Positions 1-64,000 of a stretch of DNA of 64,000 nucleotides are shown here, piece after piece. The stretch lies in assembly GCA_947499155.1 (NCBI GenBank), contig CANMND010000004.1:76633-140632 (forward strand), given 5' to 3'. Origin of the DNA: an uncultured Sphingomonadales bacterium. Lineage in GTDB: Bacteria; Pseudomonadota; Alphaproteobacteria; Sphingomonadales; Rhodothalassiaceae. The translations under genes and the position numbers were made by a program. How positions within the stretch are numbered: the stretch's first letter is position 1; every line of letters starts with the position of its first letter. The notes beneath the pieces were generated by a model. It saw nothing but the letters and a program-made list of their open reading frames with translations, ran no database searches and was not told the DNA's origin.

Positions 1-2
1 CG

Positions 3-2399
3 CCGGTCATAGCCAATCCCTTTGGATCTGGTTTTCTGGTCGGGAATTTCACCGGTTTCCAGTTCCAGTCACCGGATATTGCTGACCCCAATAACCCTGC
101 TTCATTCCTGTCAGGTGCAGATGGGATTCAGGACGCCTTTACCGGTACGGTCCTTCCTCAGCTATTGAATCTTGCCCCAGGTCTTATTGATCCGAGCCTT
201 GCAAATTTCAATATGGCCGCATTGTCTCCAGCCCAGCAGCAAGCGCTTAACAACACCTTCCAACAACTTAATGCAGGGACTGACGCGGCTGGTTTTGGGA
301 CGCTTTTGATACCGGATCCAGGTTGTAGTGCCGCTGCCGCCATTGATGATGATGTGGTGCCGGCCTTTAGTACCGTGCAGGACCCGATCACCGGCCAGGA
401 CGTGAATGTGGGATCGTGCCAATATGATTTTGGCCGCTTCTTCAATCTGGTTCCAAGAGAAACCAGGATTCAGGGGTTTGGCGCATTAACTCATGAATTC
501 AGTGACGCTGTTGAATTTTATGGAGAATTTGCTTTTGCCCGGAATCGGGCTGGTCGTCAGACATCAAACTTCCCTATTGTTAACCCAATCGCGCTTCTGC
601 CCAACAATCCTTTCAATCCGTTCACGGGTTCAGCCGGGCTGTTTATCGGCCGCAGCCCCGGATCGGGACAGGCGGGTGATTTCTTCACCGACACGCCCAA
701 TCCCAACACCTTTCGCCATGACACATATCGGGCGGTTGCGGGATTGCGCGGTGACCTGTCAAGCTCCTGGTATTATGATGTAAGCTATACCAGAGCGATC
801 AATGATTACCGTTTGACGGCATCAGATGGTCTCGCGCTCCAGACTAATCTGGCGCTCAATGGCTTTGGCGGACAAGGGTGTAACCCTTCGGCAGATATCC
901 CCGGAACCGGCAAGTGTTTTTTCTATAATCCGTTTTCATCAGGCGCACTTGCCGATGAAAGTGCACGGGTTCCTGTGACGGACTTGCTGGGCAATGTTCG
1001 CCTTGACAGCAGTGGCAATCCGGTAATGGTGCCGGTCAGAAACAGCTCTGAGGTGCTTGACTTCATTACTGGAGAAGTCACGCTTGACGGCAAAAGCGAC
1101 CTGACCGTTGTTGATGCCGTTGTTGCTGGTGAGTTGTTTGACCTGCCGGCTGGTCCAATAGGGGTTGCTGTCGGGTTTCAGTATCGCGAAGATCAACTGA
1201 CCCATGACCTTGATGATGACACGAACAAGGGCAACTTCCTGTTTGTCAGTGCAGCAATCAGGGACTTTTCTGCCAGTCGTGACGTTGTCGCGTTCTTTGG
1301 CGAAGTGAATATACCATTGCACGAGCGTCTGGAGCTGTCGGCTGCGGTCCGCTATGAAGATTATGGTGGAACCATTGGTGATACCGTTGATCCCCGCATT
1401 GCTTTGTTATTCAAGGCAACAGACTGGTTATCTTTGCGCGGATCATTCAGCACATCTTTCCGTGCACCTTCAGTCTATCAGCAGTTCGGTAACCAGACGT
1501 CTCTGAACTCAGTTATTGACCCGAGAAACCCCACAGCTCAGCCGTTCATAGCCATTAATACCATTGGCAATGAAGACCTGGATCCAGAAGAGTCGACGAA
1601 CTTCAATGTCGGCTTTACTGCAACTCCGGGTGCCGGTTTTGAGTTTAATTTCGATTACTGGAACTTTGATTTTGACGACATTATCGTGCGCGAGCAGCCA
1701 GAGGAAATTGCCCGGCGTGCACTGATCCCGTCGGCGCCTGGATTTGACCCCAGCCTGCTTGCCAATGGAACTGTGGCGCTTGGTCCGACCGGTGGTCTGG
1801 CCTTTATTCGCACGCAGTTCGTTAATGAGGCAGGTATCAAGACTGATGGTTTTGATGCATCTGCAACCTATCAGTATGACGCAGGTGTCGGAACGATCCG
1901 TGCCGGTATCGAAGGGACTTATATCAATAGCTACAAGGCCCCCGTTGGTGCAGGTGGTGCGGTAACTGATGTGGCAGGCTTCCGCAACTCGCAGAATTTT
2001 GCCTCACCGGTTCCGGAATTGCGCTTTAACGCACATCTGGGCTTTTCAACAGGCGGGCACAATCTGGTGGGCTTCGTCCGCTATACAGACAGCTTCAAGG
2101 ATGACCAGAATTGTGGTGGCGGAGACAAGCCGACTGACTTTGTCGGTGTTGATCCCGTGACACTTGGCTGTCCGGGCGGTCTGGATTTTGCGAAAATCTC
2201 CAGCCACACCACGGTTGATATGCAATACAGCTACAGCTTTGGGCCCCATGGTCCGTTGCAAGGTGCAAGCGTATCTGTTGGGGGCATCAATATCTTCAAT
2301 AATGCACCGCCTTTCGTGAATACGGATGGTGCCTATGAAAGCCGTACTCATGATCCCCGTGGCCGGATGATGTATGTGCGCCTGACGTCCCGCTTCTAG
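3..2399 (+). CDS. TonB-dependent outer-membrane receptor (5' end lies upstream of the window)
   Basis: The frame of listed ORF 165..2399 stays open back to nt 3, so the listed TTG is not the true start. Gly/Asn/Tyr/Phe-rich beta-barrel-type sequence ending ...MMYVRLTSRF, with the terminal Phe typical of TonB-dependent receptors. A hairpin terminator follows. Confidence 0.85.
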   Translation, partial: PVIANPFGSGFLVGNFTGFQFQSPDIADPNNPASFLSGADGIQDAFTGTVLPQLLNLAPGLIDPSLANFNMAALSPAQQQALNNTFQQLNAGTDAAGFGTLLIPDPGCSAAAAIDDDVVPAFSTVQDPITGQDVNVGSCQYDFGRFFNLVPRETRIQGFGALTHEFSDAVEFYGEFAFARNRAGRQTSNFPIVNPIALLPNNPFNPFTGSAGLFIGRSPGSGQAGDFFTDTPNPNTFRHDTYRAVAGLRGDLSSSWYYDVSYTRAINDYRLTASDGLALQTNLALNGFGGQGCNPSADIPGTGKCFFYNPFSSGALADESARVPVTDLLGNVRLDSSGNPVMVPVRNSSEVLDFITGEVTLDGKSDLTVVDAVVAGELFDLPAGPIGVAVGFQYREDQLTHDLDDDTNKGNFLFVSAAIRDFSASRDVVAFFGEVNIPLHERLELSAAVRYEDYGGTIGDTVDPRIALLFKATDWLSLRGSFSTSFRAPSVYQQFGNQTSLNSVIDPRNPTAQPFIAINTIGNEDLDPEESTNFNVGFTATPGAGFEFNFDYWNFDFDDIIVREQPEEIARRALIPSAPGFDPSLLANGTVALGPTGGLAFIRTQFVNEAGIKTDGFDASATYQYDAGVGTIRAGIEGTYINSYKAPVGAGGAVTDVAGFRNSQNFASPVPELRFNAHLGFSTGGHNLVGFVRYTDSFKDDQNCGGGDKPTDFVGVDPVTLGCPGGLDFAKISSHTTVDMQYSYSFGPHGPLQGASVSVGGINIFNNAPPFVNTDGAYESRTHDPRGRMMYVRLTSRF

Positions 2400-2424
2400 A
2401 GCCGGGCGGACGAGAATAGCGAAA

Positions 2425-2451
2425 GGGGCAGATGAGATTATCATCTGCCCC
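2425..2451. terminator. hairpin between convergent receptor gene and trxA (bidirectional terminator candidate)
   Basis: GGGGCAGATGA (2425-2435) pairs perfectly with TCATCTGCCCC (2441-2451) across a 5-nt loop. T-rich tracts follow the stem on either strand. Confidence 0.6.
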
Positions 2452-2512
2452 TTGTTGTAGCCTTTAAAGCGCTGTTTTTCGCTACGAGCTTTTATAAATG
2501 TCTGACACGGTT

Positions 2513-2848
2513 TCAGAGAAGGGCGTCGTCGATCCAGCTTGAGATCTGCTGCTTTGGAAGCGCGCCGACCTTTGTTGCCTGGATTTCGCCATTCTGGAAC
2601 AGGATCATGGTCGGGATACCGCGAACACCATAGCGGGTCGGGCTTTCCGGGTTTTCATCGATATTGATTTTTGCAATGATAACATCCTGACGCTCGCTGG
2701 CGATTTCCTCAAGAGATGGTCCGATCATCTTGCATGGACCGCACCATTCGGCCCAGAAATCCACCAGAACGGGTTTCCCCGATTTCAAAACGTCTTCTTC
2801 AAAAGTAGCATCGGTAATTTTGATGGTTGCCATCATGTGCTCCGTCAT
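2513..2848 (-). CDS. trxA: thioredoxin
   Basis: ~110 aa with the WCGPCK active site and a thioredoxin-fold sequence (VLVDFWAEWCGPCKMIGP). The start may be one of the nearby Met codons (MATIKITD). Confidence 0.95.
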   Translation of the reverse strand: MTEHMMATIKITDATFEEDVLKSGKPVLVDFWAEWCGPCKMIGPSLEEIASERQDVIIAKINIDENPESPTRYGVRGIPTMILFQNGEIQATKVGALPKQQISSWIDDALL

Positions 2849-2922
2849 TATCGGGGGGAATAAGTCTGTCGGTCATGAATATATGCCCGTTTGGGTAAAG
2901 GTAGGCATGCACCATGATATGG

Positions 2923-5900
2923 TCAAGGCGCATAAATGTGATCGGGCTGCAAGGGATCAAGAAGGCTATCGGGCAAGGCCATCATCCTTGGGCCATCAGT
3001 CCATAAAAGAGCGCAGATTACCGGACGACCCGGATATATCTGACGCAAAAGGGCGCGATAGGCGGCCATCTGTCGCAGATAGGCGTGGCTTACCATATCG
3101 GCATCTTGGGGAGGGGGACGGTTGGTTTTATAGTCGACGACATAAACACCGTCTTTTGTTACCGCCAGCCTGTCCACCTGTCCCCTGATGGCTGTCGTGC
3201 CCACAAGTCCGGTGATGGGGGCTTCAGCAGTGCTCTCAGGGCCAAATAGGACCGAGAAATCAGGATGCTCCAGTATGGCCGCAACTTCCGACCACCAAAT
3301 ATCGATCGTTTCCGGTGCAAGGTCATGGGCAGGACGGGACAGAAACTGCCGAGCCGCCTGCTCACGCCTGTCGCAAGGAATATCGGGCAGCAGTTCCAAC
3401 AGGCGATGGATAAGAATACCGCGCTGATATCGATTATGTGCCCCTGAAATCAGTGGGCTAAGCGCCGGGGGGTCATCCACATCGGGTCTGGACGGTGTCA
3501 GGGGCCGGACAGGGGCAGCTTCTGTGGCAGGAGGCAGGCGCAGCCACTTTGGCAGGTCAATGAGCGATTGCGGCTGGGTGGGAACCACGGCTCTTTCAAC
3601 CGGCCGCGTCTGGGGGCAGGACAGTCGTATAATCGTACGACCGCCCGCATCGGTTATTTCTTCGCGATGGTCCAGACGCTCAAACCCCTGTTGTACAAGA
3701 TCATGCCAGGTGGGCATGGATGATTGTCTTAAGGACTGCCATCCGGCGATATACAATCGGTCTTCGGCCCGGGTCAGCGCCACATAAAGCAGGCGACGAA
3801 ATTCTTCATCCTGCCGCGATGCATGCTCTTCTCGCGCTTTTGCCACCGGTCCCACTTCAAGGTCTTTTTTATTGCCACGCCAGACAAGAAGCGGCAGGTC
3901 TGGCCGCGCGGTAGGGCCGGCAGGCACGAGCTTGAAAAGGGAGTCCTTGTCGCTCGGGGCCTGGCCGCAATCGGGCAGAAAGACTATGGGGGCCTGCAAT
4001 CCCTTGGCCCCGTGAACGGTGAGGATACGGACCTCATTGCGCCCCTGATCCAGATCACGCTTGATCTCGGCCCCACCCCGCTCAATCCATTTCAAAAAGC
4101 CCTGCAAGGACGGTGGATTGTCCCGCTCATAGTCCTGCGCCAGATGCAGCAGTTCATCCAGCGGATCAGTTGCCTCAGGTCCAAGGCGGGCTATCAGGGC
4201 GCGTCGTCCGCCACGTTCAGTCAGAAGGCTGGCAAAAAAACGAAAAGGCGAGACCTGATCGGCCATGCGGCGCACGTCTTCAAGGAACGACAGGGCCTTG
4301 GCCAGTGCGGGGGTATCTAGTGCTTGCTGCGTCAGGCGCGACCACAGACTGGCCTTGCCACGATTATGGGCAAGGGTGAACAGGGTCTCTTCATCAAGCC
4401 CGACCATGGGGCCTTTAAGAACTGTGGCAAGGGCAAGATCATCTTCAGGCAGAAGCGCCACTTGTGCCAGAACGAGCATGTCCATCACGGCAAGCTGGGA
4501 CGTCACCTTCATACGGTCGGATCCCGCCACAGGGACATCAACAAGCTTTAGGGCCTTGATCAGGTGATCAACAAATTCGGTGCGGCGACGGACCAGCACC
4601 ATAATATCGCCAGGCCTGATTGGGCGGCTCTTGGCAGGGAGTTCCTCATGGCGATCCAGCATATCTTTTATATGGCGGGCAATGCGAACAGCAAGGCGGG
4701 CATCCGCACTGTCTGAGGCTTCCTGAACAAGGGGCGGCTCCCAATCCTCGCGCGGCGGTGCATGGGGTGTAGGCTCCAGGGGCCACAGTTCCACAAGCCC
4801 CGCGTCCCCGGTGCGAAAGGCTTCATGGTGAATGCTGCTGCCGTCAATGCTAAGGCCTTTTGCCATATCCGGGTCGGCAAAAACCGCATCGACAAGGCTT
4901 AATACGGCCTCGGTCGAACGGAAGGACAAATCAAGAGGTACGGTTTCAAAGGGATGGCCGACAGCACCCGTCCGTTCGCGGAACCGGTCGCGGGCATGGA
5001 TAAATTCACGGGGATCAGCGCGCTGGAAACCATAGATGGATTGCTTGACATCACCGACAGCAAAGACCGTTCGATGAATGTCACGGGCAGTGTCACCAGC
5101 GAAGAAATCTTCTGTCAGGGCCTCGATCACGCGCCATTGTTCAGGGTTGGTGTCTTGTGCTTCATCCACCAGAATATGACTGATCCCTGCATCCAGCTTG
5201 TAGAGAATCCACGGGGATATGCCGTCCATGTCAAGAAGCCGTTCGGTACCTAGAATGAGATCGCTATAGTCAAGGACGCCCTCTTTCTTTTTTTCAGCGT
5301 CATACGCTTCAAGAATGGCCGCGCCCAGGGTCAGGGCGGCTTCGGCAAAACCTGCAGCCCGGATGAGTTTTGAGGTTTCATCAATAGAGAGGACGCGCTC
5401 GATTTCATCTTCCATGAACGGGACCAGCCCGTCCCATTGGGCCTTTACGTCTTTGGTGGGGTAGCGACTGAGCTTGCGTGGTTCGTTCTTGCCGGTCAGG
5501 AAAATGGCCTTGTAGCTGGGCCACAAAGCCGCACGATCCGAGGCCTCGCTGTTGCAGATGGCTGCAAGGGCAGGGTGCAGGGTGCGCTTTTCACTGGCAG
5601 ATCCTGCGGTTTTTACAGCAGCAAGAAAGTGCCTGAGCTGTGTGAGGGGTAAAGCAGAGTCCCCAAGGGCTGATCGCAGATATGTCTCTTCGGACGGGTA
5701 GTCCGCCACTCCCAATGTACGTCTCACAGCAGCTTTTAGGCCGTCCAGCGAGCCATAGGCCGCACGCGATAACAGGTCGCCCAAAAGCCGCCTTTCCAGC
5801 ATCAGGTTACTGGTTAGCTTGTCAAAATCCTGTTCGTTCACTTCCTGCGCGATGGTCGAAAGCGCCTGATGCAGGGTTTTCCCTGAGACCTTGCGGGCCT

Positions 5901-6387
5901 GGTCGATCACATGATCCCGGGCGCGGCCCAAAAGCTCTTGCGCGCGGTCTTCGTCCATCACCTCAAAATGGGGGGCAATACCGGCTTCCAGTGGAAAGCG
6001 TGCCAACAGCGCCTGACAAAAGGAATGAATGGTCTGGATTTTTAGGCCGTCGCTTAAATCAAGGACATGGGCAAAAAGTCGGGGTGCCAGTTCCAGCATG
6101 GCGGCATCGGCATTCGCGCCACAGCTTTTAAGAATGTCATTTGCCAGATCGCTGTTAGCAAGAGTCGTCCAGCGGCCCAGTGTATCGCGAAGGCGGTTTG
6201 CCATTTCGGCAGCCGCAGCCTTGGTGAAGGTCAGGCACAAAAGCTGTTCCGGCGGTACACCTCTCAAAAGCAGACGCAACACCCGCGCTGTCAGAACATG
6301 GGTCTTGCCGGTCCCGGCGGAGGCCGAGACCCAGATGCTCGCCTCAGGACGACTCGCCGCGCGCTGCTTGTCGGTGAGACCGCTCAT
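2923..6387 (-). CDS. addA: double-strand break repair helicase-nuclease AddA
   Basis: 1154 aa. UvrD-type Walker A (SASAGTGKTHVLT), ILVDEAQDT box, and a C-terminal PD-(D/E)XK nuclease (GQVDRLAV...VVDYKTNRPPP). Overlaps addB by 4 nt. Confidence 0.9.
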   Translation of the reverse strand: MSGLTDKQRAASRPEASIWVSASAGTGKTHVLTARVLRLLLRGVPPEQLLCLTFTKAAAAEMANRLRDTLGRWTTLANSDLANDILKSCGANADAAMLELAPRLFAHVLDLSDGLKIQTIHSFCQALLARFPLEAGIAPHFEVMDEDRAQELLGRARDHVIDQARKVSGKTLHQALSTIAQEVNEQDFDKLTSNLMLERRLLGDLLSRAAYGSLDGLKAAVRRTLGVADYPSEETYLRSALGDSALPLTQLRHFLAAVKTAGSASEKRTLHPALAAICNSEASDRAALWPSYKAIFLTGKNEPRKLSRYPTKDVKAQWDGLVPFMEDEIERVLSIDETSKLIRAAGFAEAALTLGAAILEAYDAEKKKEGVLDYSDLILGTERLLDMDGISPWILYKLDAGISHILVDEAQDTNPEQWRVIEALTEDFFAGDTARDIHRTVFAVGDVKQSIYGFQRADPREFIHARDRFRERTGAVGHPFETVPLDLSFRSTEAVLSLVDAVFADPDMAKGLSIDGSSIHHEAFRTGDAGLVELWPLEPTPHAPPREDWEPPLVQEASDSADARLAVRIARHIKDMLDRHEELPAKSRPIRPGDIMVLVRRRTEFVDHLIKALKLVDVPVAGSDRMKVTSQLAVMDMLVLAQVALLPEDDLALATVLKGPMVGLDEETLFTLAHNRGKASLWSRLTQQALDTPALAKALSFLEDVRRMADQVSPFRFFASLLTERGGRRALIARLGPEATDPLDELLHLAQDYERDNPPSLQGFLKWIERGGAEIKRDLDQGRNEVRILTVHGAKGLQAPIVFLPDCGQAPSDKDSLFKLVPAGPTARPDLPLLVWRGNKKDLEVGPVAKAREEHASRQDEEFRRLLYVALTRAEDRLYIAGWQSLRQSSMPTWHDLVQQGFERLDHREEITDAGGRTIIRLSCPQTRPVERAVVPTQPQSLIDLPKWLRLPPATEAAPVRPLTPSRPDVDDPPALSPLISGAHNRYQRGILIHRLLELLPDIPCDRREQAARQFLSRPAHDLAPETIDIWWSEVAAILEHPDFSVLFGPESTAEAPITGLVGTTAIRGQVDRLAVTKDGVYVVDYKTNRPPPQDADMVSHAYLRQMAAYRALLRQIYPGRPVICALLWTDGPRMMALPDSLLDPLQPDHIYAP

Positions 6388-9300
6388 GGGGCTTTGCTCT
6401 TTTGTGGTTCAGGCTCTGGCAGGTCGTCGTCAGGGACCGGCAGTTGCGTCCATTCAGCCACCCGCGCCAGATGGTCATAGTCGCCATATAGCTTGTAAGC
6501 AGGTCGCGGTGTGGAGAGATAGGGCGTGGTCTCAAGGCTGAAGCGTTCCAAAAGTCCAACAAGTCCGTCTCTGGCAGCAGCGATGGCGGCATCATGGCCT
6601 TTAATGGAGGTGGGGACAATTGCCGGGTTGGTGCCCTTCAGGTACCAGAAGCTCAATGCTTTTGTGTTGGCCTTGTCGATCCCGGCGAATGCACCTTCTG
6701 CAGCCATCCAGCCCTGCAACGGCATCTGGGGGGCAAAGCCTGCCGCCACTTGCCTGTCGGATGGCGGCGTGCCGGTTTTATAGTCGATGATCTCCAATGT
6801 CCCGTCATCTATATGCCGGTCGATGCGGTCTGCCCGGGCCTTGAGCGTGAAGGGGTGATGGGTGCCGATCTCCAATGACCCACGGATTTCGGTTGCAAGG
6901 GTCTCATATGCATTGTCCCGTTGTCGTTGGAGAGTGATAAAATCTGTGGCGACGGCCTGAAAGCGCGGCCACCAGAAGGCCCAAATGGCCGGGCGATTCA
7001 AAAGCGGTCCAAATGACTGCCTGCCGCAGTCTTCCAGCAGGGCGACAGACTGCACATCGTCCATGGCGCTGTCCCATTTTTTTAAAAACAGGTCCAGCGC
7101 ATCGTGCATGACGGTGCCACGGTCCAAAGCGTCCGGGTCTGCTTCCAGTGGATCCAGGGGAGAAAGCCGCAGGATATGCCGGGCATAAAGCGCATAAGGA
7201 TCACGGACCCATGTCTCGATCTGGGTGACTGACAGTGCCTTGGGGCGTGCAGAGACCGGCGGCGTGGGCCGGGGCGGTGCAATGGGTGTCGCACTGTCCA
7301 CATGGTCAAGCGCCTGATAAAGCCGCAGATAAGCGTCACCGCCGCGGCTGACAGGGGGTGCCAGTACATGCAGACGTGACAGCCAGCGACTGGGGACAGT
7401 AGGGGTGCCATCCACCTTTTCCGCCCGTGTCATTACAACATCGGGGGCACCACAGGCCTGCATCAGGTCATGGGCGGCCTGTCCGGTGCGGCGTTCATGG
7501 TCGGGTAAACCAAAATCAGCGCGCATTGCCCGGCTCATCCATGGATCATGTCCCGGTGCTGCAGGCCAGACGCCTTCATTCATTCCGCCGAGGATCATCA
7601 GGTCGGCGTGATACAAACGGGCCTCGATGGTGCCCAGAATGGCGAGACGGGGATGCTGGCCATGCTGCGAGCGGACAACCTCGCCTTCCAGCAAGGCGTC
7701 GAAGAAGGCTGGATATTGTGTGCCTGGACACTTGGGCAATACGCGTGCCATGGATCGCACATCCGTCAGAATTCCGGCGAGCGCGCGCCCTGCATCCATG
7801 CTCCACAGCCGTTCAGAGCCGTCTTCATCTGAGGACTGTGCCAACGCTTCCGCGACACTCAGATGAAGGGTGTATATATCTTCAAACGGGAGGCTGTCTG
7901 CTCTAAGGGCCTGTTCAAGCGGCTCTAACAGGGCGAGGAAGGCGATCAGTTCTTCGATATCCGCCTCATCGACTCCAGCATCACGCACAGCCTGAATCAG
8001 ATTATGGGATCCCGGTTCCGGGCGAGGGCCTCGCAAGGCATATCCCTCTCTCCCGCGAAATTCATCGAGCCTGCGGGCAAGGCGCCGTACGTCCACGGGC
8101 GCGCCACCACCGGCTGCGAGAGGATGTTTCATCAAGGACAGCAAAGATAAGGGCGTCAGTTCCAGGGCCGCATGGGCGACCAGACGCAACCATGTGCCGG
8201 GAGGACTTTCCGCAAGGGCCTGACCCGCTGAGTCATCAACATCCAGATTCCAGCGCATCAGCTCTGCCTGCACCAGCCGCGCCAGTCGCCGATCGGGTGT
8301 GACGAGGGCCGCGCGCCTGCCGGGCGTCTCCAATGCTTCACGCATCATAAGGGCGATAACGCCTGCTTCTTCGCGCAGGCCTGGAAAATCCATTCGGCGC
8401 AAGCCCTTGAAAGTGGCTTTATGATCGCTGTCCAGATGCTCTTTGTAATCGGCCCAGAAGCCCACCCGTTCGGCAGGAAGCAGGGCTGTACGCATGAGCT
8501 GGATACGAGGCTGGCGGGACTTTTCGATGGCTTTGTCTACGGCGCTCAATGGCCAGGGCAGCACCTCGTCCCATGCCGCACCTATATGGTCCAGCAGCCG
8601 TGCCATCAGATATTGCGGATGGACAGGATCAAGGCTTTCACGGTCTTCCGGTGTGAGGCTCTGGTCCAGACCAGGCAGGATCACTGCCCCTTGCGGCAGG
8701 CGGGCGACAACCGAGAGAAGGTCAGCGGTTGCTGGGACCGAGCCTGTGGTGCCGGCCGCAATAACCGGATCCGTGGGCGGCGTGGTACGCCAGCGTTGGG
8801 CAAGGCCTGAAAGAAGGCGATTGCGCCGATCAGCCGGATCAATTCTGCCCATAGCTTCAAGTACTGCCGGCCATTGATGGGTAATGATCTTGAGGAATTC
8901 CAACACATGCTGCCAGTGCTGCGCCAGATCATCGGGTACGAGATGGGGAAGGTCTGCAAAATCAAGTCGTTCTGTATGAACGCTGTCAATGAGGCGCGCC
9001 AACTCGCGGGATAGTCTGAGAGCTGCGGCAAGGGATGAAGGACCACCGGCATCAGCGGATACTGCAAGGCTGAGACGGGTGAGCAGGAAAAGACGCTCGC
9101 TTTCTGAAATGGCGGGAGGGAGATCCAGGGCATCATCGGCGGCTGAACTGACATCAAGACTGTCTTCATCCACATCACCCACCGCCATCATCCGCGGCAA
9201 CAAAAGCGGCTTGCCGTCACTGGCCCTGAGGAAGGCATCATGAAGAGTTCGCTGACTGCGGCGGTTAGGGAGAAGAATGCGGGTGCGGCTTAATTCCAGC

Positions 9301-9398
9301 GGGTTGTCCTGATGACGGGCAAGCAGCGTCCGTGCCAGTGCATCTGCAAAGGAAAGGGCGGGATGAATTGTATAAATTCGGGGGCGACCGGTTTGCAT
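6384..9398 (-). CDS. addB: double-strand break repair protein AddB (alphaproteobacterial type)
   Basis: C-terminal nuclease motif RADRIDRH...EIIDYKTGTPP and coupling to addA. Start trimmed to ATG 9398 (MQTGRPRIYTIHP) because the listed 9479 start overlaps the upstream gene, whose stop is at 9409. Confidence 0.85.
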   Translation of the reverse strand: MQTGRPRIYTIHPALSFADALARTLLARHQDNPLELSRTRILLPNRRSQRTLHDAFLRASDGKPLLLPRMMAVGDVDEDSLDVSSAADDALDLPPAISESERLFLLTRLSLAVSADAGGPSSLAAALRLSRELARLIDSVHTERLDFADLPHLVPDDLAQHWQHVLEFLKIITHQWPAVLEAMGRIDPADRRNRLLSGLAQRWRTTPPTDPVIAAGTTGSVPATADLLSVVARLPQGAVILPGLDQSLTPEDRESLDPVHPQYLMARLLDHIGAAWDEVLPWPLSAVDKAIEKSRQPRIQLMRTALLPAERVGFWADYKEHLDSDHKATFKGLRRMDFPGLREEAGVIALMMREALETPGRRAALVTPDRRLARLVQAELMRWNLDVDDSAGQALAESPPGTWLRLVAHAALELTPLSLLSLMKHPLAAGGGAPVDVRRLARRLDEFRGREGYALRGPRPEPGSHNLIQAVRDAGVDEADIEELIAFLALLEPLEQALRADSLPFEDIYTLHLSVAEALAQSSDEDGSERLWSMDAGRALAGILTDVRSMARVLPKCPGTQYPAFFDALLEGEVVRSQHGQHPRLAILGTIEARLYHADLMILGGMNEGVWPAAPGHDPWMSRAMRADFGLPDHERRTGQAAHDLMQACGAPDVVMTRAEKVDGTPTVPSRWLSRLHVLAPPVSRGGDAYLRLYQALDHVDSATPIAPPRPTPPVSARPKALSVTQIETWVRDPYALYARHILRLSPLDPLEADPDALDRGTVMHDALDLFLKKWDSAMDDVQSVALLEDCGRQSFGPLLNRPAIWAFWWPRFQAVATDFITLQRQRDNAYETLATEIRGSLEIGTHHPFTLKARADRIDRHIDDGTLEIIDYKTGTPPSDRQVAAGFAPQMPLQGWMAAEGAFAGIDKANTKALSFWYLKGTNPAIVPTSIKGHDAAIAAARDGLVGLLERFSLETTPYLSTPRPAYKLYGDYDHLARVAEWTQLPVPDDDLPEPEPQKSKAP

Positions 9399-9408
9399 GG
9401 CCCTGAGT

Positions 9409-10188
9409 CTAATCGAGCAGACGGCGTTCTGCCAGCTTGACTGAATCGGGTGTCCCCACATGGGCCCAGAAACCTTCATGGATCAGGCCGTAAAGGCGGC
9501 CTTGAGGCGCAATGTCCTGCCAGATTTGGCGTAATGAAAACACGTCGTCCGTGACCGTTGTTGCAAGCGCCGGCTTTAGAATATGCACACCTGCATAGAC
9601 ATAGGGCGTAATAGTCAGTTCCTTGCGGAATTTCAGGCGCCCCATGGGGTCCATGTCAAAGTCACCGGTGCCATAATAGCCAAGTGCACGGCAGGAATGG
9701 ACGATCAGTAACAGACTGTCCATGATATCCGGGTCCCAGCGGCTGGCCAAATGGGCCAGGGTATCCACCAGACCATCACGCCAGAAGGCGTCACAATTAA
9801 CGACCAATATGGGTTCATCGCCAAGAAATGGTGCTGCTTTTCTGATGGCTCCCCCGGTATCCAGAAGCTGGTCACGCTCGTCAGAGAAGATAATATCCAT
9901 GTCGGTTTTGCGTGCGTTTAAATAGCTTTGGAGGTGATCAGCATGGGCATGAAGATTGACGACTACCCGTGTTACGCCTGCCTGCTCCAAATGCGTCAGC
10001 ACATAGTCTATGAGTGGACGCCCTTTTAGTTCTACCATTGCTTTTGAGCGGTCTTTTGTCAGGGGCATCATGCGGGTTCCCAGCCCGGCCGCCAGGATCA
10101 TCGCCGTTTTGGGAACAGCTGCATCCAATCGGGTTCTAAGTTTCAAAGGCAGGGTTTTGGCGATCTTGCTTGCTGTGCTGGTGGGCAT
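9409..10188 (-). CDS. murU: sugar-1-phosphate nucleotidyltransferase, MurU-like (MurNAc-1-P uridylyltransferase family)
   Basis: N-terminal AMILAAGLGTRMMPLT nucleotidyltransferase glycine loop, paired with an upstream AmgK-like kinase. Start trimmed to ATG 10188 (MPTSTASK), just after the kinase stop at 10203. The specific function is inferred from the gene pair. Confidence 0.7.
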   Translation of the reverse strand: MPTSTASKIAKTLPLKLRTRLDAAVPKTAMILAAGLGTRMMPLTKDRSKAMVELKGRPLIDYVLTHLEQAGVTRVVVNLHAHADHLQSYLNARKTDMDIIFSDERDQLLDTGGAIRKAAPFLGDEPILVVNCDAFWRDGLVDTLAHLASRWDPDIMDSLLLIVHSCRALGYYGTGDFDMDPMGRLKFRKELTITPYVYAGVHILKPALATTVTDDVFSLRQIWQDIAPQGRLYGLIHEGFWAHVGTPDSVKLAERRLLD

Positions 10189-10202
10189 GCGATTTCCGTT
10201 TC

Positions 10203-11243
10203 TTATATGGCCTGGGGCGTAATTATACGTTTGTGTTCTGGTGCGGCCTTTGAAAGCCATGTGTCTAGCGCAGTAAAGTCCTCGCCTGCAAGATTACGCT
10301 CCAAAAGACTCCAGACACGGGGAATAAGCGCGAGGTAACGGGGCTTTTTATCCCGCCGGTAAAGCCGGGTAAAAATGCCGATAATCTTGGCAGCTCTTTG
10401 TGCGCCCAGCACATGATAGGCCAGCCGGAAAGTCTCCGGATTATGGGGTCGGCCTGCCTTTTCTGCCTGCACCAGATAATGGTCAATCATCGCCTGTTCC
10501 AGCTCAGGTGCCACATCGCGCCGGGCGTCTTGCAGCAAGGAGACAAGGTCATAGGCAGGATGGCCAATGACTGCGTCCTGGAAGTCAAGAAGGCCAACAC
10601 GTGCAACGCCGTCACGATCCGGAAGCCACATCAGATTGTCCACATGATAGTCCCTGAGAACAAGGACTTGGGGGTCATGTTGCAAGGCGGCAAAAAGCGG
10701 TAGCCACAGATCCTTGAATGCGGCCTTTTGCTGGTCGGCTTCGGTGCTGTTGCCAAGTGCCGGCAGATACCAGTCGGTGAAAAGCGATGCTTCTTTTAAA
10801 AGCAGGGCATCATCATAAGGCGGCAGTCGATGCTGGGTTTCTGCGAGTGGTGTTGGGAGTCGTTCGGGGGGGCGAAGGCTATGAAGGGTGACAAGAAGAT
10901 CGACGGCTGCCTTGTAAAGCATGGTCTCCTGATCGGGAAAGTTCGTTACAATGTGATTGAAGCTGTTATCCCCCAGGTCTTCCAGCAATAAAAAGCCGTT
11001 GCAGACATCTCCAGATAGCAGTGCTGGTGCAGACAGGTCTTGCTCTCTCAGATAATTGAGTACGGCAATGAAGGGCCGGACATCTTCCACATCGGGCGGC
11101 GCATCCATTAAAATGGCACGGCGTCCCGCGTCCTTGATGCGCTCGTAGCGTCTAAGCGAGGCGTCTCCAGCTATGGGTGTGCGTGTCGCTCCCTTCCAGC
11201 CGGATTGCGCAAGGAAACGATCAATTGCCTCATGTCTGGTCAT
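10203..11243 (-). CDS. amgK: aminoglycoside-phosphotransferase-fold kinase, AmgK-like (anomeric MurNAc/GlcNAc kinase family)
   Basis: APH/choline-kinase fold signatures (LVLRDYHVDNLMWLP...GLLDFQDA). 4-nt overlap with tsaE, directly upstream of the MurU-like gene. Confidence 0.7.
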   Translation of the reverse strand: MTRHEAIDRFLAQSGWKGATRTPIAGDASLRRYERIKDAGRRAILMDAPPDVEDVRPFIAVLNYLREQDLSAPALLSGDVCNGFLLLEDLGDNSFNHIVTNFPDQETMLYKAAVDLLVTLHSLRPPERLPTPLAETQHRLPPYDDALLLKEASLFTDWYLPALGNSTEADQQKAAFKDLWLPLFAALQHDPQVLVLRDYHVDNLMWLPDRDGVARVGLLDFQDAVIGHPAYDLVSLLQDARRDVAPELEQAMIDHYLVQAEKAGRPHNPETFRLAYHVLGAQRAAKIIGIFTRLYRRDKKPRYLALIPRVWSLLERNLAGEDFTALDTWLSKAAPEHKRIITPQAI

Positions 11244-11734
11244 AAGGCCTCATCGCTTTCGTCGGGGAAAAGATGGCCTATCCGCTCTTGCCAGACTTTA
11301 TCCATATTGGCCGTGATTAATCGTGCTTGATCGTTTTTGATGGCAAGTTCCAGAGCAAGATAGTTTTTGGGAAGCAGAGTTTCGGCCCGGTCCGGCCATT
11401 CAAGCAGCATGATCGAGTCGTCAAATGCGTCTTCCAAACCTAATTCCAAGAGATCGGCTGGCCTCTCCAGCCTGTAAAGATCCACATGCCACAGGTCGTG
11501 ACCGTCAGGCAGGTCATAAATCTGGACCAATGTAAAGCTCGGGCTGGGAACAACCAGGTCCGGCTCTTCCATCATGTGCCGAATGATACTGCGCGCAAGC
11601 ACCGACTTCCCGGCACCCAACGCGCCTTTAAAGCCAATGACGTCGCCAGGTTTCAGATGATCGGCCAGACGTGCCCCGAAAAGCTCGGTGTCGCGCTCAG
11701 TGGCACAAAATGAGCGCATCCGGGTAGGAGTCAT
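11240..11734 (-). CDS. tsaE: tRNA t6A37 threonylcarbamoyl-transfer ATPase TsaE
   Basis: ~160 aa with P-loop GALGAGKSVLARS followed by SPSFTLVQIY, the typical TsaE/YjeE layout. Confidence 0.85.
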   Translation of the reverse strand: MTPTRMRSFCATERDTELFGARLADHLKPGDVIGFKGALGAGKSVLARSIIRHMMEEPDLVVPSPSFTLVQIYDLPDGHDLWHVDLYRLERPADLLELGLEDAFDDSIMLLEWPDRAETLLPKNYLALELAIKNDQARLITANMDKVWQERIGHLFPDESDEAL

Positions 11735-11738
11735 TGAC

Positions 11739-14165
11739 CTAGATTACCTTCTTTATGTTGTCATTTGCCTGATGACGCGGGAGACGGCATGTAATCGTAG
11801 TGCCGATATTGGGTGTGGAGACAAGGGTAACGGTGCCATTGTGTAATGTGATGAAGCTTTGAACCAGTGACAGGCCAAGGCCCACGCCCTTGCGTCCATG
11901 CAGGCTGGAGCCGGTACTGAATTTCTTGAACGCCTGCTCCTGGTCATCGCTGCTGATGCCAAGGCCCGTATCATCGACGATCAATTCCACATGATCCTTG
12001 CCTGCTGGTCTTGCTGTAATGCAGACGTCACCACCGGGCGGTGTAAATTTAATGGCATTGCCAACAAGGTTAAAAAGAGCCTGGGTCAGGCGGCGCTGGT
12101 CGCCTTCAATCTGGCCGCAGCCAGGTGCCAATTCGGCCTTTAGTTTCAGACCTGACTTACGGGCTTCTTCGCGGCCAAGAGACAGGCAGTTTTCTACCAG
12201 ATCGACAACTGAAACGGCTTTTATGTCCAGTGTCATGGCCCCGGCTTCAATAACGGCAAGGTCAAGAATATCATCGATGAGGTCACGAAGGTCACCAGCG
12301 GCACTCAGCACATAATCGAGATAGCTGCGCTGCTTTGTGACCAGTGGCCCCGATATTTCACTCATCAGCATTTCCGTAAAGCCGATGATGGAATTAAGCG
12401 GCGTACGCAGCTCATATGACATGTTCGCGACAAATTCGGATTTCAGCCGATCAGCGGTCTCAAGCGCCTCATTTCGTTCACGCAAGGCATGCTCAATACG
12501 GAAACTGTCCGTGACATCGATATAGGTAATCAGGATGCGGCCATCGGGAAGGGGTACAATGGCATAGTCAAGCACAGAGCCGTCAGGGCGATACCAGCGC
12601 CCGGTGTGGCTTTTGCGCTCCTGCATCTGGTGCACGAGATAATGCTTTAATGTAGCCCAGTCGCCTCCCGACTGCAGCAGAGGCCGGGATGCTTCCAGAA
12701 TATCATTATAATGGGGTTCAGTGTGCAGATGCTCCGTATCAAGGTTCCAGATGCGGGCATAATTGGGATTGAACAGTTTAAGCCGTCCATCGCTGCCGAA
12801 CACCGCCACACCTTCATGAAGATTGTTCAGTGTCTCTCTTTGGACGGCGATCAGGGTATTGTAACTGCTTTCAAGTGCAAGCCTGTCTGTCACATCTTCA
12901 AACAGCAGTAAAAGGCCGCCAAGCGGATGGGGTTGGGCCATCATGCGCAAGGTGCTGCTATCGGGCAGGTGCCACATTTCTTCTGTCGGTTCGGGATTAT
13001 TATGCAAGGCAAGATGATCCGAACGCCAGGCGCTAAAATCGGCCTGTTCAGGAAGACGGCGCTTTTCCCGCATCGCCTCGATAAGATTGGCATGGACTGG
13101 ATGTTCGCTTAACCAGTCTTCAGACAGGCGGAACAATCGGGCAAAGGCGCTGTTATAAAACCGGAGTCGCTGTTCTGTATCGAAAATAGCGACAGGACTG
13201 GACAGCTTGTTAAGGGTTTCGCCATGGCCATCAAGAAGGCGGGCCAGCTCAGCCCGCTTTTCTTCCGCTTCTGTGACATCAATCGCAAAGCCTGCAACCA
13301 TGTTATCCAGGGGCACATGTGAGAGAGAAAGCGCTTGTCTTTGGCCTGCGATCACAGCGAAATGCCGCTCTCGAACAGCCTTGTTACCGGTATATGCCCG
13401 CTTGGCACCATCTCTTGATGAACCGGTCAGGGCATTTTCGACAATATCAACTTCATTTCTAAGGACAGTTTCTTCGTCGGGCTGCTCGACCGCTTCTACA
13501 TATGCCCGGTTGGCAAGGATGAGTCGCATATCCCTGTCGCGCAGCCAGACAGGATAAGGCGCTGCATCAATAAGGGCACGCAAGCGTGCTATTTTTGCGT
13601 TACCCTTGGCGTGGACAGTGGCAATATCTGCGGTCTTTGAATGTTCCGCTGTGCGATCTTTGATCCAGAACAGCCGACGCCCCCTTTGTTCCGGGTCTAC
13701 ATAGGCTTCCGCTTCTGACAGGTGCAGAACATGGCCATCCCTGGTCTCAATCACCAGCGGATTTTTGGCATCAGAATTATGCAGCCATTCTGAGAGTGTG
13801 CGCACATCCAGAGTGCCAATGCCGACGTCTTTATCATCTGACACAAGATCATCCAGTGTTGACACCGGCATGGCCAGATGCAGGAAACGATGTGCTTCAC
13901 CGCCCAGAACGCAGCCGCCAAGGCGATCATACAGTAAAAAGCCTGCATCGGCAGTGGACAGAATAGCTTGAGCCGTTGCTTCTTCGCGAGACAAGCGTCT
14001 GGCAATTGCAAGCGCGCGCCAACGCTGCCGCATGGCCCAGAGGGCAAGTCCCATCCACAAAAGCGTTGCACAAAACAGGACAAGCAGCGCAATCAGCCCG
14101 CCCGGCCCGCCTTGTGTCAAGACAGACTCTCCTGTTGTGACAAGCACCGGTATTTGCGGCGCCAT
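11739..14165 (-). CDS. membrane-anchored multi-PAS sensor histidine kinase
   Basis: N-terminal hydrophobic segment, several PAS-like repeats, HisKA H-box (FVANMSYELRTPLNSIIGF) and an HATPase domain (GLGISSDD...GVGLGLSLV). No cognate response regulator is adjacent. Confidence 0.85.
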   Translation of the reverse strand: MAPQIPVLVTTGESVLTQGGPGGLIALLVLFCATLLWMGLALWAMRQRWRALAIARRLSREEATAQAILSTADAGFLLYDRLGGCVLGGEAHRFLHLAMPVSTLDDLVSDDKDVGIGTLDVRTLSEWLHNSDAKNPLVIETRDGHVLHLSEAEAYVDPEQRGRRLFWIKDRTAEHSKTADIATVHAKGNAKIARLRALIDAAPYPVWLRDRDMRLILANRAYVEAVEQPDEETVLRNEVDIVENALTGSSRDGAKRAYTGNKAVRERHFAVIAGQRQALSLSHVPLDNMVAGFAIDVTEAEEKRAELARLLDGHGETLNKLSSPVAIFDTEQRLRFYNSAFARLFRLSEDWLSEHPVHANLIEAMREKRRLPEQADFSAWRSDHLALHNNPEPTEEMWHLPDSSTLRMMAQPHPLGGLLLLFEDVTDRLALESSYNTLIAVQRETLNNLHEGVAVFGSDGRLKLFNPNYARIWNLDTEHLHTEPHYNDILEASRPLLQSGGDWATLKHYLVHQMQERKSHTGRWYRPDGSVLDYAIVPLPDGRILITYIDVTDSFRIEHALRERNEALETADRLKSEFVANMSYELRTPLNSIIGFTEMLMSEISGPLVTKQRSYLDYVLSAAGDLRDLIDDILDLAVIEAGAMTLDIKAVSVVDLVENCLSLGREEARKSGLKLKAELAPGCGQIEGDQRRLTQALFNLVGNAIKFTPPGGDVCITARPAGKDHVELIVDDTGLGISSDDQEQAFKKFSTGSSLHGRKGVGLGLSLVQSFITLHNGTVTLVSTPNIGTTITCRLPRHQANDNIKKVI

Positions 14166-14239
14166 GATGCAGAATTCCCCTCAGCGTTTAGTCGTATATA
14201 CCCGATGTGACGCAGTCTAACCGCTGGCAGGGGATGGAT

Positions 14240-14277
14240 ACAAGACGGGCACTTTCAACTATGCAAGAAAGTGCCCG
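14240..14277 (-). terminator. rho-independent terminator candidate after ahcY
   Basis: Perfect 11-bp stem: CGGGCACTTTC (14246-14256) with GAAAGTGCCCG (14267-14277). A T-rich stretch follows on the minus strand. Confidence 0.6.
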
Positions 14278-14299
14278 GTCTGTTGTATTTTAGCTGATT

Positions 14300-15715
<1,416 letters not shown>

Positions 15716-15729
15716 TCAATGATCAGGGT

Positions 15730-16041
15730 TCAGTCCGGCTCATCGAACCGTTCTTCTACCAGTTTGGAAAGAGCTGTGATGGCCGCTTCCGCATCAGGGC
15801 CGGTTGCGCGCATCACAATATGATCACCCCGCGCCGCCGCCAACAGCATCAAACCCATGATCGACGTGCCGCAGACAGAAATACCATCTTTTTCAACCAG
15901 AATCTTGGCGCTGAACCGTTCAGCCAGCTTGACGAATCGTGCAGACGCCCGCGCATGCAGACCACGATTATTGACCAGCATTACCTGTTTTTCGTGGTCG
16001 TAGACGCCGGGATCACTGGTGTCTGGCGTGGAGAAAGTCAT
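15730..16041 (-). CDS. ptsH: HPr/NPr-family phosphocarrier protein
   Basis: ~100 aa with active-site His context NNRGLHARASA and a regulatory Ser region (GTSIMGLMLL). 4-nt overlap with the upstream EIIA gene. Confidence 0.85.
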   Translation of the reverse strand: MTFSTPDTSDPGVYDHEKQVMLVNNRGLHARASARFVKLAERFSAKILVEKDGISVCGTSIMGLMLLAAARGDHIVMRATGPDAEAAITALSKLVEERFDEPD

Positions 16042-16466
16042 GACCCTGCAATGCCGCTGTCATCTGAATCACCGGCAAGGACCCGGCTTGCTACATTGAT
16101 ATATCGGCGCCCTGCTTCCTGGGCGGCAGCGACCGCCTCTTCCAGGGTGCCTGACGAGCGCACGCTTGCCAGTTTGATCAGCATGGGCAAATTGATCCCG
16201 GCAATCACTTCGACCATTCCCTTGCCCAGCATGGAGATTGCCAGATTGGACGGTGTTCCGCCAAACATGTCGGTCAAAAGTATGACGCCGTCGCCGCTAT
16301 CCACCTCATCGACAGTGCCGAGGATTTCCACCCGCCTTTCTTCCATGTCATCGTCGGGCCCGATGGCGATGGCGCGCACCTGTTCCTGGCGGCCCACTAC
16401 ATGTTCCATGGCAGCAACAAATTCTTCCGCAAGGCGGCCATGGGTTACCAGCACAAGGCCGATCAT
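16038..16466 (-). CDS. manX: PTS EIIA component, mannose family
   Basis: MIGLVLVTHGRLAEEF N-terminus with the catalytic His of EIIA-Man. ~140 aa, overlaps the rapZ stop by 4 nt. Confidence 0.8.
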   Translation of the reverse strand: MIGLVLVTHGRLAEEFVAAMEHVVGRQEQVRAIAIGPDDDMEERRVEILGTVDEVDSGDGVILLTDMFGGTPSNLAISMLGKGMVEVIAGINLPMLIKLASVRSSGTLEEAVAAAQEAGRRYINVASRVLAGDSDDSGIAGS

Positions 16467-17410
16467 GGTGCAGTCCTTTCTTTGCTTTCGTTCGATTTTT
16501 TAACATCTGGATCACCAGTAACAAGGTCCCGGTGAGCGATATTGGCTCTCCAGCCTTTATACCCCAGAACCTTGCCCAGCATTTCGGCAACAAAGACCGA
16601 ACGGTGTCGTCCTCCGGTGCAGCCACAGGCAATCGTTACATAACTTTTGCCCTCATTTTGATAAAGGGGCAAAAGAAATGTCACCATATCGGACAGGCGA
16701 TTGAAAAAGGGAGAGAAATTCGGGTCGGCGGCGACATAGGATGCGACGGACTCCTGTTGTCCTGTCTGGCCCTTAAGGTCGGGATCATAATTGGGATTGC
16801 GCAAGAATCTGACATCAAAAACCAAATCTGCATCACGAGGAACGCCACGGGAAAAGCCAAAAGACATGACGGTGATCGCAAGGCCTGACGATTCTGTCAG
16901 GGCATAACGGGTAATCAGGCGCCGTTTCAGATCATGCACCGTTTGCCCCGTCGTATCATAAACAAAGTCCGCACCACTTTTGACCGGCTCCATGATTTCC
17001 CGTTCGCGGTGGATGCCGTCCAGTACCGGGCGATCAAGAGCATGAGGATGCCGCCTGCGGGTTTCCGAATAGCGCCGTGTCAGCGTCTCATCACTGCAAT
17101 CGAAGAACAATACGCTGATTTCGATATCGCGCCGACTGGCAAGGTCGCGGACCTGTGCCATGAAATCATGCGCCTTGAAGGCGCGGGTGCGGCTGTCCAC
17201 ACATAAGGCGATGGGGCGATTTTCTTCCTGGCCAGATTGTTCAATCCCGGTTTTGAGAAGGCGCAATAATAGGGAGAGCGGCAGATTGTCCACCGCCTCA
17301 TAGCCCATATCTTCAAAGACCTTAAGCGCTGTGCTTTTCCCGGCCCCGTTCATGCCTGTTACAATTACGACCTTCTGTTTGGCTCTGGCAGGGTGTACGG
17401 GTGTGGGCAT
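16463..17410 (-). CDS. rapZ: RapZ/YhbJ-family P-loop RNase adapter protein
   Basis: P-loop VTGMNGAGKSTALKVFEDMGY and a conserved C-terminal GCTGGRHRSV motif. Start trimmed to ATG 17410, just after the hprK stop at 17413. Confidence 0.85.
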   Translation of the reverse strand: MPTPVHPARAKQKVVIVTGMNGAGKSTALKVFEDMGYEAVDNLPLSLLLRLLKTGIEQSGQEENRPIALCVDSRTRAFKAHDFMAQVRDLASRRDIEISVLFFDCSDETLTRRYSETRRRHPHALDRPVLDGIHREREIMEPVKSGADFVYDTTGQTVHDLKRRLITRYALTESSGLAITVMSFGFSRGVPRDADLVFDVRFLRNPNYDPDLKGQTGQQESVASYVAADPNFSPFFNRLSDMVTFLLPLYQNEGKSYVTIACGCTGGRHRSVFVAEMLGKVLGYKGWRANIAHRDLVTGDPDVKKSNESKERTAP

Positions 17411-17412
17411 GA

Positions 17413-17853
17413 TTATAATTTCCCGCCGGAGGTGCAAGTCAGCGCGACTGTTCGAAGAGCGAGTCGAATTTTTGAAGGTGTTGAAGCTTCAAAGGCTGCA
17501 AGGGCGTATGTCGGTACGGATATGCCGGCGATCACGGTAGTCGCAGGCTCGGGCAGGCGATCCACCTTGTCGGCATCGACCAAATCCACCACAAGACGCA
17601 CGATCGCCGATGGAAGGCTGGGCATGCGCATCAGGCCGAGACCGCGAACCTCCAGCAGGTCCTTGAGGCGTTCAGGAGCACTGGCCATCAGGTCATTGCC
17701 CCTGACTGACAAGTCCACATAGTCGTCAGCCACAAGAATGGCGCCTTGATCAATAAGGCGTAAGGCAAGATCCGATTTGCCGCTGCCCGAAGGGCCTCGC
17801 AACAAAACAGCGCCGTGGATATCGTATACGCAACTGGCATGTAATAGTTCCAT
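17413..17853 (-). CDS. hprK: short (C-terminal-domain-only) HPr kinase/phosphorylase
   Basis: MELLHASCVYDIHGAVLLRGPSGSGKSDLALRLI with a P-loop. ~146 aa, i.e. the truncated alphaproteobacterial form. Start trimmed to ATG 17853. Confidence 0.8.
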   Translation of the reverse strand: MELLHASCVYDIHGAVLLRGPSGSGKSDLALRLIDQGAILVADDYVDLSVRGNDLMASAPERLKDLLEVRGLGLMRMPSLPSAIVRLVVDLVDADKVDRLPEPATTVIAGISVPTYALAAFEASTPSKIRLALRTVALTCTSGGKL

Positions 17854-17961
17854 AACTGCCACGGTTGGCGAATTGGGCGTGAAAATCAACAGGCAATCGA
17901 CCAGACAGGGCAAGTTTGGATCGTTGCTGGTCTAAAGGACACAGTCGGAAATATACATATG

Positions 17962-19650
17962 TTATCGGGCTCTTGGAAGGCAGACACGAAAACAGGCACC
18001 CAGGATCTCCGGCTGGACAACCGTTCTGGTGTCGTCTTCCTTGTCTTTTGTTTCGGGCGCTGTGGTGGTGAGGCGATTTTCTGCCCGGATCGTTCCCTGG
18101 TGGGCCTCAACAATTTGTTTCGATATGGAAAGGCCAAGCCCTGAATGAATGCCAAAAGCTTCGGGGTCAGGCCGCTCGGAATAAAACCGCTCAAATATGC
18201 GGTCTTCTGCACCTTCAGGCAGGCCAGGGCCTTCATCTTCCACCGTTAGTTCCACCATTGTGCTGTGTCGGGACAGCGACACCCTGATGATGCCACCAGG
18301 AGGGCTGAAGGTGATGGCGTTTTCCAACAGGTTGGCGATCACCTGACCAAGGCGGCTTTCAAGCCCGTGTACCATCATGACGCCAGCTTTTGGCTCGTGG
18401 AAGACAAATTGAGGCAAGGCCCGATCATCACGGGCGCGGTGAGCATCAACCAGCATGGCAACAAGACTTCCCATATCCACAGGCTCCATGCGTGAACGAG
18501 TCAGTTCCGCATCCAGTCTGGATGCATCAGATATATCTGTAATGAGCCGATTCAAACGCCTCACATCTTCTGTGATAATGGCAAGCAGTTGTTCTTTCAC
18601 TTCGGGCTTGTCCGTGCGGCCAAGGGATTCAACGGCTGAACGGAGCGACGACAGCGGGTTTTTAAGCTCATGGGAGACATCTGCGGCGAAGGCCTCAATC
18701 GCATCGATCTGATGGTACAGGGCCTGGGTCATGTCAGACAGTGCTAGGGACAAGTCGCCGATTTCATCATTGCGGCGCAGGGTCAGCATTCTGGATTCTC
18801 GACCAATGCCGTGTCGTACCCGTTCAGCAGCGGCTGCAAGTTGCCTGATCGGGCGTGCAATGGTGGATGCGAGGAAAATTGACAACAGCAAGGTGGTCCC
18901 CAGAGCCCCTGCGAAAACTTTCAGTATCATGATCTGCTCAGAACGCACGATACTTTCGATATCACGGGTATCTGCTGTGACCATGAGGGCGCCAAGTACC
19001 CGGCGGAACCTCTGGACGGGAAAGGCGGCAGAGAGCAAGAGCGTGTCACTTTCTAGCAGGCGAACCTGATAGGACTGCTCGCCCGCCAGCGCTGATATGA
19101 CCTCGATATAATCACTGGCCTTTTGTTCCGGGACTTCATTATAGGCAGGCACCTCCGGTGGCTCAGACACCAGATCAAGGAATACGTTGACAATATCAAG
19201 CAGCCGTTCGCTCAGGGGTTTTTTCAGATTGAGTGGCGGCAAGGGCTCTGCCATGACCGAGCGGCTGGATGCGAGAAAACGACTGTCCACCATCAGTTCG
19301 CCGTCCAGGTCAAACAAACGTGCCCGCGTCTCGGACGGGCCGACCAGACGGGCAATGATCAGCCGGGCTTCCGGTGCATCAATGGTGCTTGCTTCAGGTC
19401 CTGCAGTTGCTGATTCACCAATGGCTGCGGCAAGAATCTCCGCCTCCACCATCAATCGTTCGATGCGTCGGGATATCAGATTGTCGCGAAATTCGGTCAG
19501 ATAGAAAATGCCGCCGACTATGATCATCAGCGCAATCAGGTTGATCGCCAGAATTCGGCGCACCAGTGGCGATATGGGCCCCCGCCAGCGCCGGCGTGTC
19601 GATCGGGGTGGTGGCTGCTCGTCTGCTATCTGTGTTGTTTGACTAGCCAC
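17962..19650 (-). CDS. chvG: ChvG/ExoS/BvrS-type sensor histidine kinase
   Basis: Two TM segments flanking a periplasmic domain, HAMP, H-box FAADVSHELKNPLSSL, and HATPase GLGLSISKQIVEAHQG. Immediately downstream of chvI and in the conserved hprK/pckA neighbourhood. Confidence 0.85.
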   Translation of the reverse strand: MASQTTQIADEQPPPRSTRRRWRGPISPLVRRILAINLIALMIIVGGIFYLTEFRDNLISRRIERLMVEAEILAAAIGESATAGPEASTIDAPEARLIIARLVGPSETRARLFDLDGELMVDSRFLASSRSVMAEPLPPLNLKKPLSERLLDIVNVFLDLVSEPPEVPAYNEVPEQKASDYIEVISALAGEQSYQVRLLESDTLLLSAAFPVQRFRRVLGALMVTADTRDIESIVRSEQIMILKVFAGALGTTLLLSIFLASTIARPIRQLAAAAERVRHGIGRESRMLTLRRNDEIGDLSLALSDMTQALYHQIDAIEAFAADVSHELKNPLSSLRSAVESLGRTDKPEVKEQLLAIITEDVRRLNRLITDISDASRLDAELTRSRMEPVDMGSLVAMLVDAHRARDDRALPQFVFHEPKAGVMMVHGLESRLGQVIANLLENAITFSPPGGIIRVSLSRHSTMVELTVEDEGPGLPEGAEDRIFERFYSERPDPEAFGIHSGLGLSISKQIVEAHQGTIRAENRLTTTAPETKDKEDDTRTVVQPEILGACFRVCLPRAR

Positions 19651-19679
19651 AAGCGCGTCCCCCGATTATGGGCGTCGCA

Positions 19680-20396
19680 TCACGCTTCACGGTATCTGTA
19701 ACCAACACCATAGAGGGTTTCGATGGCCTTGAATTCGTCATCGACCATGCGAAACTTTTTACGCAAGCGCTTGATATGGCTGTCGATGGTGCGATCATCC
19801 ACATAGACATCGTCGGAATAGGCGGCATCCATAAGCTGGTCGCGACTTTTTACATGGCCCGGACGTTGTGCCAGCGTTTCAAGAATCATGAATTCGGTTA
19901 CGGTCAGTGTCACATCCTTTCCACACCAGGTGACCGAGTGGCGCAAGGGATCGAGAATAAGATTACCCCGAATCATGGTGCGGTCTTCTTCACCCGGAGC
20001 AGGCGGTGCCCCGTGAGCGCGAGACTTCATCGCTTCGGTCCGGCGCAGGACGGCGCGTATCCGCTCGATCAGAAGGCGCTGTGAAAACGGTTTGCCGACA
20101 TAATCGTCTGCCCCCATTTTGAGGCCCAGAAGTTCGTCGATCTCATCATCCTTGGAGGTGAGAAAAATGACGGGCATGTCCGTGACTTCACGCAGTCGGC
20201 GCAGCAGCTCCATCCCGTCCATACGCGGCATTTTGATATCCAGAACAGCCAGATCAGCCGGGTTTTCGCCAAGAGCGGCCAGGGCCTTGTCGCCATCAGG
20301 ATAGGTGCGAACCCTGTAACCTTCAGCCTCCAGTGCCACGGTAACTGATGTCAGAATATTGCGATCGTCATCCACCAGGGCGATGGTTGTTTTCAT
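19680..20396 (-). CDS. chvI: ChvI/BvrR-type OmpR-family response regulator
   Basis: Receiver domain [18 protein letters not shown]...[10 protein letters not shown] plus a winged-helix C-terminus (...[11 protein letters not shown]). Start trimmed to ATG 20396; the listed 20522 start is an extension. Confidence 0.9.
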
Positions 20397-20743
20397 AAAA
20401 AAGCTCCTGCTTGCATCACTGAGGCCGTATGCTTGCGCAGTGTATAGCGCATTGCGTTGGAAAAGAGGCGTCCCGCCGTGGCAAACACCCTTGATACAGT
20501 CGAAATCTTGCCGGTTTTGCACACTCTTGGCAATGATTTGTCTAATCTATGACTGAGGCTTGATTTCCAAGCGGCTTCGCGTCAGCTTAACCGCGCGGCA
20601 AGGTGCCAGTACAAGGGATGCTGTCACCTTTATTCATCAAGACGCACGCGCATTATTTTGTGCTGCTTGTAACACTATGTAGGGCAGGGCCTGAACAGCT
20701 TTGCATGTGGTGTATCTTTCTTTGACCGGAAAAGGAGCGGGCT

Positions 20744-22345
20744 TTGCGTAAAGGAAAATATGGGGGAAGCCGCCACGGGCTTGAAATTCATCAGCTTTCG
20801 CCCAAAGATTCGCAGTGGAACCTTGGGCGCAGTCAATTAGTGGAACAGGCTGTCTGTCGCCAGGAAGGTCGCCTGTCTGCTCATGGCGCGCTGGTGGTGG
20901 AAACAGGAAGGCATACCGGTCGGTCCGCCAATGACAAGTTCACCGTAAAAAATGCAGCCAGCGAATCAACTGTCGATTGGGGCAAGGTCAATATTCCCAT
21001 GACCCAGCAGGCGTTTGACAGATTGCACGCAGACTTTCTTGACCATCTGAATGCAAAGAAACTTTATGTTCAGGACCTGTGGGGTGGCGCGGATGATGAA
21101 TATCGCCTTCCAGTTCGAGTCGTAACCGAAACCGCCTGGCACTCCCTGTTTGCACGGACCATGCTGATTGTGCCGCAGCAGGATGAATATGCAGATTTCC
21201 TGCCTGACTATACGATTTTGCACAGTCCATCCTTCAAGGCAGATGTGGCGCGTCATGAAACGCGCTCGGAAACGGTGGTCGCCGTAGACTTGCAAAAGAA
21301 GCTCGTCCTGATTGGCGGTACGGCCTATGCGGGCGAGATCAAGAAGTCGGTCTTTTCGATCCTTAATTTCCTTCTCCCGGAACAGGGCGTCATGCCCATG
21401 CACAGCTCGGCCAATATTGGCGAGGATGGCAAGGTTGCGATCTTTTTCGGACTGTCGGGCACGGGCAAGACGACATTGTCTGCTGATCCTGCCCGCCAGC
21501 TTATCGGCGATGACGAACATGGCTGGTCTGATAATGGCGTTTTCAACTTTGAAGGCGGCTGTTATGCCAAGATGATTCGCCTGTCCCAAGAAGCGGAACC
21601 TGAGATTTTCGCCACCACTCGCAAATTCGGCACCATCATTGAAAATGTCGTGATGGATGATGACAAGCGGACCCTGGATTTTGATGACAACAGCCTTGCT
21701 GAAAATACCCGTGGTGCTTATCCGGTAGATTTCATTCCCAATCATTGTGAAGCCAATCGCGGGGGAGCACCAAGCACCATCATCATGCTAACGGCTGATG
21801 CGTTTGGAATTTTGCCACCGATTGCGCGCCTGACCCCGGATCAGGCCATGTATCATTTCCTGTCCGGTTATACCGCCAAGGTCGCGGGAACGGAAATTGG
21901 GGTAAAAGAACCACAGGCAACGTTTTCCGCCTGCTTTGGTGCGCCCTTCATGCCCCGGCATCCATCTGTTTATGGCGATCTGTTGCGCCAGCGGATTGCA
22001 AAGGGCGGGGTCTCCTGCTGGCTGGTCAACACCGGCTGGACCGGCGGCGTTTATGGCGTCGGCGAGCGTATGCCGATCAAGGTGACGCGTGCGCTCCTCA
22101 ATGCGGCACTTGATGGCTCTCTCGACAAGGTGGACATGCGCAAGGACAAGCATTTCGGCTTCATGGTGCCAGTTCACGTGCCTGGTGTGCCAGACGAGAT
22201 TCTTGATCCGCGCAGCACCTGGTCTGATGGTGCAGATTATGACGAAAAGGCAGCCCAACTTGTTCACTTGTTCACCGAAAACTTTCAGCAATTTGAAGGT
22301 CATGTGGACAAGGACGTTCTTGGTGCCGCCCCCAAAAGCGCCTGA
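20744..22345 (+). CDS. pckA: ATP-dependent phosphoenolpyruvate carboxykinase
   Basis: Kinase-1a motif [13 protein letters not shown] and conserved PckA blocks. There is no in-frame ATG near the N-terminus. TTG at 20744 sits 6 nt after an AAGGAG Shine-Dalgarno. Confidence 0.9.
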
Positions 22346-22461
22346 ACAACACGAAGTGCCGAGCCGGGGTTGAATTATTTTACCCGACCCCGGTTCAGGT
22401 TCTGCTGTAAGCTCTTGATTTGCGCGAGCGCTGCTTTATGTTCGCGCGGTGCGTGGCACAT

Positions 22462-22535
22462 GCGGGTGTAGCTCAATGGTAGAGCTCTTGCTTCCCAAGC
22501 AAGTGACGAGGGTTCGATTCCCTTCACCCGCTCCA
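22462..22535 (+). tRNA. tRNA-Gly (anticodon CCC)
   Basis: Cloverleaf read by eye. Acceptor GCGGGTG/CACCCGC, D-arm GCTC-AATGGTA-GAGC, anticodon arm CTTGC-TTCCCAA-GCAAG, T-arm GAGGG-TTCGATT-CCCTT. CCA is encoded. Confidence 0.9.
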
Positions 22536-22574
22536 GCTATTTTTGATAGGTCCCCACTTCAATTCCGGACACCG

Positions 22575-23537
22575 TCAGGAAAAGGCCGTCCCACCGACTG
22601 CCTTTAGCGTTTTCTTTTTATTGTCCGGCAGAGGAATAAATTCGGTGTCGTCACCGGGAACGGTGTCGAAACGCCGCATTTTCCAGTCCTCTTTCGCCTG
22701 TTCGATCCGTTCGGGCCTTGAGGATACAAAATTCCACCACAGATAACGCGGCCCCTCCATCGTGGCACCGCCGACAAGGACGAAGCGGGCAGGTGTTGAC
22801 GCCTTCACCTCCAAAAGTGCACCGGGTTTGAGAATGACAAGCTGTCCCGGTTCAAAACTGCACCCGTCAATATCAAGCGTTCCACTGACTGTATAAAGTG
22901 CGCGTTCTTCGGCTTTGGCATCAATCTGCACCGTGCGTCCGGCGCCCAGGTGAATGTCGCAATAGAGTGTGTCTGAGGCGGTTTGCAGCGGTGAGGACAA
23001 TCCGAATGCGGAGCCGGCAATCAGCCGGCCCTTTGCCCCTTCACCATCGAACATCGGCAGATCGTCTTTTGCGATATGAACGAAGTCCGGCTCATCCTCT
23101 TCTGCGTGCAGGGGCAAGGCCATCCATGTTTGCAGGCCGAAAAGCCTTTGGCCGCTCTCCCTCAGCGCTGGGCGCGTGCGTTCGGAATGGACAATTCCAC
23201 GGCCCGCCTTCATCCAGTTGACAGCGCCGGGGCGAATAAGCTGTTCCGTTCCCAGGCTGTCACGATGGAGAATTTCGCCTTCAAACAGATAGGTCAGGGT
23301 TGCCAGATTGATGTGAGGATGTGGGCGCACATCAACACCTTGACCCGACTTGAAGCCTGCTGGTCCCATCTGATCAAAGAATATGAACGGACCCACCATC
23401 TGGCGGTCTTTGGCGGGTAGCGCACGGCGCACTGTCATCTCACCCAGATCAACAGCGCGCGGTACGATTACCATTTCAACGCCGTCAATCGCTTCTTTCA
23501 TTTCTATGGCCGCACGGGGGCATTCACTATAGCTCAT
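22575..23537 (-). CDS. pirin-family protein (bicupin, long form)
   Basis: Pirin N-terminal cupin His cluster (VDVRPHPHINLATLTYLFEG...HRDSLG). 320 aa. Confidence 0.85.
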   Translation of the reverse strand: MSYSECPRAAIEMKEAIDGVEMVIVPRAVDLGEMTVRRALPAKDRQMVGPFIFFDQMGPAGFKSGQGVDVRPHPHINLATLTYLFEGEILHRDSLGTEQLIRPGAVNWMKAGRGIVHSERTRPALRESGQRLFGLQTWMALPLHAEEDEPDFVHIAKDDLPMFDGEGAKGRLIAGSAFGLSSPLQTASDTLYCDIHLGAGRTVQIDAKAEERALYTVSGTLDIDGCSFEPGQLVILKPGALLEVKASTPARFVLVGGATMEGPRYLWWNFVSSRPERIEQAKEDWKMRRFDTVPGDDTEFIPLPDNKKKTLKAVGGTAFS

Positions 23538-23572
23538 GAACCATTCTCCAATGCCGGTTATGTGGGGTCAGT

Positions 23573-24163
23573 TTACTGATCTGTTACCTCATGAACGGTC
23601 CCTGTGGCCTGCAACGCTTCAATCCAGTCACCAAATGCGTCGATGAATTTTTGGAAGAACGCCTGGCTGCTATCGTTCTTGATCTCGCCTTGCTCGTCGA
23701 ACAGATCATAGGCACCACCAATATAGGCTTCTGGCTGTTGCAATATGGGCATATCAAGAAAAACGAGCGATTGGCGCAGATGGTGATTTGCACCAAAACC
23801 GCCTATTCCGCCCGGTGAAACGCTCATTATGGCGGCGGGCTTCTTTGCCCAAGCGCTTTCACCATAGGGTCGAGAGCCCACATCAATAGCGTTCTTGAGC
23901 GCACCGGGTACCGAGCGATTATATTCAGGAGTGACAAACAGAACGGCGTCTGATCCTGAGACGTCCTTGCGAAACCGCTTCCAGGCAGACGGTGCGTCAG
24001 CCGTATCAATATCTATATCGTAAAGCGGCAAATCGCCTATCTCAAGGAAATTGAATTGGAGATTGTCGGCAGCGAGGCGGGCAAGCGCTTTGGCTGCCTT
24101 GCGGTTGACGGAGTCTTTGCGCAGGCTGCCGACAATGACAGCAACTTTATGTTTTTTAGTCAT
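23573..24163 (-). CDS. NAD(P)H-dependent FMN reductase family protein
   Basis: Flavodoxin-like N-terminus KVAVIVGSLRKDSVNRK and TPEYNRSVPGALKNAID, typical of the FMN_red family. Confidence 0.85.
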   Translation of the reverse strand: MTKKHKVAVIVGSLRKDSVNRKAAKALARLAADNLQFNFLEIGDLPLYDIDIDTADAPSAWKRFRKDVSGSDAVLFVTPEYNRSVPGALKNAIDVGSRPYGESAWAKKPAAIMSVSPGGIGGFGANHHLRQSLVFLDMPILQQPEAYIGGAYDLFDEQGEIKNDSSQAFFQKFIDAFGDWIEALQATGTVHEVTDQ

Positions 24164-24219
24164 GGTGTACTCCTGGTTGGAGGGATCATTGGATCCATTG
24201 ATTTAAGGACAGGTGGCAA

Positions 24220-24918
24220 TCAGACCGTATCAACGAGGACGATCCTGGTGTCTTCAAGGGCCTTGATGTCTATGTCTTTGATGAGTTCAACGGCGACACC
24301 ATCCCGTTCATTGGCGAATTTGTCGCCAACCATCATGCTGCCTGTTGCGGCAACGAGATATGCCTTGCGGCCATCGCGGAGCGTCCAACTTGTGGTTTCA
24401 TTAGCTTTCAGCGAAATGCCGGCAACCTGCGCATCGGCGCGGATCATTAAGGCGTCTTTGTCATTCTCTGAACCGCTGGCGAGGACGGTCCAGAGTCCTG
24501 TGCGGTCATCTTTCGGGAATGGTTTGGAGCCCCAGCGGGGGTCACCGCCTTTTTTGTTCGGCTCGATCCAGATTTGGAAAATGCGTGTTTCTTCGTCTTC
24601 GACATTGAATTCGGAATGGGCAATGCCGCGACCAGCGGACATGACCTGAACATCGCCCGCCATGGTCCGGCCTTCATTCCCCAGATTGTCCTTGTGCGTA
24701 ATCGCTCCCTGACGGACATAGGTGATGATTTCCATGTCGCGATGGGGATGCTGCGGAAAGCCGGTTCTCGCGGCGATCTCATCGTCATTCCAGACACGCA
24801 GCCGCCCCCAGCCCATGCGGGCGGGGTCGTAATAGTTCGCAAAGGAAAAATGGTGATGGGTGTTGAGCCAGCCGTAACTGGCTGCACCAAGTGACGCAAA
24901 GGGTCTGACTTCGATCAT
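24220..24918 (-). CDS. pirin-family protein (YhhW/quercetinase-like, short form)
   Basis: HPHRDMEIITYVRQGAITHKDNLGN metal-binding cupin motif. 232 aa. Divergent from the LysR gene. Confidence 0.85.
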   Translation of the reverse strand: MIEVRPFASLGAASYGWLNTHHHFSFANYYDPARMGWGRLRVWNDDEIAARTGFPQHPHRDMEIITYVRQGAITHKDNLGNEGRTMAGDVQVMSAGRGIAHSEFNVEDEETRIFQIWIEPNKKGGDPRWGSKPFPKDDRTGLWTVLASGSENDKDALMIRADAQVAGISLKANETTSWTLRDGRKAYLVAATGSMMVGDKFANERDGVAVELIKDIDIKALEDTRIVLVDTV

Positions 24919-25030
24919 CTCACTTACACTCCCATCCCACTAACACTTCATGTTCCTGTTATTGAATGTACGTCTTGTCAAATGATCTGGAAAGTCGGAT
25001 AAAGTTGAATAAAATGTTCCAAGGATTTGT

Positions 25031-25924
25031 ATGGTTGACGTTGGAAGCCCCACACTTGATCAACTGCGCATCTTTCTTGCTGTCTATGATGAGGGCAGCT
25101 TTAATGCGGCTGCGCGCAAGCTTGGCCGTGCAGTTTCGGTCGTCAGCTATGGCATTTCCGCACTGGAATCCCAACTCGGCGTAAAGCTGTTCGATCGCGA
25201 AGGCTCGCGGCGTCCGGAAACCACTGACGCTGGGCGCTCTCTTCTGTCCTCGGCACGGGCTGTGGTGGACGAGACAGATCATCTGATGGCCCAGGTGCGC
25301 AGCATTAACGCAGGTGTTGAATCTCATGTTTCCATTGCTCTTGATGTTATGGTCCCTTTTGACATTGTCTCGACGATCCTGAGAGATTTCCAACTGGCGT
25401 TTCCATTGGTGGATTTGAGTCTTCATGTCGAAGCTCTGGGCGCGGTTGCGGCACTTGCGCGGGAAGGGAGTGCGGATTTGGCTATATCCGGCCCTGAGGT
25501 GCTTGATCTTCCAGAACTGGATCGTAAGCAGATCGGATGTGTTGAACTGGTACCAGTCGCAGCCCCAGGCCATCCACTGGCGCAAATGGACGTAATAAGG
25601 CCGGGCCAGGCTCGCCTTTATCTTCAACTTGTCCTGACCGACCGGTCTGTTTATACCGAGGGGCAGGAGTTTTTTGTTCTCAGCCCGCGCAATTGGCGTC
25701 TTGCAGATCTTGGCGCAAAACGCGACCTGCTGATCGGAGGAATTGGCTGGGGAAACATGCCTCTCCACAGCGTCAAGCAGGATATTGCAGCCGGGCGTCT
25801 TGCCGTTCTCAAACTACCTGAAGGTGCCAGCGTCGATTATCGCCTCTATGCACTTTGGCGCAAAGACAGTCTGCCAGGTCCGGCGACAATCTGGCTATTG
25901 GAGGCGTTCGAAGCGGCGCTTTGA
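25031..25924 (+). CDS. LysR-family transcriptional regulator
   Basis: N-terminal wHTH LDQLRIFLAVYDEGSFNAAARKLGRAVSVVSYGISALE followed by a LysR substrate-binding domain. Divergent to the pirin operon. Confidence 0.9.
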   Translation: MVDVGSPTLDQLRIFLAVYDEGSFNAAARKLGRAVSVVSYGISALESQLGVKLFDREGSRRPETTDAGRSLLSSARAVVDETDHLMAQVRSINAGVESHVSIALDVMVPFDIVSTILRDFQLAFPLVDLSLHVEALGAVAALAREGSADLAISGPEVLDLPELDRKQIGCVELVPVAAPGHPLAQMDVIRPGQARLYLQLVLTDRSVYTEGQEFFVLSPRNWRLADLGAKRDLLIGGIGWGNMPLHSVKQDIAAGRLAVLKLPEGASVDYRLYALWRKDSLPGPATIWLLEAFEAAL

Positions 25925-26175
25925 ATTTGACTGCCAAGTCGCTTTAAGGAGGCAGGAAAATCGCATGGGCTGCACAAATGCGCCCGATGCCGATGGCCTG
26001 TTTGGTCTTTGTAGCTCGCATGCCTGCTATAGTCTTGCCAGAATCTCAAGGTACGTGCGAGATAAGAGCGGTAACGGGATTAATTCATTTATGATGTGTG
26101 GATACTTTTGTGGCAGGCTTCACACTTGATGAAGGTGACGTCGGGAAGGGTGGGTTCTGGGATGGTGCATCTGAT

Positions 26176-27582
26176 ATGAGAAAACAAGAGACTGCCGCGG
26201 TTATCCTTGCCGCGGGTAAGGGCACGCGCATGAAATCGGCCTTGCACAAGGTTCTGCACCCCATTGGCGGACAACCTATGATAGCGCATTTGCTGGATAT
26301 GCTGGATCAAGTGAATGTGCACCACCGGGTTATGGTGGTGGGTGCTGGCCGCGAGCAGGTGGAGCACTCTGTGTCTGACCGGCACGTCCGCATTGCCCTG
26401 CAGGAGCCACAATTGGGTACCGGCCATGCAGTGACTGCAGCCATGCCAGAGGTGCCCCGGACTATTGACAATGTTCTGGTGCTTTACGGTGACACCCCAC
26501 TGATCACGCCTGAGATTGTGACCAGCATGCTGGATGCGCGTGATGCGCTGCTTGCTGATGGCAGTCGTCCCGCTATTGTTGTTCTGGGATTCAGGCCGTC
26601 AGACCCCGGTGCCTATGGGCGGTTGGTGGCAGATGAACAAGGACGGCTACAGCGCATAGTGGAATATAAGGATGCAAACGCCGATGAGCGTGCTGTCACC
26701 TTGTGCAATTCCGGTGTCATGGTCTTTGATGGCGCACTTTTGCCGACGCTTTTGTCAAAAATTGGCAATGACAATGCCAAGAGTGAGTATTACCTCACTG
26801 ATGCGGTGACCATCGCCCGCGAGCTGGGCCGTGAAGCTGTTGTAGTTGAGGCGAATGCCGACGCATTGGTTGGCGTTAATGACCGTACAGATCTTGCCCA
26901 TGTCGAGGCTCTTTTCCAGCAGCGTACCCGCGCAGAAATGATGGAAAGAGGGGTGACTATGACTGCGCCTGAGACTGTGTTCTTTAGTTATGATACGGTT
27001 CTGGGGCGTGATGTTCTGGTCGAGCCGCATGTGGTCTTTGGTCCCGGGGTTCGGGTGGCGGATGGTGCACATATTCGGGCGTTTTCTCATCTTGAAGGCG
27101 CAGATGTGGCTGAAGGGGCGGTGGTTGGACCCTATGCCCGTTTGCGACCGGGCGCGGTTATCGGCAAGGATGCAAAGGTTGGCAATTTTGTCGAGATCAA
27201 GCAGGCAACGCTGGAAAGCGGTGCAAAAGTCAGTCATCTGAGCTATATCGGTGATGCACATGTGGGAGCCGGTGCAAATATCGGTGCTGGCACAATTACC
27301 TGTAATTATGATGGATTTCTGAAATACCGGACTGAGATCGGTACTGGTGCTTTTGTCGGGTCCAATACGGCGCTTGTGGCGCCTGTATCCATTGGGCCTG
27401 GCGCGATCATCGGTGCCGGCAGCACGATTACAGGGAATGTAAAACCCGATGCGCTGTCGCTTACGCGCGCACCTCAAGAACACAAAGAAGGCTGGGCGCA
27501 ACGCTTCAGGGACAGCAGACAAAGACAGAAGAGTACCCGGAAAGCGGCACAGGCCAAGCGGCCGGACAGGGAAAGGAACTGA
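26176..27582 (+). CDS. glmU: bifunctional GlcNAc-1-P uridylyltransferase / GlcN-1-P acetyltransferase
   Basis: AAVILAAGKGTRMKS loop, then left-handed beta-helix hexapeptide repeats in the C-terminal half. Start trimmed to ATG 26176. Confidence 0.9.
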   Translation: MRKQETAAVILAAGKGTRMKSALHKVLHPIGGQPMIAHLLDMLDQVNVHHRVMVVGAGREQVEHSVSDRHVRIALQEPQLGTGHAVTAAMPEVPRTIDNVLVLYGDTPLITPEIVTSMLDARDALLADGSRPAIVVLGFRPSDPGAYGRLVADEQGRLQRIVEYKDANADERAVTLCNSGVMVFDGALLPTLLSKIGNDNAKSEYYLTDAVTIARELGREAVVVEANADALVGVNDRTDLAHVEALFQQRTRAEMMERGVTMTAPETVFFSYDTVLGRDVLVEPHVVFGPGVRVADGAHIRAFSHLEGADVAEGAVVGPYARLRPGAVIGKDAKVGNFVEIKQATLESGAKVSHLSYIGDAHVGAGANIGAGTITCNYDGFLKYRTEIGTGAFVGSNTALVAPVSIGPGAIIGAGSTITGNVKPDALSLTRAPQEHKEGWAQRFRDSRQRQKSTRKAAQAKRPDRERN

Positions 27583-27589
27583 GAGCTTT

Positions 27590-29413
27590 ATGTGTGGCAT
27601 TATCGGCATTGTTGGGACAGCGCCTGTAGCAGACCGTCTTCTGGATGCGTTGCGGCGGCTTGAGTATCGTGGGTATGACAGTGCAGGGATTGCCACGCTG
27701 TCTGGTGGGCGTATTGCGCGCCGCCGTGCCAAGGGAAAACTGCGCAATCTTGCTGACCTGATGGCCAGAGAGCCTCTGGACGGCATGGTTGGGATTGGAC
27801 ACACTCGCTGGGCAACCCATGGCGCGCCTACGGAAAACAATGCCCACCCTCATAGCAACGAACATGTGGCCGTTGTCCATAATGGAATTATTGAGAATTT
27901 CAAGATACTGCGCGAAGAGCTACAGGCAAGTGGACACGTCTTCCATTCGGAAACCGATACGGAAGTGATTGCCCATCTCTTAAGTGAAAATCTGAAAAAG
28001 GGCGGATCGCCACGTGAAGCCGTCCACGCGACGCTCAAGCGGCTGGAAGGGGCCTTTGCCCTTGCCATTTTATTTGATGGCAATGACCAGATGATGTTTG
28101 GCGCACGGCAGGGCAGTCCGCTGGTCTTGGGCTATGGCAATGGCGAACATTATCTGGGGTCAGACGCCATAGCATTGACCGATCTTACCAATCAGATCTG
28201 TTATCTTGAGGAAGGTGATTGGGTTGAACTTGAAGGCGGGATCGTTACCCTGTTCGATGCAGATGGCAATGAAGTTACACGGCCGACGACGATCAGTACA
28301 GCGTCGGGTGCTCTGGTGGACAAGGGCAACTATCGCCACTTCATGTTGAAAGAGATATATGAACAGCCCACAGTTGTCGGACAAACCCTTGGGACATATC
28401 TTGATCCTCTGGCAGAACGGGTAGAGCTGGGACCATTACCATTTGATCCTGCATCACTCTCCCGCCTGACGCTTATTGCGTGCGGAACCAGTTATTATGC
28501 AGCAATGATTGCACAATACTGGTTCGAGCAGATTGCGGGTATTCCGGTGACAGTGGACGTGGCATCGGAGTTTCGCTATCGCGAGCCGGTAATGGTGCCT
28601 GACGGACTTTCCCTGTTCATCTCTCAGTCAGGAGAAACGGCAGATACACTGGCAGCCCTTCGCTATGCAAAGGCCATGGGCCAGCATGTGGGTGCGATCG
28701 TCAATGTGGAACAATCCACAATGACCCGAGAGGCAGACATTGTTTTTCCAACCCATGCAGGCCCTGAAATCGGTGTTGCCAGCACCAAGGCCTTTACCTG
28801 TCAGCTTGCCGTTCTTGCAGCCCTTGCTATCGCTTTCGGTGCGGCAAGGCAGGTGATAAACAGGGAGGCGGAATCTGAGCTGGTGCGGGCATTGAATGAA
28901 GTCCCTGCCCGCATGGCAGACGTGCTTCAGACTGAACAGCGTATAAGTGAGATTGCGACCCACCTCGCTGATGCGCGCGATGTGCTTTATATTGGCCGTG
29001 GCTCCAATTATCCCCTAGCTCTGGAAGGGGCCTTAAAGCTCAAGGAGATTAGCTATATTCATGCTGAAGGCTATGCAGCAGGGGAGATGAAACACGGGCC
29101 GATTGCATTGATAGATCAATCAGTGCCCGTCATTGTCATTGCCCCGAAAGATTCCCTGTTTGAGAAAACCGCTTCCAATATGGAGGAGGTAATCGCACGT
29201 GGTGGCCCGGTGATCCTGATGTCATGTGAGAATGGCATCAAAAGTCACGGCAGTGGCACTCTCGCTTGCATTAATGTACCAGCGTTACCACTGGTTTCTG
29301 CCCCACTTGTATATGCGATTCCGGTGCAATTGCTGGCCTATCACACTGCGGTCCTTAAGGGAACGGATGTGGATCAGCCACGGAATCTGGCAAAATCTGT
29401 CACAGTCGAATAG
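27590..29413 (+). CDS. glmS: glutamine--fructose-6-phosphate aminotransferase
   Basis: Starts MCGIIGIVG (N-terminal nucleophile Cys), two SIS domains, ends ...NLAKSVTVE. The listed 27449 start overlaps the glmU 3' end and is rejected. Confidence 0.95.
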   Translation: MCGIIGIVGTAPVADRLLDALRRLEYRGYDSAGIATLSGGRIARRRAKGKLRNLADLMAREPLDGMVGIGHTRWATHGAPTENNAHPHSNEHVAVVHNGIIENFKILREELQASGHVFHSETDTEVIAHLLSENLKKGGSPREAVHATLKRLEGAFALAILFDGNDQMMFGARQGSPLVLGYGNGEHYLGSDAIALTDLTNQICYLEEGDWVELEGGIVTLFDADGNEVTRPTTISTASGALVDKGNYRHFMLKEIYEQPTVVGQTLGTYLDPLAERVELGPLPFDPASLSRLTLIACGTSYYAAMIAQYWFEQIAGIPVTVDVASEFRYREPVMVPDGLSLFISQSGETADTLAALRYAKAMGQHVGAIVNVEQSTMTREADIVFPTHAGPEIGVASTKAFTCQLAVLAALAIAFGAARQVINREAESELVRALNEVPARMADVLQTEQRISEIATHLADARDVLYIGRGSNYPLALEGALKLKEISYIHAEGYAAGEMKHGPIALIDQSVPVIVIAPKDSLFEKTASNMEEVIARGGPVILMSCENGIKSHGSGTLACINVPALPLVSAPLVYAIPVQLLAYHTAVLKGTDVDQPRNLAKSVTVE

Positions 29414-29564
29414 CCCATTGCAGAATATCACATTCTCGCGAGAGGGGTAATATTTCGTAATAAACACTGGATAATTGTGCGAATAGGTTATAGTTTTGCC
29501 CGCATCAGGTGTGCGGCGCCCGAAATAATTGGGGTGTCCATTAATGAGATGGGGGTATGGGCGC

Positions 29565-30710
29565 GTGCGTATACTAACAGTTGTCGGCACCAGGCCTGAA
29601 ATGATCAAGCTTGCGCCGGTCGTGCAAGTTTTGAGGCGCAGACCTGATATTGTTCATCGTCTGTGCCTCAGTGGGCAGCACCGCTCATTGGTCCACTCTG
29701 TGATGGCTCATTTCGGGCTTGATGCTGATTTTGATCTTGATCTGATGATAAAGGGGCAGGCCCTGTCTCCCCTGTCTGCAACAATTCTTGCGGGCATTGC
29801 AGATGTCCTTGACTATGAAAGGCCTGACTGGCTGATTGTTCAGGGCGATACATCCACAGCGTTTGCTGCCGCCCTTGCAGGGTATTATGCCAATATAAAA
29901 GTACTGCATGTAGAAGCGGGTTTGCGCAGTTATCAAAGTGCAAATCCCTGGCCGGAAGAGGCGCATCGGAGGATGATAGCTCCTTTGGCAACTCTTCATG
30001 CAGCCCCTACGCCAGCAGCGGCGAAAAGACTGGTGCAGGAAGGCATTGACGAAGACAGTGTTTTTATCTGCGGGAACAGCGGTATTGATGCGCTGTACTG
30101 GACCCGGGACCGACTGAAAACTGACCTCACATTCGCACAAAAGGCACATTTGAACCTGCCGATACAGGCATCAGGCCGACGGTTGATTTTTGTCACCTGT
30201 CACAGGCGCGAACAGCGCAATATACGCCTTAAGGCCTTGTCTAAAGCGTTAGTTCGACTGTCAATGCGTGGGGATGTGGAAATTGTCATGAGCCTTCACC
30301 CCAATCCTGATGTTGCACAGCCGATGAGAGACGCATTCAAGGGTGTTGCCCATATTCATCTGGTCGAACCGCTCGACTATCCCACTATGATCATGATGAT
30401 GGAGCAGGCACATTTTTTAATCAGTGATAGTGGCGGCCTGCAGGAAGAGGCGACTGCGCTGGGCAAGCCCATTCTGGTCCTGCGCACCGTCACAGAGCGT
30501 CAAGAAGCGGTGGAGGCAGGGGCTGCGATTCTGGTAGGGCAGGATGAGAAGCGGATTTACAGTGAAGCCTGTCACTTGCTGGATCATGAGGCGCATTATG
30601 CCGGTATGGCGCGTCCCCGGCAGATTTATGGTGATGGTCGGGCGGCAGAACGAATCGTTGCACGTTTGCCATTGCCGGCAGAAAAGGTTCGACGGCATTG
30701 CATAGCCTGA
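29565..30710 (+). CDS. wecB: UDP-N-acetylglucosamine 2-epimerase (non-hydrolysing type)
   Basis: VRILTVVGTRPEMIKLAPV N-terminus and conserved blocks (LVQGDTSTAFAAALA, SDSGGLQEEA). The start is uncertain: GTG 29565 is chosen by analogy to MK(I/V)LTV starts; ATG 29544 and TTG 29529 are alternatives. Confidence 0.8.
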   Translation: MRILTVVGTRPEMIKLAPVVQVLRRRPDIVHRLCLSGQHRSLVHSVMAHFGLDADFDLDLMIKGQALSPLSATILAGIADVLDYERPDWLIVQGDTSTAFAAALAGYYANIKVLHVEAGLRSYQSANPWPEEAHRRMIAPLATLHAAPTPAAAKRLVQEGIDEDSVFICGNSGIDALYWTRDRLKTDLTFAQKAHLNLPIQASGRRLIFVTCHRREQRNIRLKALSKALVRLSMRGDVEIVMSLHPNPDVAQPMRDAFKGVAHIHLVEPLDYPTMIMMMEQAHFLISDSGGLQEEATALGKPILVLRTVTERQEAVEAGAAILVGQDEKRIYSEACHLLDHEAHYAGMARPRQIYGDGRAAERIVARLPLPAEKVRRHCIA

Positions 30711-30770
30711 TCCAGCTTATGTCATGTGGGTCAGTATTCATGGTTCGCCTGATGAAGCAAACAGTGTGAA

Positions 30771-31598
30771 TCAGGCCGCTTTTTCCAGTCGCCGTTGGCG
30801 CCAACTTATGAACTGCCAGCTAAGACTGGAGGCAAAACCTGCAAATCGGCCATTGTGATTGAAATCAGCTGCGCGCAGAATCATCCGTACCGCATTATCG
30901 ATATGCTGTTTTTGATAGAGCCGCATGGCACCATGCCAATAGGCGGTAGAATTGGCCTTCATGTCATACTGAGCCTTGGGATTATTCGGCAGAACATTGG
31001 CGGCAAACCAGGCATAGGCCAACTCGTCGTCTTCAGCTTCCTGAACACGCCCTATGGCGATACGCAGCCTTCCCAATACACTTAGCTTTTTGCCAGCCTT
31101 GTATCGGTTCAGGTGTCTGTGGAACAATTGATAGTGGAAAAATTCATCAATGGCGATGCGACGGCAGACCTCTTTCAAAACAGGTTCGTCCGTATTGTCC
31201 CGAATGGCGGAATAAAAAGATGATGTCCCGGATTCCACAACACAGCGCGCAATCAACTCACCGGCAAGGCTTCCTCTTACGGAATCGGTGGCATCAAGCG
31301 GGATAGAATAGCCTTTGCGGAACAGTGCCAGGCTTTTCTCAAAAGAAAAGTCCGGGTCAGCCATTTCAGCCCAACGGGCGAGGGCAGCGCCATGTTGCGC
31401 TTCTTCTGCACCCCATTGCCGGGCCGCGTCCTGGAATTTGGGGTCATCGACAAAGATATTACACAGATAGGTGACATAATCAGCTGCGTTGGCTTCCACC
31501 AGCGCGGCTGCTTTCACAACATTTATCAGCTCAGCAGACAACCCGTCGGGCTGAAACCGGGACCAGTCGATTGAATCCAGTGTCCAATGTTGGGCCAT
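30771..31598 (-). CDS. ferritin-like di-iron carboxylate protein, function unknown
   Basis: 275 aa, all-helical looking, with two E-x-x-H motifs (GAEEAQHG and IDEFFHY) spaced as in di-iron oxygenase/desaturase-like four-helix bundles. Confidence 0.6.
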   Translation of the reverse strand: MAQHWTLDSIDWSRFQPDGLSAELINVVKAAALVEANAADYVTYLCNIFVDDPKFQDAARQWGAEEAQHGAALARWAEMADPDFSFEKSLALFRKGYSIPLDATDSVRGSLAGELIARCVVESGTSSFYSAIRDNTDEPVLKEVCRRIAIDEFFHYQLFHRHLNRYKAGKKLSVLGRLRIAIGRVQEAEDDELAYAWFAANVLPNNPKAQYDMKANSTAYWHGAMRLYQKQHIDNAVRMILRAADFNHNGRFAGFASSLSWQFISWRQRRLEKAA

Positions 31599-31633
31599 AT
31601 CTGTTACCCCGTCGTCTTAAAGTGACTTCTCAT

Positions 31634-31658
31634 TAAAAAAGCCGTGCCTGGGCACGAC
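31634..31658 (-). terminator. rho-independent terminator after atpC
   Basis: On the minus strand, a GTCGTGC-CCAG-GCACGGC stem-loop is followed by TTTTTT (plus-strand A-run 31635-31640). Confidence 0.65.
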
Positions 31659-31705
31659 TTTACAGCCTGAACTAGCTTTACGTCAAAATCATGCAGGGAA
31701 AGAGA

Positions 31706-32119
31706 TTATATACCGCGTGCAATGATATCCCGTAATGGACGCATCCAGGCAAGTGTGGCTTCAGCCCGCGCAGTTTCCAGCGCATCCCTGGCGGCCGTCA
31801 GATCTTCTTCTGCGTTGCGGATGTCCTGATCAAGGGCGGCAAGGCCCACTGTCTCCGGGTCGATGCTGTCCTCCGCCAGTACAACAAGACCATCTGCATT
31901 CACTTCGGCAAATCCGCCTTTTAAAAACAGAGTCTTTGGAGCCTGGTTTTCATCCTCAAACACCTGGATCAGTCCGGGGCGCAAAGTGGACATGAACGGC
32001 GCATGGCCGGGCAGTACACCGAACTCACCCTCAGTACCGGGCACAACAACATGTGCGGCCTCGACATCCATCAAAAGGCGTTCCGGGCTTACCAGTTCAA
32101 AGCTAAAACGCTCTGCCAT
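31706..32119 (-). CDS. atpC: F1 ATP synthase epsilon subunit
   Basis: 137 aa, last gene of atpHAGDC. Typical N-terminus (FELVSPERLL...VVVPGTEGEFGVLPGHAP). Confidence 0.9.
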   Translation of the reverse strand: MAERFSFELVSPERLLMDVEAAHVVVPGTEGEFGVLPGHAPFMSTLRPGLIQVFEDENQAPKTLFLKGGFAEVNADGLVVLAEDSIDPETVGLAALDQDIRNAEEDLTAARDALETARAEATLAWMRPLRDIIARGI

Positions 32120-32184
32120 GTGCGGGCATCTCCTGCGCTGGATCTCTGCCCTTAAATGACGGGCAGAGATTTGTGTTCGTCAAT

Positions 32185-33663
<1,479 letters not shown>

Positions 33664-34560
33664 CTAGAGCGCTTCGGCGCCCGAAATAATTTCGATCAGT
33701 TCCTTGGTAATCACGGCCTGACGGGTCCGGTTGTAGACAATGGTCAGGTTGTCGATCAGGTCGCCGGCATTTCTGGTGGCAGAATCCATGGCCGTCATGC
33801 GCGCACCTTGCTCTGACGCGGCATTCTCCAGAAGAGCCTTATAAACCTGCACCGATACGTTCCGAGGCAACAGATCATCAAGGATTGCCTCTTCATCGGG
33901 CTCATATTCGTAAATAGCGCCGCCACCTGCATCACTTGCGTCTTCAGCGCTGCCACCATGTTCAGCAAGCGGGACCGGAATAAGCTGTTGTTCCGTAGGT
34001 ATCTGGGTCAAGGCAGACTGGAAACGGGCATAAAACAGGACCGCAACATCAAAGACGCCTTCATCAAACATGACCCGCACGCGCTGTGCGATATCGGCGG
34101 CGTCGACAAATCCCAACTGCCGGATACCGGACATGTCGATGGTGTCCAGAATACGCCCAGGATAAAAGCGATTTAGCTGGGCGCGGCCTTTTTTGCCGAT
34201 GCAGAGAATTTTTACTTCTTTGCCATCAGCCAGAAGCTGATCGATACGCCGCTTTGCTGCGCGAACAATATTACTGTTGAAGCCGCCACACAGTCCGCGT
34301 TCGGACGTGGCGACAATCACCAGATAAGTGTCATCCTTGCCGTTTCCAACCAATAGGGGAGATGCGGTGTCCTGGGTGGAAACTGAGTCCCCCAGGGCAC
34401 GCATCACCTTTTCCATACGCTCGGCATATGGCCGGGCGGCTTCGGCGGCTTCCTGCGCTCTTCTTAGCTTGGAAGCGGCAACCATTTTCATCGCCTGCGT
34501 GATCTTTTGTGTCGATCTGACGCTGGCGATGCGATCCCTGAGATCCTTGAGACTGGCCAT
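33664..34560 (-). CDS. atpG: F1 ATP synthase gamma subunit
   Basis: MASLKDLRDRIASVRSTQKITQAMKMVAASKLRRAQ, the canonical gamma N-terminus. Confidence 0.95.
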   Translation of the reverse strand: MASLKDLRDRIASVRSTQKITQAMKMVAASKLRRAQEAAEAARPYAERMEKVMRALGDSVSTQDTASPLLVGNGKDDTYLVIVATSERGLCGGFNSNIVRAAKRRIDQLLADGKEVKILCIGKKGRAQLNRFYPGRILDTIDMSGIRQLGFVDAADIAQRVRVMFDEGVFDVAVLFYARFQSALTQIPTEQQLIPVPLAEHGGSAEDASDAGGGAIYEYEPDEEAILDDLLPRNVSVQVYKALLENAASEQGARMTAMDSATRNAGDLIDNLTIVYNRTRQAVITKELIEIISGAEAL

Positions 34561-34584
34561 TGCTGTCCTCTGCCGAAGCTTTAA

Positions 34585-36116
<1,532 letters not shown>

Positions 36117-36117
<1 letters not shown>

Positions 36118-36674
36118 CAAACCCCTTTCATGGCGCGTTCGAGACTGTCGAGTTTGGTAGCGATTGAACCGTCGATCATGCGAGATCCGAGTCGAACGAC
36201 AAGGCCACCAATCAGGCTGTCATCCACTCGCGCATCAAGTGCAACGTCACGTCCGGCTATCGCCTTCAATTTGGCCGTCAAGGCCGTCATTTGTGTTTTA
36301 TTCAATGGTCTGGCGGATGTTACCACCGCCGTCTCCTCGCCCTTGTGAGCGGCAAGGAGGGTCTTAAAGTCACGAATGGTTGTTGCCAGAATATTCAGTC
36401 TGCGATTTCTGGCAAGCACACCAAGGAAATTTTTTGTCAACCCGGACAAGGACATATCGTCAGCCAGAGCTGCTAGAGCCTGTCCATGCTGGGCGCGACC
36501 AAGTACAGGAGAATGCACGATGTACGTGAATTCTTTGCTGTCAGCCAGCAATGCTTTCAAGCGTTCAAGATCGGCATCAACCGTCTCCACGGACTTTTGG
36601 TCAATGGCGAGCGCAAACAGCGCTTTTGCATATCTGCCGGACAGTCCGGAAACTATCGCTTTCTCTGCGGGCAA
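36117..36674 (-). CDS. atpH: F1 ATP synthase delta (OSCP) subunit
   Basis: Conserved [15 protein letters not shown] start region and its position before atpA. The listed 224-aa ORF is about 40 aa longer than typical delta subunits. TTG 36674 is proposed as the start, with low certainty. Confidence 0.8.
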
Positions 36675-36924
36675 GGTGCTGATCCTTGTTGGGAAATCCG
36701 ATTTGCCGGGAATGTAGGCTGGTTCGATGTCGAAAAAGCGGAGCGTTGGAATCGCCCGTTCAGTCAACACCGCCTCCATCCAGGCGCGCACCCCTTAGCA
36801 CAGGGGTTTTTGGTGTGCAAGCAAGGCGCGTCCGAATCTTGTTTCCAGACACAAAAAAGACACCAGATCTTCCTGAAAATTCACTGATGTCGCCGGAATG
36901 CTCCGACTTTGATCTCTTATAGTC

Positions 36925-39684
36925 TCAAAGAGCACCATGGCAGTGCTTGTATTTCTTGCCCGAGCCGCAAGGGCAAGGCGTGTTGCGAGAAATGCGTCCC
37001 CATGTAGCAGGATTGTTGGGGTCGACTTCATCTGCAGGGCGACGGGCAGCGACAGTGCCGCCTGCATTCACGACCTGCCCGCCAGCAGCAGCTGCAGCCG
37101 CACGGGAAGGTGCCGCTGCTCCTGCCATTGCCATGTCATCGGGCGGTGAGGGGTGGTGGGCTTCCATTTGCTGAGGCGGACGCGGATCTTGTGGTGCGTC
37201 AGGGCGCTGCAACTCGACCTGACTTAACATCTGGGTCACAGTTTCACGCACATGGCCCAGCATGGCTTCGAACATGGCAAAGGCTTCGGTTTTGTATTCA
37301 TTGAGAGGGTCACGCTGTGCCATGGCCCGCAGATTAACCGCCTGGCGCAGATAATCGAGATTGCCCAGATGGTCTTTCCATTCCTGGTCGATCACCTGCA
37401 GCAACAGGCTTTTTTCCACCTGCCGCCAGATATCAGGACCATAGCGGCTGGCTTTTTCTGCCATCCGGCTATTGGCCTTGTTCTCCAGTCGGTCGGTCAG
37501 GACTTCTGCATCAATGCCTTCTTCCGCGGCCCAGTCAATAAAGGGCAGGTCGAGTCCGAAGACACGCTTTACCTCGACCCTGAGTCCTGCCGTATCCCAT
37601 TGTTCCGGGTAGGCTTTGGGCGGGATATGTGCGTCCACCAGAGCATAGATGGTCTCTTCGCGCATGGCCTTGATTGTCTCGGATACATCCTCTGCATCCA
37701 TAACTTCATGGCGCTGGTCGAAAATGACCTTGCGCTGGTCATTCATCACATCGTCAAATTTCAGAACGTGTTTGCGCATATCGAAATTGCGCGCTTCCAC
37801 TTTCTGCTGTGCTTTTTCAATAGCCCGGTTAAGCCAGGGGTGCGTAATGGCTTCGCCTTCTTCAATGCCGAGCTTGACGAGAACAGCATCCATGCGCTCT
37901 GGTCCAAAAATCCGCATCATGTCGTCTTGAAGGGACAGATAGAATTTCGATGTCCCCGGATCACCTTGTCGTCCTGAACGACCGCGCAACTGATTGTCAA
38001 TGCGTCGCGATTCGTGGCGTTCGGTTCCCATGACATAAAGGCCACCGGCTTCCAGAACTTTCAGGCGTTCTTCTTCAACTTCACGTGTAATGCGCTCTAT
38101 GGCTTCTGCCCGTTTTGCATCATCTGCAATGTCGGAGGTCTCGGTGGCAATGCGCATCTCAAGATTACCGCCAAGCTGAATATCGGTTCCGCGTCCGGCC
38201 ATATTCGTGGCAATGGTGACGGCGCCAAGACGCCCAGCCTGGGCCACAATGCTGGCTTCCTGCTCGTGATAGCGCGCGTTCAGCACATTGTGTTTGATCT
38301 TTCTTTTCTTAAGCAGGGCCGACAGATGTTCTGATTTTTCAATCGACACAGTACCGACAAGGATCGGCTGGCCGCGCTCGCGACACCCACGAATCTCTTC
38401 CACGATCGCATTGTCTTTTTCGGCAGCGGTTCGGTAAAATTCGTCATGCTCGTCTTTACGGCGAATTGGCTTGTTGGTGGGTATCACCACCACATCGAGA
38501 TTATAGATCTCGGCAAATTCAGCGGCTTCTGTCGCGGCTGTCCCGGTCATGCCGGCAAGTTTTGGGTACATGCGGAAGTAATTCTGGAAGGTGATGGACG
38601 CCAGAGTCTGGTTTTCCGACTGGATTTCGACGCCTTCCTTTGCTTCCACTGCCTGATGCAGGCCACCGGACCAGCGCCGGCCGGGCATCATGCGTCCCGT
38701 GAACTCGTCGATGATCATCACCTTGCCGTCTTTTACGATATAATCGGTATCGCGTTCGAACATCCGGCGCGCGCGCAGAGCCTGATCCACATGATGGACG
38801 ATAGCGGTGTTTTCATAATCGTAAAGATTGTCGCCCTTTAGCAGATTCTGTTCACGCAAGATTTCTTCGATTCGGATCGCACCGCTTTCCGTCAGGGCAA
38901 TGGTCTTGTTCTTTTCGTCTTTTTCATAATGTTCGTCTTCAAGGCGGTTCACCAGCCGGTCCACCTTGAGATACAGATCCGACTTGTCTTCCGTGGGGCC
39001 TGAGATAATCAGGGGCGTGCGTGCTTCATCGATCAGAATCGAATCGACTTCATCGACAATGGCGAAATTGAAGGGTCTTTGCACCATCTGGTCGAGACGG
39101 TATTTCATGTTGTCGCGCAGATAATCAAAGCCGAATTCGTTATTGGTGCCATAGGTGATGTCAGCGGCATAGGCGGCCTTGCGCTGTTCATCTTCTATCC
39201 CATGCACAACAACGCCGACGGATAGCCCAAGGCGCTCATAAACCTTGCCCATCCAATCCGCATCGCGGCTGGCGAGATAATCATTGACCGTCACAATATG
39301 GACGCCCTTGCCTTCCAGGGCATTCAAGTACGCTGCAAGTGTCGAGACCAGGGTCTTGCCCTCACCGGTACGCATTTCTGCGATATCACCGTGGTGCAGA
39401 ACCATGCCGCCAACCATCTGGACATCAAAGTGGCGCAGGCCAAGACTCCGCTTTGCGGCCTCACGAACTGTCGCAAAAGCTTCTGACATCAGACTGTCGA
39501 GCGTTTCACCTTTTGCAAGGCGTTCACGAAAATGATCCGTCTGACTCTTCAATGCGTCGTCGGACAGGGCTGACATATCCTGTTCCAGAGCATTGATGGC
39601 CTCTACCTTGTCCATCATCGCTTTGACGAGACGGTCATTGCGCGAGCCGAATACCTTTTTGGCAAGAGCGCCGAAACCTAACAT
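36925..39684 (-). CDS. secA: preprotein translocase ATPase SecA
   Basis: 919 aa. [10 protein letters not shown] Walker A, DEAD-like motor blocks, and a C-terminal zinc-binding tail [14 protein letters not shown]. Confidence 0.95.
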
Positions 39685-39965
39685 GCATTACCCCTTAAGA
39701 GAGCGGCCCCCGATAGCGTCCGCGTCATGTGACTATATATTAACCGCGCCTGCTTTCTGATCTGACACGCCCTCATCTTCATATTCAGATTGTGGAGATA
39801 AGCGGGGCACAAGGCACTGTCAACCGAGCGCGTACATCTGATTATGCCTTCCGCCTTCCCTGAACAGGGCAAAATCGATTATCAGATGGTCCTGATGGGG
39901 CCGCTTTGTTGCTTTTGAACCGGTCTGTTCTATAAGGATCGGTCCGTTTTATAAAGGTTAGTGTG

Positions 39966-41204
39966 ATGGCATTGTTAAAACCTTCTCCGCTTGCTCCTGC
40001 GTGTTTTCCTGACTTGCCTGCTGTCCCCGGCATTGAGATTGCTACAGCCCAGACTGGCATGCGTTACAAGGGCCGTCCCGATCTTCTGGCAGTGCGCGCG
40101 GTCAAGAATTGCGCCGCTGCAGGTGTTTTTACCCGCTCAGGCATGCCGTCAGCTCCTGTCATATGGTCACGGAATGCTCTTGTTGCCAGTGGGGGCCGGG
40201 CTTGCGGCATTGTTGTTAATGCCGGAAACGCCAATGCCTTCACCGGTGCAGATGGTGACGAAGCCGCCGCTGATACCGCGCGCCATTACGGAAACCTTCT
40301 TGGCGTTCCGGAAGAGCACATCCTGCTGGCATCAACCGGGGTGATCGGCGAGCCGCTTGATCCCAAGCCGATTCTGGCGGCAATGCCGGACTTGCAATTC
40401 GGTGATAAAGACTGGAAGGCTGCAGCGCAGGCAATCGGGACCACAGATACCTTTCTTAAAGGTGCAGGGCGCAAGGCCCGGATCGACGACGATACTGTGA
40501 TCTTGAGCGGTATTGCCAAGGGGTCCGGGATGATCCAGCCGGACATGGCCACCATGCTGGCTTTTGTTTTCACCAATGCAGCAATACAGCCCAATGTCTT
40601 GCAGGACCTGCTGCGTGAGGCGGTGGATCAGTCATTTAACGCTATTACCGTTGATTCTGACACATCAACCAGTGACACGGTTTTGATGCTGGCGACGGGC
40701 ACGGATGTGAGTCACCAGATGGTTACCCGTGCTGATGATCCCCGAATCGCTGATTTTCGTGAGGCATTGGCCGATCTCACCCGCGATCTGGCTCATCAGG
40801 TGGTGCGTGACGGTGAAGGGGCGACCAAGTTTATTACGATCACTGTCGAGGGGGCCAAGAGTGGTGCATCGGCAAAAAAGATCGGCTTTGCCATTGCCAA
40901 TTCACCCCTGATCAAAACCGCCATTGCCGGTCAGGACCCCAATTGGGGGCGCATTGTCATGGCCGTCGGGAAATCCGGTGAACCGGCAGACCGTGACCGG
41001 CTGCGAATCTGGCTGGGGGATCAGCTTGTGGCGGAAAACGGCAGACGCCATTCCGCTTATGAAGAAGCGGTGGCTGCTGAACATATGAAGGGGGCGGAGA
41101 TTTCTATCAGGCTGGATCTGGGTGTCGGTGACGGTCAGGCTACCGTTTGGACCTGTGACCTTACCCATGGCTACATTTCCATCAACGCCGATTACCGCAG
41201 CTGA
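39966..41204 (+). CDS. argJ: bifunctional ornithine acetyltransferase / N-acetylglutamate synthase
   Basis: ArgJ autoprocessing site (PDMATMLAFVFTNA) and conserved blocks. ATG 39966 lies directly after GTG 39963. Confidence 0.9.
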   Translation: MALLKPSPLAPACFPDLPAVPGIEIATAQTGMRYKGRPDLLAVRAVKNCAAAGVFTRSGMPSAPVIWSRNALVASGGRACGIVVNAGNANAFTGADGDEAAADTARHYGNLLGVPEEHILLASTGVIGEPLDPKPILAAMPDLQFGDKDWKAAAQAIGTTDTFLKGAGRKARIDDDTVILSGIAKGSGMIQPDMATMLAFVFTNAAIQPNVLQDLLREAVDQSFNAITVDSDTSTSDTVLMLATGTDVSHQMVTRADDPRIADFREALADLTRDLAHQVVRDGEGATKFITITVEGAKSGASAKKIGFAIANSPLIKTAIAGQDPNWGRIVMAVGKSGEPADRDRLRIWLGDQLVAENGRRHSAYEEAVAAEHMKGAEISIRLDLGVGDGQATVWTCDLTHGYISINADYRS

Positions 41205-41412
41205 CGCTGGAAACAGGAAGGGGACGAGGAGGCGGCACGGCTTGCCGGGTCTTGGGCATATGTTGCCGTAATTTTTGCGATCAGGAGTGGAATTGGTGCA
41301 GGATTTTGCAGTGAATAAAGGCGCAAGTCCTTAACCTCAGCCAGATCTGTCTGTCTGGCACGGTCCTTGAATAGCGGGGGTACGTTCCTTGCACGTTCAT
41401 GGGAGACCAGAC

Positions 41413-41616
41413 ATGACAACCACATCAGACGCTTATCTTACTCTTTTGGAACAGGTGGAGTGCGCGCTTGCTGAAGCACTTGATTCTGGCAAGGTCCCTG
41501 AGGATCATCATCAGCATGATGAACTTGTGTCCATGCGCTATGAGGTGGCAGTGGTGAAGCGGGCGATGCAACGCCGCCAATCCTCGGCTGATACGCAGCA
41601 GATGGTGGCAAATTGA
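41413..41616 (+). CDS. small hypothetical protein (67 aa)
   Basis: ATG 41413 is preceded by GGGAGA. Helical, His/Glu-rich, with no recognisable motif. Coding status uncertain. Confidence 0.35.
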   Translation: MTTTSDAYLTLLEQVECALAEALDSGKVPEDHHQHDELVSMRYEVAVVKRAMQRRQSSADTQQMVAN

Positions 41617-41643
41617 TAAGAGCGCTGATTGTTGGATAGGGTG

Positions 41644-41844
41644 TCAGTTGCTGTCCGGCATTTTGTCGGAAGCAGTTTCCACATTGCTTGACAAGGCGTT
41701 GAAACTGTCAATGGCATTGCTACCGAACAGGCTGGCTACGGCGATGATAACAATCGACATGACGCCCAGAATAAGGCCATATTCCAACATGGTGGCCCCG
41801 CAGCGGTCACGGATTAGCCGGGGAAAAAGTTTCAGCCGGTGCAT
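41644..41844 (-). CDS. Flp/Fap-family type IVb pilin (orphan)
   Basis: Leader followed by the Flp motif G-ATMLEYGLILGVMSIVIIAV. 66 aa. No tad/cpa genes in the window. Confidence 0.8.
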   Translation of the reverse strand: MHRLKLFPRLIRDRCGATMLEYGLILGVMSIVIIAVASLFGSNAIDSFNALSSNVETASDKMPDSN

Positions 41845-41976
41845 GGGGTGCTCCTGTTCCTGATCACCCGCAAGTGTGATGTGAAATTCTTTCGCAGGAG
41901 TTAATGCTGCAATTGTCGCAAAATGCGACTCATGTTAGAACCCGCCCTGCCTTGGTGACCTGTTGGTAAAATTTCC

Positions 41977-42435
41977 ATGAACGTACAATCTGATTTCAGC
42001 CCGTGTCCCGAACGCCCAGTCAGGCCTGATGCCGGCCTGCCTATTGTCCATGTGGCTGCCGCAGCCCTCGTTGATGGTGATGGGCGTGTCCTGATCCAGC
42101 AAAGGAAACAGGGAAAAGCCATGGCGGGGCTGTGGGAATTTCCGGGTGGAAAGATAGAGCCTTCTGAAATCCCGGAAGCGGCCTTGCGCCGCGAGCTGTA
42201 TGAGGAACTGGGCATTGATGTCTGTGTTTCTTGCATGATGCCGTTCAGCTTTGCATCCCATTCCTATGACAGCTTTCACTTGGTGATGCCGTTATTTGTC
42301 ATCCGCAATTGGGACGGCGTACCCCGCCCGCTGGCGGCGGCTGACCTTAAATGGGTACGGGCGCCAAGGCTTGGGGACTTCCCCATGCCGGATGCGGACA
42401 AGCCACTGGTTTCCATATTGCAGGATTATCTGTGA
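41977..42435 (+). CDS. mutT: Nudix hydrolase, MutT-like 8-oxo-dGTP diphosphatase
   Basis: Nudix box GLWEFPGGKIEPSEIPEAALRRELYEELGI. ~150 aa. Confidence 0.8.
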   Translation: MNVQSDFSPCPERPVRPDAGLPIVHVAAAALVDGDGRVLIQQRKQGKAMAGLWEFPGGKIEPSEIPEAALRRELYEELGIDVCVSCMMPFSFASHSYDSFHLVMPLFVIRNWDGVPRPLAAADLKWVRAPRLGDFPMPDADKPLVSILQDYL

Positions 42436-42442
42436 CCGGGAC

Positions 42443-43057
42443 CTAAAATCGCCTGCGGGCATTAAGGGCAGCGGCAAGGGTACCATCATCAAGATAGTCC
42501 AGTTCACCCCCAACCGGCAGGCCGTGGGCAAGGGCTGTCACTTCCACTCCCAGCGGCTCCAGTATATCGGTGATATAATGGGCTGTTGTCTGTCCGGCAG
42601 CGGTGGCATTGAGCGCCAGAATAACTTCACGTACGTCAGAACCTGCGGCCCGAATTTTTAATTGACCGATACTGAGGTCTTCCGGCCCCACCCCGTCCAG
42701 CGCCGATAATGTGCCGCCCAGTACATGGTATCGTCCGCGAAAAAGGCCGGCCCGCTCCAGCGCCCACAGGTCTGCCACATCTTCCACAACGCAGATAAGA
42801 CTATTGTCCCGGCGCTGGTCGCGGCAGATGGCGCACGGATCTGATGTATCGGCATTGCCGCACTGACTGCATAAGGAAATGGTATCGGCCACATCCATCA
42901 GGGCCTGGGCCAAAGGCTGCATCAGGCCTTCGCGTTTTTTAATGAGATGAAGAACCGCCCGACGCGCCGAACGGGGGCCAAGGCCGGGCAGCTTGGAAAG
43001 CAGCCGGATCAGGCCATCGATATCGGCAGGAGCAGCATTCGGGGGCAGGTCTGTCAT
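42443..43057 (-). CDS. recR: recombination protein RecR
   Basis: HhH region ([11 protein letters not shown]), a Cys4 zinc finger ([16 protein letters not shown]) and a Toprim domain. Confidence 0.95.
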
Positions 43058-43068
43058 AATGAAGCGCC

Positions 43069-43392
43069 CTAGAACGGCAGTTGCATGCCTTCAGGCAAAT
43101 TCAGGCCGCCCGTGATCTTTTTCATTTCTTCCTGGCTGCGCTCTTGTGCCTTGCCACGGGCCTCATGATGAGCGGCCTTGATCAGGTCTTCCAGAATTTC
43201 CACCTCGTCAGGCTTCATCAAAGTGGGGTCGATGGATACGCCCACAAGGTCACCCTTGGCGGACATGCGAACGGTTACAAGACCCCCACCAGAGTGGCCT
43301 TCCACCTCGATCAGGTCGAGAGCGCGTTGCATCTCGGCCATTTTCTCTTGCATCTGCTGTGCCTGTTTGAGCATCTGGCCCAGATTTTTCAT
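43069..43392 (-). CDS. ybaB: YbaB/EbfC nucleoid-associated protein
   Basis: 107 aa, [22 protein letters not shown]... The conserved dnaX-ybaB-recR order. Confidence 0.9.
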
Positions 43393-45185
43393 TCCTCGCT
43401 CTCCTCGCGTTCGCCGTTGGAATCGGACGGGTTTGTGCTGTCAGCGGACATTTTGGTCATTTCGTGCACTTCAACAAGAGTTGCACCGGGAAATATTGCC
43501 ATTACCTCTTTCAGTAATGGGTCCTGAAGCGCGGTCTCGCGTACCTGCGCTTTATGCGCAAGCTCTTTTTCCCAGATGGTCTCGGTTCCACCCTCTGTAT
43601 TGATGACCACTTGCCAGTCCATGCCGGTCCATTCCGTAAGGCAGGCCTTGACCCGGCGTGAAAAATCCGCCGGGGCGCGATCATCAAGGGTAATGGTGAG
43701 AAGGCCGGGGCGATAGGCGACCGGGCGGACCAGGTCCTTGAAAGTGGCAGCCAGAACGCCTTCTTTTTCCTCACGAAACAGGGCAACCATGGCCTCAAAG
43801 TTAAGTGGGACCGGGTGCTTGGGCGTATCGGCATCAGAGCCAACATCCTGTCTGAGCGCCATGATCCTGGCGCCCCCATGGGCCTTTGTGGGCTGGCTGG
43901 CCTGTGATGGCTCCTCAGCCGCGCTATGTGCCTGCATACTTGTAGCTGAAGGCGCATCATGTCCGTGTATCCCGGAATCTGGACCTGACTGATTTCTCTC
44001 ACTTCCGCCTTTCGCTGGCCGGTCTTTTTCCTGCTGCCACATCTTGATGGCATCGGCAGGAGTCGGGAGGTCGGCAGCATAGGCAAGCCTGATCAGCACC
44101 ATTTCCGCTGCAGAAATTGGCTGAGGAGCAATTCTCACGTCTTGCAGGCCCTTGAGCAACATCTGCCAGGCGCGGGTCAGATGGGGCATGGCGAGTTCTT
44201 TTGCCATTTCAGCACCCAAAGTGCGCTCAGCTTCAGAACTGGTGTTTTCTCCGGCATCGGGGGAAAGTTTCAGGCGTGTCAGCCAATGAATTGTCTCCAG
44301 CATGTCGGACAAGACCACTTCAGGGTCGGCGCCTAGGTCATATTGTTCTCGCAAGGCGGCAAGCGCTTCCATGACCTTGCCTGCCATGACAGCGCGGGTG
44401 AGGTCCAGGATCCGGGCGCGGTCTGCCAGCCCCAGCATGTCGCGGACCTGCTGTTCGTCAACCGCTCCAGCCCCATGGGCGATTGCCTGATCAAGCAGGG
44501 ACAAGGCGTCACGCACCGAGCCTTCAGCGGCGCGCGCAATCATCGCAAGAGCTAGTGGTTCGGCCTTGACCTCTTCAAGGCCACAGATGCGGTCCAGATG
44601 ACTGATGAGAATATCCTGATCCACGCGCCGCAGGTCGAATCGCTGACAGCGGGACAGAACCGTTACCGGAAGCTTGCGGATTTCAGTCGTAGCAAACAGG
44701 AATTTTACATGACGAGGTGGTTCTTCCAGTGTCTTCAGCAAGGCGTTGAAGGCATTTCTGGACAGCATATGGACTTCGTCGATGATGTATATTTTATAGC
44801 GGGCAGACGCAGGTGAATAACGTGAGCCGTCGATAATCTCGCGGATATCATCTACGCCGGTGCGGCTGGCGGCGTCCATTTCCAGAACATCCACATGACG
44901 CGATTCGGCAATGGCCACACAATGCTCGCACTGGCCACAGGGCGTGGTTGTCGGCCCGCCCTTGCCATCAGCGCCGATACAGTTCAAGGCACGCGCAATC
45001 AGCCGGGCTGTAGTGGTTTTGCCGATTCCGCGAACGCCGGTCAGTATGAAGGCATGGGCAAGGCGCCCCGCCGCTATGGCGTTAGCGAGCGTCCTGACCA
45101 TGGCTTCCTGGCCGATCAGTTCGTCAAATGTCTGTGGGCGATATTTCCGTGCAAGGACGCGATAAGGGACAGCGTCATCGGCCAT
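43389..45185 (-). CDS. dnaX: DNA polymerase III tau/gamma subunit
   Basis: AAA+ clamp-loader N-terminus (YRPQTFDELIGQE, GVRGIGKTTTARL, zinc module CGQCEHC). 4-nt overlap with ybaB. Confidence 0.95.
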   Translation of the reverse strand: MADDAVPYRVLARKYRPQTFDELIGQEAMVRTLANAIAAGRLAHAFILTGVRGIGKTTTARLIARALNCIGADGKGGPTTTPCGQCEHCVAIAESRHVDVLEMDAASRTGVDDIREIIDGSRYSPASARYKIYIIDEVHMLSRNAFNALLKTLEEPPRHVKFLFATTEIRKLPVTVLSRCQRFDLRRVDQDILISHLDRICGLEEVKAEPLALAMIARAAEGSVRDALSLLDQAIAHGAGAVDEQQVRDMLGLADRARILDLTRAVMAGKVMEALAALREQYDLGADPEVVLSDMLETIHWLTRLKLSPDAGENTSSEAERTLGAEMAKELAMPHLTRAWQMLLKGLQDVRIAPQPISAAEMVLIRLAYAADLPTPADAIKMWQQEKDRPAKGGSERNQSGPDSGIHGHDAPSATSMQAHSAAEEPSQASQPTKAHGGARIMALRQDVGSDADTPKHPVPLNFEAMVALFREEKEGVLAATFKDLVRPVAYRPGLLTITLDDRAPADFSRRVKACLTEWTGMDWQVVINTEGGTETIWEKELAHKAQVRETALQDPLLKEVMAIFPGATLVEVHEMTKMSADSTNPSDSNGEREESEE

Positions 45186-45351
45186 GGGCTACGACCTTTA
45201 TTCCTACTGTGATCTGCAATTCGTATTTGGCACACACTATGCCACAGCGACCCTTGCTGTCATTGCTTGTTCTGAATGTTGGGTCGATCAAACGCAATTC
45301 ACCCGTCAGTTCAGGGTGCAAGTTGGGCTGTAATGCCGTGATATAAAGGGG

Positions 45352-45450
45352 ATGGTGGAAGCCGACACGACCCGCCGCGGATTCGTTACGGCTGCTTCCT
45401 TCCGGACCTGACCGGATTGGCGAACGCGTCGTCCGCGCCGACTTCCACGG
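45352..45450 (-). ncRNA. ffs: signal recognition particle RNA (small/4.5S type)
   Basis: The minus strand reads ...GTGGAAGTCGGCGCGGACGACGCG...GGTCAGGTCCGGAAGGAAGCAGCC...CGCGGCGGGTCGTGTCGGCTTCCAC. It contains the universally conserved GGUCAGGUCCGGAAGGAAGCAGCC domain IV core, closed by a long terminal helix. Located just upstream of dnaX, as usual. Ends are approximate. Confidence 0.85.
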
Positions 45451-45548
45451 CGGTATATGCTGTTTCTTGTCGCAAGATGCAAGTCATGCATTTGAAACTC
45501 ACTTCGTTGTGCATTTTCACACTAAGGAAAATATGCGATCACAAGGCC

Positions 45549-46535
45549 ATGACAAATCCCGCACTGTCCGAAACTGATCTGCTGATCGCCTATTGTGGCA
45601 ATCCCCTTGACCGGGCCGAGGATCGGCGCGGTGATGCGGCGTGGCTTGAGGCGGCTTTATATAAGGGGCGCTATCTGCTGGTGGAGGGGCGCAAGGTCGC
45701 AATGGCGCCGGGCCTGCACCCTGATTTTGCCTGGCTTGGACATGACCGTGTGGCGCACATGATCGCGGCTGGCCGAACTTGTGTCTTTCTGGGTCGCGAT
45801 GAAAATGACAGGCCGGTTTTTGCACTTGAGTCCTTCGGTCCTGATGATCTGAGCGGGAACGGCGAGGTCTTCATTGATGGCCGGTCCATTGCCATGCAAC
45901 TGGCGGATCCGGCCCGAGACCGGGGTCATACGGGCATTGTAGCGCAGGCCCTGTCTATTATCGCATGGCACCGGCGCAACCGATTCTGTGCTCAATGCGG
46001 AGGGCAGACGGCTGTTCGCCGCGGCGGCTATCAACGCTATTGCAAGCCTTGTGATCTGGAACACTATCCGCGCACGGATCCGGTAGCGATCATGCTGGTG
46101 GTGAAGGGTGATCGGTGTCTTTTGGGACGGCAGGCGCATTTCACGCCCCGCATGTATTCGGCACTGGCAGGATTTGTCGAGGCAGGTGAAAGTCTGGAGC
46201 AGGCGGTGCGGCGTGAGGTCCATGAGGAAACCGGCGTTATTGTGGGTTCTGTCAGCTATATCGGCAGTCAGCCCTGGCCTTTTCCTTCAAATCTGATGTT
46301 GGGCTTCATTGCTGAGGCAAAGAGCGAGGCGATCACAATTGATCCTCATGAGCTGGCAGATGCCCAATGGTTTGACCGGGATATGGCACGGTCAGCCCTT
46401 GCTTTGGACCCTGCCGCACCCTTTTTGGCGCCACCCTCCATTGCCATCGCGCATCATTTACTTAAACACTGGCTGGACGAAGGGCATGGTCTGCCGTTAG
46501 TCTCACCGGCTAAACAAGAAATAAACCAAGACTGA
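45549..46535 (+). CDS. nudC: NAD(+) diphosphatase (NADH pyrophosphatase, Nudix)
   Basis: Zinc ribbon CAQCGGQTAVRRGGYQRYCKPC followed by Nudix box GFVEAGESLEQAVRREVHEETGV. Start trimmed to ATG 45549 because the listed 45417 start runs through the SRP RNA gene. Confidence 0.85.
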   Translation: MTNPALSETDLLIAYCGNPLDRAEDRRGDAAWLEAALYKGRYLLVEGRKVAMAPGLHPDFAWLGHDRVAHMIAAGRTCVFLGRDENDRPVFALESFGPDDLSGNGEVFIDGRSIAMQLADPARDRGHTGIVAQALSIIAWHRRNRFCAQCGGQTAVRRGGYQRYCKPCDLEHYPRTDPVAIMLVVKGDRCLLGRQAHFTPRMYSALAGFVEAGESLEQAVRREVHEETGVIVGSVSYIGSQPWPFPSNLMLGFIAEAKSEAITIDPHELADAQWFDRDMARSALALDPAAPFLAPPSIAIAHHLLKHWLDEGHGLPLVSPAKQEINQD

Positions 46536-46558
46536 CTACAACATGAGGAGAGGGTTTC

Positions 46559-49285
46559 ATGCCCATCTGGCGTCTCATACTGGGGATCCTGGCCATCACA
46601 GCGCTTGCTGCCTGTGACAAGGCGGATGACAATAACAAGGCATCCGCACCATCTGATGTGGCGCCGGAACAAATGGCCGAGATGGTCATTCCGACGGGGC
46701 AGCTGGGGACAGCTGTGGTTCCGCGGCACTATGGACTTGATCTCACTATACTGCCCGAAGAGGACAGCTTTTCCGGCCATGTGACCATTGATGTCGACAT
46801 TAACGAGCCGTCCAGCGTCATCTGGCTTCATGGCATTGATCTTAATGTGAGCGAGGTCTGGCTTCAGACCGGTGACCGCCGCATTGACGCCAGTTATGAA
46901 CAGGTGGACCCAACGGGTGTTGCGAAAGTCAGCCTTGACGCGACGCCGCCTGCGGGCCTTGCGACCCTGACATTTGACTATACCGCGCCCTATAACGGCT
47001 CTTTGGAGGGTCTTTATAAAGTGGTGGAAAATGGTGACGCCTATGCCTTTACGCAGTTTGAGGCAACATCGGCCCGCCTTGCTTTTCCCTCATTTGATGA
47101 GCCGGCCTTCAAGACACCATTTGATATCAGCGTCACGGCGAAAGCAGATGATGTGGTAATCACTGCCATGCCTGAGACCTCTGTTGAGGATATGGGTGAT
47201 GGCCTCGTCACCCGTACCTTTGAGCAGACGCCGCCTTTACCGACATATTTGCTCGCCTTTATCGTCGGGCCGCTTGATCTGGTTGATTTTGGGACATTGC
47301 CACCAACCGAAATTCGGGACTTCCCGCTGCCATTGCGTGGAGCGGCGGCAAAAGGCAAAGGTGCAGAGCTTGCTTACGCCCTGGAAAACACTCAGCCGAT
47401 TGTCGAGGCTTTGGAAGAGTATTTCGCCATAGCCATCCCCTACCCCAAGCTTGATATCATTGCAGTTCCCGACTTCGCAGCTGGTGCCATGGAAAATGTC
47501 GGCGCCATAACCTATCGCGAGCAGCTCTTGTTGCTGGGGGACGGGTCCAAGGCGTCAGTCGGGCAAAAGCGCGCATATGTTTCGGTTCATGCCCATGAAC
47601 TTGCCCATCAGTGGTTCGGTAATCTTGTGACGCCAAAATGGTGGGATGATATCTGGCTGAACGAAGCGTTCGCCACATGGATGGGGAACAAGGCTGCTGA
47701 CATGGCGTTCCCAGGTCAGGGTTTTGACAATGCGGCGTTGCGGGGTGCTCTGGGAGTTATGTCCGCTGATTCGCTGGCAACAGCCCGCCAGATTCGCGAG
47801 CCGGTCCTGACCAATCATGATATCGCAGGTGCCTTTGACGGTATCACTTACCGCAAGGGTGGGGGCGTGCTCGCCATGTTCGAGGCATGGCTTGGTGAAG
47901 AGGCGTTCAGGGAAGGTGCCCGATTGCATATGAAGCGTTTTGCCAATGATGTGGCAGACGTCAATGACTTCATGCAGTCGCTGGCAGACGGATCAGGCCG
48001 CGCGGATGTGGTCGATTCATTTCGCAGTTTCCTGTTCCAGCCCGGTGTTCCATTGATCAAGGCGGATGTGACCTGCGAGGGCGGCACGCCCGGCGTTACG
48101 CTGAGCCAGAGTCGGTATTTCCCCATTGGTTCTTCAGGTGACAGCGATCAGACCTGGTCGGCTCCAGTCTGCATGGCTTTTGATGCCGGTGACGGGCGGA
48201 CACGGTTTTGCACTCTTTTGGATGAAGCGGAAGCTCATGTCGAATTTCCTTCCAATTCGTGCCCGATCTGGCTGATGACCAACGAAAATAGCACCGGCTA
48301 CTACCGGATGAGCTATGACAGTGAGGGCTGGAAAGCCCTGTTTGATCATTTCGATTCGCTGACAGAGCGTGAGGCTCAGGCTCTTCTCGGGTCATTGACA
48401 GCGGCTTACAGGTCGAACGATGCAACCACCGACACCATGGTTGATGCATTTCGCATATTGGCGCAGGCCGATACCCGTGATGTTGCGACCAGTCCAATAA
48501 ACAGCCTGGCCCTGATGCACAATCGCCTGGCCGGCAATGATGCGGCCAAAGCCGGTATAGCAGGCCTTGTTCGTGACCTTTATGGCAAACGCCTGGAAAC
48601 GCTTGGTCTTGATGGTAAAAAGGACGAGGGCAGTGAGGCCCGGCTCTTGCGCGGCGATCTGGTTTCGGCCCTCGCAAATCTTGGCGATGACGATGCCCTG
48701 AGGGCGGCGCTGGTTGCACGGGCGGAAGCCTATCTTGCCAATGACAGTCTCAACCCCGAAGCGCTGGACTCCGGTCTTATTGGGGTTGCCCTTGCCGTTG
48801 CAGTGGAAGAAAAGGACAAGGCTTTTGCCGACAGCCTGCTGGAGCGTGCGCTTCAGTCACGGGATGCCACCTTCCGCCAGCGTGCACTGGGGGCTCTGGC
48901 CGCATCTCCCGATAATGAAATCGCTGCCATGATGCGTACTCATATCGCTGATCCACAGGTGCGGGACAATGAAGCAACACTGATCGCATTTACCCAGTCC
49001 GGCGTTCCCGAGCAACGGTCTGCCGTCTGGGAGTGGGTGAAGTCAAATATGGACGTGCTTTTGCCGCGCATTCCCACATGGCGCAAGGGTGGAATTGCCA
49101 CTATTGGAGGCGGCTTTTGTTCAGTTGAAAAAGAAGCTGAGGTCAGGGCATTTTTTGACGGCAAAATGGAAGCTTTGGAAGGCGGCCCGCGTGCATTGGC
49201 TCAAACTCTGGAGCGTATTCATTTGTGTGCGGCTCTGAGTGAAGCCAAAACAGCGGAAGTAACCGCATTCTTTGAGGCACGCTAG
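46559..49285 (+). CDS. M1-family zinc aminopeptidase (PepN-like), predicted lipoprotein
   Basis: GAMEN exopeptidase motif and HELAHQWFGN-x18-E zinc site. N-terminal signal with lipobox LAAC. GAGGAG Shine-Dalgarno. Confidence 0.9.
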   Translation: MPIWRLILGILAITALAACDKADDNNKASAPSDVAPEQMAEMVIPTGQLGTAVVPRHYGLDLTILPEEDSFSGHVTIDVDINEPSSVIWLHGIDLNVSEVWLQTGDRRIDASYEQVDPTGVAKVSLDATPPAGLATLTFDYTAPYNGSLEGLYKVVENGDAYAFTQFEATSARLAFPSFDEPAFKTPFDISVTAKADDVVITAMPETSVEDMGDGLVTRTFEQTPPLPTYLLAFIVGPLDLVDFGTLPPTEIRDFPLPLRGAAAKGKGAELAYALENTQPIVEALEEYFAIAIPYPKLDIIAVPDFAAGAMENVGAITYREQLLLLGDGSKASVGQKRAYVSVHAHELAHQWFGNLVTPKWWDDIWLNEAFATWMGNKAADMAFPGQGFDNAALRGALGVMSADSLATARQIREPVLTNHDIAGAFDGITYRKGGGVLAMFEAWLGEEAFREGARLHMKRFANDVADVNDFMQSLADGSGRADVVDSFRSFLFQPGVPLIKADVTCEGGTPGVTLSQSRYFPIGSSGDSDQTWSAPVCMAFDAGDGRTRFCTLLDEAEAHVEFPSNSCPIWLMTNENSTGYYRMSYDSEGWKALFDHFDSLTEREAQALLGSLTAAYRSNDATTDTMVDAFRILAQADTRDVATSPINSLALMHNRLAGNDAAKAGIAGLVRDLYGKRLETLGLDGKKDEGSEARLLRGDLVSALANLGDDDALRAALVARAEAYLANDSLNPEALDSGLIGVALAVAVEEKDKAFADSLLERALQSRDATFRQRALGALAASPDNEIAAMMRTHIADPQVRDNEATLIAFTQSGVPEQRSAVWEWVKSNMDVLLPRIPTWRKGGIATIGGGFCSVEKEAEVRAFFDGKMEALEGGPRALAQTLERIHLCAALSEAKTAEVTAFFEAR

Positions 49286-49301
49286 GACGTGTTGCACCTG
49301 G

Positions 49302-49338
49302 AAAAGGCCGACGGGTTTTCCATGTCGGCCTTTTTTTT
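49302..49338 (+). terminator. rho-independent terminator after the aminopeptidase gene
   Basis: AAAAGGCCGAC (49302-49312) pairs with GTCGGCCTTTT (49324-49334), followed by a T-run to 49338. Confidence 0.8.
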
Positions 49339-49501
49339 GCTTATTGACGTTCTGTCGCATTGCATGGAGGACAAGGTCGCGCTAATGAACGCGCGAAGGC
49401 GATGTGGCTTGTTATGGATTTTATTTGTGGTTTAAGGTCCATGATCTGGCAAAAGTTATATGACGACGAGCAAAGACCGGCGGGGCACAAGGAGTGATTT
49501 C

Positions 49502-50062
49502 GTGGATACGATGACGATCAACAAAATTCTGGCGGGGCTTCTGATCGGCCTTTTGCTTACCAAGGGAGTGTCCATGCTGGCTGATGGGCGTTTTCATGTT
49601 GAGGCACCGGACGTCCCGGCCTATGCGGTGGCACTGCCTGATTCTGGCGAGGATTCGGGCGCGGCGGAAGAGCCTGAAGGGCCGTCCCTTGCCATGCTGC
49701 TCGCTAATGCATCAGCAGACAAGGGCAAGCGGTCATTTGCCAAATGCTCTGCCTGTCATACAGCTGAGAAGGGGGGCGCTGACAAAATCGGACCAAATCT
49801 TTATGGCCTGATCGGTGGCCCGGTGGCGCATAGTTCCGGTTTTAATTACTCAGACGCCCTTGCCAATCATGGTGGTACTTGGACCTATGAGCTTTTGGAT
49901 CACTGGCTTCTAAGTCCGAATGATTCCATTCCCGGCAATAAAATGGCGTTTGCCGGATTGCGCAAGGATGGAGAGCGTGCTGATGTTATCGCCTATCTGC
50001 GCAGCCTGTCAGACCAGCCAGAACCACTTCCTGCCGTCGAAGACAGTTCAACGGACGAATAA
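49502..50062 (+). CDS. membrane-anchored class I cytochrome c
   Basis: N-terminal TM anchor ([18 protein letters not shown]), haem site CSACH and a distal Met region. GTG 49502 is 7 nt after AAGGAG. ATG 49511 and 49460 are alternative starts. Confidence 0.85.
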
Positions 50063-50084
50063 CAAAACTCAGCTCATGCAGTGA

Positions 50085-50125
50085 AAAAGGCCGTGCGTCC
50101 ATAATGGATACATGGCCTTTTTATT
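50085..50125 (+). terminator. rho-independent terminator after the cytochrome c gene
   Basis: AAAAGGCCGTG ... CATGGCCTTTTT stem (one G-T pair) followed by T-rich sequence. Confidence 0.65.
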
Positions 50126-50162
50126 CTGGCTGTCGGACCTGATGCCTTAACGGCCCGGCTCG

Positions 50163-51047
50163 TTATTTCAGACGAAACAGGCCATGGAAAGGTGTGCTCG
50201 ACGTTTGGTCAAACGATCCAATAACTGTCTCAAGCGGATCGGATGTCACCATCATGTGTGTGGCGTTTGCATGGAGCAGGGTGTCCTTGTCCAGCATGAA
50301 CCCGACATGTCCGGGGAAAAAGGCAATATCCCCATAGCGGGCATCTTCGCGTTTAACTTCGTGGGCGAGACCTGTGCGACAGGCCATCTGTTGCAGGTCT
50401 GAATCTCGTGGAAACGGAACGCCACAAAGGGCAAGAGCTGTCTGAACAAGACCGCTGCAGTCAATGCCACTGGCAGTCCGCCCGCCCCATAAATAAGGAA
50501 CTCCGGCAAACCGTTCGGCTTGTTTTACCGGATCGCGACCCTTGAGGGCGCTGAGTGGTTCCACATGGTGTCTGGATACCCAGCCGCCATGTTCCAATAT
50601 CCGTAAATATGCCCCACAAGGGCTTATATCTTCCACTGTTATCAGGGCGGTGGCTGGCAAAAGGGCTGCGGCAGATGATTTAAGATCGGGGTCCATTAGC
50701 AGGTGAGTGAAAGTAGCGGTGACGATGTGCGTGGGGTCGGTCATGTGAGGTATCGGCGCGAAAGCCGCCCGTTCTGCATATCCTACATAGCTATCCCTTA
50801 AAGCCTGTCCCCAAACCCAGCCGCCCCGGTCTTCATAGACAACAAATCGTTCACCAAACAACAGTTCGGTCAGTTGCGGGCTGTTGTTGGTACCGTCGCT
50901 GCGCAATGCTGTTATGCCGGCTGTTACCACATGGGGCTGGCCAGTTGCATAGTGGAGCGCATTTACTTTGCCGCGCAAATAATCGGCAGCCAGGTCACGT
51001 CTGGCGGGAACAAGACGCGGATCAATTTTTGCATCAAAGTGGTTCAT
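50163..51047 (-). CDS. NlpC/P60 (C40) cell-wall peptidase with N-terminal SH3-like domain
   Basis: Catalytic Cys context GVPYLWGGRTASGIDCSGLVQ and His context GDIAFFPGHVGFML. Confidence 0.85.
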   Translation of the reverse strand: MNHFDAKIDPRLVPARRDLAADYLRGKVNALHYATGQPHVVTAGITALRSDGTNNSPQLTELLFGERFVVYEDRGGWVWGQALRDSYVGYAERAAFAPIPHMTDPTHIVTATFTHLLMDPDLKSSAAALLPATALITVEDISPCGAYLRILEHGGWVSRHHVEPLSALKGRDPVKQAERFAGVPYLWGGRTASGIDCSGLVQTALALCGVPFPRDSDLQQMACRTGLAHEVKREDARYGDIAFFPGHVGFMLDKDTLLHANATHMMVTSDPLETVIGSFDQTSSTPFHGLFRLK

Positions 51048-51086
51048 AAAGTCCGTATACTATAAGGTAAATCTGAAATAGTTTGG

Positions 51087-51446
51087 TCAGGGGTTGGGAA
51101 CTTGGACCTGTTCAAGTGTGGCACGCTGGATCATGACTTTGTAATCACTAAGAAAAACGGCTCCCTTGACGGTTCTTTGCACCAGAACACTGCGCCGGTC
51201 CTTGTCGTCACGCTTGCGCCTGAGAAATCCAAGAATACCGAGTGTATCGAGAGCACGTGTCACCACTGGTTTCGCAACTCCCAAATCGGCTGCGAGACCG
51301 CGGACAGTATGGGGCGGAGGTGTCAAATATACACACAGCAAAAGTGCCATCTGGCGAGTGGTAAGGTCCGGTTCGCCCGATCTGACGCTCTTGGTCAAAA
51401 CCTGGTGCCACAGGGCCAGCGGATCATTTGCCAGGATCTCGGTCAT
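51087..51446 (-). CDS. MarR-family transcriptional regulator
   Basis: wHTH core HTVRGLAADLGVAKPVVTRALDTLGILGFLRRKRDDKDRRSVLV. Start trimmed to ATG 51446. Confidence 0.8.
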   Translation of the reverse strand: MTEILANDPLALWHQVLTKSVRSGEPDLTTRQMALLLCVYLTPPPHTVRGLAADLGVAKPVVTRALDTLGILGFLRRKRDDKDRRSVLVQRTVKGAVFLSDYKVMIQRATLEQVQVPNP

Positions 51447-51511
51447 GGTCTGAAATTCCCATTTTCGCATACTTGTTACGCAAGCGTATCGGCTTTAACG
51501 GGAATGGCAAG

Positions 51512-52918
51512 TCAAGAAGACCCAAAGCGTTCAGACAGCATGGCAAAGCAGGCCCTGAGCGCCATGGCCTCACCACCCGTTGGGCGTCCGGAGCGGGGTT
51601 TCTGGTTCCAGGCATAAACATCGAAATGCGCCCAGCTGACATCTTTTTCTACGAAGCGGTTCAGGTAAAGAGCGGCGGTGATGGCACCTGCAAATGACGT
51701 TTCGCCCGCATTCAGCAAAGACGCGACAGGGCTGTCGAGATAATCGTTATAGCCTTCCCACAATGGCAGCCGCCATAAGGGGTCTCCAGTTTGCATGGCC
51801 GCCCGTGCAAGCTTGTCGGCAAGTATATGGTCATGGGTGAAAAGGGCAGGAATATCCGGGCCAAGTGCTACACGCGCCGCCCCGGTCAGAGTGGCAAAGT
51901 CAAGCAGCAGATCGGGCTTCTCCTCGCAGGCAAGGGTGAGGGCATCGCATAATACCAGGCGCCCTTCTGCATCGGTGTTACTGATTTCAACTGTCAGGCC
52001 CTTGCGGGTGGTGATGATGTCACCTGGACGGAAGGCATTGGCGGAGATGGCATTTTCAACCGCAGGGATCAGAACCCGCAGACGCACATCAAGCCCGCTA
52101 TCCATAATCAACTGGGCCAGACCCAGCACATGGGCAGCTCCCCCCATATCCTTTTTCATGATCCGCATGCCGCTTGATGGCTTGATATCAAGGCCGCCAC
52201 TGTCAAAACACACGCCCTTGCCTACCAGCGTCAGGTGGGGTGCATCGTCCCGGCCCCAGCGCATATCAATAAGGCGGGGGGCATCGGCAGAGGCCCGGCC
52301 TACCGCGTGGATGGTGGGAAAGTTCTGTTCCAGCAAAGCCTCACCTGTGATGACGGACAATTGCGCCGAGAAGCGGTCGGCCAGTGTGCGTGCCCGGCTT
52401 TCCAGATGGCTTGGAAGCATGTCATTGGTGGGGGTGTTGACCAGATCGCGCACCAGAGAAATGGCAGAAATCTGACGCTGTGCCCGTTCCACAGCGGTCC
52501 TGTCTGAAAGATAAAGCAGGGGTGCAGGCTTTTGGGGACTGTCTGGCAGATAAGGTATAAACCGATAGCTGCCGAGTCCCCAGCCAAGAGCGGCCAGTTC
52601 TTGGGCGTCGGCACCCATGCCTTCTGGAAGGTAGTAGGAACCTGTGGGCAATTTGTCGCGGATTGCCGCCCAGCCCCATGGATCAGGCTCAGTGATGGCA
52701 CCATCTTGTCCCAGTCCCAGTAAAACAGTCATGATCGTGCCATCAGCATCAGGAATCGGCAAAAGCTCGCCTTTTTTAGCGCTGAATTCATGCGCTTTGG
52801 CCCAGCCATCTGCTGGCTTTCCTGCCTGCTTGTACCAATCAGCAAGGTCCTTCTCTGCAATCGCCAAAATTGGTGTGGCGTTAGGAGATTCGTCAAAAAA
52901 GATATGCTGACCGGTCAT
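51512..52918 (-). CDS. M17 leucyl aminopeptidase family protein
   Basis: Signature NTDAEGRLVLCDAL and metal-binding blocks (VGKGVCFDSGGLDIKP). Start trimmed to ATG 52918 (MTGQHIFFDE). Confidence 0.85.
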   Translation of the reverse strand: MTGQHIFFDESPNATPILAIAEKDLADWYKQAGKPADGWAKAHEFSAKKGELLPIPDADGTIMTVLLGLGQDGAITEPDPWGWAAIRDKLPTGSYYLPEGMGADAQELAALGWGLGSYRFIPYLPDSPQKPAPLLYLSDRTAVERAQRQISAISLVRDLVNTPTNDMLPSHLESRARTLADRFSAQLSVITGEALLEQNFPTIHAVGRASADAPRLIDMRWGRDDAPHLTLVGKGVCFDSGGLDIKPSSGMRIMKKDMGGAAHVLGLAQLIMDSGLDVRLRVLIPAVENAISANAFRPGDIITTRKGLTVEISNTDAEGRLVLCDALTLACEEKPDLLLDFATLTGAARVALGPDIPALFTHDHILADKLARAAMQTGDPLWRLPLWEGYNDYLDSPVASLLNAGETSFAGAITAALYLNRFVEKDVSWAHFDVYAWNQKPRSGRPTGGEAMALRACFAMLSERFGSS

Positions 52919-53068
52919 TTTATACTCACTGTTAATGGGGAAGTTGTCCGAGTTGAGTGTGTTGGCGCGAGATAATTTAAGATTTCGCTGTTTGCGCGTA
53001 GCCCTTCCATGCATCATAATCCAGTTATCTTTTAGACTTTTGCCTGTAAAGCAACAAGGGGACGTCAC

Positions 53069-54529
53069 ATGCGCGACAGGTCAGGGACACGGACGACCGC
53101 ACATATCTTAATTTTACAACATGATTCCGCGATATGGAGGGGATGGCTGGGAGTTACCGCGGGCTATTTGCTTCTGGCACTCCTTGCACTTCTGCTTTTG
53201 GCAGTTCAAGGGCAGTCGGCTGCCGCACAGTCTGAGACCCGCTATACCAATCCAAAGGTTTTCACGCTCAAGACAGGCATTGCCACTGGCCGGATGGTTT
53301 ATATCGGCGTAGGCGGCGATATTGACGGCCAGATCAATCCCACACTGGTCGTTCATGAAGACGAAACAGTCCAGATAAACCTGATCAATGGCGAAGGCGC
53401 CGAGCATGATGTGGTGATCGACCAATATGCGGCGCGGTCGTCAATTGTGGTTGGCATGAACGCCTCGTCCACCTTTTCCTTTACTGCAAGCAAGGTGGGA
53501 GAATTCGCTTATTTCTGTTCCATAGCCGGCCACCGTTTGGCGGGGATGGAAGGCCTGATCAAGGTGATCTCCGGCTCGCGGAAAGCTCTTGATTCCGATA
53601 TCGCCGATATTGTGCGTGATCCCGCTGATTTGCCCGGACCTATCGGCCAGCGCCAGCCTCAAGTCGTCCGAATCGATATGGAAACGGTGGAACTGGTTGG
53701 CCAGCTTGATGATGGCACATCCTATGTTTACTGGACTTTTGACAATAAGGTTCCTGGTCCCTTCGTCCGGGTGCGTGTGGGCGACACGGTTGAGGTGCAC
53801 CTGACGAATGCCGCTGACAGTGTGATGATGCATTCCATAGATTTTCATGCCGCAACTGGTCCCGGCGGCGGCGCGGATTATACCCAGATAGCGCCGGGTG
53901 AAGAGGCGGTGCTGACGTTCAAGGCGTTAAAGCCTGGTATTTACGTTTATCATTGCGCCACACCCAGCGTTGCCCACCATATCACCAGCGGTATGTATGG
54001 CCTGATTCTGGTGGAGCCGGAAGGCGGTCTGCCCCAGGTGGACCGTGAATTCTATGTCATGCAGGGCGAGCTTTATACTGTTGAGCCCTTTGGCACCCAG
54101 GGTGAGATGGAAATGGACTATGACAAGCTGATATCCGAGCGTCCGGAATATTTTCTGTTCAATGGCTCTGTCGGGGCCCTGACTCGCTCGCATCCGCTTT
54201 ATGCGCGTGTGGGTGAAACAGTCCGCATCTTTTTTGGTGTGGGCGGCCCCAATTTTACGTCATCCTTTCACGTGATCGGTGAGATATTTGACAATGTCTA
54301 TCCACTGGGCAGCGTCACTTCACCACCATTGACCAATGTGCAAACCGTTACAGTCCCACCGGGCGGCGCGACAATCGTCGACTTCAAAATTGATCGCGGC
54401 GGCCACTATGTACTGGTCGACCACGCTCTGTCACGAGCCGAACGCGGCCTATCCGGCTATCTGATCGTTGACGGCCCCAAAAACGACGAAATAATGCACC
54501 AGGGCCCCGCCAACCAGCCCATGGAGTAA
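53069..54529 (+). CDS. nirK: copper-containing nitrite reductase with extra N-terminal cupredoxin domain
   Basis: Core NirK ligand blocks MMHSIDFHAATGPGG and YVYHCATPSVAHHITSGMYGLILVEP. Preceded by a ~100-aa cupredoxin module with its own type-1 Cu ligand set (AEHDVV ... YFCSIAGHRLAGMEG) and a signal peptide. AAGGGGA Shine-Dalgarno. Confidence 0.9.
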   Translation: MRDRSGTRTTAHILILQHDSAIWRGWLGVTAGYLLLALLALLLLAVQGQSAAAQSETRYTNPKVFTLKTGIATGRMVYIGVGGDIDGQINPTLVVHEDETVQINLINGEGAEHDVVIDQYAARSSIVVGMNASSTFSFTASKVGEFAYFCSIAGHRLAGMEGLIKVISGSRKALDSDIADIVRDPADLPGPIGQRQPQVVRIDMETVELVGQLDDGTSYVYWTFDNKVPGPFVRVRVGDTVEVHLTNAADSVMMHSIDFHAATGPGGGADYTQIAPGEEAVLTFKALKPGIYVYHCATPSVAHHITSGMYGLILVEPEGGLPQVDREFYVMQGELYTVEPFGTQGEMEMDYDKLISERPEYFLFNGSVGALTRSHPLYARVGETVRIFFGVGGPNFTSSFHVIGEIFDNVYPLGSVTSPPLTNVQTVTVPPGGATIVDFKIDRGGHYVLVDHALSRAERGLSGYLIVDGPKNDEIMHQGPANQPME

Positions 54530-54541
54530 GTGAGTGAAAGG

Positions 54542-54571
54542 CAGGCGCGAGGGTGGAGACTCTCGCGCCTG
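54542..54571 (+). terminator. hairpin terminator candidate after nirK
   Basis: CAGGCGCGAG (54542-54551) pairs perfectly with CTCGCGCCTG (54562-54571) across a 10-nt loop. The downstream tract is only weakly T-rich. Confidence 0.5.
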
Positions 54572-54697
54572 GTTGATGTTGGGCTTTGCGGCTGGCTGCT
54601 CTGCGGATTTTTGGGAGAACTCGCCTGTTTATAATGATGATTCCCAATTGCGCTTATTGGGTATTGCCAGTGTTGCTCAGGAGATATAGCCTACTCA

Positions 54698-54848
54698 AGG
54701 GCTTACAGGCAGAATTGTTGTCCGGATTCGAGACATATGTACGAACGTCAGGATAGTACTTGTGCTCCCCTGAAACTTAATGCGTTGTTGCTACATTGTT
54801 TTGCTGCTTCGATGCCCGAATGTTCGCGTAGGAGTGCCTGTAAGCCTT
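54698..54848 (+). ncRNA. candidate retron msr-msd non-coding RNA bracketed by a1/a2 inverted repeats
   Basis: AGGGCTTACAGGCA (54698-54711) is complementary to TGCCTGTAAGCCTT (54835-54848): 12 consecutive Watson-Crick pairs plus G-U and A-U. An unpaired G (54712) follows a1, where a branching G would sit. a2 ends 12 nt before the proposed RT start. Internal msr/msd hairpins were not resolved by eye. Confidence 0.5.
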
Positions 54849-54859
54849 CTTACTTACGA

Positions 54860-56641
54860 GTGAATGTGTCTCATCTGACCAAATTAAAAGACGCGACGTC
54901 CAGAAAAGAACTTGCAGTGATCTTGGGATATGAGCCCAAGGTCTTAACCTCGATTGTCTATAAAATACCGCCAAAAGATAAGTACACGACCTTTGAAATC
55001 TATAAGAAATCTGGCGGAAAGCGGACGATCAAAGCCCCGTCCCCCCGGCTCAAGAAGTTACAGAAGCACCTTTCCCACGTGCTCTATCAATGTCTTGCGG
55101 AGATCGAGAGGGAGCGCGGCGCTAAACCGATCTCTTTCGGATTTCGTAAGGGCCGCTCTATTGCTGAAAATGCCTCACGCCATAAGAGGCGGCGCTGGGT
55201 GCTTAACCTGGATTTAGAAGACTTTTTTCCTTCCTTCAATTTTGGTCGAGTCCGCGGATTCTTTCTCGAAGACAAGGCGTTTGAACTGCATCCACAGGTG
55301 GCAACGACAATCGCACAGATTGCATGCGATGGTACTGCATTGCCGCAGGGAAGCCCTTGCTCACCCGTGATTTCGGAATTCATTGCTCAGATTCTGGATA
55401 TGCGTCTGGTTCGGTTGGCCAAGAAATATGGCGTAACTTACACACGTTATGCCGATGATATTACGTTCTCTACCAGTCAAAAAGACTTCCCGATCGGTTT
55501 GGCAAACGTCGATACGAATGACCCTGCCGTGTGGCATCTCAGCGAAGAACTCGAAAACAAAATCGAAAACTCTGGGTTTACTATTAATAAAGCCAAAACA
55601 CGCATGCATGTTCGTGGTAGCAGGCAGATGGTCACTGGTCTGGTGGTCAACGAAAAGGTCAACATTCGCAGTGATTATTACCGACGCGCACGTGCCATGT
55701 GCGATATGCTCTTTCAGACGGGGCAGTATTATAAGGATGTGATCCAACCCGATGATGAAAAAGATGAACCGCAGCCTGATTTGATCGATAACTTAAGCCC
55801 TCTTCAGGGTATTCTTGGCCACATCTACTCGGTGACTCAAACTCAGGAGCGCAGGGAAATCACCGAGCAGCGGAAAAATCCGCGTGCGATCCGCAAGCTT
55901 TTCCGGAGATTTCTTTTTTATAAATATTGTATGGCTCTTCAGGAGCCATTGATTATCACTGAAGGTAAAACAGATCCGGTCTATTTGCGTGAAGCCGTCA
56001 AGCGCCGCACAAAATTCCATCCCGCACTTGGAACGCTTGGAATGGGTGGCTTCGAGCATGCTGTGAGGTACTTCAATTACGACAGTCTAGCGCACGAAGT
56101 GATGGATTTGGGAGGCGGTACAGGTGATTTGAAATCGATCCCCCTTGACTATCTCCGTAATCTGAAGCCGTCGCAAGGGACACATAAGCCGTTTGCCCAT
56201 ACGCCGATGAAGTATCCGGTCATCATCGTCCTCGACAATGATGAGGGCTTGACTGCCGTTGCGAGCACAGTAAAGAAGAATTTCGGGGTCGAATTCAACA
56301 CTGAGTCGACAGCTGATTTTTATCACGTGACCGAAAACCTGTATATCGTGAAGACTCCAGAGGACGGGTCCAAAAACACATGTATCGAGGACATGTTCCC
56401 GAAAAAAGTGCTGGAGACAAAACTTAACGGGAAGAAATTTAATCCTGCCAGCAAGATTAATTCAACCGAGGAATACAGCAAGGAAGTATTTGCGAAATCT
56501 GTTGTGAAGGCCAGGGCTGACGAAATCGACTTCTCCGGATTTGATCCGTTGCTTGAACGCATCTGTACAGTGATCAAAAATCACGCGGAGACGGTCGAGT
56601 CTTGCACAACGCTTGCTGAAGGCGAAGCCGCTTCTCAATAA
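54860..56641 (+). CDS. retron-type reverse transcriptase fused to a C-terminal TOPRIM domain (Ec67-like architecture)
   Basis: RT blocks: GGKRTIKAPSPRLKKLQKHL, NASRH (NAxxH), LNLDLEDFFPS, LPQGSPCSP, YADDITFS, and the retron hallmark SRQMVTGLVVN. C-terminal third: IITEGKTD (TOPRIM Glu) and VIIVLDNDEG (DxD). By recollection it is collinear with E. coli retron Ec67 RT. Start set to in-frame GTG 54860 because the first 41 listed codons (Cys-rich) overlie the ncRNA candidate. Confidence 0.85.
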   Translation: MNVSHLTKLKDATSRKELAVILGYEPKVLTSIVYKIPPKDKYTTFEIYKKSGGKRTIKAPSPRLKKLQKHLSHVLYQCLAEIERERGAKPISFGFRKGRSIAENASRHKRRRWVLNLDLEDFFPSFNFGRVRGFFLEDKAFELHPQVATTIAQIACDGTALPQGSPCSPVISEFIAQILDMRLVRLAKKYGVTYTRYADDITFSTSQKDFPIGLANVDTNDPAVWHLSEELENKIENSGFTINKAKTRMHVRGSRQMVTGLVVNEKVNIRSDYYRRARAMCDMLFQTGQYYKDVIQPDDEKDEPQPDLIDNLSPLQGILGHIYSVTQTQERREITEQRKNPRAIRKLFRRFLFYKYCMALQEPLIITEGKTDPVYLREAVKRRTKFHPALGTLGMGGFEHAVRYFNYDSLAHEVMDLGGGTGDLKSIPLDYLRNLKPSQGTHKPFAHTPMKYPVIIVLDNDEGLTAVASTVKKNFGVEFNTESTADFYHVTENLYIVKTPEDGSKNTCIEDMFPKKVLETKLNGKKFNPASKINSTEEYSKEVFAKSVVKARADEIDFSGFDPLLERICTVIKNHAETVESCTTLAEGEAASQ

Positions 56642-56716
56642 TTAATACGCTAAAGCAATGTGTTGGAATGCTCTTTTATACAAGACATATGGCGGAGCGG
56701 GAGTCCGCATTTTCGG

Positions 56717-56813
56717 CATCCATATATGTCCACAGAATTCTATATTTTTAATTATTTTCAATGGCTTATTAATTTTTCTGGTTTCTCGACATCCATAATG
56801 ATCCACAGTAATC
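56717..56813 (+). repeat. two ~24-nt direct repeats in the AT-rich leader of the integrase gene (arm-type or operator site candidates)
   Basis: CATCCATATATGTCCACAGAATTC (56717-56740) and CATCCATAATGATCCACAGTAATC (56790-56813) share the blocks CATCCATA, ATG and TCCACAG. The second copy ends 34 nt before the int ATG. Confidence 0.5.
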
Positions 56814-56847
56814 TGGCCCATATTAATGGGTAGATTTATGGGTATAT

Positions 56848-58086
56848 ATGGCGCGACCTATTCACAAACTCTCTGCGAGAAAAGCAGCATCAGAATCGAA
56901 ACCCGGTCTCTATTCAGACGGGGGCGGCCTTTACCTGCAGGTGAGCAAGTCTGGCTCAAAGAGCTGGATTTACCGTTTCATGATGAACCGGAAAGTCCGG
57001 GACATGGGTCTGGGGTCGTTACGGGATTTCTCACTTTCCGAGGTTAGAGATAAGGCCCGGGAATGCAGGCAATTGGTGCATGACGGAATCGACCCTATCG
57101 AACAAAGAAAGTCCGCTCGAAGCGCCCGCATGGCGGAAAACCGGAAGAGTCAATCGTTCGAAGACTGCGCGAACGACTATTTGAAGACCCATTCATCTGC
57201 CTGGAAGAATCCGAAGCATCGCCAGCAGTGGGAAAATACACTTTCCACTTATGTGTATCCGATCATCGGCAAACTGTCGGTGAAGGACATCAATACGCAT
57301 CTCGTCAAAAAGGTTCTCGATCCTATCTGGACGACAAAGACAGAAACCGCAACGCGCGTGCGTGGTCGTATCGAGAGAATTCTGGATTGGGCAACCGTGC
57401 AAGAGTTGCGGCAAGGAGAAAACCCGGCGCGCTGGAAAGGACATCTGGACCATCTACTGCCAGCCCCCACCAAACTGAAACGCGTACAGCATCACAAGGC
57501 ACTGCCTTACCAGGACATGTATGACCTGATGCTAGAACTGACAACTGCCGATGGAACAAGTGCTCTTGGACTGCGCTTTCTTATTCTAACGGCGGCCCGC
57601 AGCGGTGAAGTGCGGCTCGCCACCTGGAATGAGATCGACCTCGAGAAAAAGACCTGGACCATTCCTGCCGAACGGATGAAGGCCGGAAAGGAACACATTG
57701 TCCCGTTGTGTTCTCAGGCAATCGACATTCTCAAGACTATGGAGAAATATCGCGAAAGCGATCTGATATTCTCCGGCACCAAAAAAGACCGGCCCCTTTC
57801 AGACATGGCGTTCACGCAATTACTACGCCGCCTGGACAAAACGGACATCACCGCTCACGGTTTCCGTTCCAGCTTCCGTGACTGGGCAGGTGAAACAACT
57901 GCATTTCCCAGAGAAGTTATTGAAGCGGCCCTCGCGCACCAACTCAAGGATAAGACTGAGGCCGCTTATTTCAGAAGCAACTTGCTGGAAAAACGCCGCA
58001 AGCTAATGGACGCCTGGGATAAGCATTGCCGGACCATTTCCGGCAAAGCCATGAACATTATAAAGTTCGACACTGCAAAACTCTGA
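56848..58086 (+). CDS. tyrosine recombinase, P4/CP4-57-type integrase
   Basis: N-terminal DUF4102-like arm-binding region (LSARKAASESKPGLYSDGGGLYLQVSKSGSKSWIYRF). Catalytic residues in context: TAARSGE (R), HGFRSSFRDW (H-x-x-R), ALAH and AAYFRS (Tyr). Confidence 0.9.
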   Translation: MARPIHKLSARKAASESKPGLYSDGGGLYLQVSKSGSKSWIYRFMMNRKVRDMGLGSLRDFSLSEVRDKARECRQLVHDGIDPIEQRKSARSARMAENRKSQSFEDCANDYLKTHSSAWKNPKHRQQWENTLSTYVYPIIGKLSVKDINTHLVKKVLDPIWTTKTETATRVRGRIERILDWATVQELRQGENPARWKGHLDHLLPAPTKLKRVQHHKALPYQDMYDLMLELTTADGTSALGLRFLILTAARSGEVRLATWNEIDLEKKTWTIPAERMKAGKEHIVPLCSQAIDILKTMEKYRESDLIFSGTKKDRPLSDMAFTQLLRRLDKTDITAHGFRSSFRDWAGETTAFPREVIEAALAHQLKDKTEAAYFRSNLLEKRRKLMDAWDKHCRTISGKAMNIIKFDTAKL

Positions 58087-58106
58087 TCAGTAAGGAGAAA
58101 CAGCCA

Positions 58107-58898
58107 ATGAAATTAAAAAATAATCCACCAAGGTGGGCATTGATAATCGATGCCCTTGAAGTCGCGGCAATCAAGGCACCGCTTTATTGTGCGGCCTTTA
58201 TTACTATCACCATGATGGCTATCATCTACATAGTGCCAGTGAATTATATTCCAACAAATGACCAGATCACTTCATACATGCCTGCGCCATTGCAGTCCGA
58301 TTTCTTCTTAAATACCCCATTACCCCACCTCCTGTTTATAGAAATATTGGGACTGGCGGCAGTTGCATATGCACTCCAAAAAGTAGGCTTAGGATTTCAA
58401 TGGGATAAGGCAATTTCCAAACGTTATGCCCAATGCCGCAAAACTTGGCGGAGGTATGATCGTCGGCTCTCTGATCGCAAACAGCGTTTAAAAGAAATAA
58501 GAGTTCGTCGCTCAGAGTTGTTACACCTTGTGCGGCTTCTTTCTGCAGCCTTGAAGGAAACCAAGCCAGAAAAGATAGAAGAAAAGAAAATCAACAAAGC
58601 CAATGCACATTATCTTTTGCATTCCATGCCACTTTCAGAAGTCGCAGATTTTGCGTCTCAATATCGGAAGCGGTCAGATAAGTGTGCCTGGCACGCAGAT
58701 GTTGTCGAATCTTATCGAAAACTCTGGGAAGAAGACGAAACCTTCAAAAAGGCATCAATTTCCAAAAGGTTAAATCTCGCGGCCGTTCAAGCTGGAATGG
58801 GGGGTGCAAGCCTTACTTCACTCAAGACAATTTTCTATGCATATCCAGGTGAGCACTTCGCAAATCTAATGCGAGAAATCCTTAAATTGACAAAGTGA
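58107..58898 (+). CDS. hypothetical membrane protein (two N-terminal TM segments, basic coiled-coil linker, cytoplasmic C-terminal domain)
   Basis: ATG 58107 is 7 nt after AAGGAG. Hydrophobic stretches LYCAAFITITMMAIIYIV and LLFIEILGLAAVAYAL, then an Arg/Lys-rich helix RRLSDRKQRLKEIRVRRSELL. No motif recognised. Confidence 0.6.
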   Translation: MKLKNNPPRWALIIDALEVAAIKAPLYCAAFITITMMAIIYIVPVNYIPTNDQITSYMPAPLQSDFFLNTPLPHLLFIEILGLAAVAYALQKVGLGFQWDKAISKRYAQCRKTWRRYDRRLSDRKQRLKEIRVRRSELLHLVRLLSAALKETKPEKIEEKKINKANAHYLLHSMPLSEVADFASQYRKRSDKCAWHADVVESYRKLWEEDETFKKASISKRLNLAAVQAGMGGASLTSLKTIFYAYPGEHFANLMREILKLTK

Positions 58899-58975
58899 CC
58901 TGGTCAGTGACCTGATTTCTGGCTTCAAATAGGGTTGCCTGCACTCCGACGTTCAACCAACAACGACGGAGTGCA
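58896..58975 (+). promoter_or_regulatory. repeat cluster in the gap before alpA: TGACC/GGTCA half-site triplet plus a 13-bp-stem hairpin (operator or oriT candidate)
   Basis: TGACC-T-GGTCA-G-TGACC at 58896-58912. TGCACTCCGACGTT (58940-58953) is complementary to AACGACGGAGTGCA (58962-58975) with one A-A mismatch and an 8-nt loop. The hairpin ends 3 nt before the alpA ATG. Confidence 0.45.
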
Positions 58976-58978
58976 ACA

Positions 58979-59179
58979 ATGAAAACAGAACGACTTCTAC
59001 GGATTAAGGATGTTTGCCATCAGACGGGCTTTTGTCGGTCTCACATATACAATCTAATCGGCAAAGGCACATTTCCCCGCCCCGTTGGGCTGGGACGTGC
59101 CCGGCGCTGGCGGCAAAGTGATATAGACCTTTTTATCTCCAACCTCCCGGTTGTCAGCGTCGACGGGGGGCTCAAATGA
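58979..59179 (+). CDS. AlpA-family transcriptional regulator / excisionase-like HTH protein
   Basis: 66 aa. LLRIKDVCHQTGFCRSHIYNLIGKGTFPRPVGLGRARRWRQSDIDLFI matches the AlpA/MerR-like phage regulatory pattern. ATGA overlap with the next ORF. Confidence 0.85.
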   Translation: MKTERLLRIKDVCHQTGFCRSHIYNLIGKGTFPRPVGLGRARRWRQSDIDLFISNLPVVSVDGGLK

Positions 59180-59523
59180 AACAAGATGTGCAACGCCAAA
59201 TCAGCTTTCGCGTGAGCCCGACCGAAGCCGATATCATCAAAAATGCTGCACGGGCATCTGGTCAGAAACAACGCGACTGGCTGCGACTGGCCGTTCTTTC
59301 CGCAGTCGATTCACAAAGTCGCGGCTTCCGCTCAATTGAAGAGAAGATCGAGCTACAACTCGTCCACACGAGTTTTCTTTTTGAGTTCTTGATGCTGCGT
59401 GCAAAAGGGAAGGTGCCTCGTAATCAAAATGAACATCCGGCCTGGTGCCGTCAATTGTACCGCAAAGTGAAGGCCAATCTAACAGAACAGCATTTTCTGA
59501 GCACGAAAGGAGAGGATCTATGA
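59176..59523 (+). CDS. ribbon-helix-helix relaxosome accessory protein (MobC-like)
   Basis: N-terminus RQISFRVSPTEADIIKNAARASGQKQRDWLRLAVL fits a beta-strand/helix/helix RHH. Upstream of a relaxase in the same overlapping operon. Confidence 0.55.
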   Translation: MKQDVQRQISFRVSPTEADIIKNAARASGQKQRDWLRLAVLSAVDSQSRGFRSIEEKIELQLVHTSFLFEFLMLRAKGKVPRNQNEHPAWCRQLYRKVKANLTEQHFLSTKGEDL

Positions 59524-60170
59524 ATAGGTTTCCTCTCCCGTTGCCTCCGGTTAGAGCGAGCCTGACAGGCGCACTTGCAGCAACAAGCGTTTTAGCACTT
59601 GGTCTGGACACGCACGAGATTCATCTATGGTGGCTCGAGATTTTCCGCGACATAGACCGATGGCTTGGCTGGACTGGCTTCACCTCTCACGACGACTGGA
59701 TGTACCTGTACAAAAATTGGGACTCTGCCGCTTTCTTGAAAGTAAACTCGTATCTGTCGCTGGCCGTATTGCTATTCGCTATCACGACAATAGCAAGCTG
59801 GGTCATGCTCTTAGCTCGCTTGCGGCTCATAAAACGACTGCAGGAAGTCCACGGCATGATCGAGGCTATCAGGTTGCACTATACAAACCTGCAGCACCGC
59901 ATTCCAAATCTGGAACAGCAAGCAAACACAGCCTTAGAGACAGTCAACGACATAGTGTCAGAACTTGCTGTTCTTAAAGAATGGATTGAGCGAGCCAGGG
60001 AAGAACCGCCTGCTGGCTCCTCACCAGAGGTAGTATTCGACAACACTGCGGCCAGCTCTTATCCCTCTATACGAGAACGGGAGCATATGTCCCAGCTCGA
60101 AGAGGAGGAGGAAGAAGCAGAGAAAGAAAAAGAAAAAGAGAAAAATTACGACTTCGACCTTGAACTATAA
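59520..60170 (+). CDS. hypothetical TM/coiled-coil protein with acidic tail ending DFDLEL
   Basis: ATG 59520 overlaps the previous TGA (ATGA). Hydrophobic segment YLSLAVLLFAITTIASWVMLLA, heptad-like region LQEVHGMIEAIRLHYTNLQHRIPNLEQQANTALETVNDIVSELAVLKEWI, and tail EEEEEEAEKEKEKEKNYDFDLEL. Confidence 0.6.
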   Translation: MNRFPLPLPPVRASLTGALAATSVLALGLDTHEIHLWWLEIFRDIDRWLGWTGFTSHDDWMYLYKNWDSAAFLKVNSYLSLAVLLFAITTIASWVMLLARLRLIKRLQEVHGMIEAIRLHYTNLQHRIPNLEQQANTALETVNDIVSELAVLKEWIERAREEPPAGSSPEVVFDNTAASSYPSIREREHMSQLEEEEEEAEKEKEKEKNYDFDLEL

Positions 60171-60181
60171 GGGGATGCATC

Positions 60182-62980
60182 ATGTTATCTATCGCGTCTC
60201 TATCGGCTGCCGCAGCCGCCAAAAGTTATTACGATGCTGACAATTATTACACCAAAGCCGACGGCCAATCACCCAGTCATTGGCATGGCACCGGGGCATC
60301 AAATCTTGGCCTGGTGGGCCCGGTAAATGCCCACACGTTTGAGCAAGTTCTCGAAGGAAACCTGCCCAACGGCACCAAGCTCGGGCGCGTGATCAAAGGC
60401 GAACGAGTTCATGCTCCCGGTACGGATCTCACTTTTTCTGCGCCCAAATCAGTGTCTATTCTGGCACTTGTGGATGATCGTAAGGCGTTGATTGAGGCTC
60501 ATCAAAAGGCTGTTTCTGCAGCGCTAGACTGGATCGAAAAAGAAGTCGTCACATCACGCATATTCGATAAGGCGGAAAGACAACAGGTCAAAACGGCGAC
60601 AGGAAATTTGGTTGCGGCGCTGTTTCTCCACGACACCTCCCGTGCTCTTGACCCCCAACTCCACACGCATGCGGTCATTGCAAACGCATCTCAAGGGCCG
60701 GATGGCAAATGGCGATCCATCCAAGAAATGCCGCTCTTCCAGAACAAGATGCTTATAGGCCAAATGTACAGGAACGAGTTGGCAGCCAATCTGGCAGAGC
60801 TGGGTTATGCCGTGGAAAAATCCGGCAAGAACGGCGAATTCGAAATCACGGGAGTGGACAAGAGTATCCGAGAGATGTTCAGCAAGCGATCCATTGAAGT
60901 GCGCGAGGCAGCCAGCCTGTTTGGTACCTCGTCACCAGCTGACCTGGATCGCGCCGCTCTTATGACACGGGCGAGTAAGCAACATGTCGATCGAGAGAAG
61001 TTACTGTCAAACTGGCAACAACAGATGGCAGAGAAAGACCTAAGTCTGAGGTCATTGCCGTCCCCTGGTAAGTCACTAAAGCCTGCTAAAGCCGCAGATG
61101 AGGTGCTCAAACAAGCTATGTCACACATTTCGGAACGCAACGCTGCTTTTCTGCCAAAAGATCTGCTGAAAGAAGCTATGCGCCTGTCCATCGGATCGCA
61201 TCGCTATGGGGAGCTTGAGCAGGCAATGAATGTAATGCTTGAAAGAGGCGATCTGGCGAAAGGCGAGATTGGCAATCAGCACTATCTTACAACACCTGCG
61301 ATGCTGGAGCTGGAACGTTCAACGCTTGAAAAAATGGAAGAAGGCAAAGGTGCCAGCAAGCCCATTGTCCTGCCGCATCATGTGGACAGGTATCTTCAGG
61401 ACAAGACCCTCACAAAGGGCCAACAAGCTGCCTTGCACACCTCCATAGAAACACTTGACCGGACGATCGGCATCCAAGGGTTTGCCGGAGCCGGTAAAAC
61501 AACGCTTCTCAAGGAGGTGAAAGCCCTGTCCGAAATGGCAGGACGCGAAGTCATCGGATATGCACCCTCCGGTCTGGCTGCAGACAACCTTCAATCAGAA
61601 AGCGGGATTCCGTCCACAACTCTTCAAACCTTGCTGACAAAATTCAAGGGACTGACCGCGGGGCGCACCATGTCAGATAATGCCTATAAGGTCGAACGAG
61701 AAAGGTGGAGTAACCGGGTCGTGGTTGTTGATGAGGCATCGTTCGCCTCGTCAAAGCAAATGAATGACCTCTTGCACATCGCCAATGACCTGCAATTTGG
61801 CCGTCTCATCTTGGTGGGAGACTATAAGCAACTCGACGGAGTGAATGCAGGCAAACCTTTCTATCAGTTGCAGTCCGGCGGAATGACGACCGAGCATATG
61901 CCCGAGAATATGCGTCAACAACGAGATCAACATCGTGAAGCCGTGGAAGCCATCAAAGACGGCGATGTGGCAACTGCCATCAAACATCTTAGCGGCGACA
62001 TTCAGGAAACCTCATGGGATAATCTAACAAGGGAAACTGCTCAGGCGTGGCTAGACTTACCCGACAGTGACCGTGACCATGCACTGATTATTGCCCCAAC
62101 GCATTCACATCGCCGAGCCATCACTGATTACGCCAGAGGTCAACTGGTGAAAGAAGGAAGCCTCGGAGAGAAAGCCGTCGAGCATCCTATTTTACGTCCT
62201 GTAAATCTGACGACGGAAGAACGCACCCTGGCCAGCAGCTATCAGGCGGGTCAAATTGTCCAATTCACCAAAAACTATAAGTCTATCGGCATTGAGGCTG
62301 GCGATTACCTGGCAGTGGAGAAAGTGAATGACCGGTCAGGAACAGTGATGCTGGAAAAGGGCGGTGATATTATCGCCTGGCATCCTTCCAGATTGGCCGC
62401 CCGGACGGATGGGGCCACGGCACTTTATGATCAGGACAGGATTGATCTTCGGCAGAATGATCTCATCCGCTTCACCCGAAGCGATAAAGACCGCGACCTT
62501 TTCAATTCACAAACGGCGACAATTCTTTCTGTCAACGAGCGCGATGTCTCGTTCCAGATGAAAGATGGCCGCAAGATCACCTTGCCGCGCAATGATCCTG
62601 CCATGCAACATATCGACTTTGGTTTGGCCGCAACCATTCATGCCGCACAAGGGCAGACCGTCGATCACGTCATTGCTCTAGCCGACTCTCGCAGCGCCTT
62701 TTCCGCAAACCAGAAGATGTTCTATGTAACTATCTCGCGGTCCCGGCATGGCGTCACGTTGTTCACAGATGATGCCGATCGCCTGCAGCGAAACCTTGAA
62801 GCCAATACAGGCGAACGCTTAAGCGCAATGGAAGTCCACAAAGCACAGGAACAGGAAATTGCACCGGTCCCGGATCAAGTGCCATCCCTTGAGCACGAGA
62901 AACAAGAACATAAACACGAGCCCGAATACGAACTGGAAAGAGTTATTGAGAAGACCATAGACTTCGAGCTGGAACTGTGA
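60182..62980 (+). CDS. MobF-family conjugative relaxase with RecD-like helicase domain (TrwC/TraI/TraA type)
   Basis: N-terminal relaxase with a Tyr pair in SYYDADNYYTK and the His triad LHDTSRALDPQLHTHAVIAN. Helicase Walker A GFAGAGKTTLL, Walker B VVVDEASF, and late motif TIHAAQGQTVDHV. AAGGGGA Shine-Dalgarno. Confidence 0.9.
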   Translation: MLSIASLSAAAAAKSYYDADNYYTKADGQSPSHWHGTGASNLGLVGPVNAHTFEQVLEGNLPNGTKLGRVIKGERVHAPGTDLTFSAPKSVSILALVDDRKALIEAHQKAVSAALDWIEKEVVTSRIFDKAERQQVKTATGNLVAALFLHDTSRALDPQLHTHAVIANASQGPDGKWRSIQEMPLFQNKMLIGQMYRNELAANLAELGYAVEKSGKNGEFEITGVDKSIREMFSKRSIEVREAASLFGTSSPADLDRAALMTRASKQHVDREKLLSNWQQQMAEKDLSLRSLPSPGKSLKPAKAADEVLKQAMSHISERNAAFLPKDLLKEAMRLSIGSHRYGELEQAMNVMLERGDLAKGEIGNQHYLTTPAMLELERSTLEKMEEGKGASKPIVLPHHVDRYLQDKTLTKGQQAALHTSIETLDRTIGIQGFAGAGKTTLLKEVKALSEMAGREVIGYAPSGLAADNLQSESGIPSTTLQTLLTKFKGLTAGRTMSDNAYKVERERWSNRVVVVDEASFASSKQMNDLLHIANDLQFGRLILVGDYKQLDGVNAGKPFYQLQSGGMTTEHMPENMRQQRDQHREAVEAIKDGDVATAIKHLSGDIQETSWDNLTRETAQAWLDLPDSDRDHALIIAPTHSHRRAITDYARGQLVKEGSLGEKAVEHPILRPVNLTTEERTLASSYQAGQIVQFTKNYKSIGIEAGDYLAVEKVNDRSGTVMLEKGGDIIAWHPSRLAARTDGATALYDQDRIDLRQNDLIRFTRSDKDRDLFNSQTATILSVNERDVSFQMKDGRKITLPRNDPAMQHIDFGLAATIHAAQGQTVDHVIALADSRSAFSANQKMFYVTISRSRHGVTLFTDDADRLQRNLEANTGERLSAMEVHKAQEQEIAPVPDQVPSLEHEKQEHKHEPEYELERVIEKTIDFELEL

Positions 62981-63105
62981 TGGTGCGGAAATTGGTGGGA
63001 GCAACGTGCTATCTACGCTGCTACCAATCGCCAGAAAACCCAAGCATATCAACAGTTAGCCAAATGATATCAGCTTTTTTTCATGCTCCAAATTTTGCAT
63101 GTCAT

Positions 63106-63153
63106 TGAAAAGAAAGAAGAACACCCGGTCGCTAGCCCTCTAGCATCGGGTGT
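63106..63153 (-). terminator. rho-independent terminator closing the minus-strand cargo operon
   Basis: ACACCCG (63121-63127) pairs with CGGGTGT (63147-63153), with an inner GCTAG/CTAGC stem. On the minus strand it is followed by TCTTCTTTCTTTTC. Lies 31 nt beyond the stop at 63185. Confidence 0.65.
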
Positions 63154-63184
63154 GAAACTTTAACGACGCAGTCGTAAAAACTAT

Positions 63185-63475
63185 CTATCCGATATCCGGC
63201 ATCAAACGCCATGATCGACGTTGTTGAAGCTGGGACCAATCAGGGCCGTTTGGCTCGTCTGTGAAAACCAATTGGTTGCCCTGCAGCTTGCGTGACCTGC
63301 ACCCTGTAATTTCGGCGACTAAAAGCAGAGTCTGTCCCATAAGAGACAGATATATGAAAACGCAGTTCAATGAAAAATAGAAGGCCTGTGTGCCGACAGA
63401 CAGATGACTAAATGCTGCACGCCCGGCTAAAAGAGCTGTGCCATGAGCGATAGCGGATTCCAAGATTGCTTTCAT
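63185..63475 (-). CDS. small hydrophobic ORF (96 aa), possibly the distal part of a stop-interrupted membrane protein gene
   Basis: Hydrophobic stretches (AIAHGTALLAGRAAF, FYFSLNCVFIYLSLMGQTLLLVAEI). Same frame as the helicase and as a 66-codon open stretch upstream. The ATG is immediately preceded by an in-frame TGA. A terminator follows. Confidence 0.3.
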   Translation of the reverse strand: MKAILESAIAHGTALLAGRAAFSHLSVGTQAFYFSLNCVFIYLSLMGQTLLLVAEITGCRSRKLQGNQLVFTDEPNGPDWSQLQQRRSWRLMPDIG

Positions 63476-63679
63476 TCAAACGCTTGGAAGCTGAACGGCG
63501 GGCCAAAGCAAAGCTGGAGCACGATCTTTGAGGGATTTAGGCTGGGAAAGGTAGTAAATGAAAGTTGCGTTTTCACAGACGGTCAAGACAGCGCCAAGCA
63601 GACTATAATACGTGAGGCCGGCCCGAAAGCTAAGCTGGGCAATTCTGTTAAAAATCTGAGTTCTAGTTTTATTGATCTA

Positions 63680-64000
63680 CTAAAAATAAACTACTGGAAT
63701 ATCGGCCTTTTCCAAAAGATTGATCAGACCTCTAATATGATCCACCCCGCCACTTTCTCGAGATTGCGTAAAATAAACGCGCTCTCGCGCACGTGACAAT
63801 GCAACGAAAAAAGCATTTGTCTCTTCCTCCCTGTTCCGCCGATAAGAAAAGAAGGCTTTTTCGTGCAGGCCAACAAAGATTACCGTGTGATACTCGAGTC
63901 CTTTGCTCTTGTGGATGGTCATAAGACGAACTTGCCCCTTGCCCTCCACGGCATCGATCAAGGCCCCCCAATTATTCGCTTTGGCTGCGCATTCGGTCAT
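63680..64000 (-). CDS. UvrD/Rep/PcrA-like superfamily 1 helicase, C-terminal end only (gene continues beyond the window)
   Basis: Motif VI region VRLMTIHKSKGLEYHTVIFVG and ...FFVALSRARERVYF. The listed Met sits at the window edge and is not a real start. Confidence 0.75.
   Translation of the reverse strand: MTECAAKANNWGALIDAVEGKGQVRLMTIHKSKGLEYHTVIFVGLHEKAFFSYRRNREEETNAFFVALSRARERVYFTQSRESGGVDHIRGLINLLEKADIPVVYF

Follow-up and report, generated by a model that had tools for sequence, protein, structure and literature searches.

The inverted repeat at positions 54698–54848 of the 64-kb stretch of DNA analyzed here (the window) delimits what we hold, with high confidence, to be the msr-msd noncoding RNA (ncRNA) gene of a type I-C (Ec67/Eco2-family) retron. 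Together with a promoter and the gene for a reverse transcriptase (RT) fused to a Toprim domain, it would make up a cassette of about 2 kb that extends roughly from 54660 to 56641. The locus is a new copy of a known anti-phage retron system, not a new kind of element.

The closing stem and the RT-Toprim gene

The arms of the repeat, AGGGCTTACAGGCA at 54698–54711 and TGCCTGTAAGCCTT at 54835–54848 (both on the plus strand), pair over 14 bp as the initial annotation had claimed: 12 Watson-Crick pairs in an unbroken run, to which a G-U and an A-U pair are added. They enclose 123 nt, matching the earlier estimate, and the nucleotide just after the 5′ arm, which had been described as an unpaired G, is indeed a G (54712). 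When 54690–54860 was folded as RNA, the minimum-free-energy structure (−52.4 kcal/mol, z = −2.58, with 3 of 200 shuffled sequences equally stable) contained exactly the 14-bp stem, and it recovered the imperfect hairpin at 54782–54815 that had also been noted. Both arms are thus marked by sequence and by fold, as well as by the covariation described below. The 5′ arm, a1 in the initial annotation, is called IRa2 in the Ec67 literature, and the 3′ arm, a2, is called IRa1, a difference in naming only (PMC12405507).

By itself the stem does not stand out. We scanned the plus strand of the window exhaustively for ungapped stems that have 14 bp or more (G-U pairs allowed) and span 60–260 nt; there are 17, and two of the others tie the stem at 54698–54711/54835–54848 in score. 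About 0.08 comparable stems would be expected in a pre-specified zone of 300 nt upstream of the RT gene, but for a window of 64 kb such a stem is within chance, and its significance comes from homology and covariation rather than from the repeat alone. A search of 54000–57200 against Rfam with E values up to 10 matched no retron family, and Rfam's retron coverage evidently falls short of the Ec67-type family. The same search gave a match to the Histone3 stem-loop at 55907–55952 on the minus strand (22.7 bits against a gathering threshold of 34, E = 0.004), which lies antisense within the RT coding region and is almost certainly a chance hairpin. It also gave a match to int-alpA at 56670–56732 on the minus strand (16.9 bits against a gathering threshold of 35.8, E = 4), between the RT stop codon and the integrase start; this match too is probably due to chance, as it is far under threshold and on the strand opposite to that of the integrase.

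The uninterrupted open reading frame at 54737–56641 that overlaps and follows the repeat encodes a reverse transcriptase (Pfam RVT_1, 3.4e-24). Its product reaches 682 bits with the NCBIfam model NF038237 (retron Ec67 family RNA-directed DNA polymerase/endonuclease; retron_Ec67_fus), whose cut-off is set at 450, its best PADLOC model is RT-Toprim_I-C (731 bits), its best match among solved structures is to the Eco2 chains 9i2f/9lm3 of the PDB (E = 1e-114), and it is 40% identical from end to end to the 586-aa Ec67 protein. The motifs of retron RTs are present as NASRH (NAxxH), YADD (residues 195–198), and VTG, and F43 aligns with F46 of Eco2. In the Toprim domain TEGKTD (E366, D370) and DND (D457, D459) align with E374, D378, D460, and D462 of Eco2, and E508 aligns with E515; the roles of the conserved RT and Toprim residues have been described for Eco2 (PMC12405507). 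A metal-B ligand of Eco2, S513, is replaced by Cys at a position that is variable among close homologues, and the equivalent of the Eco2 catalytic lysine "K562" was not placed by residue count in the alignment with the Ec67 protein. The hallmarks of a type I-C Toprim are its C-terminal fusion, EGxxD as motif IV, and DxD as motif V (PMC7736814), and the presence of DxD instead of DxE excludes variant I-C2. As judged by these motifs, the retron is of type I-C, variant C1 or C3.

Where the RT gene begins bears directly on how the repeat is to be read. A public gene call (P0001) starts at ATG 54737, predicts 634 aa, and traverses the msd part of the ncRNA gene (54737–54865). A similar situation is seen in E. 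coli, where RefSeq annotates the Ec67 coding sequence (our locus L069) from 2990, across an ncRNA at 3001–3132, even though the published start of the 586-aa RT is at 3170; over-extension of the start codon across the ncRNA looks like a recurrent feature of the annotation of Ec67-type retrons. Taken at face value, the open frame from 54737, the recorded 634-aa protein, and the RefSeq precedent would make the region protein coding, with the repeat incidental or part of a translational leader. We give this reading almost no credence. Homologues begin with MSxL, 43 codons downstream of the ATG, and nearly all are 575–580 aa long (about 577); the region ahead of MSxL shows length differences among loci that do not keep to multiples of three (the elements measure 120–157 nt and their predicted msd parts 60–97 nt across the family); it is conserved as base pairs and not as codons; and the same stretch in E. 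coli is an experimentally proven msr-msd. The length and MSxL start of the homologues instead point to GTG 54866 as the probable start of a 591-aa RT-Toprim fusion of the retron Ec67 family (54866–56641, plus strand), an assignment in which profiles, structure match, and alignment agree, and the 634-aa P0001 is probably over-extended at its N-terminus. The GTG is preceded by a poor Shine-Dalgarno sequence. The initial annotation had the repeat ending 12 nt before the RT gene, a distance that is correct only for an in-frame GTG at 54860; the likelier GTG at 54866 lies 17 nt past the stem.

Covariation among relatives and homology to the Ec67 RNA

A search guided by a profile, with each species represented by one genome, yielded 68 related loci, 60 of them with upstream DNA. 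When inverted repeats were ranked within the 300 nt that precede the RT gene, the top scorer occupied the same location in 57 of these 60 and had GA after it, the runners-up being far behind. The repeat ends 9–57 nt before the RT start (137 nt in one locus) and encloses 96–133 nt. The sequences of its arms diverge widely, as exemplified by GGCTTACAGGCA, GACTTGCAGGTA, GGCTCACATGCA, AGCCTATTGGTA, AACGTGTGGTTA, and GACATATAACTA. A MAFFT alignment of the elements (A2) revealed as invariant an A-G-A at the branch site, G...UC in the msr loop, GAGU at the 3′ arm, and a further G (54826 in the window) that precedes this arm by seven bases.

RNAalifold recovered the terminal stem and the msr hairpin from the relatives. 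Explicit counts over 19 modelled pairs showed 93% of cells paired, as compared with 22–44% when the partners were slid, and in the alignment from the covariance model R1 described below 95% as compared with 29–49%; 17 of the 19 pairs displayed double changes, and the covariation score was reached by none of 500 shuffles. Among the 60 distinct sequences of the R1 alignment, compensatory changes were seen in 11 of the 12 modelled inner pairs of the closing stem, with 99.4% of cells paired and the innermost A-U pair invariant, and double changes in six of the seven pairs of the msr stem. Compensatory pairing of a1 with a2, the feature whose absence from homologous RT loci would have counted against the proposal, is therefore kept.

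Because sequences picked by their repeat had been selected for having one, we also built a covariance model (R1), which contained no Ec67 sequence, and searched it against every locus. R1 found exactly one element per locus in all 61 (the 60 relatives and the window), always on the strand of the RT gene and upstream of it, and these included three loci that the inverted-repeat search had missed. Two elements have a long spacer, with the ncRNA about 140–180 nt upstream of the RT gene versus the usual 9–57: L025 (2677–2822), from a Poribacteria metagenome-assembled genome (MAG), and L028 (2727–2863), from an unclassified bacterial MAG. Three loci from Oscillospiraceae/Clostridia MAGs (L063, L064, and L065), whose RTs are 35–44% identical over the RT domain only, gave R1 matches of 18–22 bits (E = 0.001–0.01) upstream of the RT gene, a hint that neighbouring retron types have a related ncRNA that has diverged.

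The element is also homologous to an RNA of known structure. Fourteen complete E. coli genomes contain a fully (100%) identical copy of the Ec67 ncRNA sequence, which occupies the 5′ end of a coding sequence annotated "retron Ec67 family" and precedes the start published for the 586-aa RT. In the published numbering IRa2 comprises rA6–rA14, the branch is rG15, the stem-loop runs from rG20 to rU42, rU51 is flipped out, the last template base is rG52, and the msDNA begins with dT1 and ends in ...CTGCC (PMC12405507); cryo-EM has revealed rG15 linked 2′-5′ to dT1 (PMC12405507). The sequence in the E. coli genomes fits this numbering exactly at rG15, rU51, rG52, dT1, and the ...CTGCC end, and an alignment of the window RNA to it agrees at every landmark. 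R1 matches the Ec67 ncRNA at 79.7 bits. Conversely, a second model (R2), built from the Ec67 msr-msd and 13 distant relatives (RTs no more than 44% identical to that of the window) with the window and its clade excluded, has a single match in the whole window on either strand, at 54700–54846 on the plus strand (44.7 bits, E = 1.7e-9). Thus, the proposal that the stem encloses an msr and an msd template is upheld by an element that is homologous to Ec67 in sequence and structure and sits upstream of an RT-Toprim gene of the Ec67 family.

Predicted anatomy of the RNA and limits of the cassette

The landmarks of Ec67 were carried over to the window through an alignment to the model (A6). G54712, which is invariant in 56 of 56 aligned relatives and aligns with rG15, is the predicted branching guanosine, and by analogy its 2′-OH would prime msDNA synthesis. 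Covariation and alignment place the msr stem-loop, the counterpart of the Ec67 stem-loop (RSL) at rG20–rU42, at 54717–54738. Its covarying core pairs 54719–54722 with 54732–54735; the closing pair G54725–C54729 is invariant, as are the U and C at the end of the loop; and two inner pairs are non-canonical (mismatch or bulge) in 26–27 of 60 sequences, which constitute the clade of the window. A single-stranded linker equivalent to the Ec67 ssRb follows at 54739–54746, as judged by alignment with Ec67. Its last base, C54746, corresponds to rU51, which in Ec67 is flipped out and marks termination; this position is U in 44, C in 12 (including the window), A in three, and G in two of the 61 sequences.

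With rG52 and the A that templates dT1 as anchors, the msd template is predicted to span 87 nt, from 54747 to 54833, the A at its start being invariant (61 of 61) and a G occupying its end in 56 of 61. The msDNA would then be 5′-TCCTACGCG...ATCCTGAC-3′, the reverse complement of 54747–54833, and its length of about 87 nt would be the third longest in the family (60–97 nt predicted, with 67 nt for Ec67). In the initial annotation the msDNA had been taken to start opposite 54834, one base off: the first base of the Ec67 msDNA, dT, is templated by the A of an invariant GGA-G-U, which by homology would put the start opposite A54833. G54834, on the plus strand within the GAGU box, is an unpaired G that faces the branch G; it is G in all 61 sequences and is uncopied in Ec67. 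The imperfect palindrome at 54782–54815 falls inside the template, corresponding to nt 19–52 of the predicted msDNA, and is comparable to nt 29–50 of the Eco2 msDNA. Folded as DNA, the predicted msDNA was no more stable than shuffled sequences (z = −0.2), a test that is uninformative given that the genuine Ec67 msDNA scores the same way (z = 0.05). This lack of extra stability agrees with the cryo-EM structure of Eco2, in which msDNA strands form no hairpin but pair between subunits in a three-way junction (PMC12916289).

The A-G-A and GAG-U signals (54711–54713 and 54832–54835 in the window; A2/A6) are invariant in 61 elements from Proteobacteria, Latescibacterota, Acidobacteriota, Firmicutes, and Cyanobacteria, unlike the remainder of the closing stem, which varies freely by covariation. 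These motifs may be a priming signature of the RT clade in question.

Upstream of the RNA a candidate −35 hexamer, TTGCCA (54664–54669, plus strand), is separated by 17 nt from a candidate −10 hexamer, TAGCCT (54687–54692, plus strand). In an alignment (A4) of 11 close relatives, whose farther upstream flanks are otherwise unalignable, the TT of the former and the TA of the latter are invariant and TTGNCN is conserved in position. If functional, this putative promoter would give transcripts that begin close to 54699, at the base of the closing stem. It is a weak candidate: a simple σ70 consensus scan called neither TTGCCA-17-TAGCCT nor TATAAT. The TATAAT to which the initial annotation had drawn attention is present at 54630–54635, and the scan found no −35 partner for it, just as had been remarked; it is, moreover, not conserved in relatives, and on both grounds we rejected it as the promoter in favor of TTGCCA-17 nt-TAGCCT.

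A promoter missed by the consensus scan, a GTG start codon behind a weak ribosome-binding site, a Cys where Eco2 has S513, and two non-canonical inner pairs in the msr stem are what might be expected of a decayed or silent retron, one with a recognizable ncRNA and RT that had lost msDNA production or defence. We consider this, the main alternative that is left, improbable. The 591-aa open reading frame is intact, every acidic catalytic residue tested in the RT and the Toprim is in place, and the RNA has every position that is invariant in the family. In addition, the whole clade of about 27 sequences has both the interruption of the stem and the variability at S513, a pattern of purifying selection rather than of decay. 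The named members of the subclade to which the window belongs are mostly alphaproteobacteria.

DNA similarity to the relatives is restricted to 54654–56603, which holds the candidate promoter, the ncRNA, and one open reading frame, and the flanking genes differ among loci. The similar region thus has the limits of an autonomous cassette of about 2 kb that landed in different contexts. A single protein gene follows the ncRNA, with no separate effector gene in the conserved unit.

On the left of the cassette is a multicopper gene in the region 53069–54571, whose 486-aa product resembles nitrite reductase and has an extra N-terminal cupredoxin-like domain (Cupredoxin_1 plus Cu-oxidase_3/_2). With the terminator of the multicopper gene the flank of higher G+C, apparently chromosomal, comes to an end; over the retron the G+C content declines from about 0.55 to about 0.47. 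On the right an integrative mobilizable element adjoins the retron at 56848–62980; it includes genes for a tyrosine integrase with an arm-binding domain (56848–58086), an AlpA-family regulator (58979–59179), a NikA-like protein (59176–59523), and a TrwC relaxase-helicase (60182–62980). No tRNA was found near the integrase in the window.

Given the 17 stems of similar size in the window and an integrase 2 kb downstream, one could suppose that the repeat is fortuitous, or that it is a terminator or attenuator of the copper-protein gene or a terminal repeat or att site of a mobile element. All of these strike us as exceedingly unlikely. The copper-protein gene has a strong terminator of its own, a 13-bp GC-rich hairpin at 54542–54571. 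The repeat travels with the RT gene and not with the integrase, a match to which was found in only one of 69 retron loci, the two not co-occurring elsewhere. A search around the cassette and the island for direct repeats of att type brought up nothing but two short two-copy matches, each with a copy inside the RT gene, which we regard as chance. Finally, the 61 co-located, covarying homologues and the independent R2 match (E = 1.7e-9) argue for the retron ncRNA instead.

Proposed mechanism and comparison with known retrons

Taking the studies of Eco2 as a template (PMC12916289, PMC12405507), we infer transcription, msDNA production, oligomer formation, triggering, and defence at the window locus as follows. 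The RNA would be transcribed from about 54699, probably along with the RT gene, and the 14-bp terminal stem would bring G54712 beside the invariant GAGU box. The RT would bind the msr stem-loop and prime DNA synthesis on the 2′-OH of G54712, copying the template from A54833 back to G54747 and thereby yielding branched RNA-DNA whose msDNA part measures about 87 nt. RT-Toprim and msDNA would then assemble into an auto-inhibited oligomer in which the Toprim nuclease is caged by the msDNA. Phage nucleases that degrade the msDNA would free the Toprim RNase, which would cut tRNAs and so shut down translation (abortive infection). Defence by a tRNA-cleaving Toprim in response to msDNA degradation is known for Eco2 only (PMC12916289, PMC12405507). 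The subclade of the window departs from Eco2 in an msd template predicted to be about 20 nt longer, in the two conserved non-canonical positions that interrupt its msr stem-loop, and in a Cys that replaces the metal-B serine. It is conceivable, though we think it rather unlikely, that this subclade has an msDNA cage of different shape or responds to a phage trigger other than that of Eco2; equally tentative is the further possibility that the A-G-A...GAG-U box, in which an uncopied G is opposite the branch G, is a priming determinant of clade-8 retron RTs that had not been formalized before.

From a biological standpoint the window locus is an ordinary defence cassette. What the analysis supplies is usable coordinates (branch G, template ends, and promoter) for a retron whose protein is already recognized by standard annotation, and a structural alignment of 61 sequences with a covariance model that would permit type I-C ncRNAs to be annotated systematically. 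Compact type I-C retrons, with one protein and one RNA, are of interest for producing single-stranded DNA in cells, and a natural variant with a longer template could serve as an alternative scaffold.

Among known systems, Retron-Eco1 (Ec86; type II-A), the textbook retron, has the general plan that is found or predicted in the window retron (an a1/a2 stem, and by prediction a branching G and msDNA primed from its 2′-OH) and a homologous RT core (E = 9e-28), but unlike the window retron it has a separate effector, a different ncRNA architecture, and no Toprim fusion. Type XII (RT-TIR) and type XI (RT-protease) retrons belong to RT clade 8 (Mestre et al. 2020; PMC7736814), as does the window retron, whose RT domain scores 320–347 bits against their PADLOC models. 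Their effector is a TIR or a protease, whereas that of the window is a Toprim; the NCBIfam TIR model gives 291 bits against a cut-off of 600.

The best counterpart is Retron-Eco2 (Ec67; type I-C1), which is carried by a retronphage of E. coli and for which structures are available (9I2F/9I2G/9S1F and 9LM3). In both systems the ncRNA lies directly upstream of a single RT-Toprim gene. The two RNAs have in common a terminal stem of 13–14 bp, an A-G-A branch site, a single msr stem-loop with G...UC at the loop end, an AAY-G context for termination, and a GAGU box before the 3′ arm, and the two RTs, 40% identical over their full length, share YADD, NAxxH, VTG, F46, EGxxD, and DxD. The systems differ in the length of the msDNA, a predicted 87 nt in the window versus 67 nt for Eco2; in the msr stem, which is interrupted in the clade of the window, unlike in Eco2; in the equivalent of rU51, which is C in the window; and in S513 of Eco2, for which the window protein has Cys. 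The nearest relatives of the window retron are found in Sphingomonadales and Acetobacteraceae, not in Enterobacteria, and its cassette sits beside an island with a P4-type integrase and a TrwC relaxase, whereas Eco2 resides inside a P2-like prophage.

Follow-up and report, generated by a model that had tools for sequence, protein, structure and literature searches.

A probable type I-C retron of the Ec67/Eco2 family beside a mobilizable element in a Sphingomonadales bacterium

INTRODUCTION

A 64,000-nucleotide stretch of DNA from an uncultured Sphingomonadales bacterium (hereafter, the window) carries, between a nitrite reductase gene and an integrase gene, an open reading frame in which the hallmarks of a retron reverse transcriptase (RT) are followed by the catalytic pattern of a TOPRIM nuclease. 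The locus raises the question of whether it is a complete retron with an RNA gene of its own and, if so, of which kind, and whether it belongs to the mobile element at its side. On the evidence presented here, the locus very probably represents a type I-C retron of the Ec67/Eco2 family in complete form, possibly closest to subtype I-C1, comprising a 151-nt non-coding RNA (ncRNA) and a single gene for a 591-aa RT-TOPRIM protein. By sequence comparison it stands outside the adjoining mobilizable element; it was probably acquired horizontally and may act by an Eco2-like mechanism. It is a further member of a known family of anti-phage systems, already annotated in many Alphaproteobacteria, and the kind of system is not new.

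RESULTS

The protein matches the Ec67/Eco2 family over both domains

The gene and the landmarks of its two domains are as follows, with residues numbered from GTG 54866 except where the public 634-aa reading is named.

54866-56641, + strand: RT-TOPRIM fusion gene, 591 aa from the probable start GTG 54866, TAA stop at 56639-56641
54998-55612, + strand: RT core (Pfam RVT_1, E 3.9e-24; residues 88-292 of the 634-aa reading)
55448-55459, + strand: YADD catalytic motif, mapping onto Eco2 Y199-D202
55943-56545, + strand: TOPRIM nuclease domain, with E366/G367/D370, D457/D459, E508 and the invariant K539 (AF2 pLDDT ~90)
55961-55975, + strand: EGKTD (residues 366-370), with TOPRIM catalytic residues E366/G367/D370
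56234-56242, + strand: DND (residues 457-459), with TOPRIM catalytic residues D457/D459
56387-56389, + strand: E508, TOPRIM catalytic residue (second-metal Glu)

An earlier note, drawn from the letters of the sequence, had proposed an RT-TOPRIM fusion with the architecture of Ec67 and had added that this architecture would not be new. Matches to family models, solved structures and predicted fold bear this out. The NCBIfam model NF038237 (retron_Ec67_fus), whose curated cut-off is 450 bits, gave a score of 682 bits and was covered from position 1 to 571 of 572. The PADLOC model RT-Toprim_I-C matched the product of the frame ending at 56641 with an E-value of 2.3e-220, and the ranking of PADLOC models was identical for the window protein and an E. 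coli Ec67-family protein. The Retron Ec67 entries of the PDB (9lm3, 9i2f, 9i2g and 9s1f) were matched over their full length (E 7e-115); in the HMMER alignment with the Retron Ec67 protein 9lm3_A (E 6.8e-115), which runs end to end, residues 4-575 of the query lie on residues 5-579 of the chain, and the blocks listed in the note as collinear with Ec67 (sfnfgrvrgYfl, lakkygCtySryaddit, iitegktd, nlyiv and dgkkfn) align there. Identity to Eco2 amounts to 38-39% across the full-length alignment, and the nearest relatives are 83% identical in protein sequence with no frameshifts. An AF2 monomer model (mean pLDDT 78.6) found the Eco2 chains as its best structural match (E 7e-42, ~600 columns); Eco2 was returned over both domains and was the best match for the TOPRIM domain, the global TM-score being 0.54 because the orientation of the domains differs. 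The family match is far beyond chance.

At the level of individual residues, the translation of the + strand frame contains the retron RT motifs ENASRH (the NAxxH motif, noted earlier as NASRH), RYADDIT (with YADD) and SRQMVTGLVVN (VTG), all of which align to the Eco2 RT. The TOPRIM pattern that had been read in the same polypeptide (IITEGKTD, VIIVLDNDEG and CIEDMFP) is likewise present, and E366, G367, D370, D457, D459 and E508 map onto Eco2 E374, G375, D378, D460, D462 and E515. Together with YADD, these are the counterparts of Eco2 residues whose mutation abolishes defence, and both catalytic centres are, as far as sequence can tell, intact. The proposed search with domain models succeeded for one half of the protein: RVT_1 was the only Pfam model to match it, and the Toprim models gave no hit. 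It is accordingly the full-length family HMMs, together with the solved structure of Eco2 and the conservation of the catalytic residues, that identify the TOPRIM half. By the motif definitions for TOPRIM subtypes, in which EGxxD is motif IV, DxD is motif V and DxE denotes I-C2 (PMC7736814), the DxD motif excludes I-C2, and the combination of EGxxD with DxD fits I-C1 or I-C3. Cys506 occupies the position of the metal-B serine of Eco2 (S513), a position that varies among S, A and C in the family, the E. coli relative included. The invariant Lys539 (Eco2 K546) is a candidate catalytic lysine only; the 'catalytic lysine K562' described previously (PMC12405507) was set aside, as no lysine stands there in this numbering of an Eco2-length sequence. 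The last ~16 codons are unlike those of all relatives in the alignment and are predicted by AF2 to be disordered.

The RT domain also closely resembles those of the sister fusion retrons in RT clade 8, type XII (RT-TIR) and type XI (RT-protease) (Mestre et al. 2020, PMC7736814), which, as here, join RT and effector in a single polypeptide but carry a TIR or protease domain in place of TOPRIM. This RT similarity (PADLOC E 4e-104 for RT-TIR_XII and 2e-96 for RT-Protease_XI), along with weak matches to group II intron RT (52 bits), Drt3a and Drt2, could suggest a different RT system, be it a group II intron maturase, an Abi/DRT defence RT or a type XI/XII retron with another effector. We give that reading next to no weight, since such matches lie mainly in the RT half and far under their cut-offs (Retron_TIR 291 against 600, over residues 56-372 alone; group II 52 against 300; Drt 31-33 against 200-390), whereas the I-C models and Eco2 span both halves; moreover, an Rfam search of the window found no intron RNA family.

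A conserved ncRNA precedes the gene

The RT-TOPRIM gene of this probable Ec67/Eco2-type retron starts 17 nt downstream of a structured RNA on the same strand, with the following parts.

54698-54848, + strand: ncRNA (msr-msd) from a2 arm to a1 arm, 151 nt (fold, covariance model, conservation)
54698-54711, + strand: a2 arm, 5' half of the closing stem (inverted repeat, covariation, RNAalifold)
54712, + strand: candidate branching guanosine providing the priming 2'-OH (directly 3' of a2, invariant context GGCA-G-A; analogy with Eco2 rG15)
54719-54735, + strand: msr stem-loop UGUCCG-GAUU-CGaGACA (pairing and covariation; positional counterpart of Eco2 stem-loop G20-U42)
54747-54833, + strand: predicted msd template (limits by alignment to Eco2 ncRNA landmarks)
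54749-54772, + strand: conserved CAGG...CCUG hairpin in the predicted msd
54835-54848, + strand: a1 arm, 3' half of the closing stem (inverted repeat, covariation, RNAalifold)

An ncRNA had been suspected upstream of the gene, and inverted repeat, fold energy, covariation and a covariance model agree that it is real. The whole RNA folds at -51.8 kcal/mol (z = -3.9), and none of 200 shuffles folds as well. The core of the closing stem (54700-54711 against 54835-54846) is a 12-nt perfect inverted repeat. In an alignment of 24 sequences, 9 of the 14 base pairs of the a2/a1 stem show compensatory changes (one pair, for example, is AU in 12 sequences and GC in 12) and 93.8% of its cells are paired; overall, 92.5% of cells are paired and 12 pairs carry double changes, a level that none of 500 shuffles reaches and that compares with 22-48% in slid controls. 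RNAalifold independently recovers the a2/a1 stem and the other stems, including an msd base stem CUUAaUGC / GCGUAGG. The msr hairpin is paired in 100% of the 24 sequences, with one compensatory pair.

The ncRNA is kept in 23 close loci. A covariance model (R1) built from alphaproteobacterial RNAs has this ncRNA as its sole match in the 64-kb window (140.5 bits), and it detects the same RNA ahead of 37 out of 41 distant RT-TOPRIM genes, E. coli included, none of which had been used in building it. In this distant set compensatory changes occur in 12 of 13 pairs of the a2/a1 stem, in all 6 pairs of the msr hairpin and in 24 of 26 pairs overall. Searches with Rfam found no retron msr family, either at gathering thresholds over the whole window or permissively (E up to 10) over 54300-55100, where a chance lncRNA match was the only return.

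The functional landmarks were placed by analogy with the Eco2 ncRNA, for which a branch at rG15, an RNA stem-loop G20-U42 and termination at G52 have been described (PMC12405507). G54712, which varies neither among the 24 close sequences nor in the alignment with an E. coli Ec67-family ncRNA, is the candidate branching guanosine. With termination set at the equivalent of G52, and with the A of AGGA as first template base, followed by G and then a1, the msd would span 54747-54833 and give an msDNA of ~87 nt. The flanking sequences AGGCAGAWTTGTTG and GCGWAGGAGTGCCT are common to the window and E. coli ncRNAs, while the central msd varies among relatives in sequence and in length (75-97 nt). When folded as DNA, the predicted msDNA is no more stable than its shuffles (z = -0.2, with relatives at -1.7 to +1.0), which leaves a stable DNA stem-loop unsupported for this clade.

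Translation probably starts at GTG 54866

The public gene call starts at ATG 54737 and yields a 634-aa protein. The earlier note had objected that this reading would run through the ncRNA, as indeed it does, the a1 arm falling inside it, and had favoured GTG 54860 instead. That codon falls within the GAG-rich ribosome-binding stretch, which is conserved; relatives do not keep it as a start. Homologues of ~577 aa begin with MSHL or MSQL, aligned to GTG 54866, and 21 of 23 related loci keep a GTG, ATG or TTG there. The start is thus most likely GTG 54866, two codons (6 nt) past 54860, and the public call is probably 43 codons too long at its 5' end, its ATG lying within the msr RNA gene.

One could instead take the 634-aa protein at face value and regard the 'ncRNA' as the coding sequence of its N-terminal extension. 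The frame is open from 54737, a public collection holds the 634-aa product (P0001), and tblastn matches reach upstream of residue 44 in some relatives, although conservation of the RNA gene accounts for these upstream matches. Such an extension is nonetheless highly improbable: family HMMs and the Eco2 structure begin only at residues 42-47 of the longer reading, and the homologues start at the counterpart of codon 54866. A stop, moreover, closes the upstream frame within 0-29 codons in 20 of 23 relatives, and the msd length differences among relatives are not multiples of three. The a1 arm, which would be part of the extension, also covaries with a2, an arm located ahead of the ATG.

The retron adjoins a mobilizable element but stands outside it

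The neighbouring genes and the boundary between retron and element are as follows.

53069-54529: copper nitrite reductase gene nirK, neighbour of the retron
56687-56703, + strand: left att repeat of the integrative mobilizable element, ATATGGCGGAGCGGGAG, the reverse complement of a tRNA 3' end, 45 nt past the retron stop
56848-58086: tyrosine integrase gene int (Pfam), neighbour of the retron
58979-59179: AlpA (Pfam), mobilizable element
59176-59523: NikA-like gene (Pfam), mobilizable element
60182-62980: TrwC (Pfam), mobilizable element

The ORF and Pfam content agrees with what had been noted of the surroundings: there is no separate effector frame, and the retron is flanked by nirK and by the integrase of a separately bounded element. 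Two features could suggest that the retron is cargo of this element and moves with it, namely its position 206 nt upstream of int and the region to the right of nirK, which is low in GC and missing from the syntenic contig L070. The linkage to a mobilizable island put forward earlier does not, however, go beyond adjacency. The boundary was resolved by comparison with homologous elements in two other loci, L071 (int 89% identical) and L072 (int 74%), which share the order int-orf-AlpA-NikA-TrwC and are independent copies with host genes in place of the retron upstream of int. Homology of the element with L071 starts at 56689, three-way homology starts at the att motif, and in L072 the same 18-nt motif forms a perfect direct repeat that bounds a 10.2-kb element at tRNA-Ser(GGA). 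Among 68 retron-bearing loci only one has an integrase nearby, on the opposite strand and with 27% identity. A cargo role is therefore quite improbable; by sequence comparison, the retron adjoins a tRNA-Ser-type integrative mobilizable element but stands outside it, and adjacency to an integrase is no evidence that a gene is island cargo.

The att motif is unique within the window; no direct repeats of att were found inside 54400-64000 and no further copy between 54530 and 54697. ARAGORN located no tRNA gene beside the retron in the window and none in all of L070. A scan had listed GCGGAGCGGGAGTCCGC at 56692-56708 as a minus-strand terminator, which the tRNA-derived att repeat explains better. 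The unknown ORFs of the adjoining element gave no match in PADLOC.

The limits of the retron itself emerge from its relatives. Nucleotide homology of 75-79% with loci in Sphingorhabdus, Novosphingobium, Porphyrobacter and Gluconobacter extends from ~54694 to 56565 only. GC content falls from ~0.55 to 0.46-0.49, and L070 diverges directly past nirK. Homologues of NirK pointed to Hyphomicrobiales as the order of the host, whereas the assembly is recorded under Sphingomonadales. Since the ncRNA and the gene (~54694-56565) are the only part common with relatives in other orders, this cassette was probably acquired horizontally as a minimal unit.

Integrity of the locus

A convincing sigma-70 promoter was not found upstream of the ncRNA, and in sequences read by eye ~10 nt between -35-like and -10-like elements are absent relative to the closest relative (L001), so that expression of the retron is uncertain. 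The locus might accordingly be a relic: an Ec67-type retron that is decaying or has fallen silent, with its frame intact but its expression or regulation lost, stranded beside an integration hot spot. The replaced C-terminal tail, with nucleotide homology to relatives stopping at ~56565-56586, and a central msd hairpin weaker than in several relatives would fit such decay. We nevertheless judge a relic unlikely. The 591-codon frame is uninterrupted with all catalytic residues kept, the ncRNA retains every stem and reaches 140 bits with the family model, the nearest relatives stand at 83% identity free of frameshifts, and weak DNA folding of the msd is common to the whole clade.

DISCUSSION

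Relation to known systems

Like Eco2 (Ec67, E. coli, type I-C1), the window locus has an ncRNA followed by one RT-TOPRIM gene without a separate effector, and the catalytic motifs YADD, EGKTD and DND and the second-metal Glu are identical. Its ncRNA follows the plan of the E. coli ncRNA and is identical to it around the branching G (GGCA-G-A-TTGTTG) and before a1 (GCG-AGGAGTGCCT). It differs from Eco2 in ~60% of protein residues, in the Cys at the position of S513, in the ~16-residue unrelated C-terminal tail, in a shorter msr hairpin (6 bp with a bulge against ~10 bp) and in a longer predicted msd (~87 against 67 nt) whose central part is unrelated in sequence. Whereas Ec67 resides in a prophage (PMC12916289), the window retron is chromosomal, between nirK and the tRNA-Ser-type mobilizable element. 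No close relative is present in the INPHARED phage set, where the best match is 34% identical.

The alphaproteobacterial host, which had been expected to be new, is not: at identities of 65% and higher, this class contributes over 120 protein clusters. Several carry the NCBI name 'retron Ec67 family RNA-directed DNA polymerase/endonuclease', among them proteins of Acetobacteraceae (WP_218016666.1), Devosia, Oceanicaulis, Sphingosinicella and Pleomorphomonas, and the protein identity of the window sequence to such entries is 65-83% over 97% of the length. The closest alphaproteobacterial loci share the start-codon position and have ncRNAs with 75-79% nucleotide identity; flanking genes, host genome, central msd and C-terminal tail differ.

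The TOPRIM two-metal nuclease chemistry is shared with Eco8 (type I-B2), whose effector is likewise regulated by msDNA (PMC12916289), and with the OLD-family nucleases Gabija GajA and PARIS AriB. In those systems TOPRIM is part of a separate ATPase-TOPRIM protein acting on DNA, whereas the window TOPRIM shares a polypeptide with the RT, lacks an ATPase and falls in the separate I-C lineage of TOPRIM domains; the Eco8 RT matches the window protein weakly (E 4e-4).

Proposed mechanism

The structure and mechanism of Eco2 were solved in 2025-2026 (PMC12916289 and PMC12405507), and every step proposed here is inferred from this characterised homologue. The RT would recognise the msr, prime on the 2'-OH of G54712 and copy the ~87 nt msd into a branched msDNA, predicted as the reverse complement of 54747-54833 with a 5' start TCCTACGCG, its dT templated by A54833. 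RT-TOPRIM and msDNA would then form an oligomer, expected to be a trimer, with the TOPRIM site caged by msDNA. During infection, a phage DNA endonuclease would degrade the msDNA; the known triggers of Eco2 are the coliphage nucleases DenB of T-even phages and A1 of T5. Once released, TOPRIM could work as an RNase, nicking the acceptor stems of tRNAs as well as other RNAs and so halting translation, with abortive infection as a possible outcome (PMC12916289). Given the alphaproteobacterial host, any triggers would come from phages other than the coliphages of Eco2.

A further conjecture, rather doubtful but perhaps worth stating, is that the ~1.9 kb cassette of ncRNA and RT-TOPRIM gene moves alone, without a mobility gene, between distant alphaproteobacterial orders (Hyphomicrobiales, Sphingomonadales and Acetobacterales), and that its clade, with a longer msDNA (75-97 nt) that folds weakly on itself, may sense another class of phage nuclease or cut other RNAs than Eco2 does. 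It is the length and weak structure of the msDNA that suggest a difference in trigger class or RNA targets. If true, the clade would be useful as another, diverged system in which to study how the sequence of msDNA determines the trigger specificity of single-protein retrons.

The biological importance of the locus is modest, its contribution being a further relative of the solved Eco2 retron, intact and diverged (38-39% identity). The alignment and covariance model obtained here capture the ncRNA of type I-C retrons from many phyla, and the conserved flanks around a variable msd could guide the engineering of Eco2-type DNA-producing retrons in Alphaproteobacteria. The public call for the window protein, at present 43 codons early by our reading, needs a later start.

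A blastn search of the locus against E. coli genomes returned a single 61-nt stretch, which led to the Ec67-family locus used for comparison. The E. coli GF4-3 relative is flanked by replication, DinI, portal and terminase genes, a setting that we read as P2-like.

Identity of the RT-TOPRIM protein

The motifs ENASRH, RYADDIT, SRQMVTGLVVN, IITEGKTD, VIIVLDNDEG and CIEDMFP, in which the earlier note saw a single-gene RT-TOPRIM fusion of Ec67 (Eco2) architecture, are all present in the plus-strand open reading frame ending at 56641, and GTG 54860 and the stop codon 56639–56641 are found in the DNA. The searches suggested there (profile HMMs, PADLOC and alignment with Ec67) bear out the fusion. 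The RT core is matched by Pfam RVT_1 (3.9e-24), but no Pfam Toprim model matched the window protein. PADLOC RT-Toprim_I-C matched residues 42–624 of the long reading, which starts at ATG 54737 (2.3e-220), and NCBIfam NF038237, ‘retron Ec67 family RNA-directed DNA polymerase/endonuclease’, scored 682 bits over model positions 1–571 of 572 (curated cut-off, 450 bits). The solved Retron Ec67/Eco2 chains (9lm3, 9i2f, 9i2g and 9s1f) align end to end with the window protein (E 7e-115), and every block named earlier as collinear with Ec67 is aligned in them. The same chains were the best matches in a structure search (E 7e-42, about 600 columns) with an AlphaFold2 prediction, whose pLDDT averages 78.6 overall and is about 90 in the C-terminal domain; RT-only retron structures came far behind. 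PADLOC models fall in the same rank order for an E. coli protein of the Ec67 family as for the window protein. The whole-protein models are decisive for the RT-TOPRIM identity, with chance far exceeded, and the system very probably belongs to the type I-C (Ec67) retron family.

The architecture, as already recognized, is not new: family HMMs, structures and mechanism are published. More than 120 protein clusters are at least 65% identical to the window protein, and NCBI already assigns several alphaproteobacterial clusters to the retron Ec67 family, which removes the novelty suggested for the host. Useful by-products are the correction of the start codon, an alignment and covariance model of the ncRNA across the family, and a demonstration that the adjoining island is a mere neighbour.

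The ncRNA and predicted msDNA

A perfect 12-nt inverted repeat (54700–54711 and 54835–54846) lies just 5' of the gene, and the 151-nt stretch 54698–54848 folds at −51.8 kcal/mol (z = −3.9). Sixty-eight loci encoding relatives were fetched, and the upstream regions of the closest 23 were aligned with the window. Compensatory changes occur in 9 of the 14 pairs of the closing stem, formed by arms a2 (54698–54711) and a1 (54835–54848); paired cells amount to 92.5% overall versus 22–48% with slid partners, and 0 of 500 shuffles reach the observed values. RNAalifold independently gave the a2/a1 stem, a hairpin at 54719–54735 in the msr (the 5' part), and also a base stem of the msd (the msDNA template). 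The ncRNA is strikingly conserved among close relatives.

A covariance model built from this 24-sequence alignment has one sole match in the window. Tested on 41 more distant loci, none of which had entered into its construction, it returned a full-length, same-strand match directly upstream in 37; the matches come from Pseudomonas, Vibrio, Bartonella, Latescibacterota, Lachnospiraceae and E. coli. Their alignment shows compensatory changes in 24 of 26 pairs, although its fit to the model biases it towards the structure. The E. coli Ec67-family ncRNA has in common with the window GGCA-G-A-TTGTTG around the G after a2, and GCG-AGGAGTGCCT before a1.

The landmarks of Eco2 are rG15, termination at G52 and a first DNA base templated one nucleotide before a1 (PMC12916289, PMC12405507). 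Placed by these, branching is predicted at G54712, with a predicted msDNA of about 87 nt, the reverse complement of 54747–54833. The msd of relatives is 75–97 nt long with an unconserved centre. Folded as DNA, the predicted msDNAs were no more stable than shuffled sequences; this does not contradict the Eco2 structure, whose msDNA has a centre modelled as an inter-strand three-way junction, not a hairpin (PMC12916289, PMC12405507).

In many relatives a −35-like box, TTGAC, and a −10-like box, TGCTAAG/TGCTAAAT, precede a2, the latter stopping about 9 nt short of it. In the window (54660–54697) GATATAG takes the place of these −10-like sequences, and about 10 nt found in its closest relative (L001) are missing, so that no clear promoter is seen; an alternative TATAAT is present at 54630–54635. 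The RT-TOPRIM genes of three loci (L058, L019 and L067) appear truncated, and these retrons may be decayed or rearranged. The match in L058 (6001–6516) is limited to residues 35–206, with an ncRNA region that looks intact in the alignment, and that in L067 to the TOPRIM half.

The start codon

In the alignment GTG 54866 matches the first codon of homologues of about 577 aa, which open with MSHL or MSQL. GTG, ATG or TTG occupies this position in 21 of 23 related loci, with a GAG-rich stretch 5' of it, and in 20 of those loci the frame is closed by a stop 0–29 codons upstream. For these reasons GTG 54866, giving 591 aa, is the most likely start. GTG 54860, preferred previously, sits within the GAG-rich stretch (GAGTG) and is unconserved as a start. 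ATG 54737, the start of the public 634-aa record (P0001), is located inside the msr and, as anticipated, would read through the ncRNA. It was rejected: the stretch that would then be read holds the a1 arm, which covaries with a2, and its length differs by numbers not divisible by three. The first 43 codons of P0001 (54737–54865) are almost certainly untranslated.

Catalytic residues, subtype and mechanism

Residues were numbered through the E. coli Ec67-family protein of locus L069 (586 aa, the length of Eco2).

Catalytic residues of Eco2 and their equivalents in the 591-aa window protein
YADD 199–202: window 195–198, identical
E374, G375, D378: window E366, G367, D370, identical
D460, D462: window D457, D459, identical
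E515: window E508, identical

Mutation of these residues in Eco2 destroys defence and RNase activity (PMC12916289, PMC12405507). Eco2 S513 is Cys in the window and Ala in the E. coli relative; this position is unconstrained, since S, A or C occurs among alphaproteobacterial homologues. No lysine is found at the ‘K562’ of PMC12405507 in the bridge numbering; the invariant lysine is K539 of the window protein, equivalent to Eco2 K546. The TOPRIM motif pair is EGxxD and DxD, which in the Mestre classification denotes I-C1 or I-C3, I-C2 having DxE (PMC7736814). By its motifs the window retron fits I-C1 or I-C3, with I-C2 excluded by DxD.

Judged by sequence, the RT and TOPRIM centres are intact, the ncRNA is structurally conserved and the arrangement is canonical. 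By analogy with Eco2 (PMC12916289, PMC12405507), the RT would produce a branched msDNA, with which RT-TOPRIM would form a trimer whose nuclease is caged by the msDNA. Degradation of the msDNA by phage DNA endonucleases (DenB, A1) would free the TOPRIM domain to nick tRNA acceptor stems and other RNAs, leading to a translation stop. Because identity to Eco2 is 38–39%, we regard it as reasonably probable that this mechanism holds in outline.

Limits of the cassette and the neighbouring element

The best named homologues of the adjoining NirK (53069–54529) are from Hyphomicrobiales (Borborobacter, Shinella, Aquamicrobium, Aminobacter and Mesorhizobium), where such homologues are widespread, and the host is accordingly an alphaproteobacterium, as already noted. 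This NirK carries an additional N-terminal cupredoxin domain (Cupredoxin_1, residues 87–153) and a signal-like N-terminus, and a hairpin at 54542–54571 resembles a nirK terminator. The retron-free metagenomic contig L070 is syntenic with the window from 45386 to the nirK stop (77–82% nucleotide identity) and diverges immediately afterwards. Over the retron the GC content is 0.46–0.49, down from about 0.55. The closest retron loci (Sphingorhabdus, Novosphingobium, Porphyrobacter and Gluconobacter) show 75–79% nucleotide homology only over about 54694–56565, that is, the ncRNA and gene and nothing more. The last 16 or so codons of the gene are unrelated to any homologue and predicted to be disordered.

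About 270 nt past nirK in L070 (about 9490–9515), CTGGTGAGGCGGGAGGGATTCGGAC resembles the reverse complement of a tRNA 3' end, and ARAGORN called no tRNA at this site. Possibly a leftover att site of another island, it would then point to an integration hot spot downstream of nirK. Rfam and ARAGORN matched only two RNA genes in the window, both of an ordinary housekeeping kind: a small bacterial SRP RNA (45353–45447, minus strand, 62.7 bits) and tRNA-Gly(CCC) (22462–22535, plus strand).

Downstream of the retron, Pfam identifies a P4-type integrase, AlpA, a NikA-like protein and a TrwC relaxase; the integrative mobilizable element carries these and an ORF of about 300 aa without a Pfam domain. 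The two integrases closest to that of the window (89% and 74% identity) come from other genomes, where each heads the same int-orf-AlpA-NikA-TrwC module, with host genes and no retron upstream of int.

Copies of the mobilizable element
56687–64000: window, continuing past the window end
9842–about 21000: locus L071
9840–20029: Kordiimonas locus L072

Homology shared by all three copies starts exactly at ATGGCGGAG; blastn places the start of the L071 homology at window position 56689. The Kordiimonas element is flanked by a perfect 18-nt direct repeat, ATATGGCGGAGCCGGAGG, whose second copy, 10.2 kb away, forms the 3' terminus of a gene for tRNA-Ser(GGA). The window copy, ATATGGCGGAGCGGGAG (56687–56703), occurs once in the window, 45 nt past the retron stop. 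Given this homology start, the repeat position and the retron-free homologous modules, the retron is outside the element, and the island is only a neighbour; the linkage proposed earlier reflected adjacency, and the left repeat follows the retron stop. An integrase lies nearby in only 1 of the 68 retron-bearing loci. The right end of the element, presumably at a tRNA-Ser gene, is expected beyond 64000.

Cargo varies by copy: L071 has a 1499-aa ORF without Pfam matches, and L072 a metallophosphatase protein of 1034 aa. The RT gene (55562–55576) and the element's unknown 290-aa ORF (58714–58728) each contain one copy of an exact 15-nt direct repeat, ATCGAAAACTCTGGG; it is probably due to chance, though unexpected for 9.6 kb by rough estimate.
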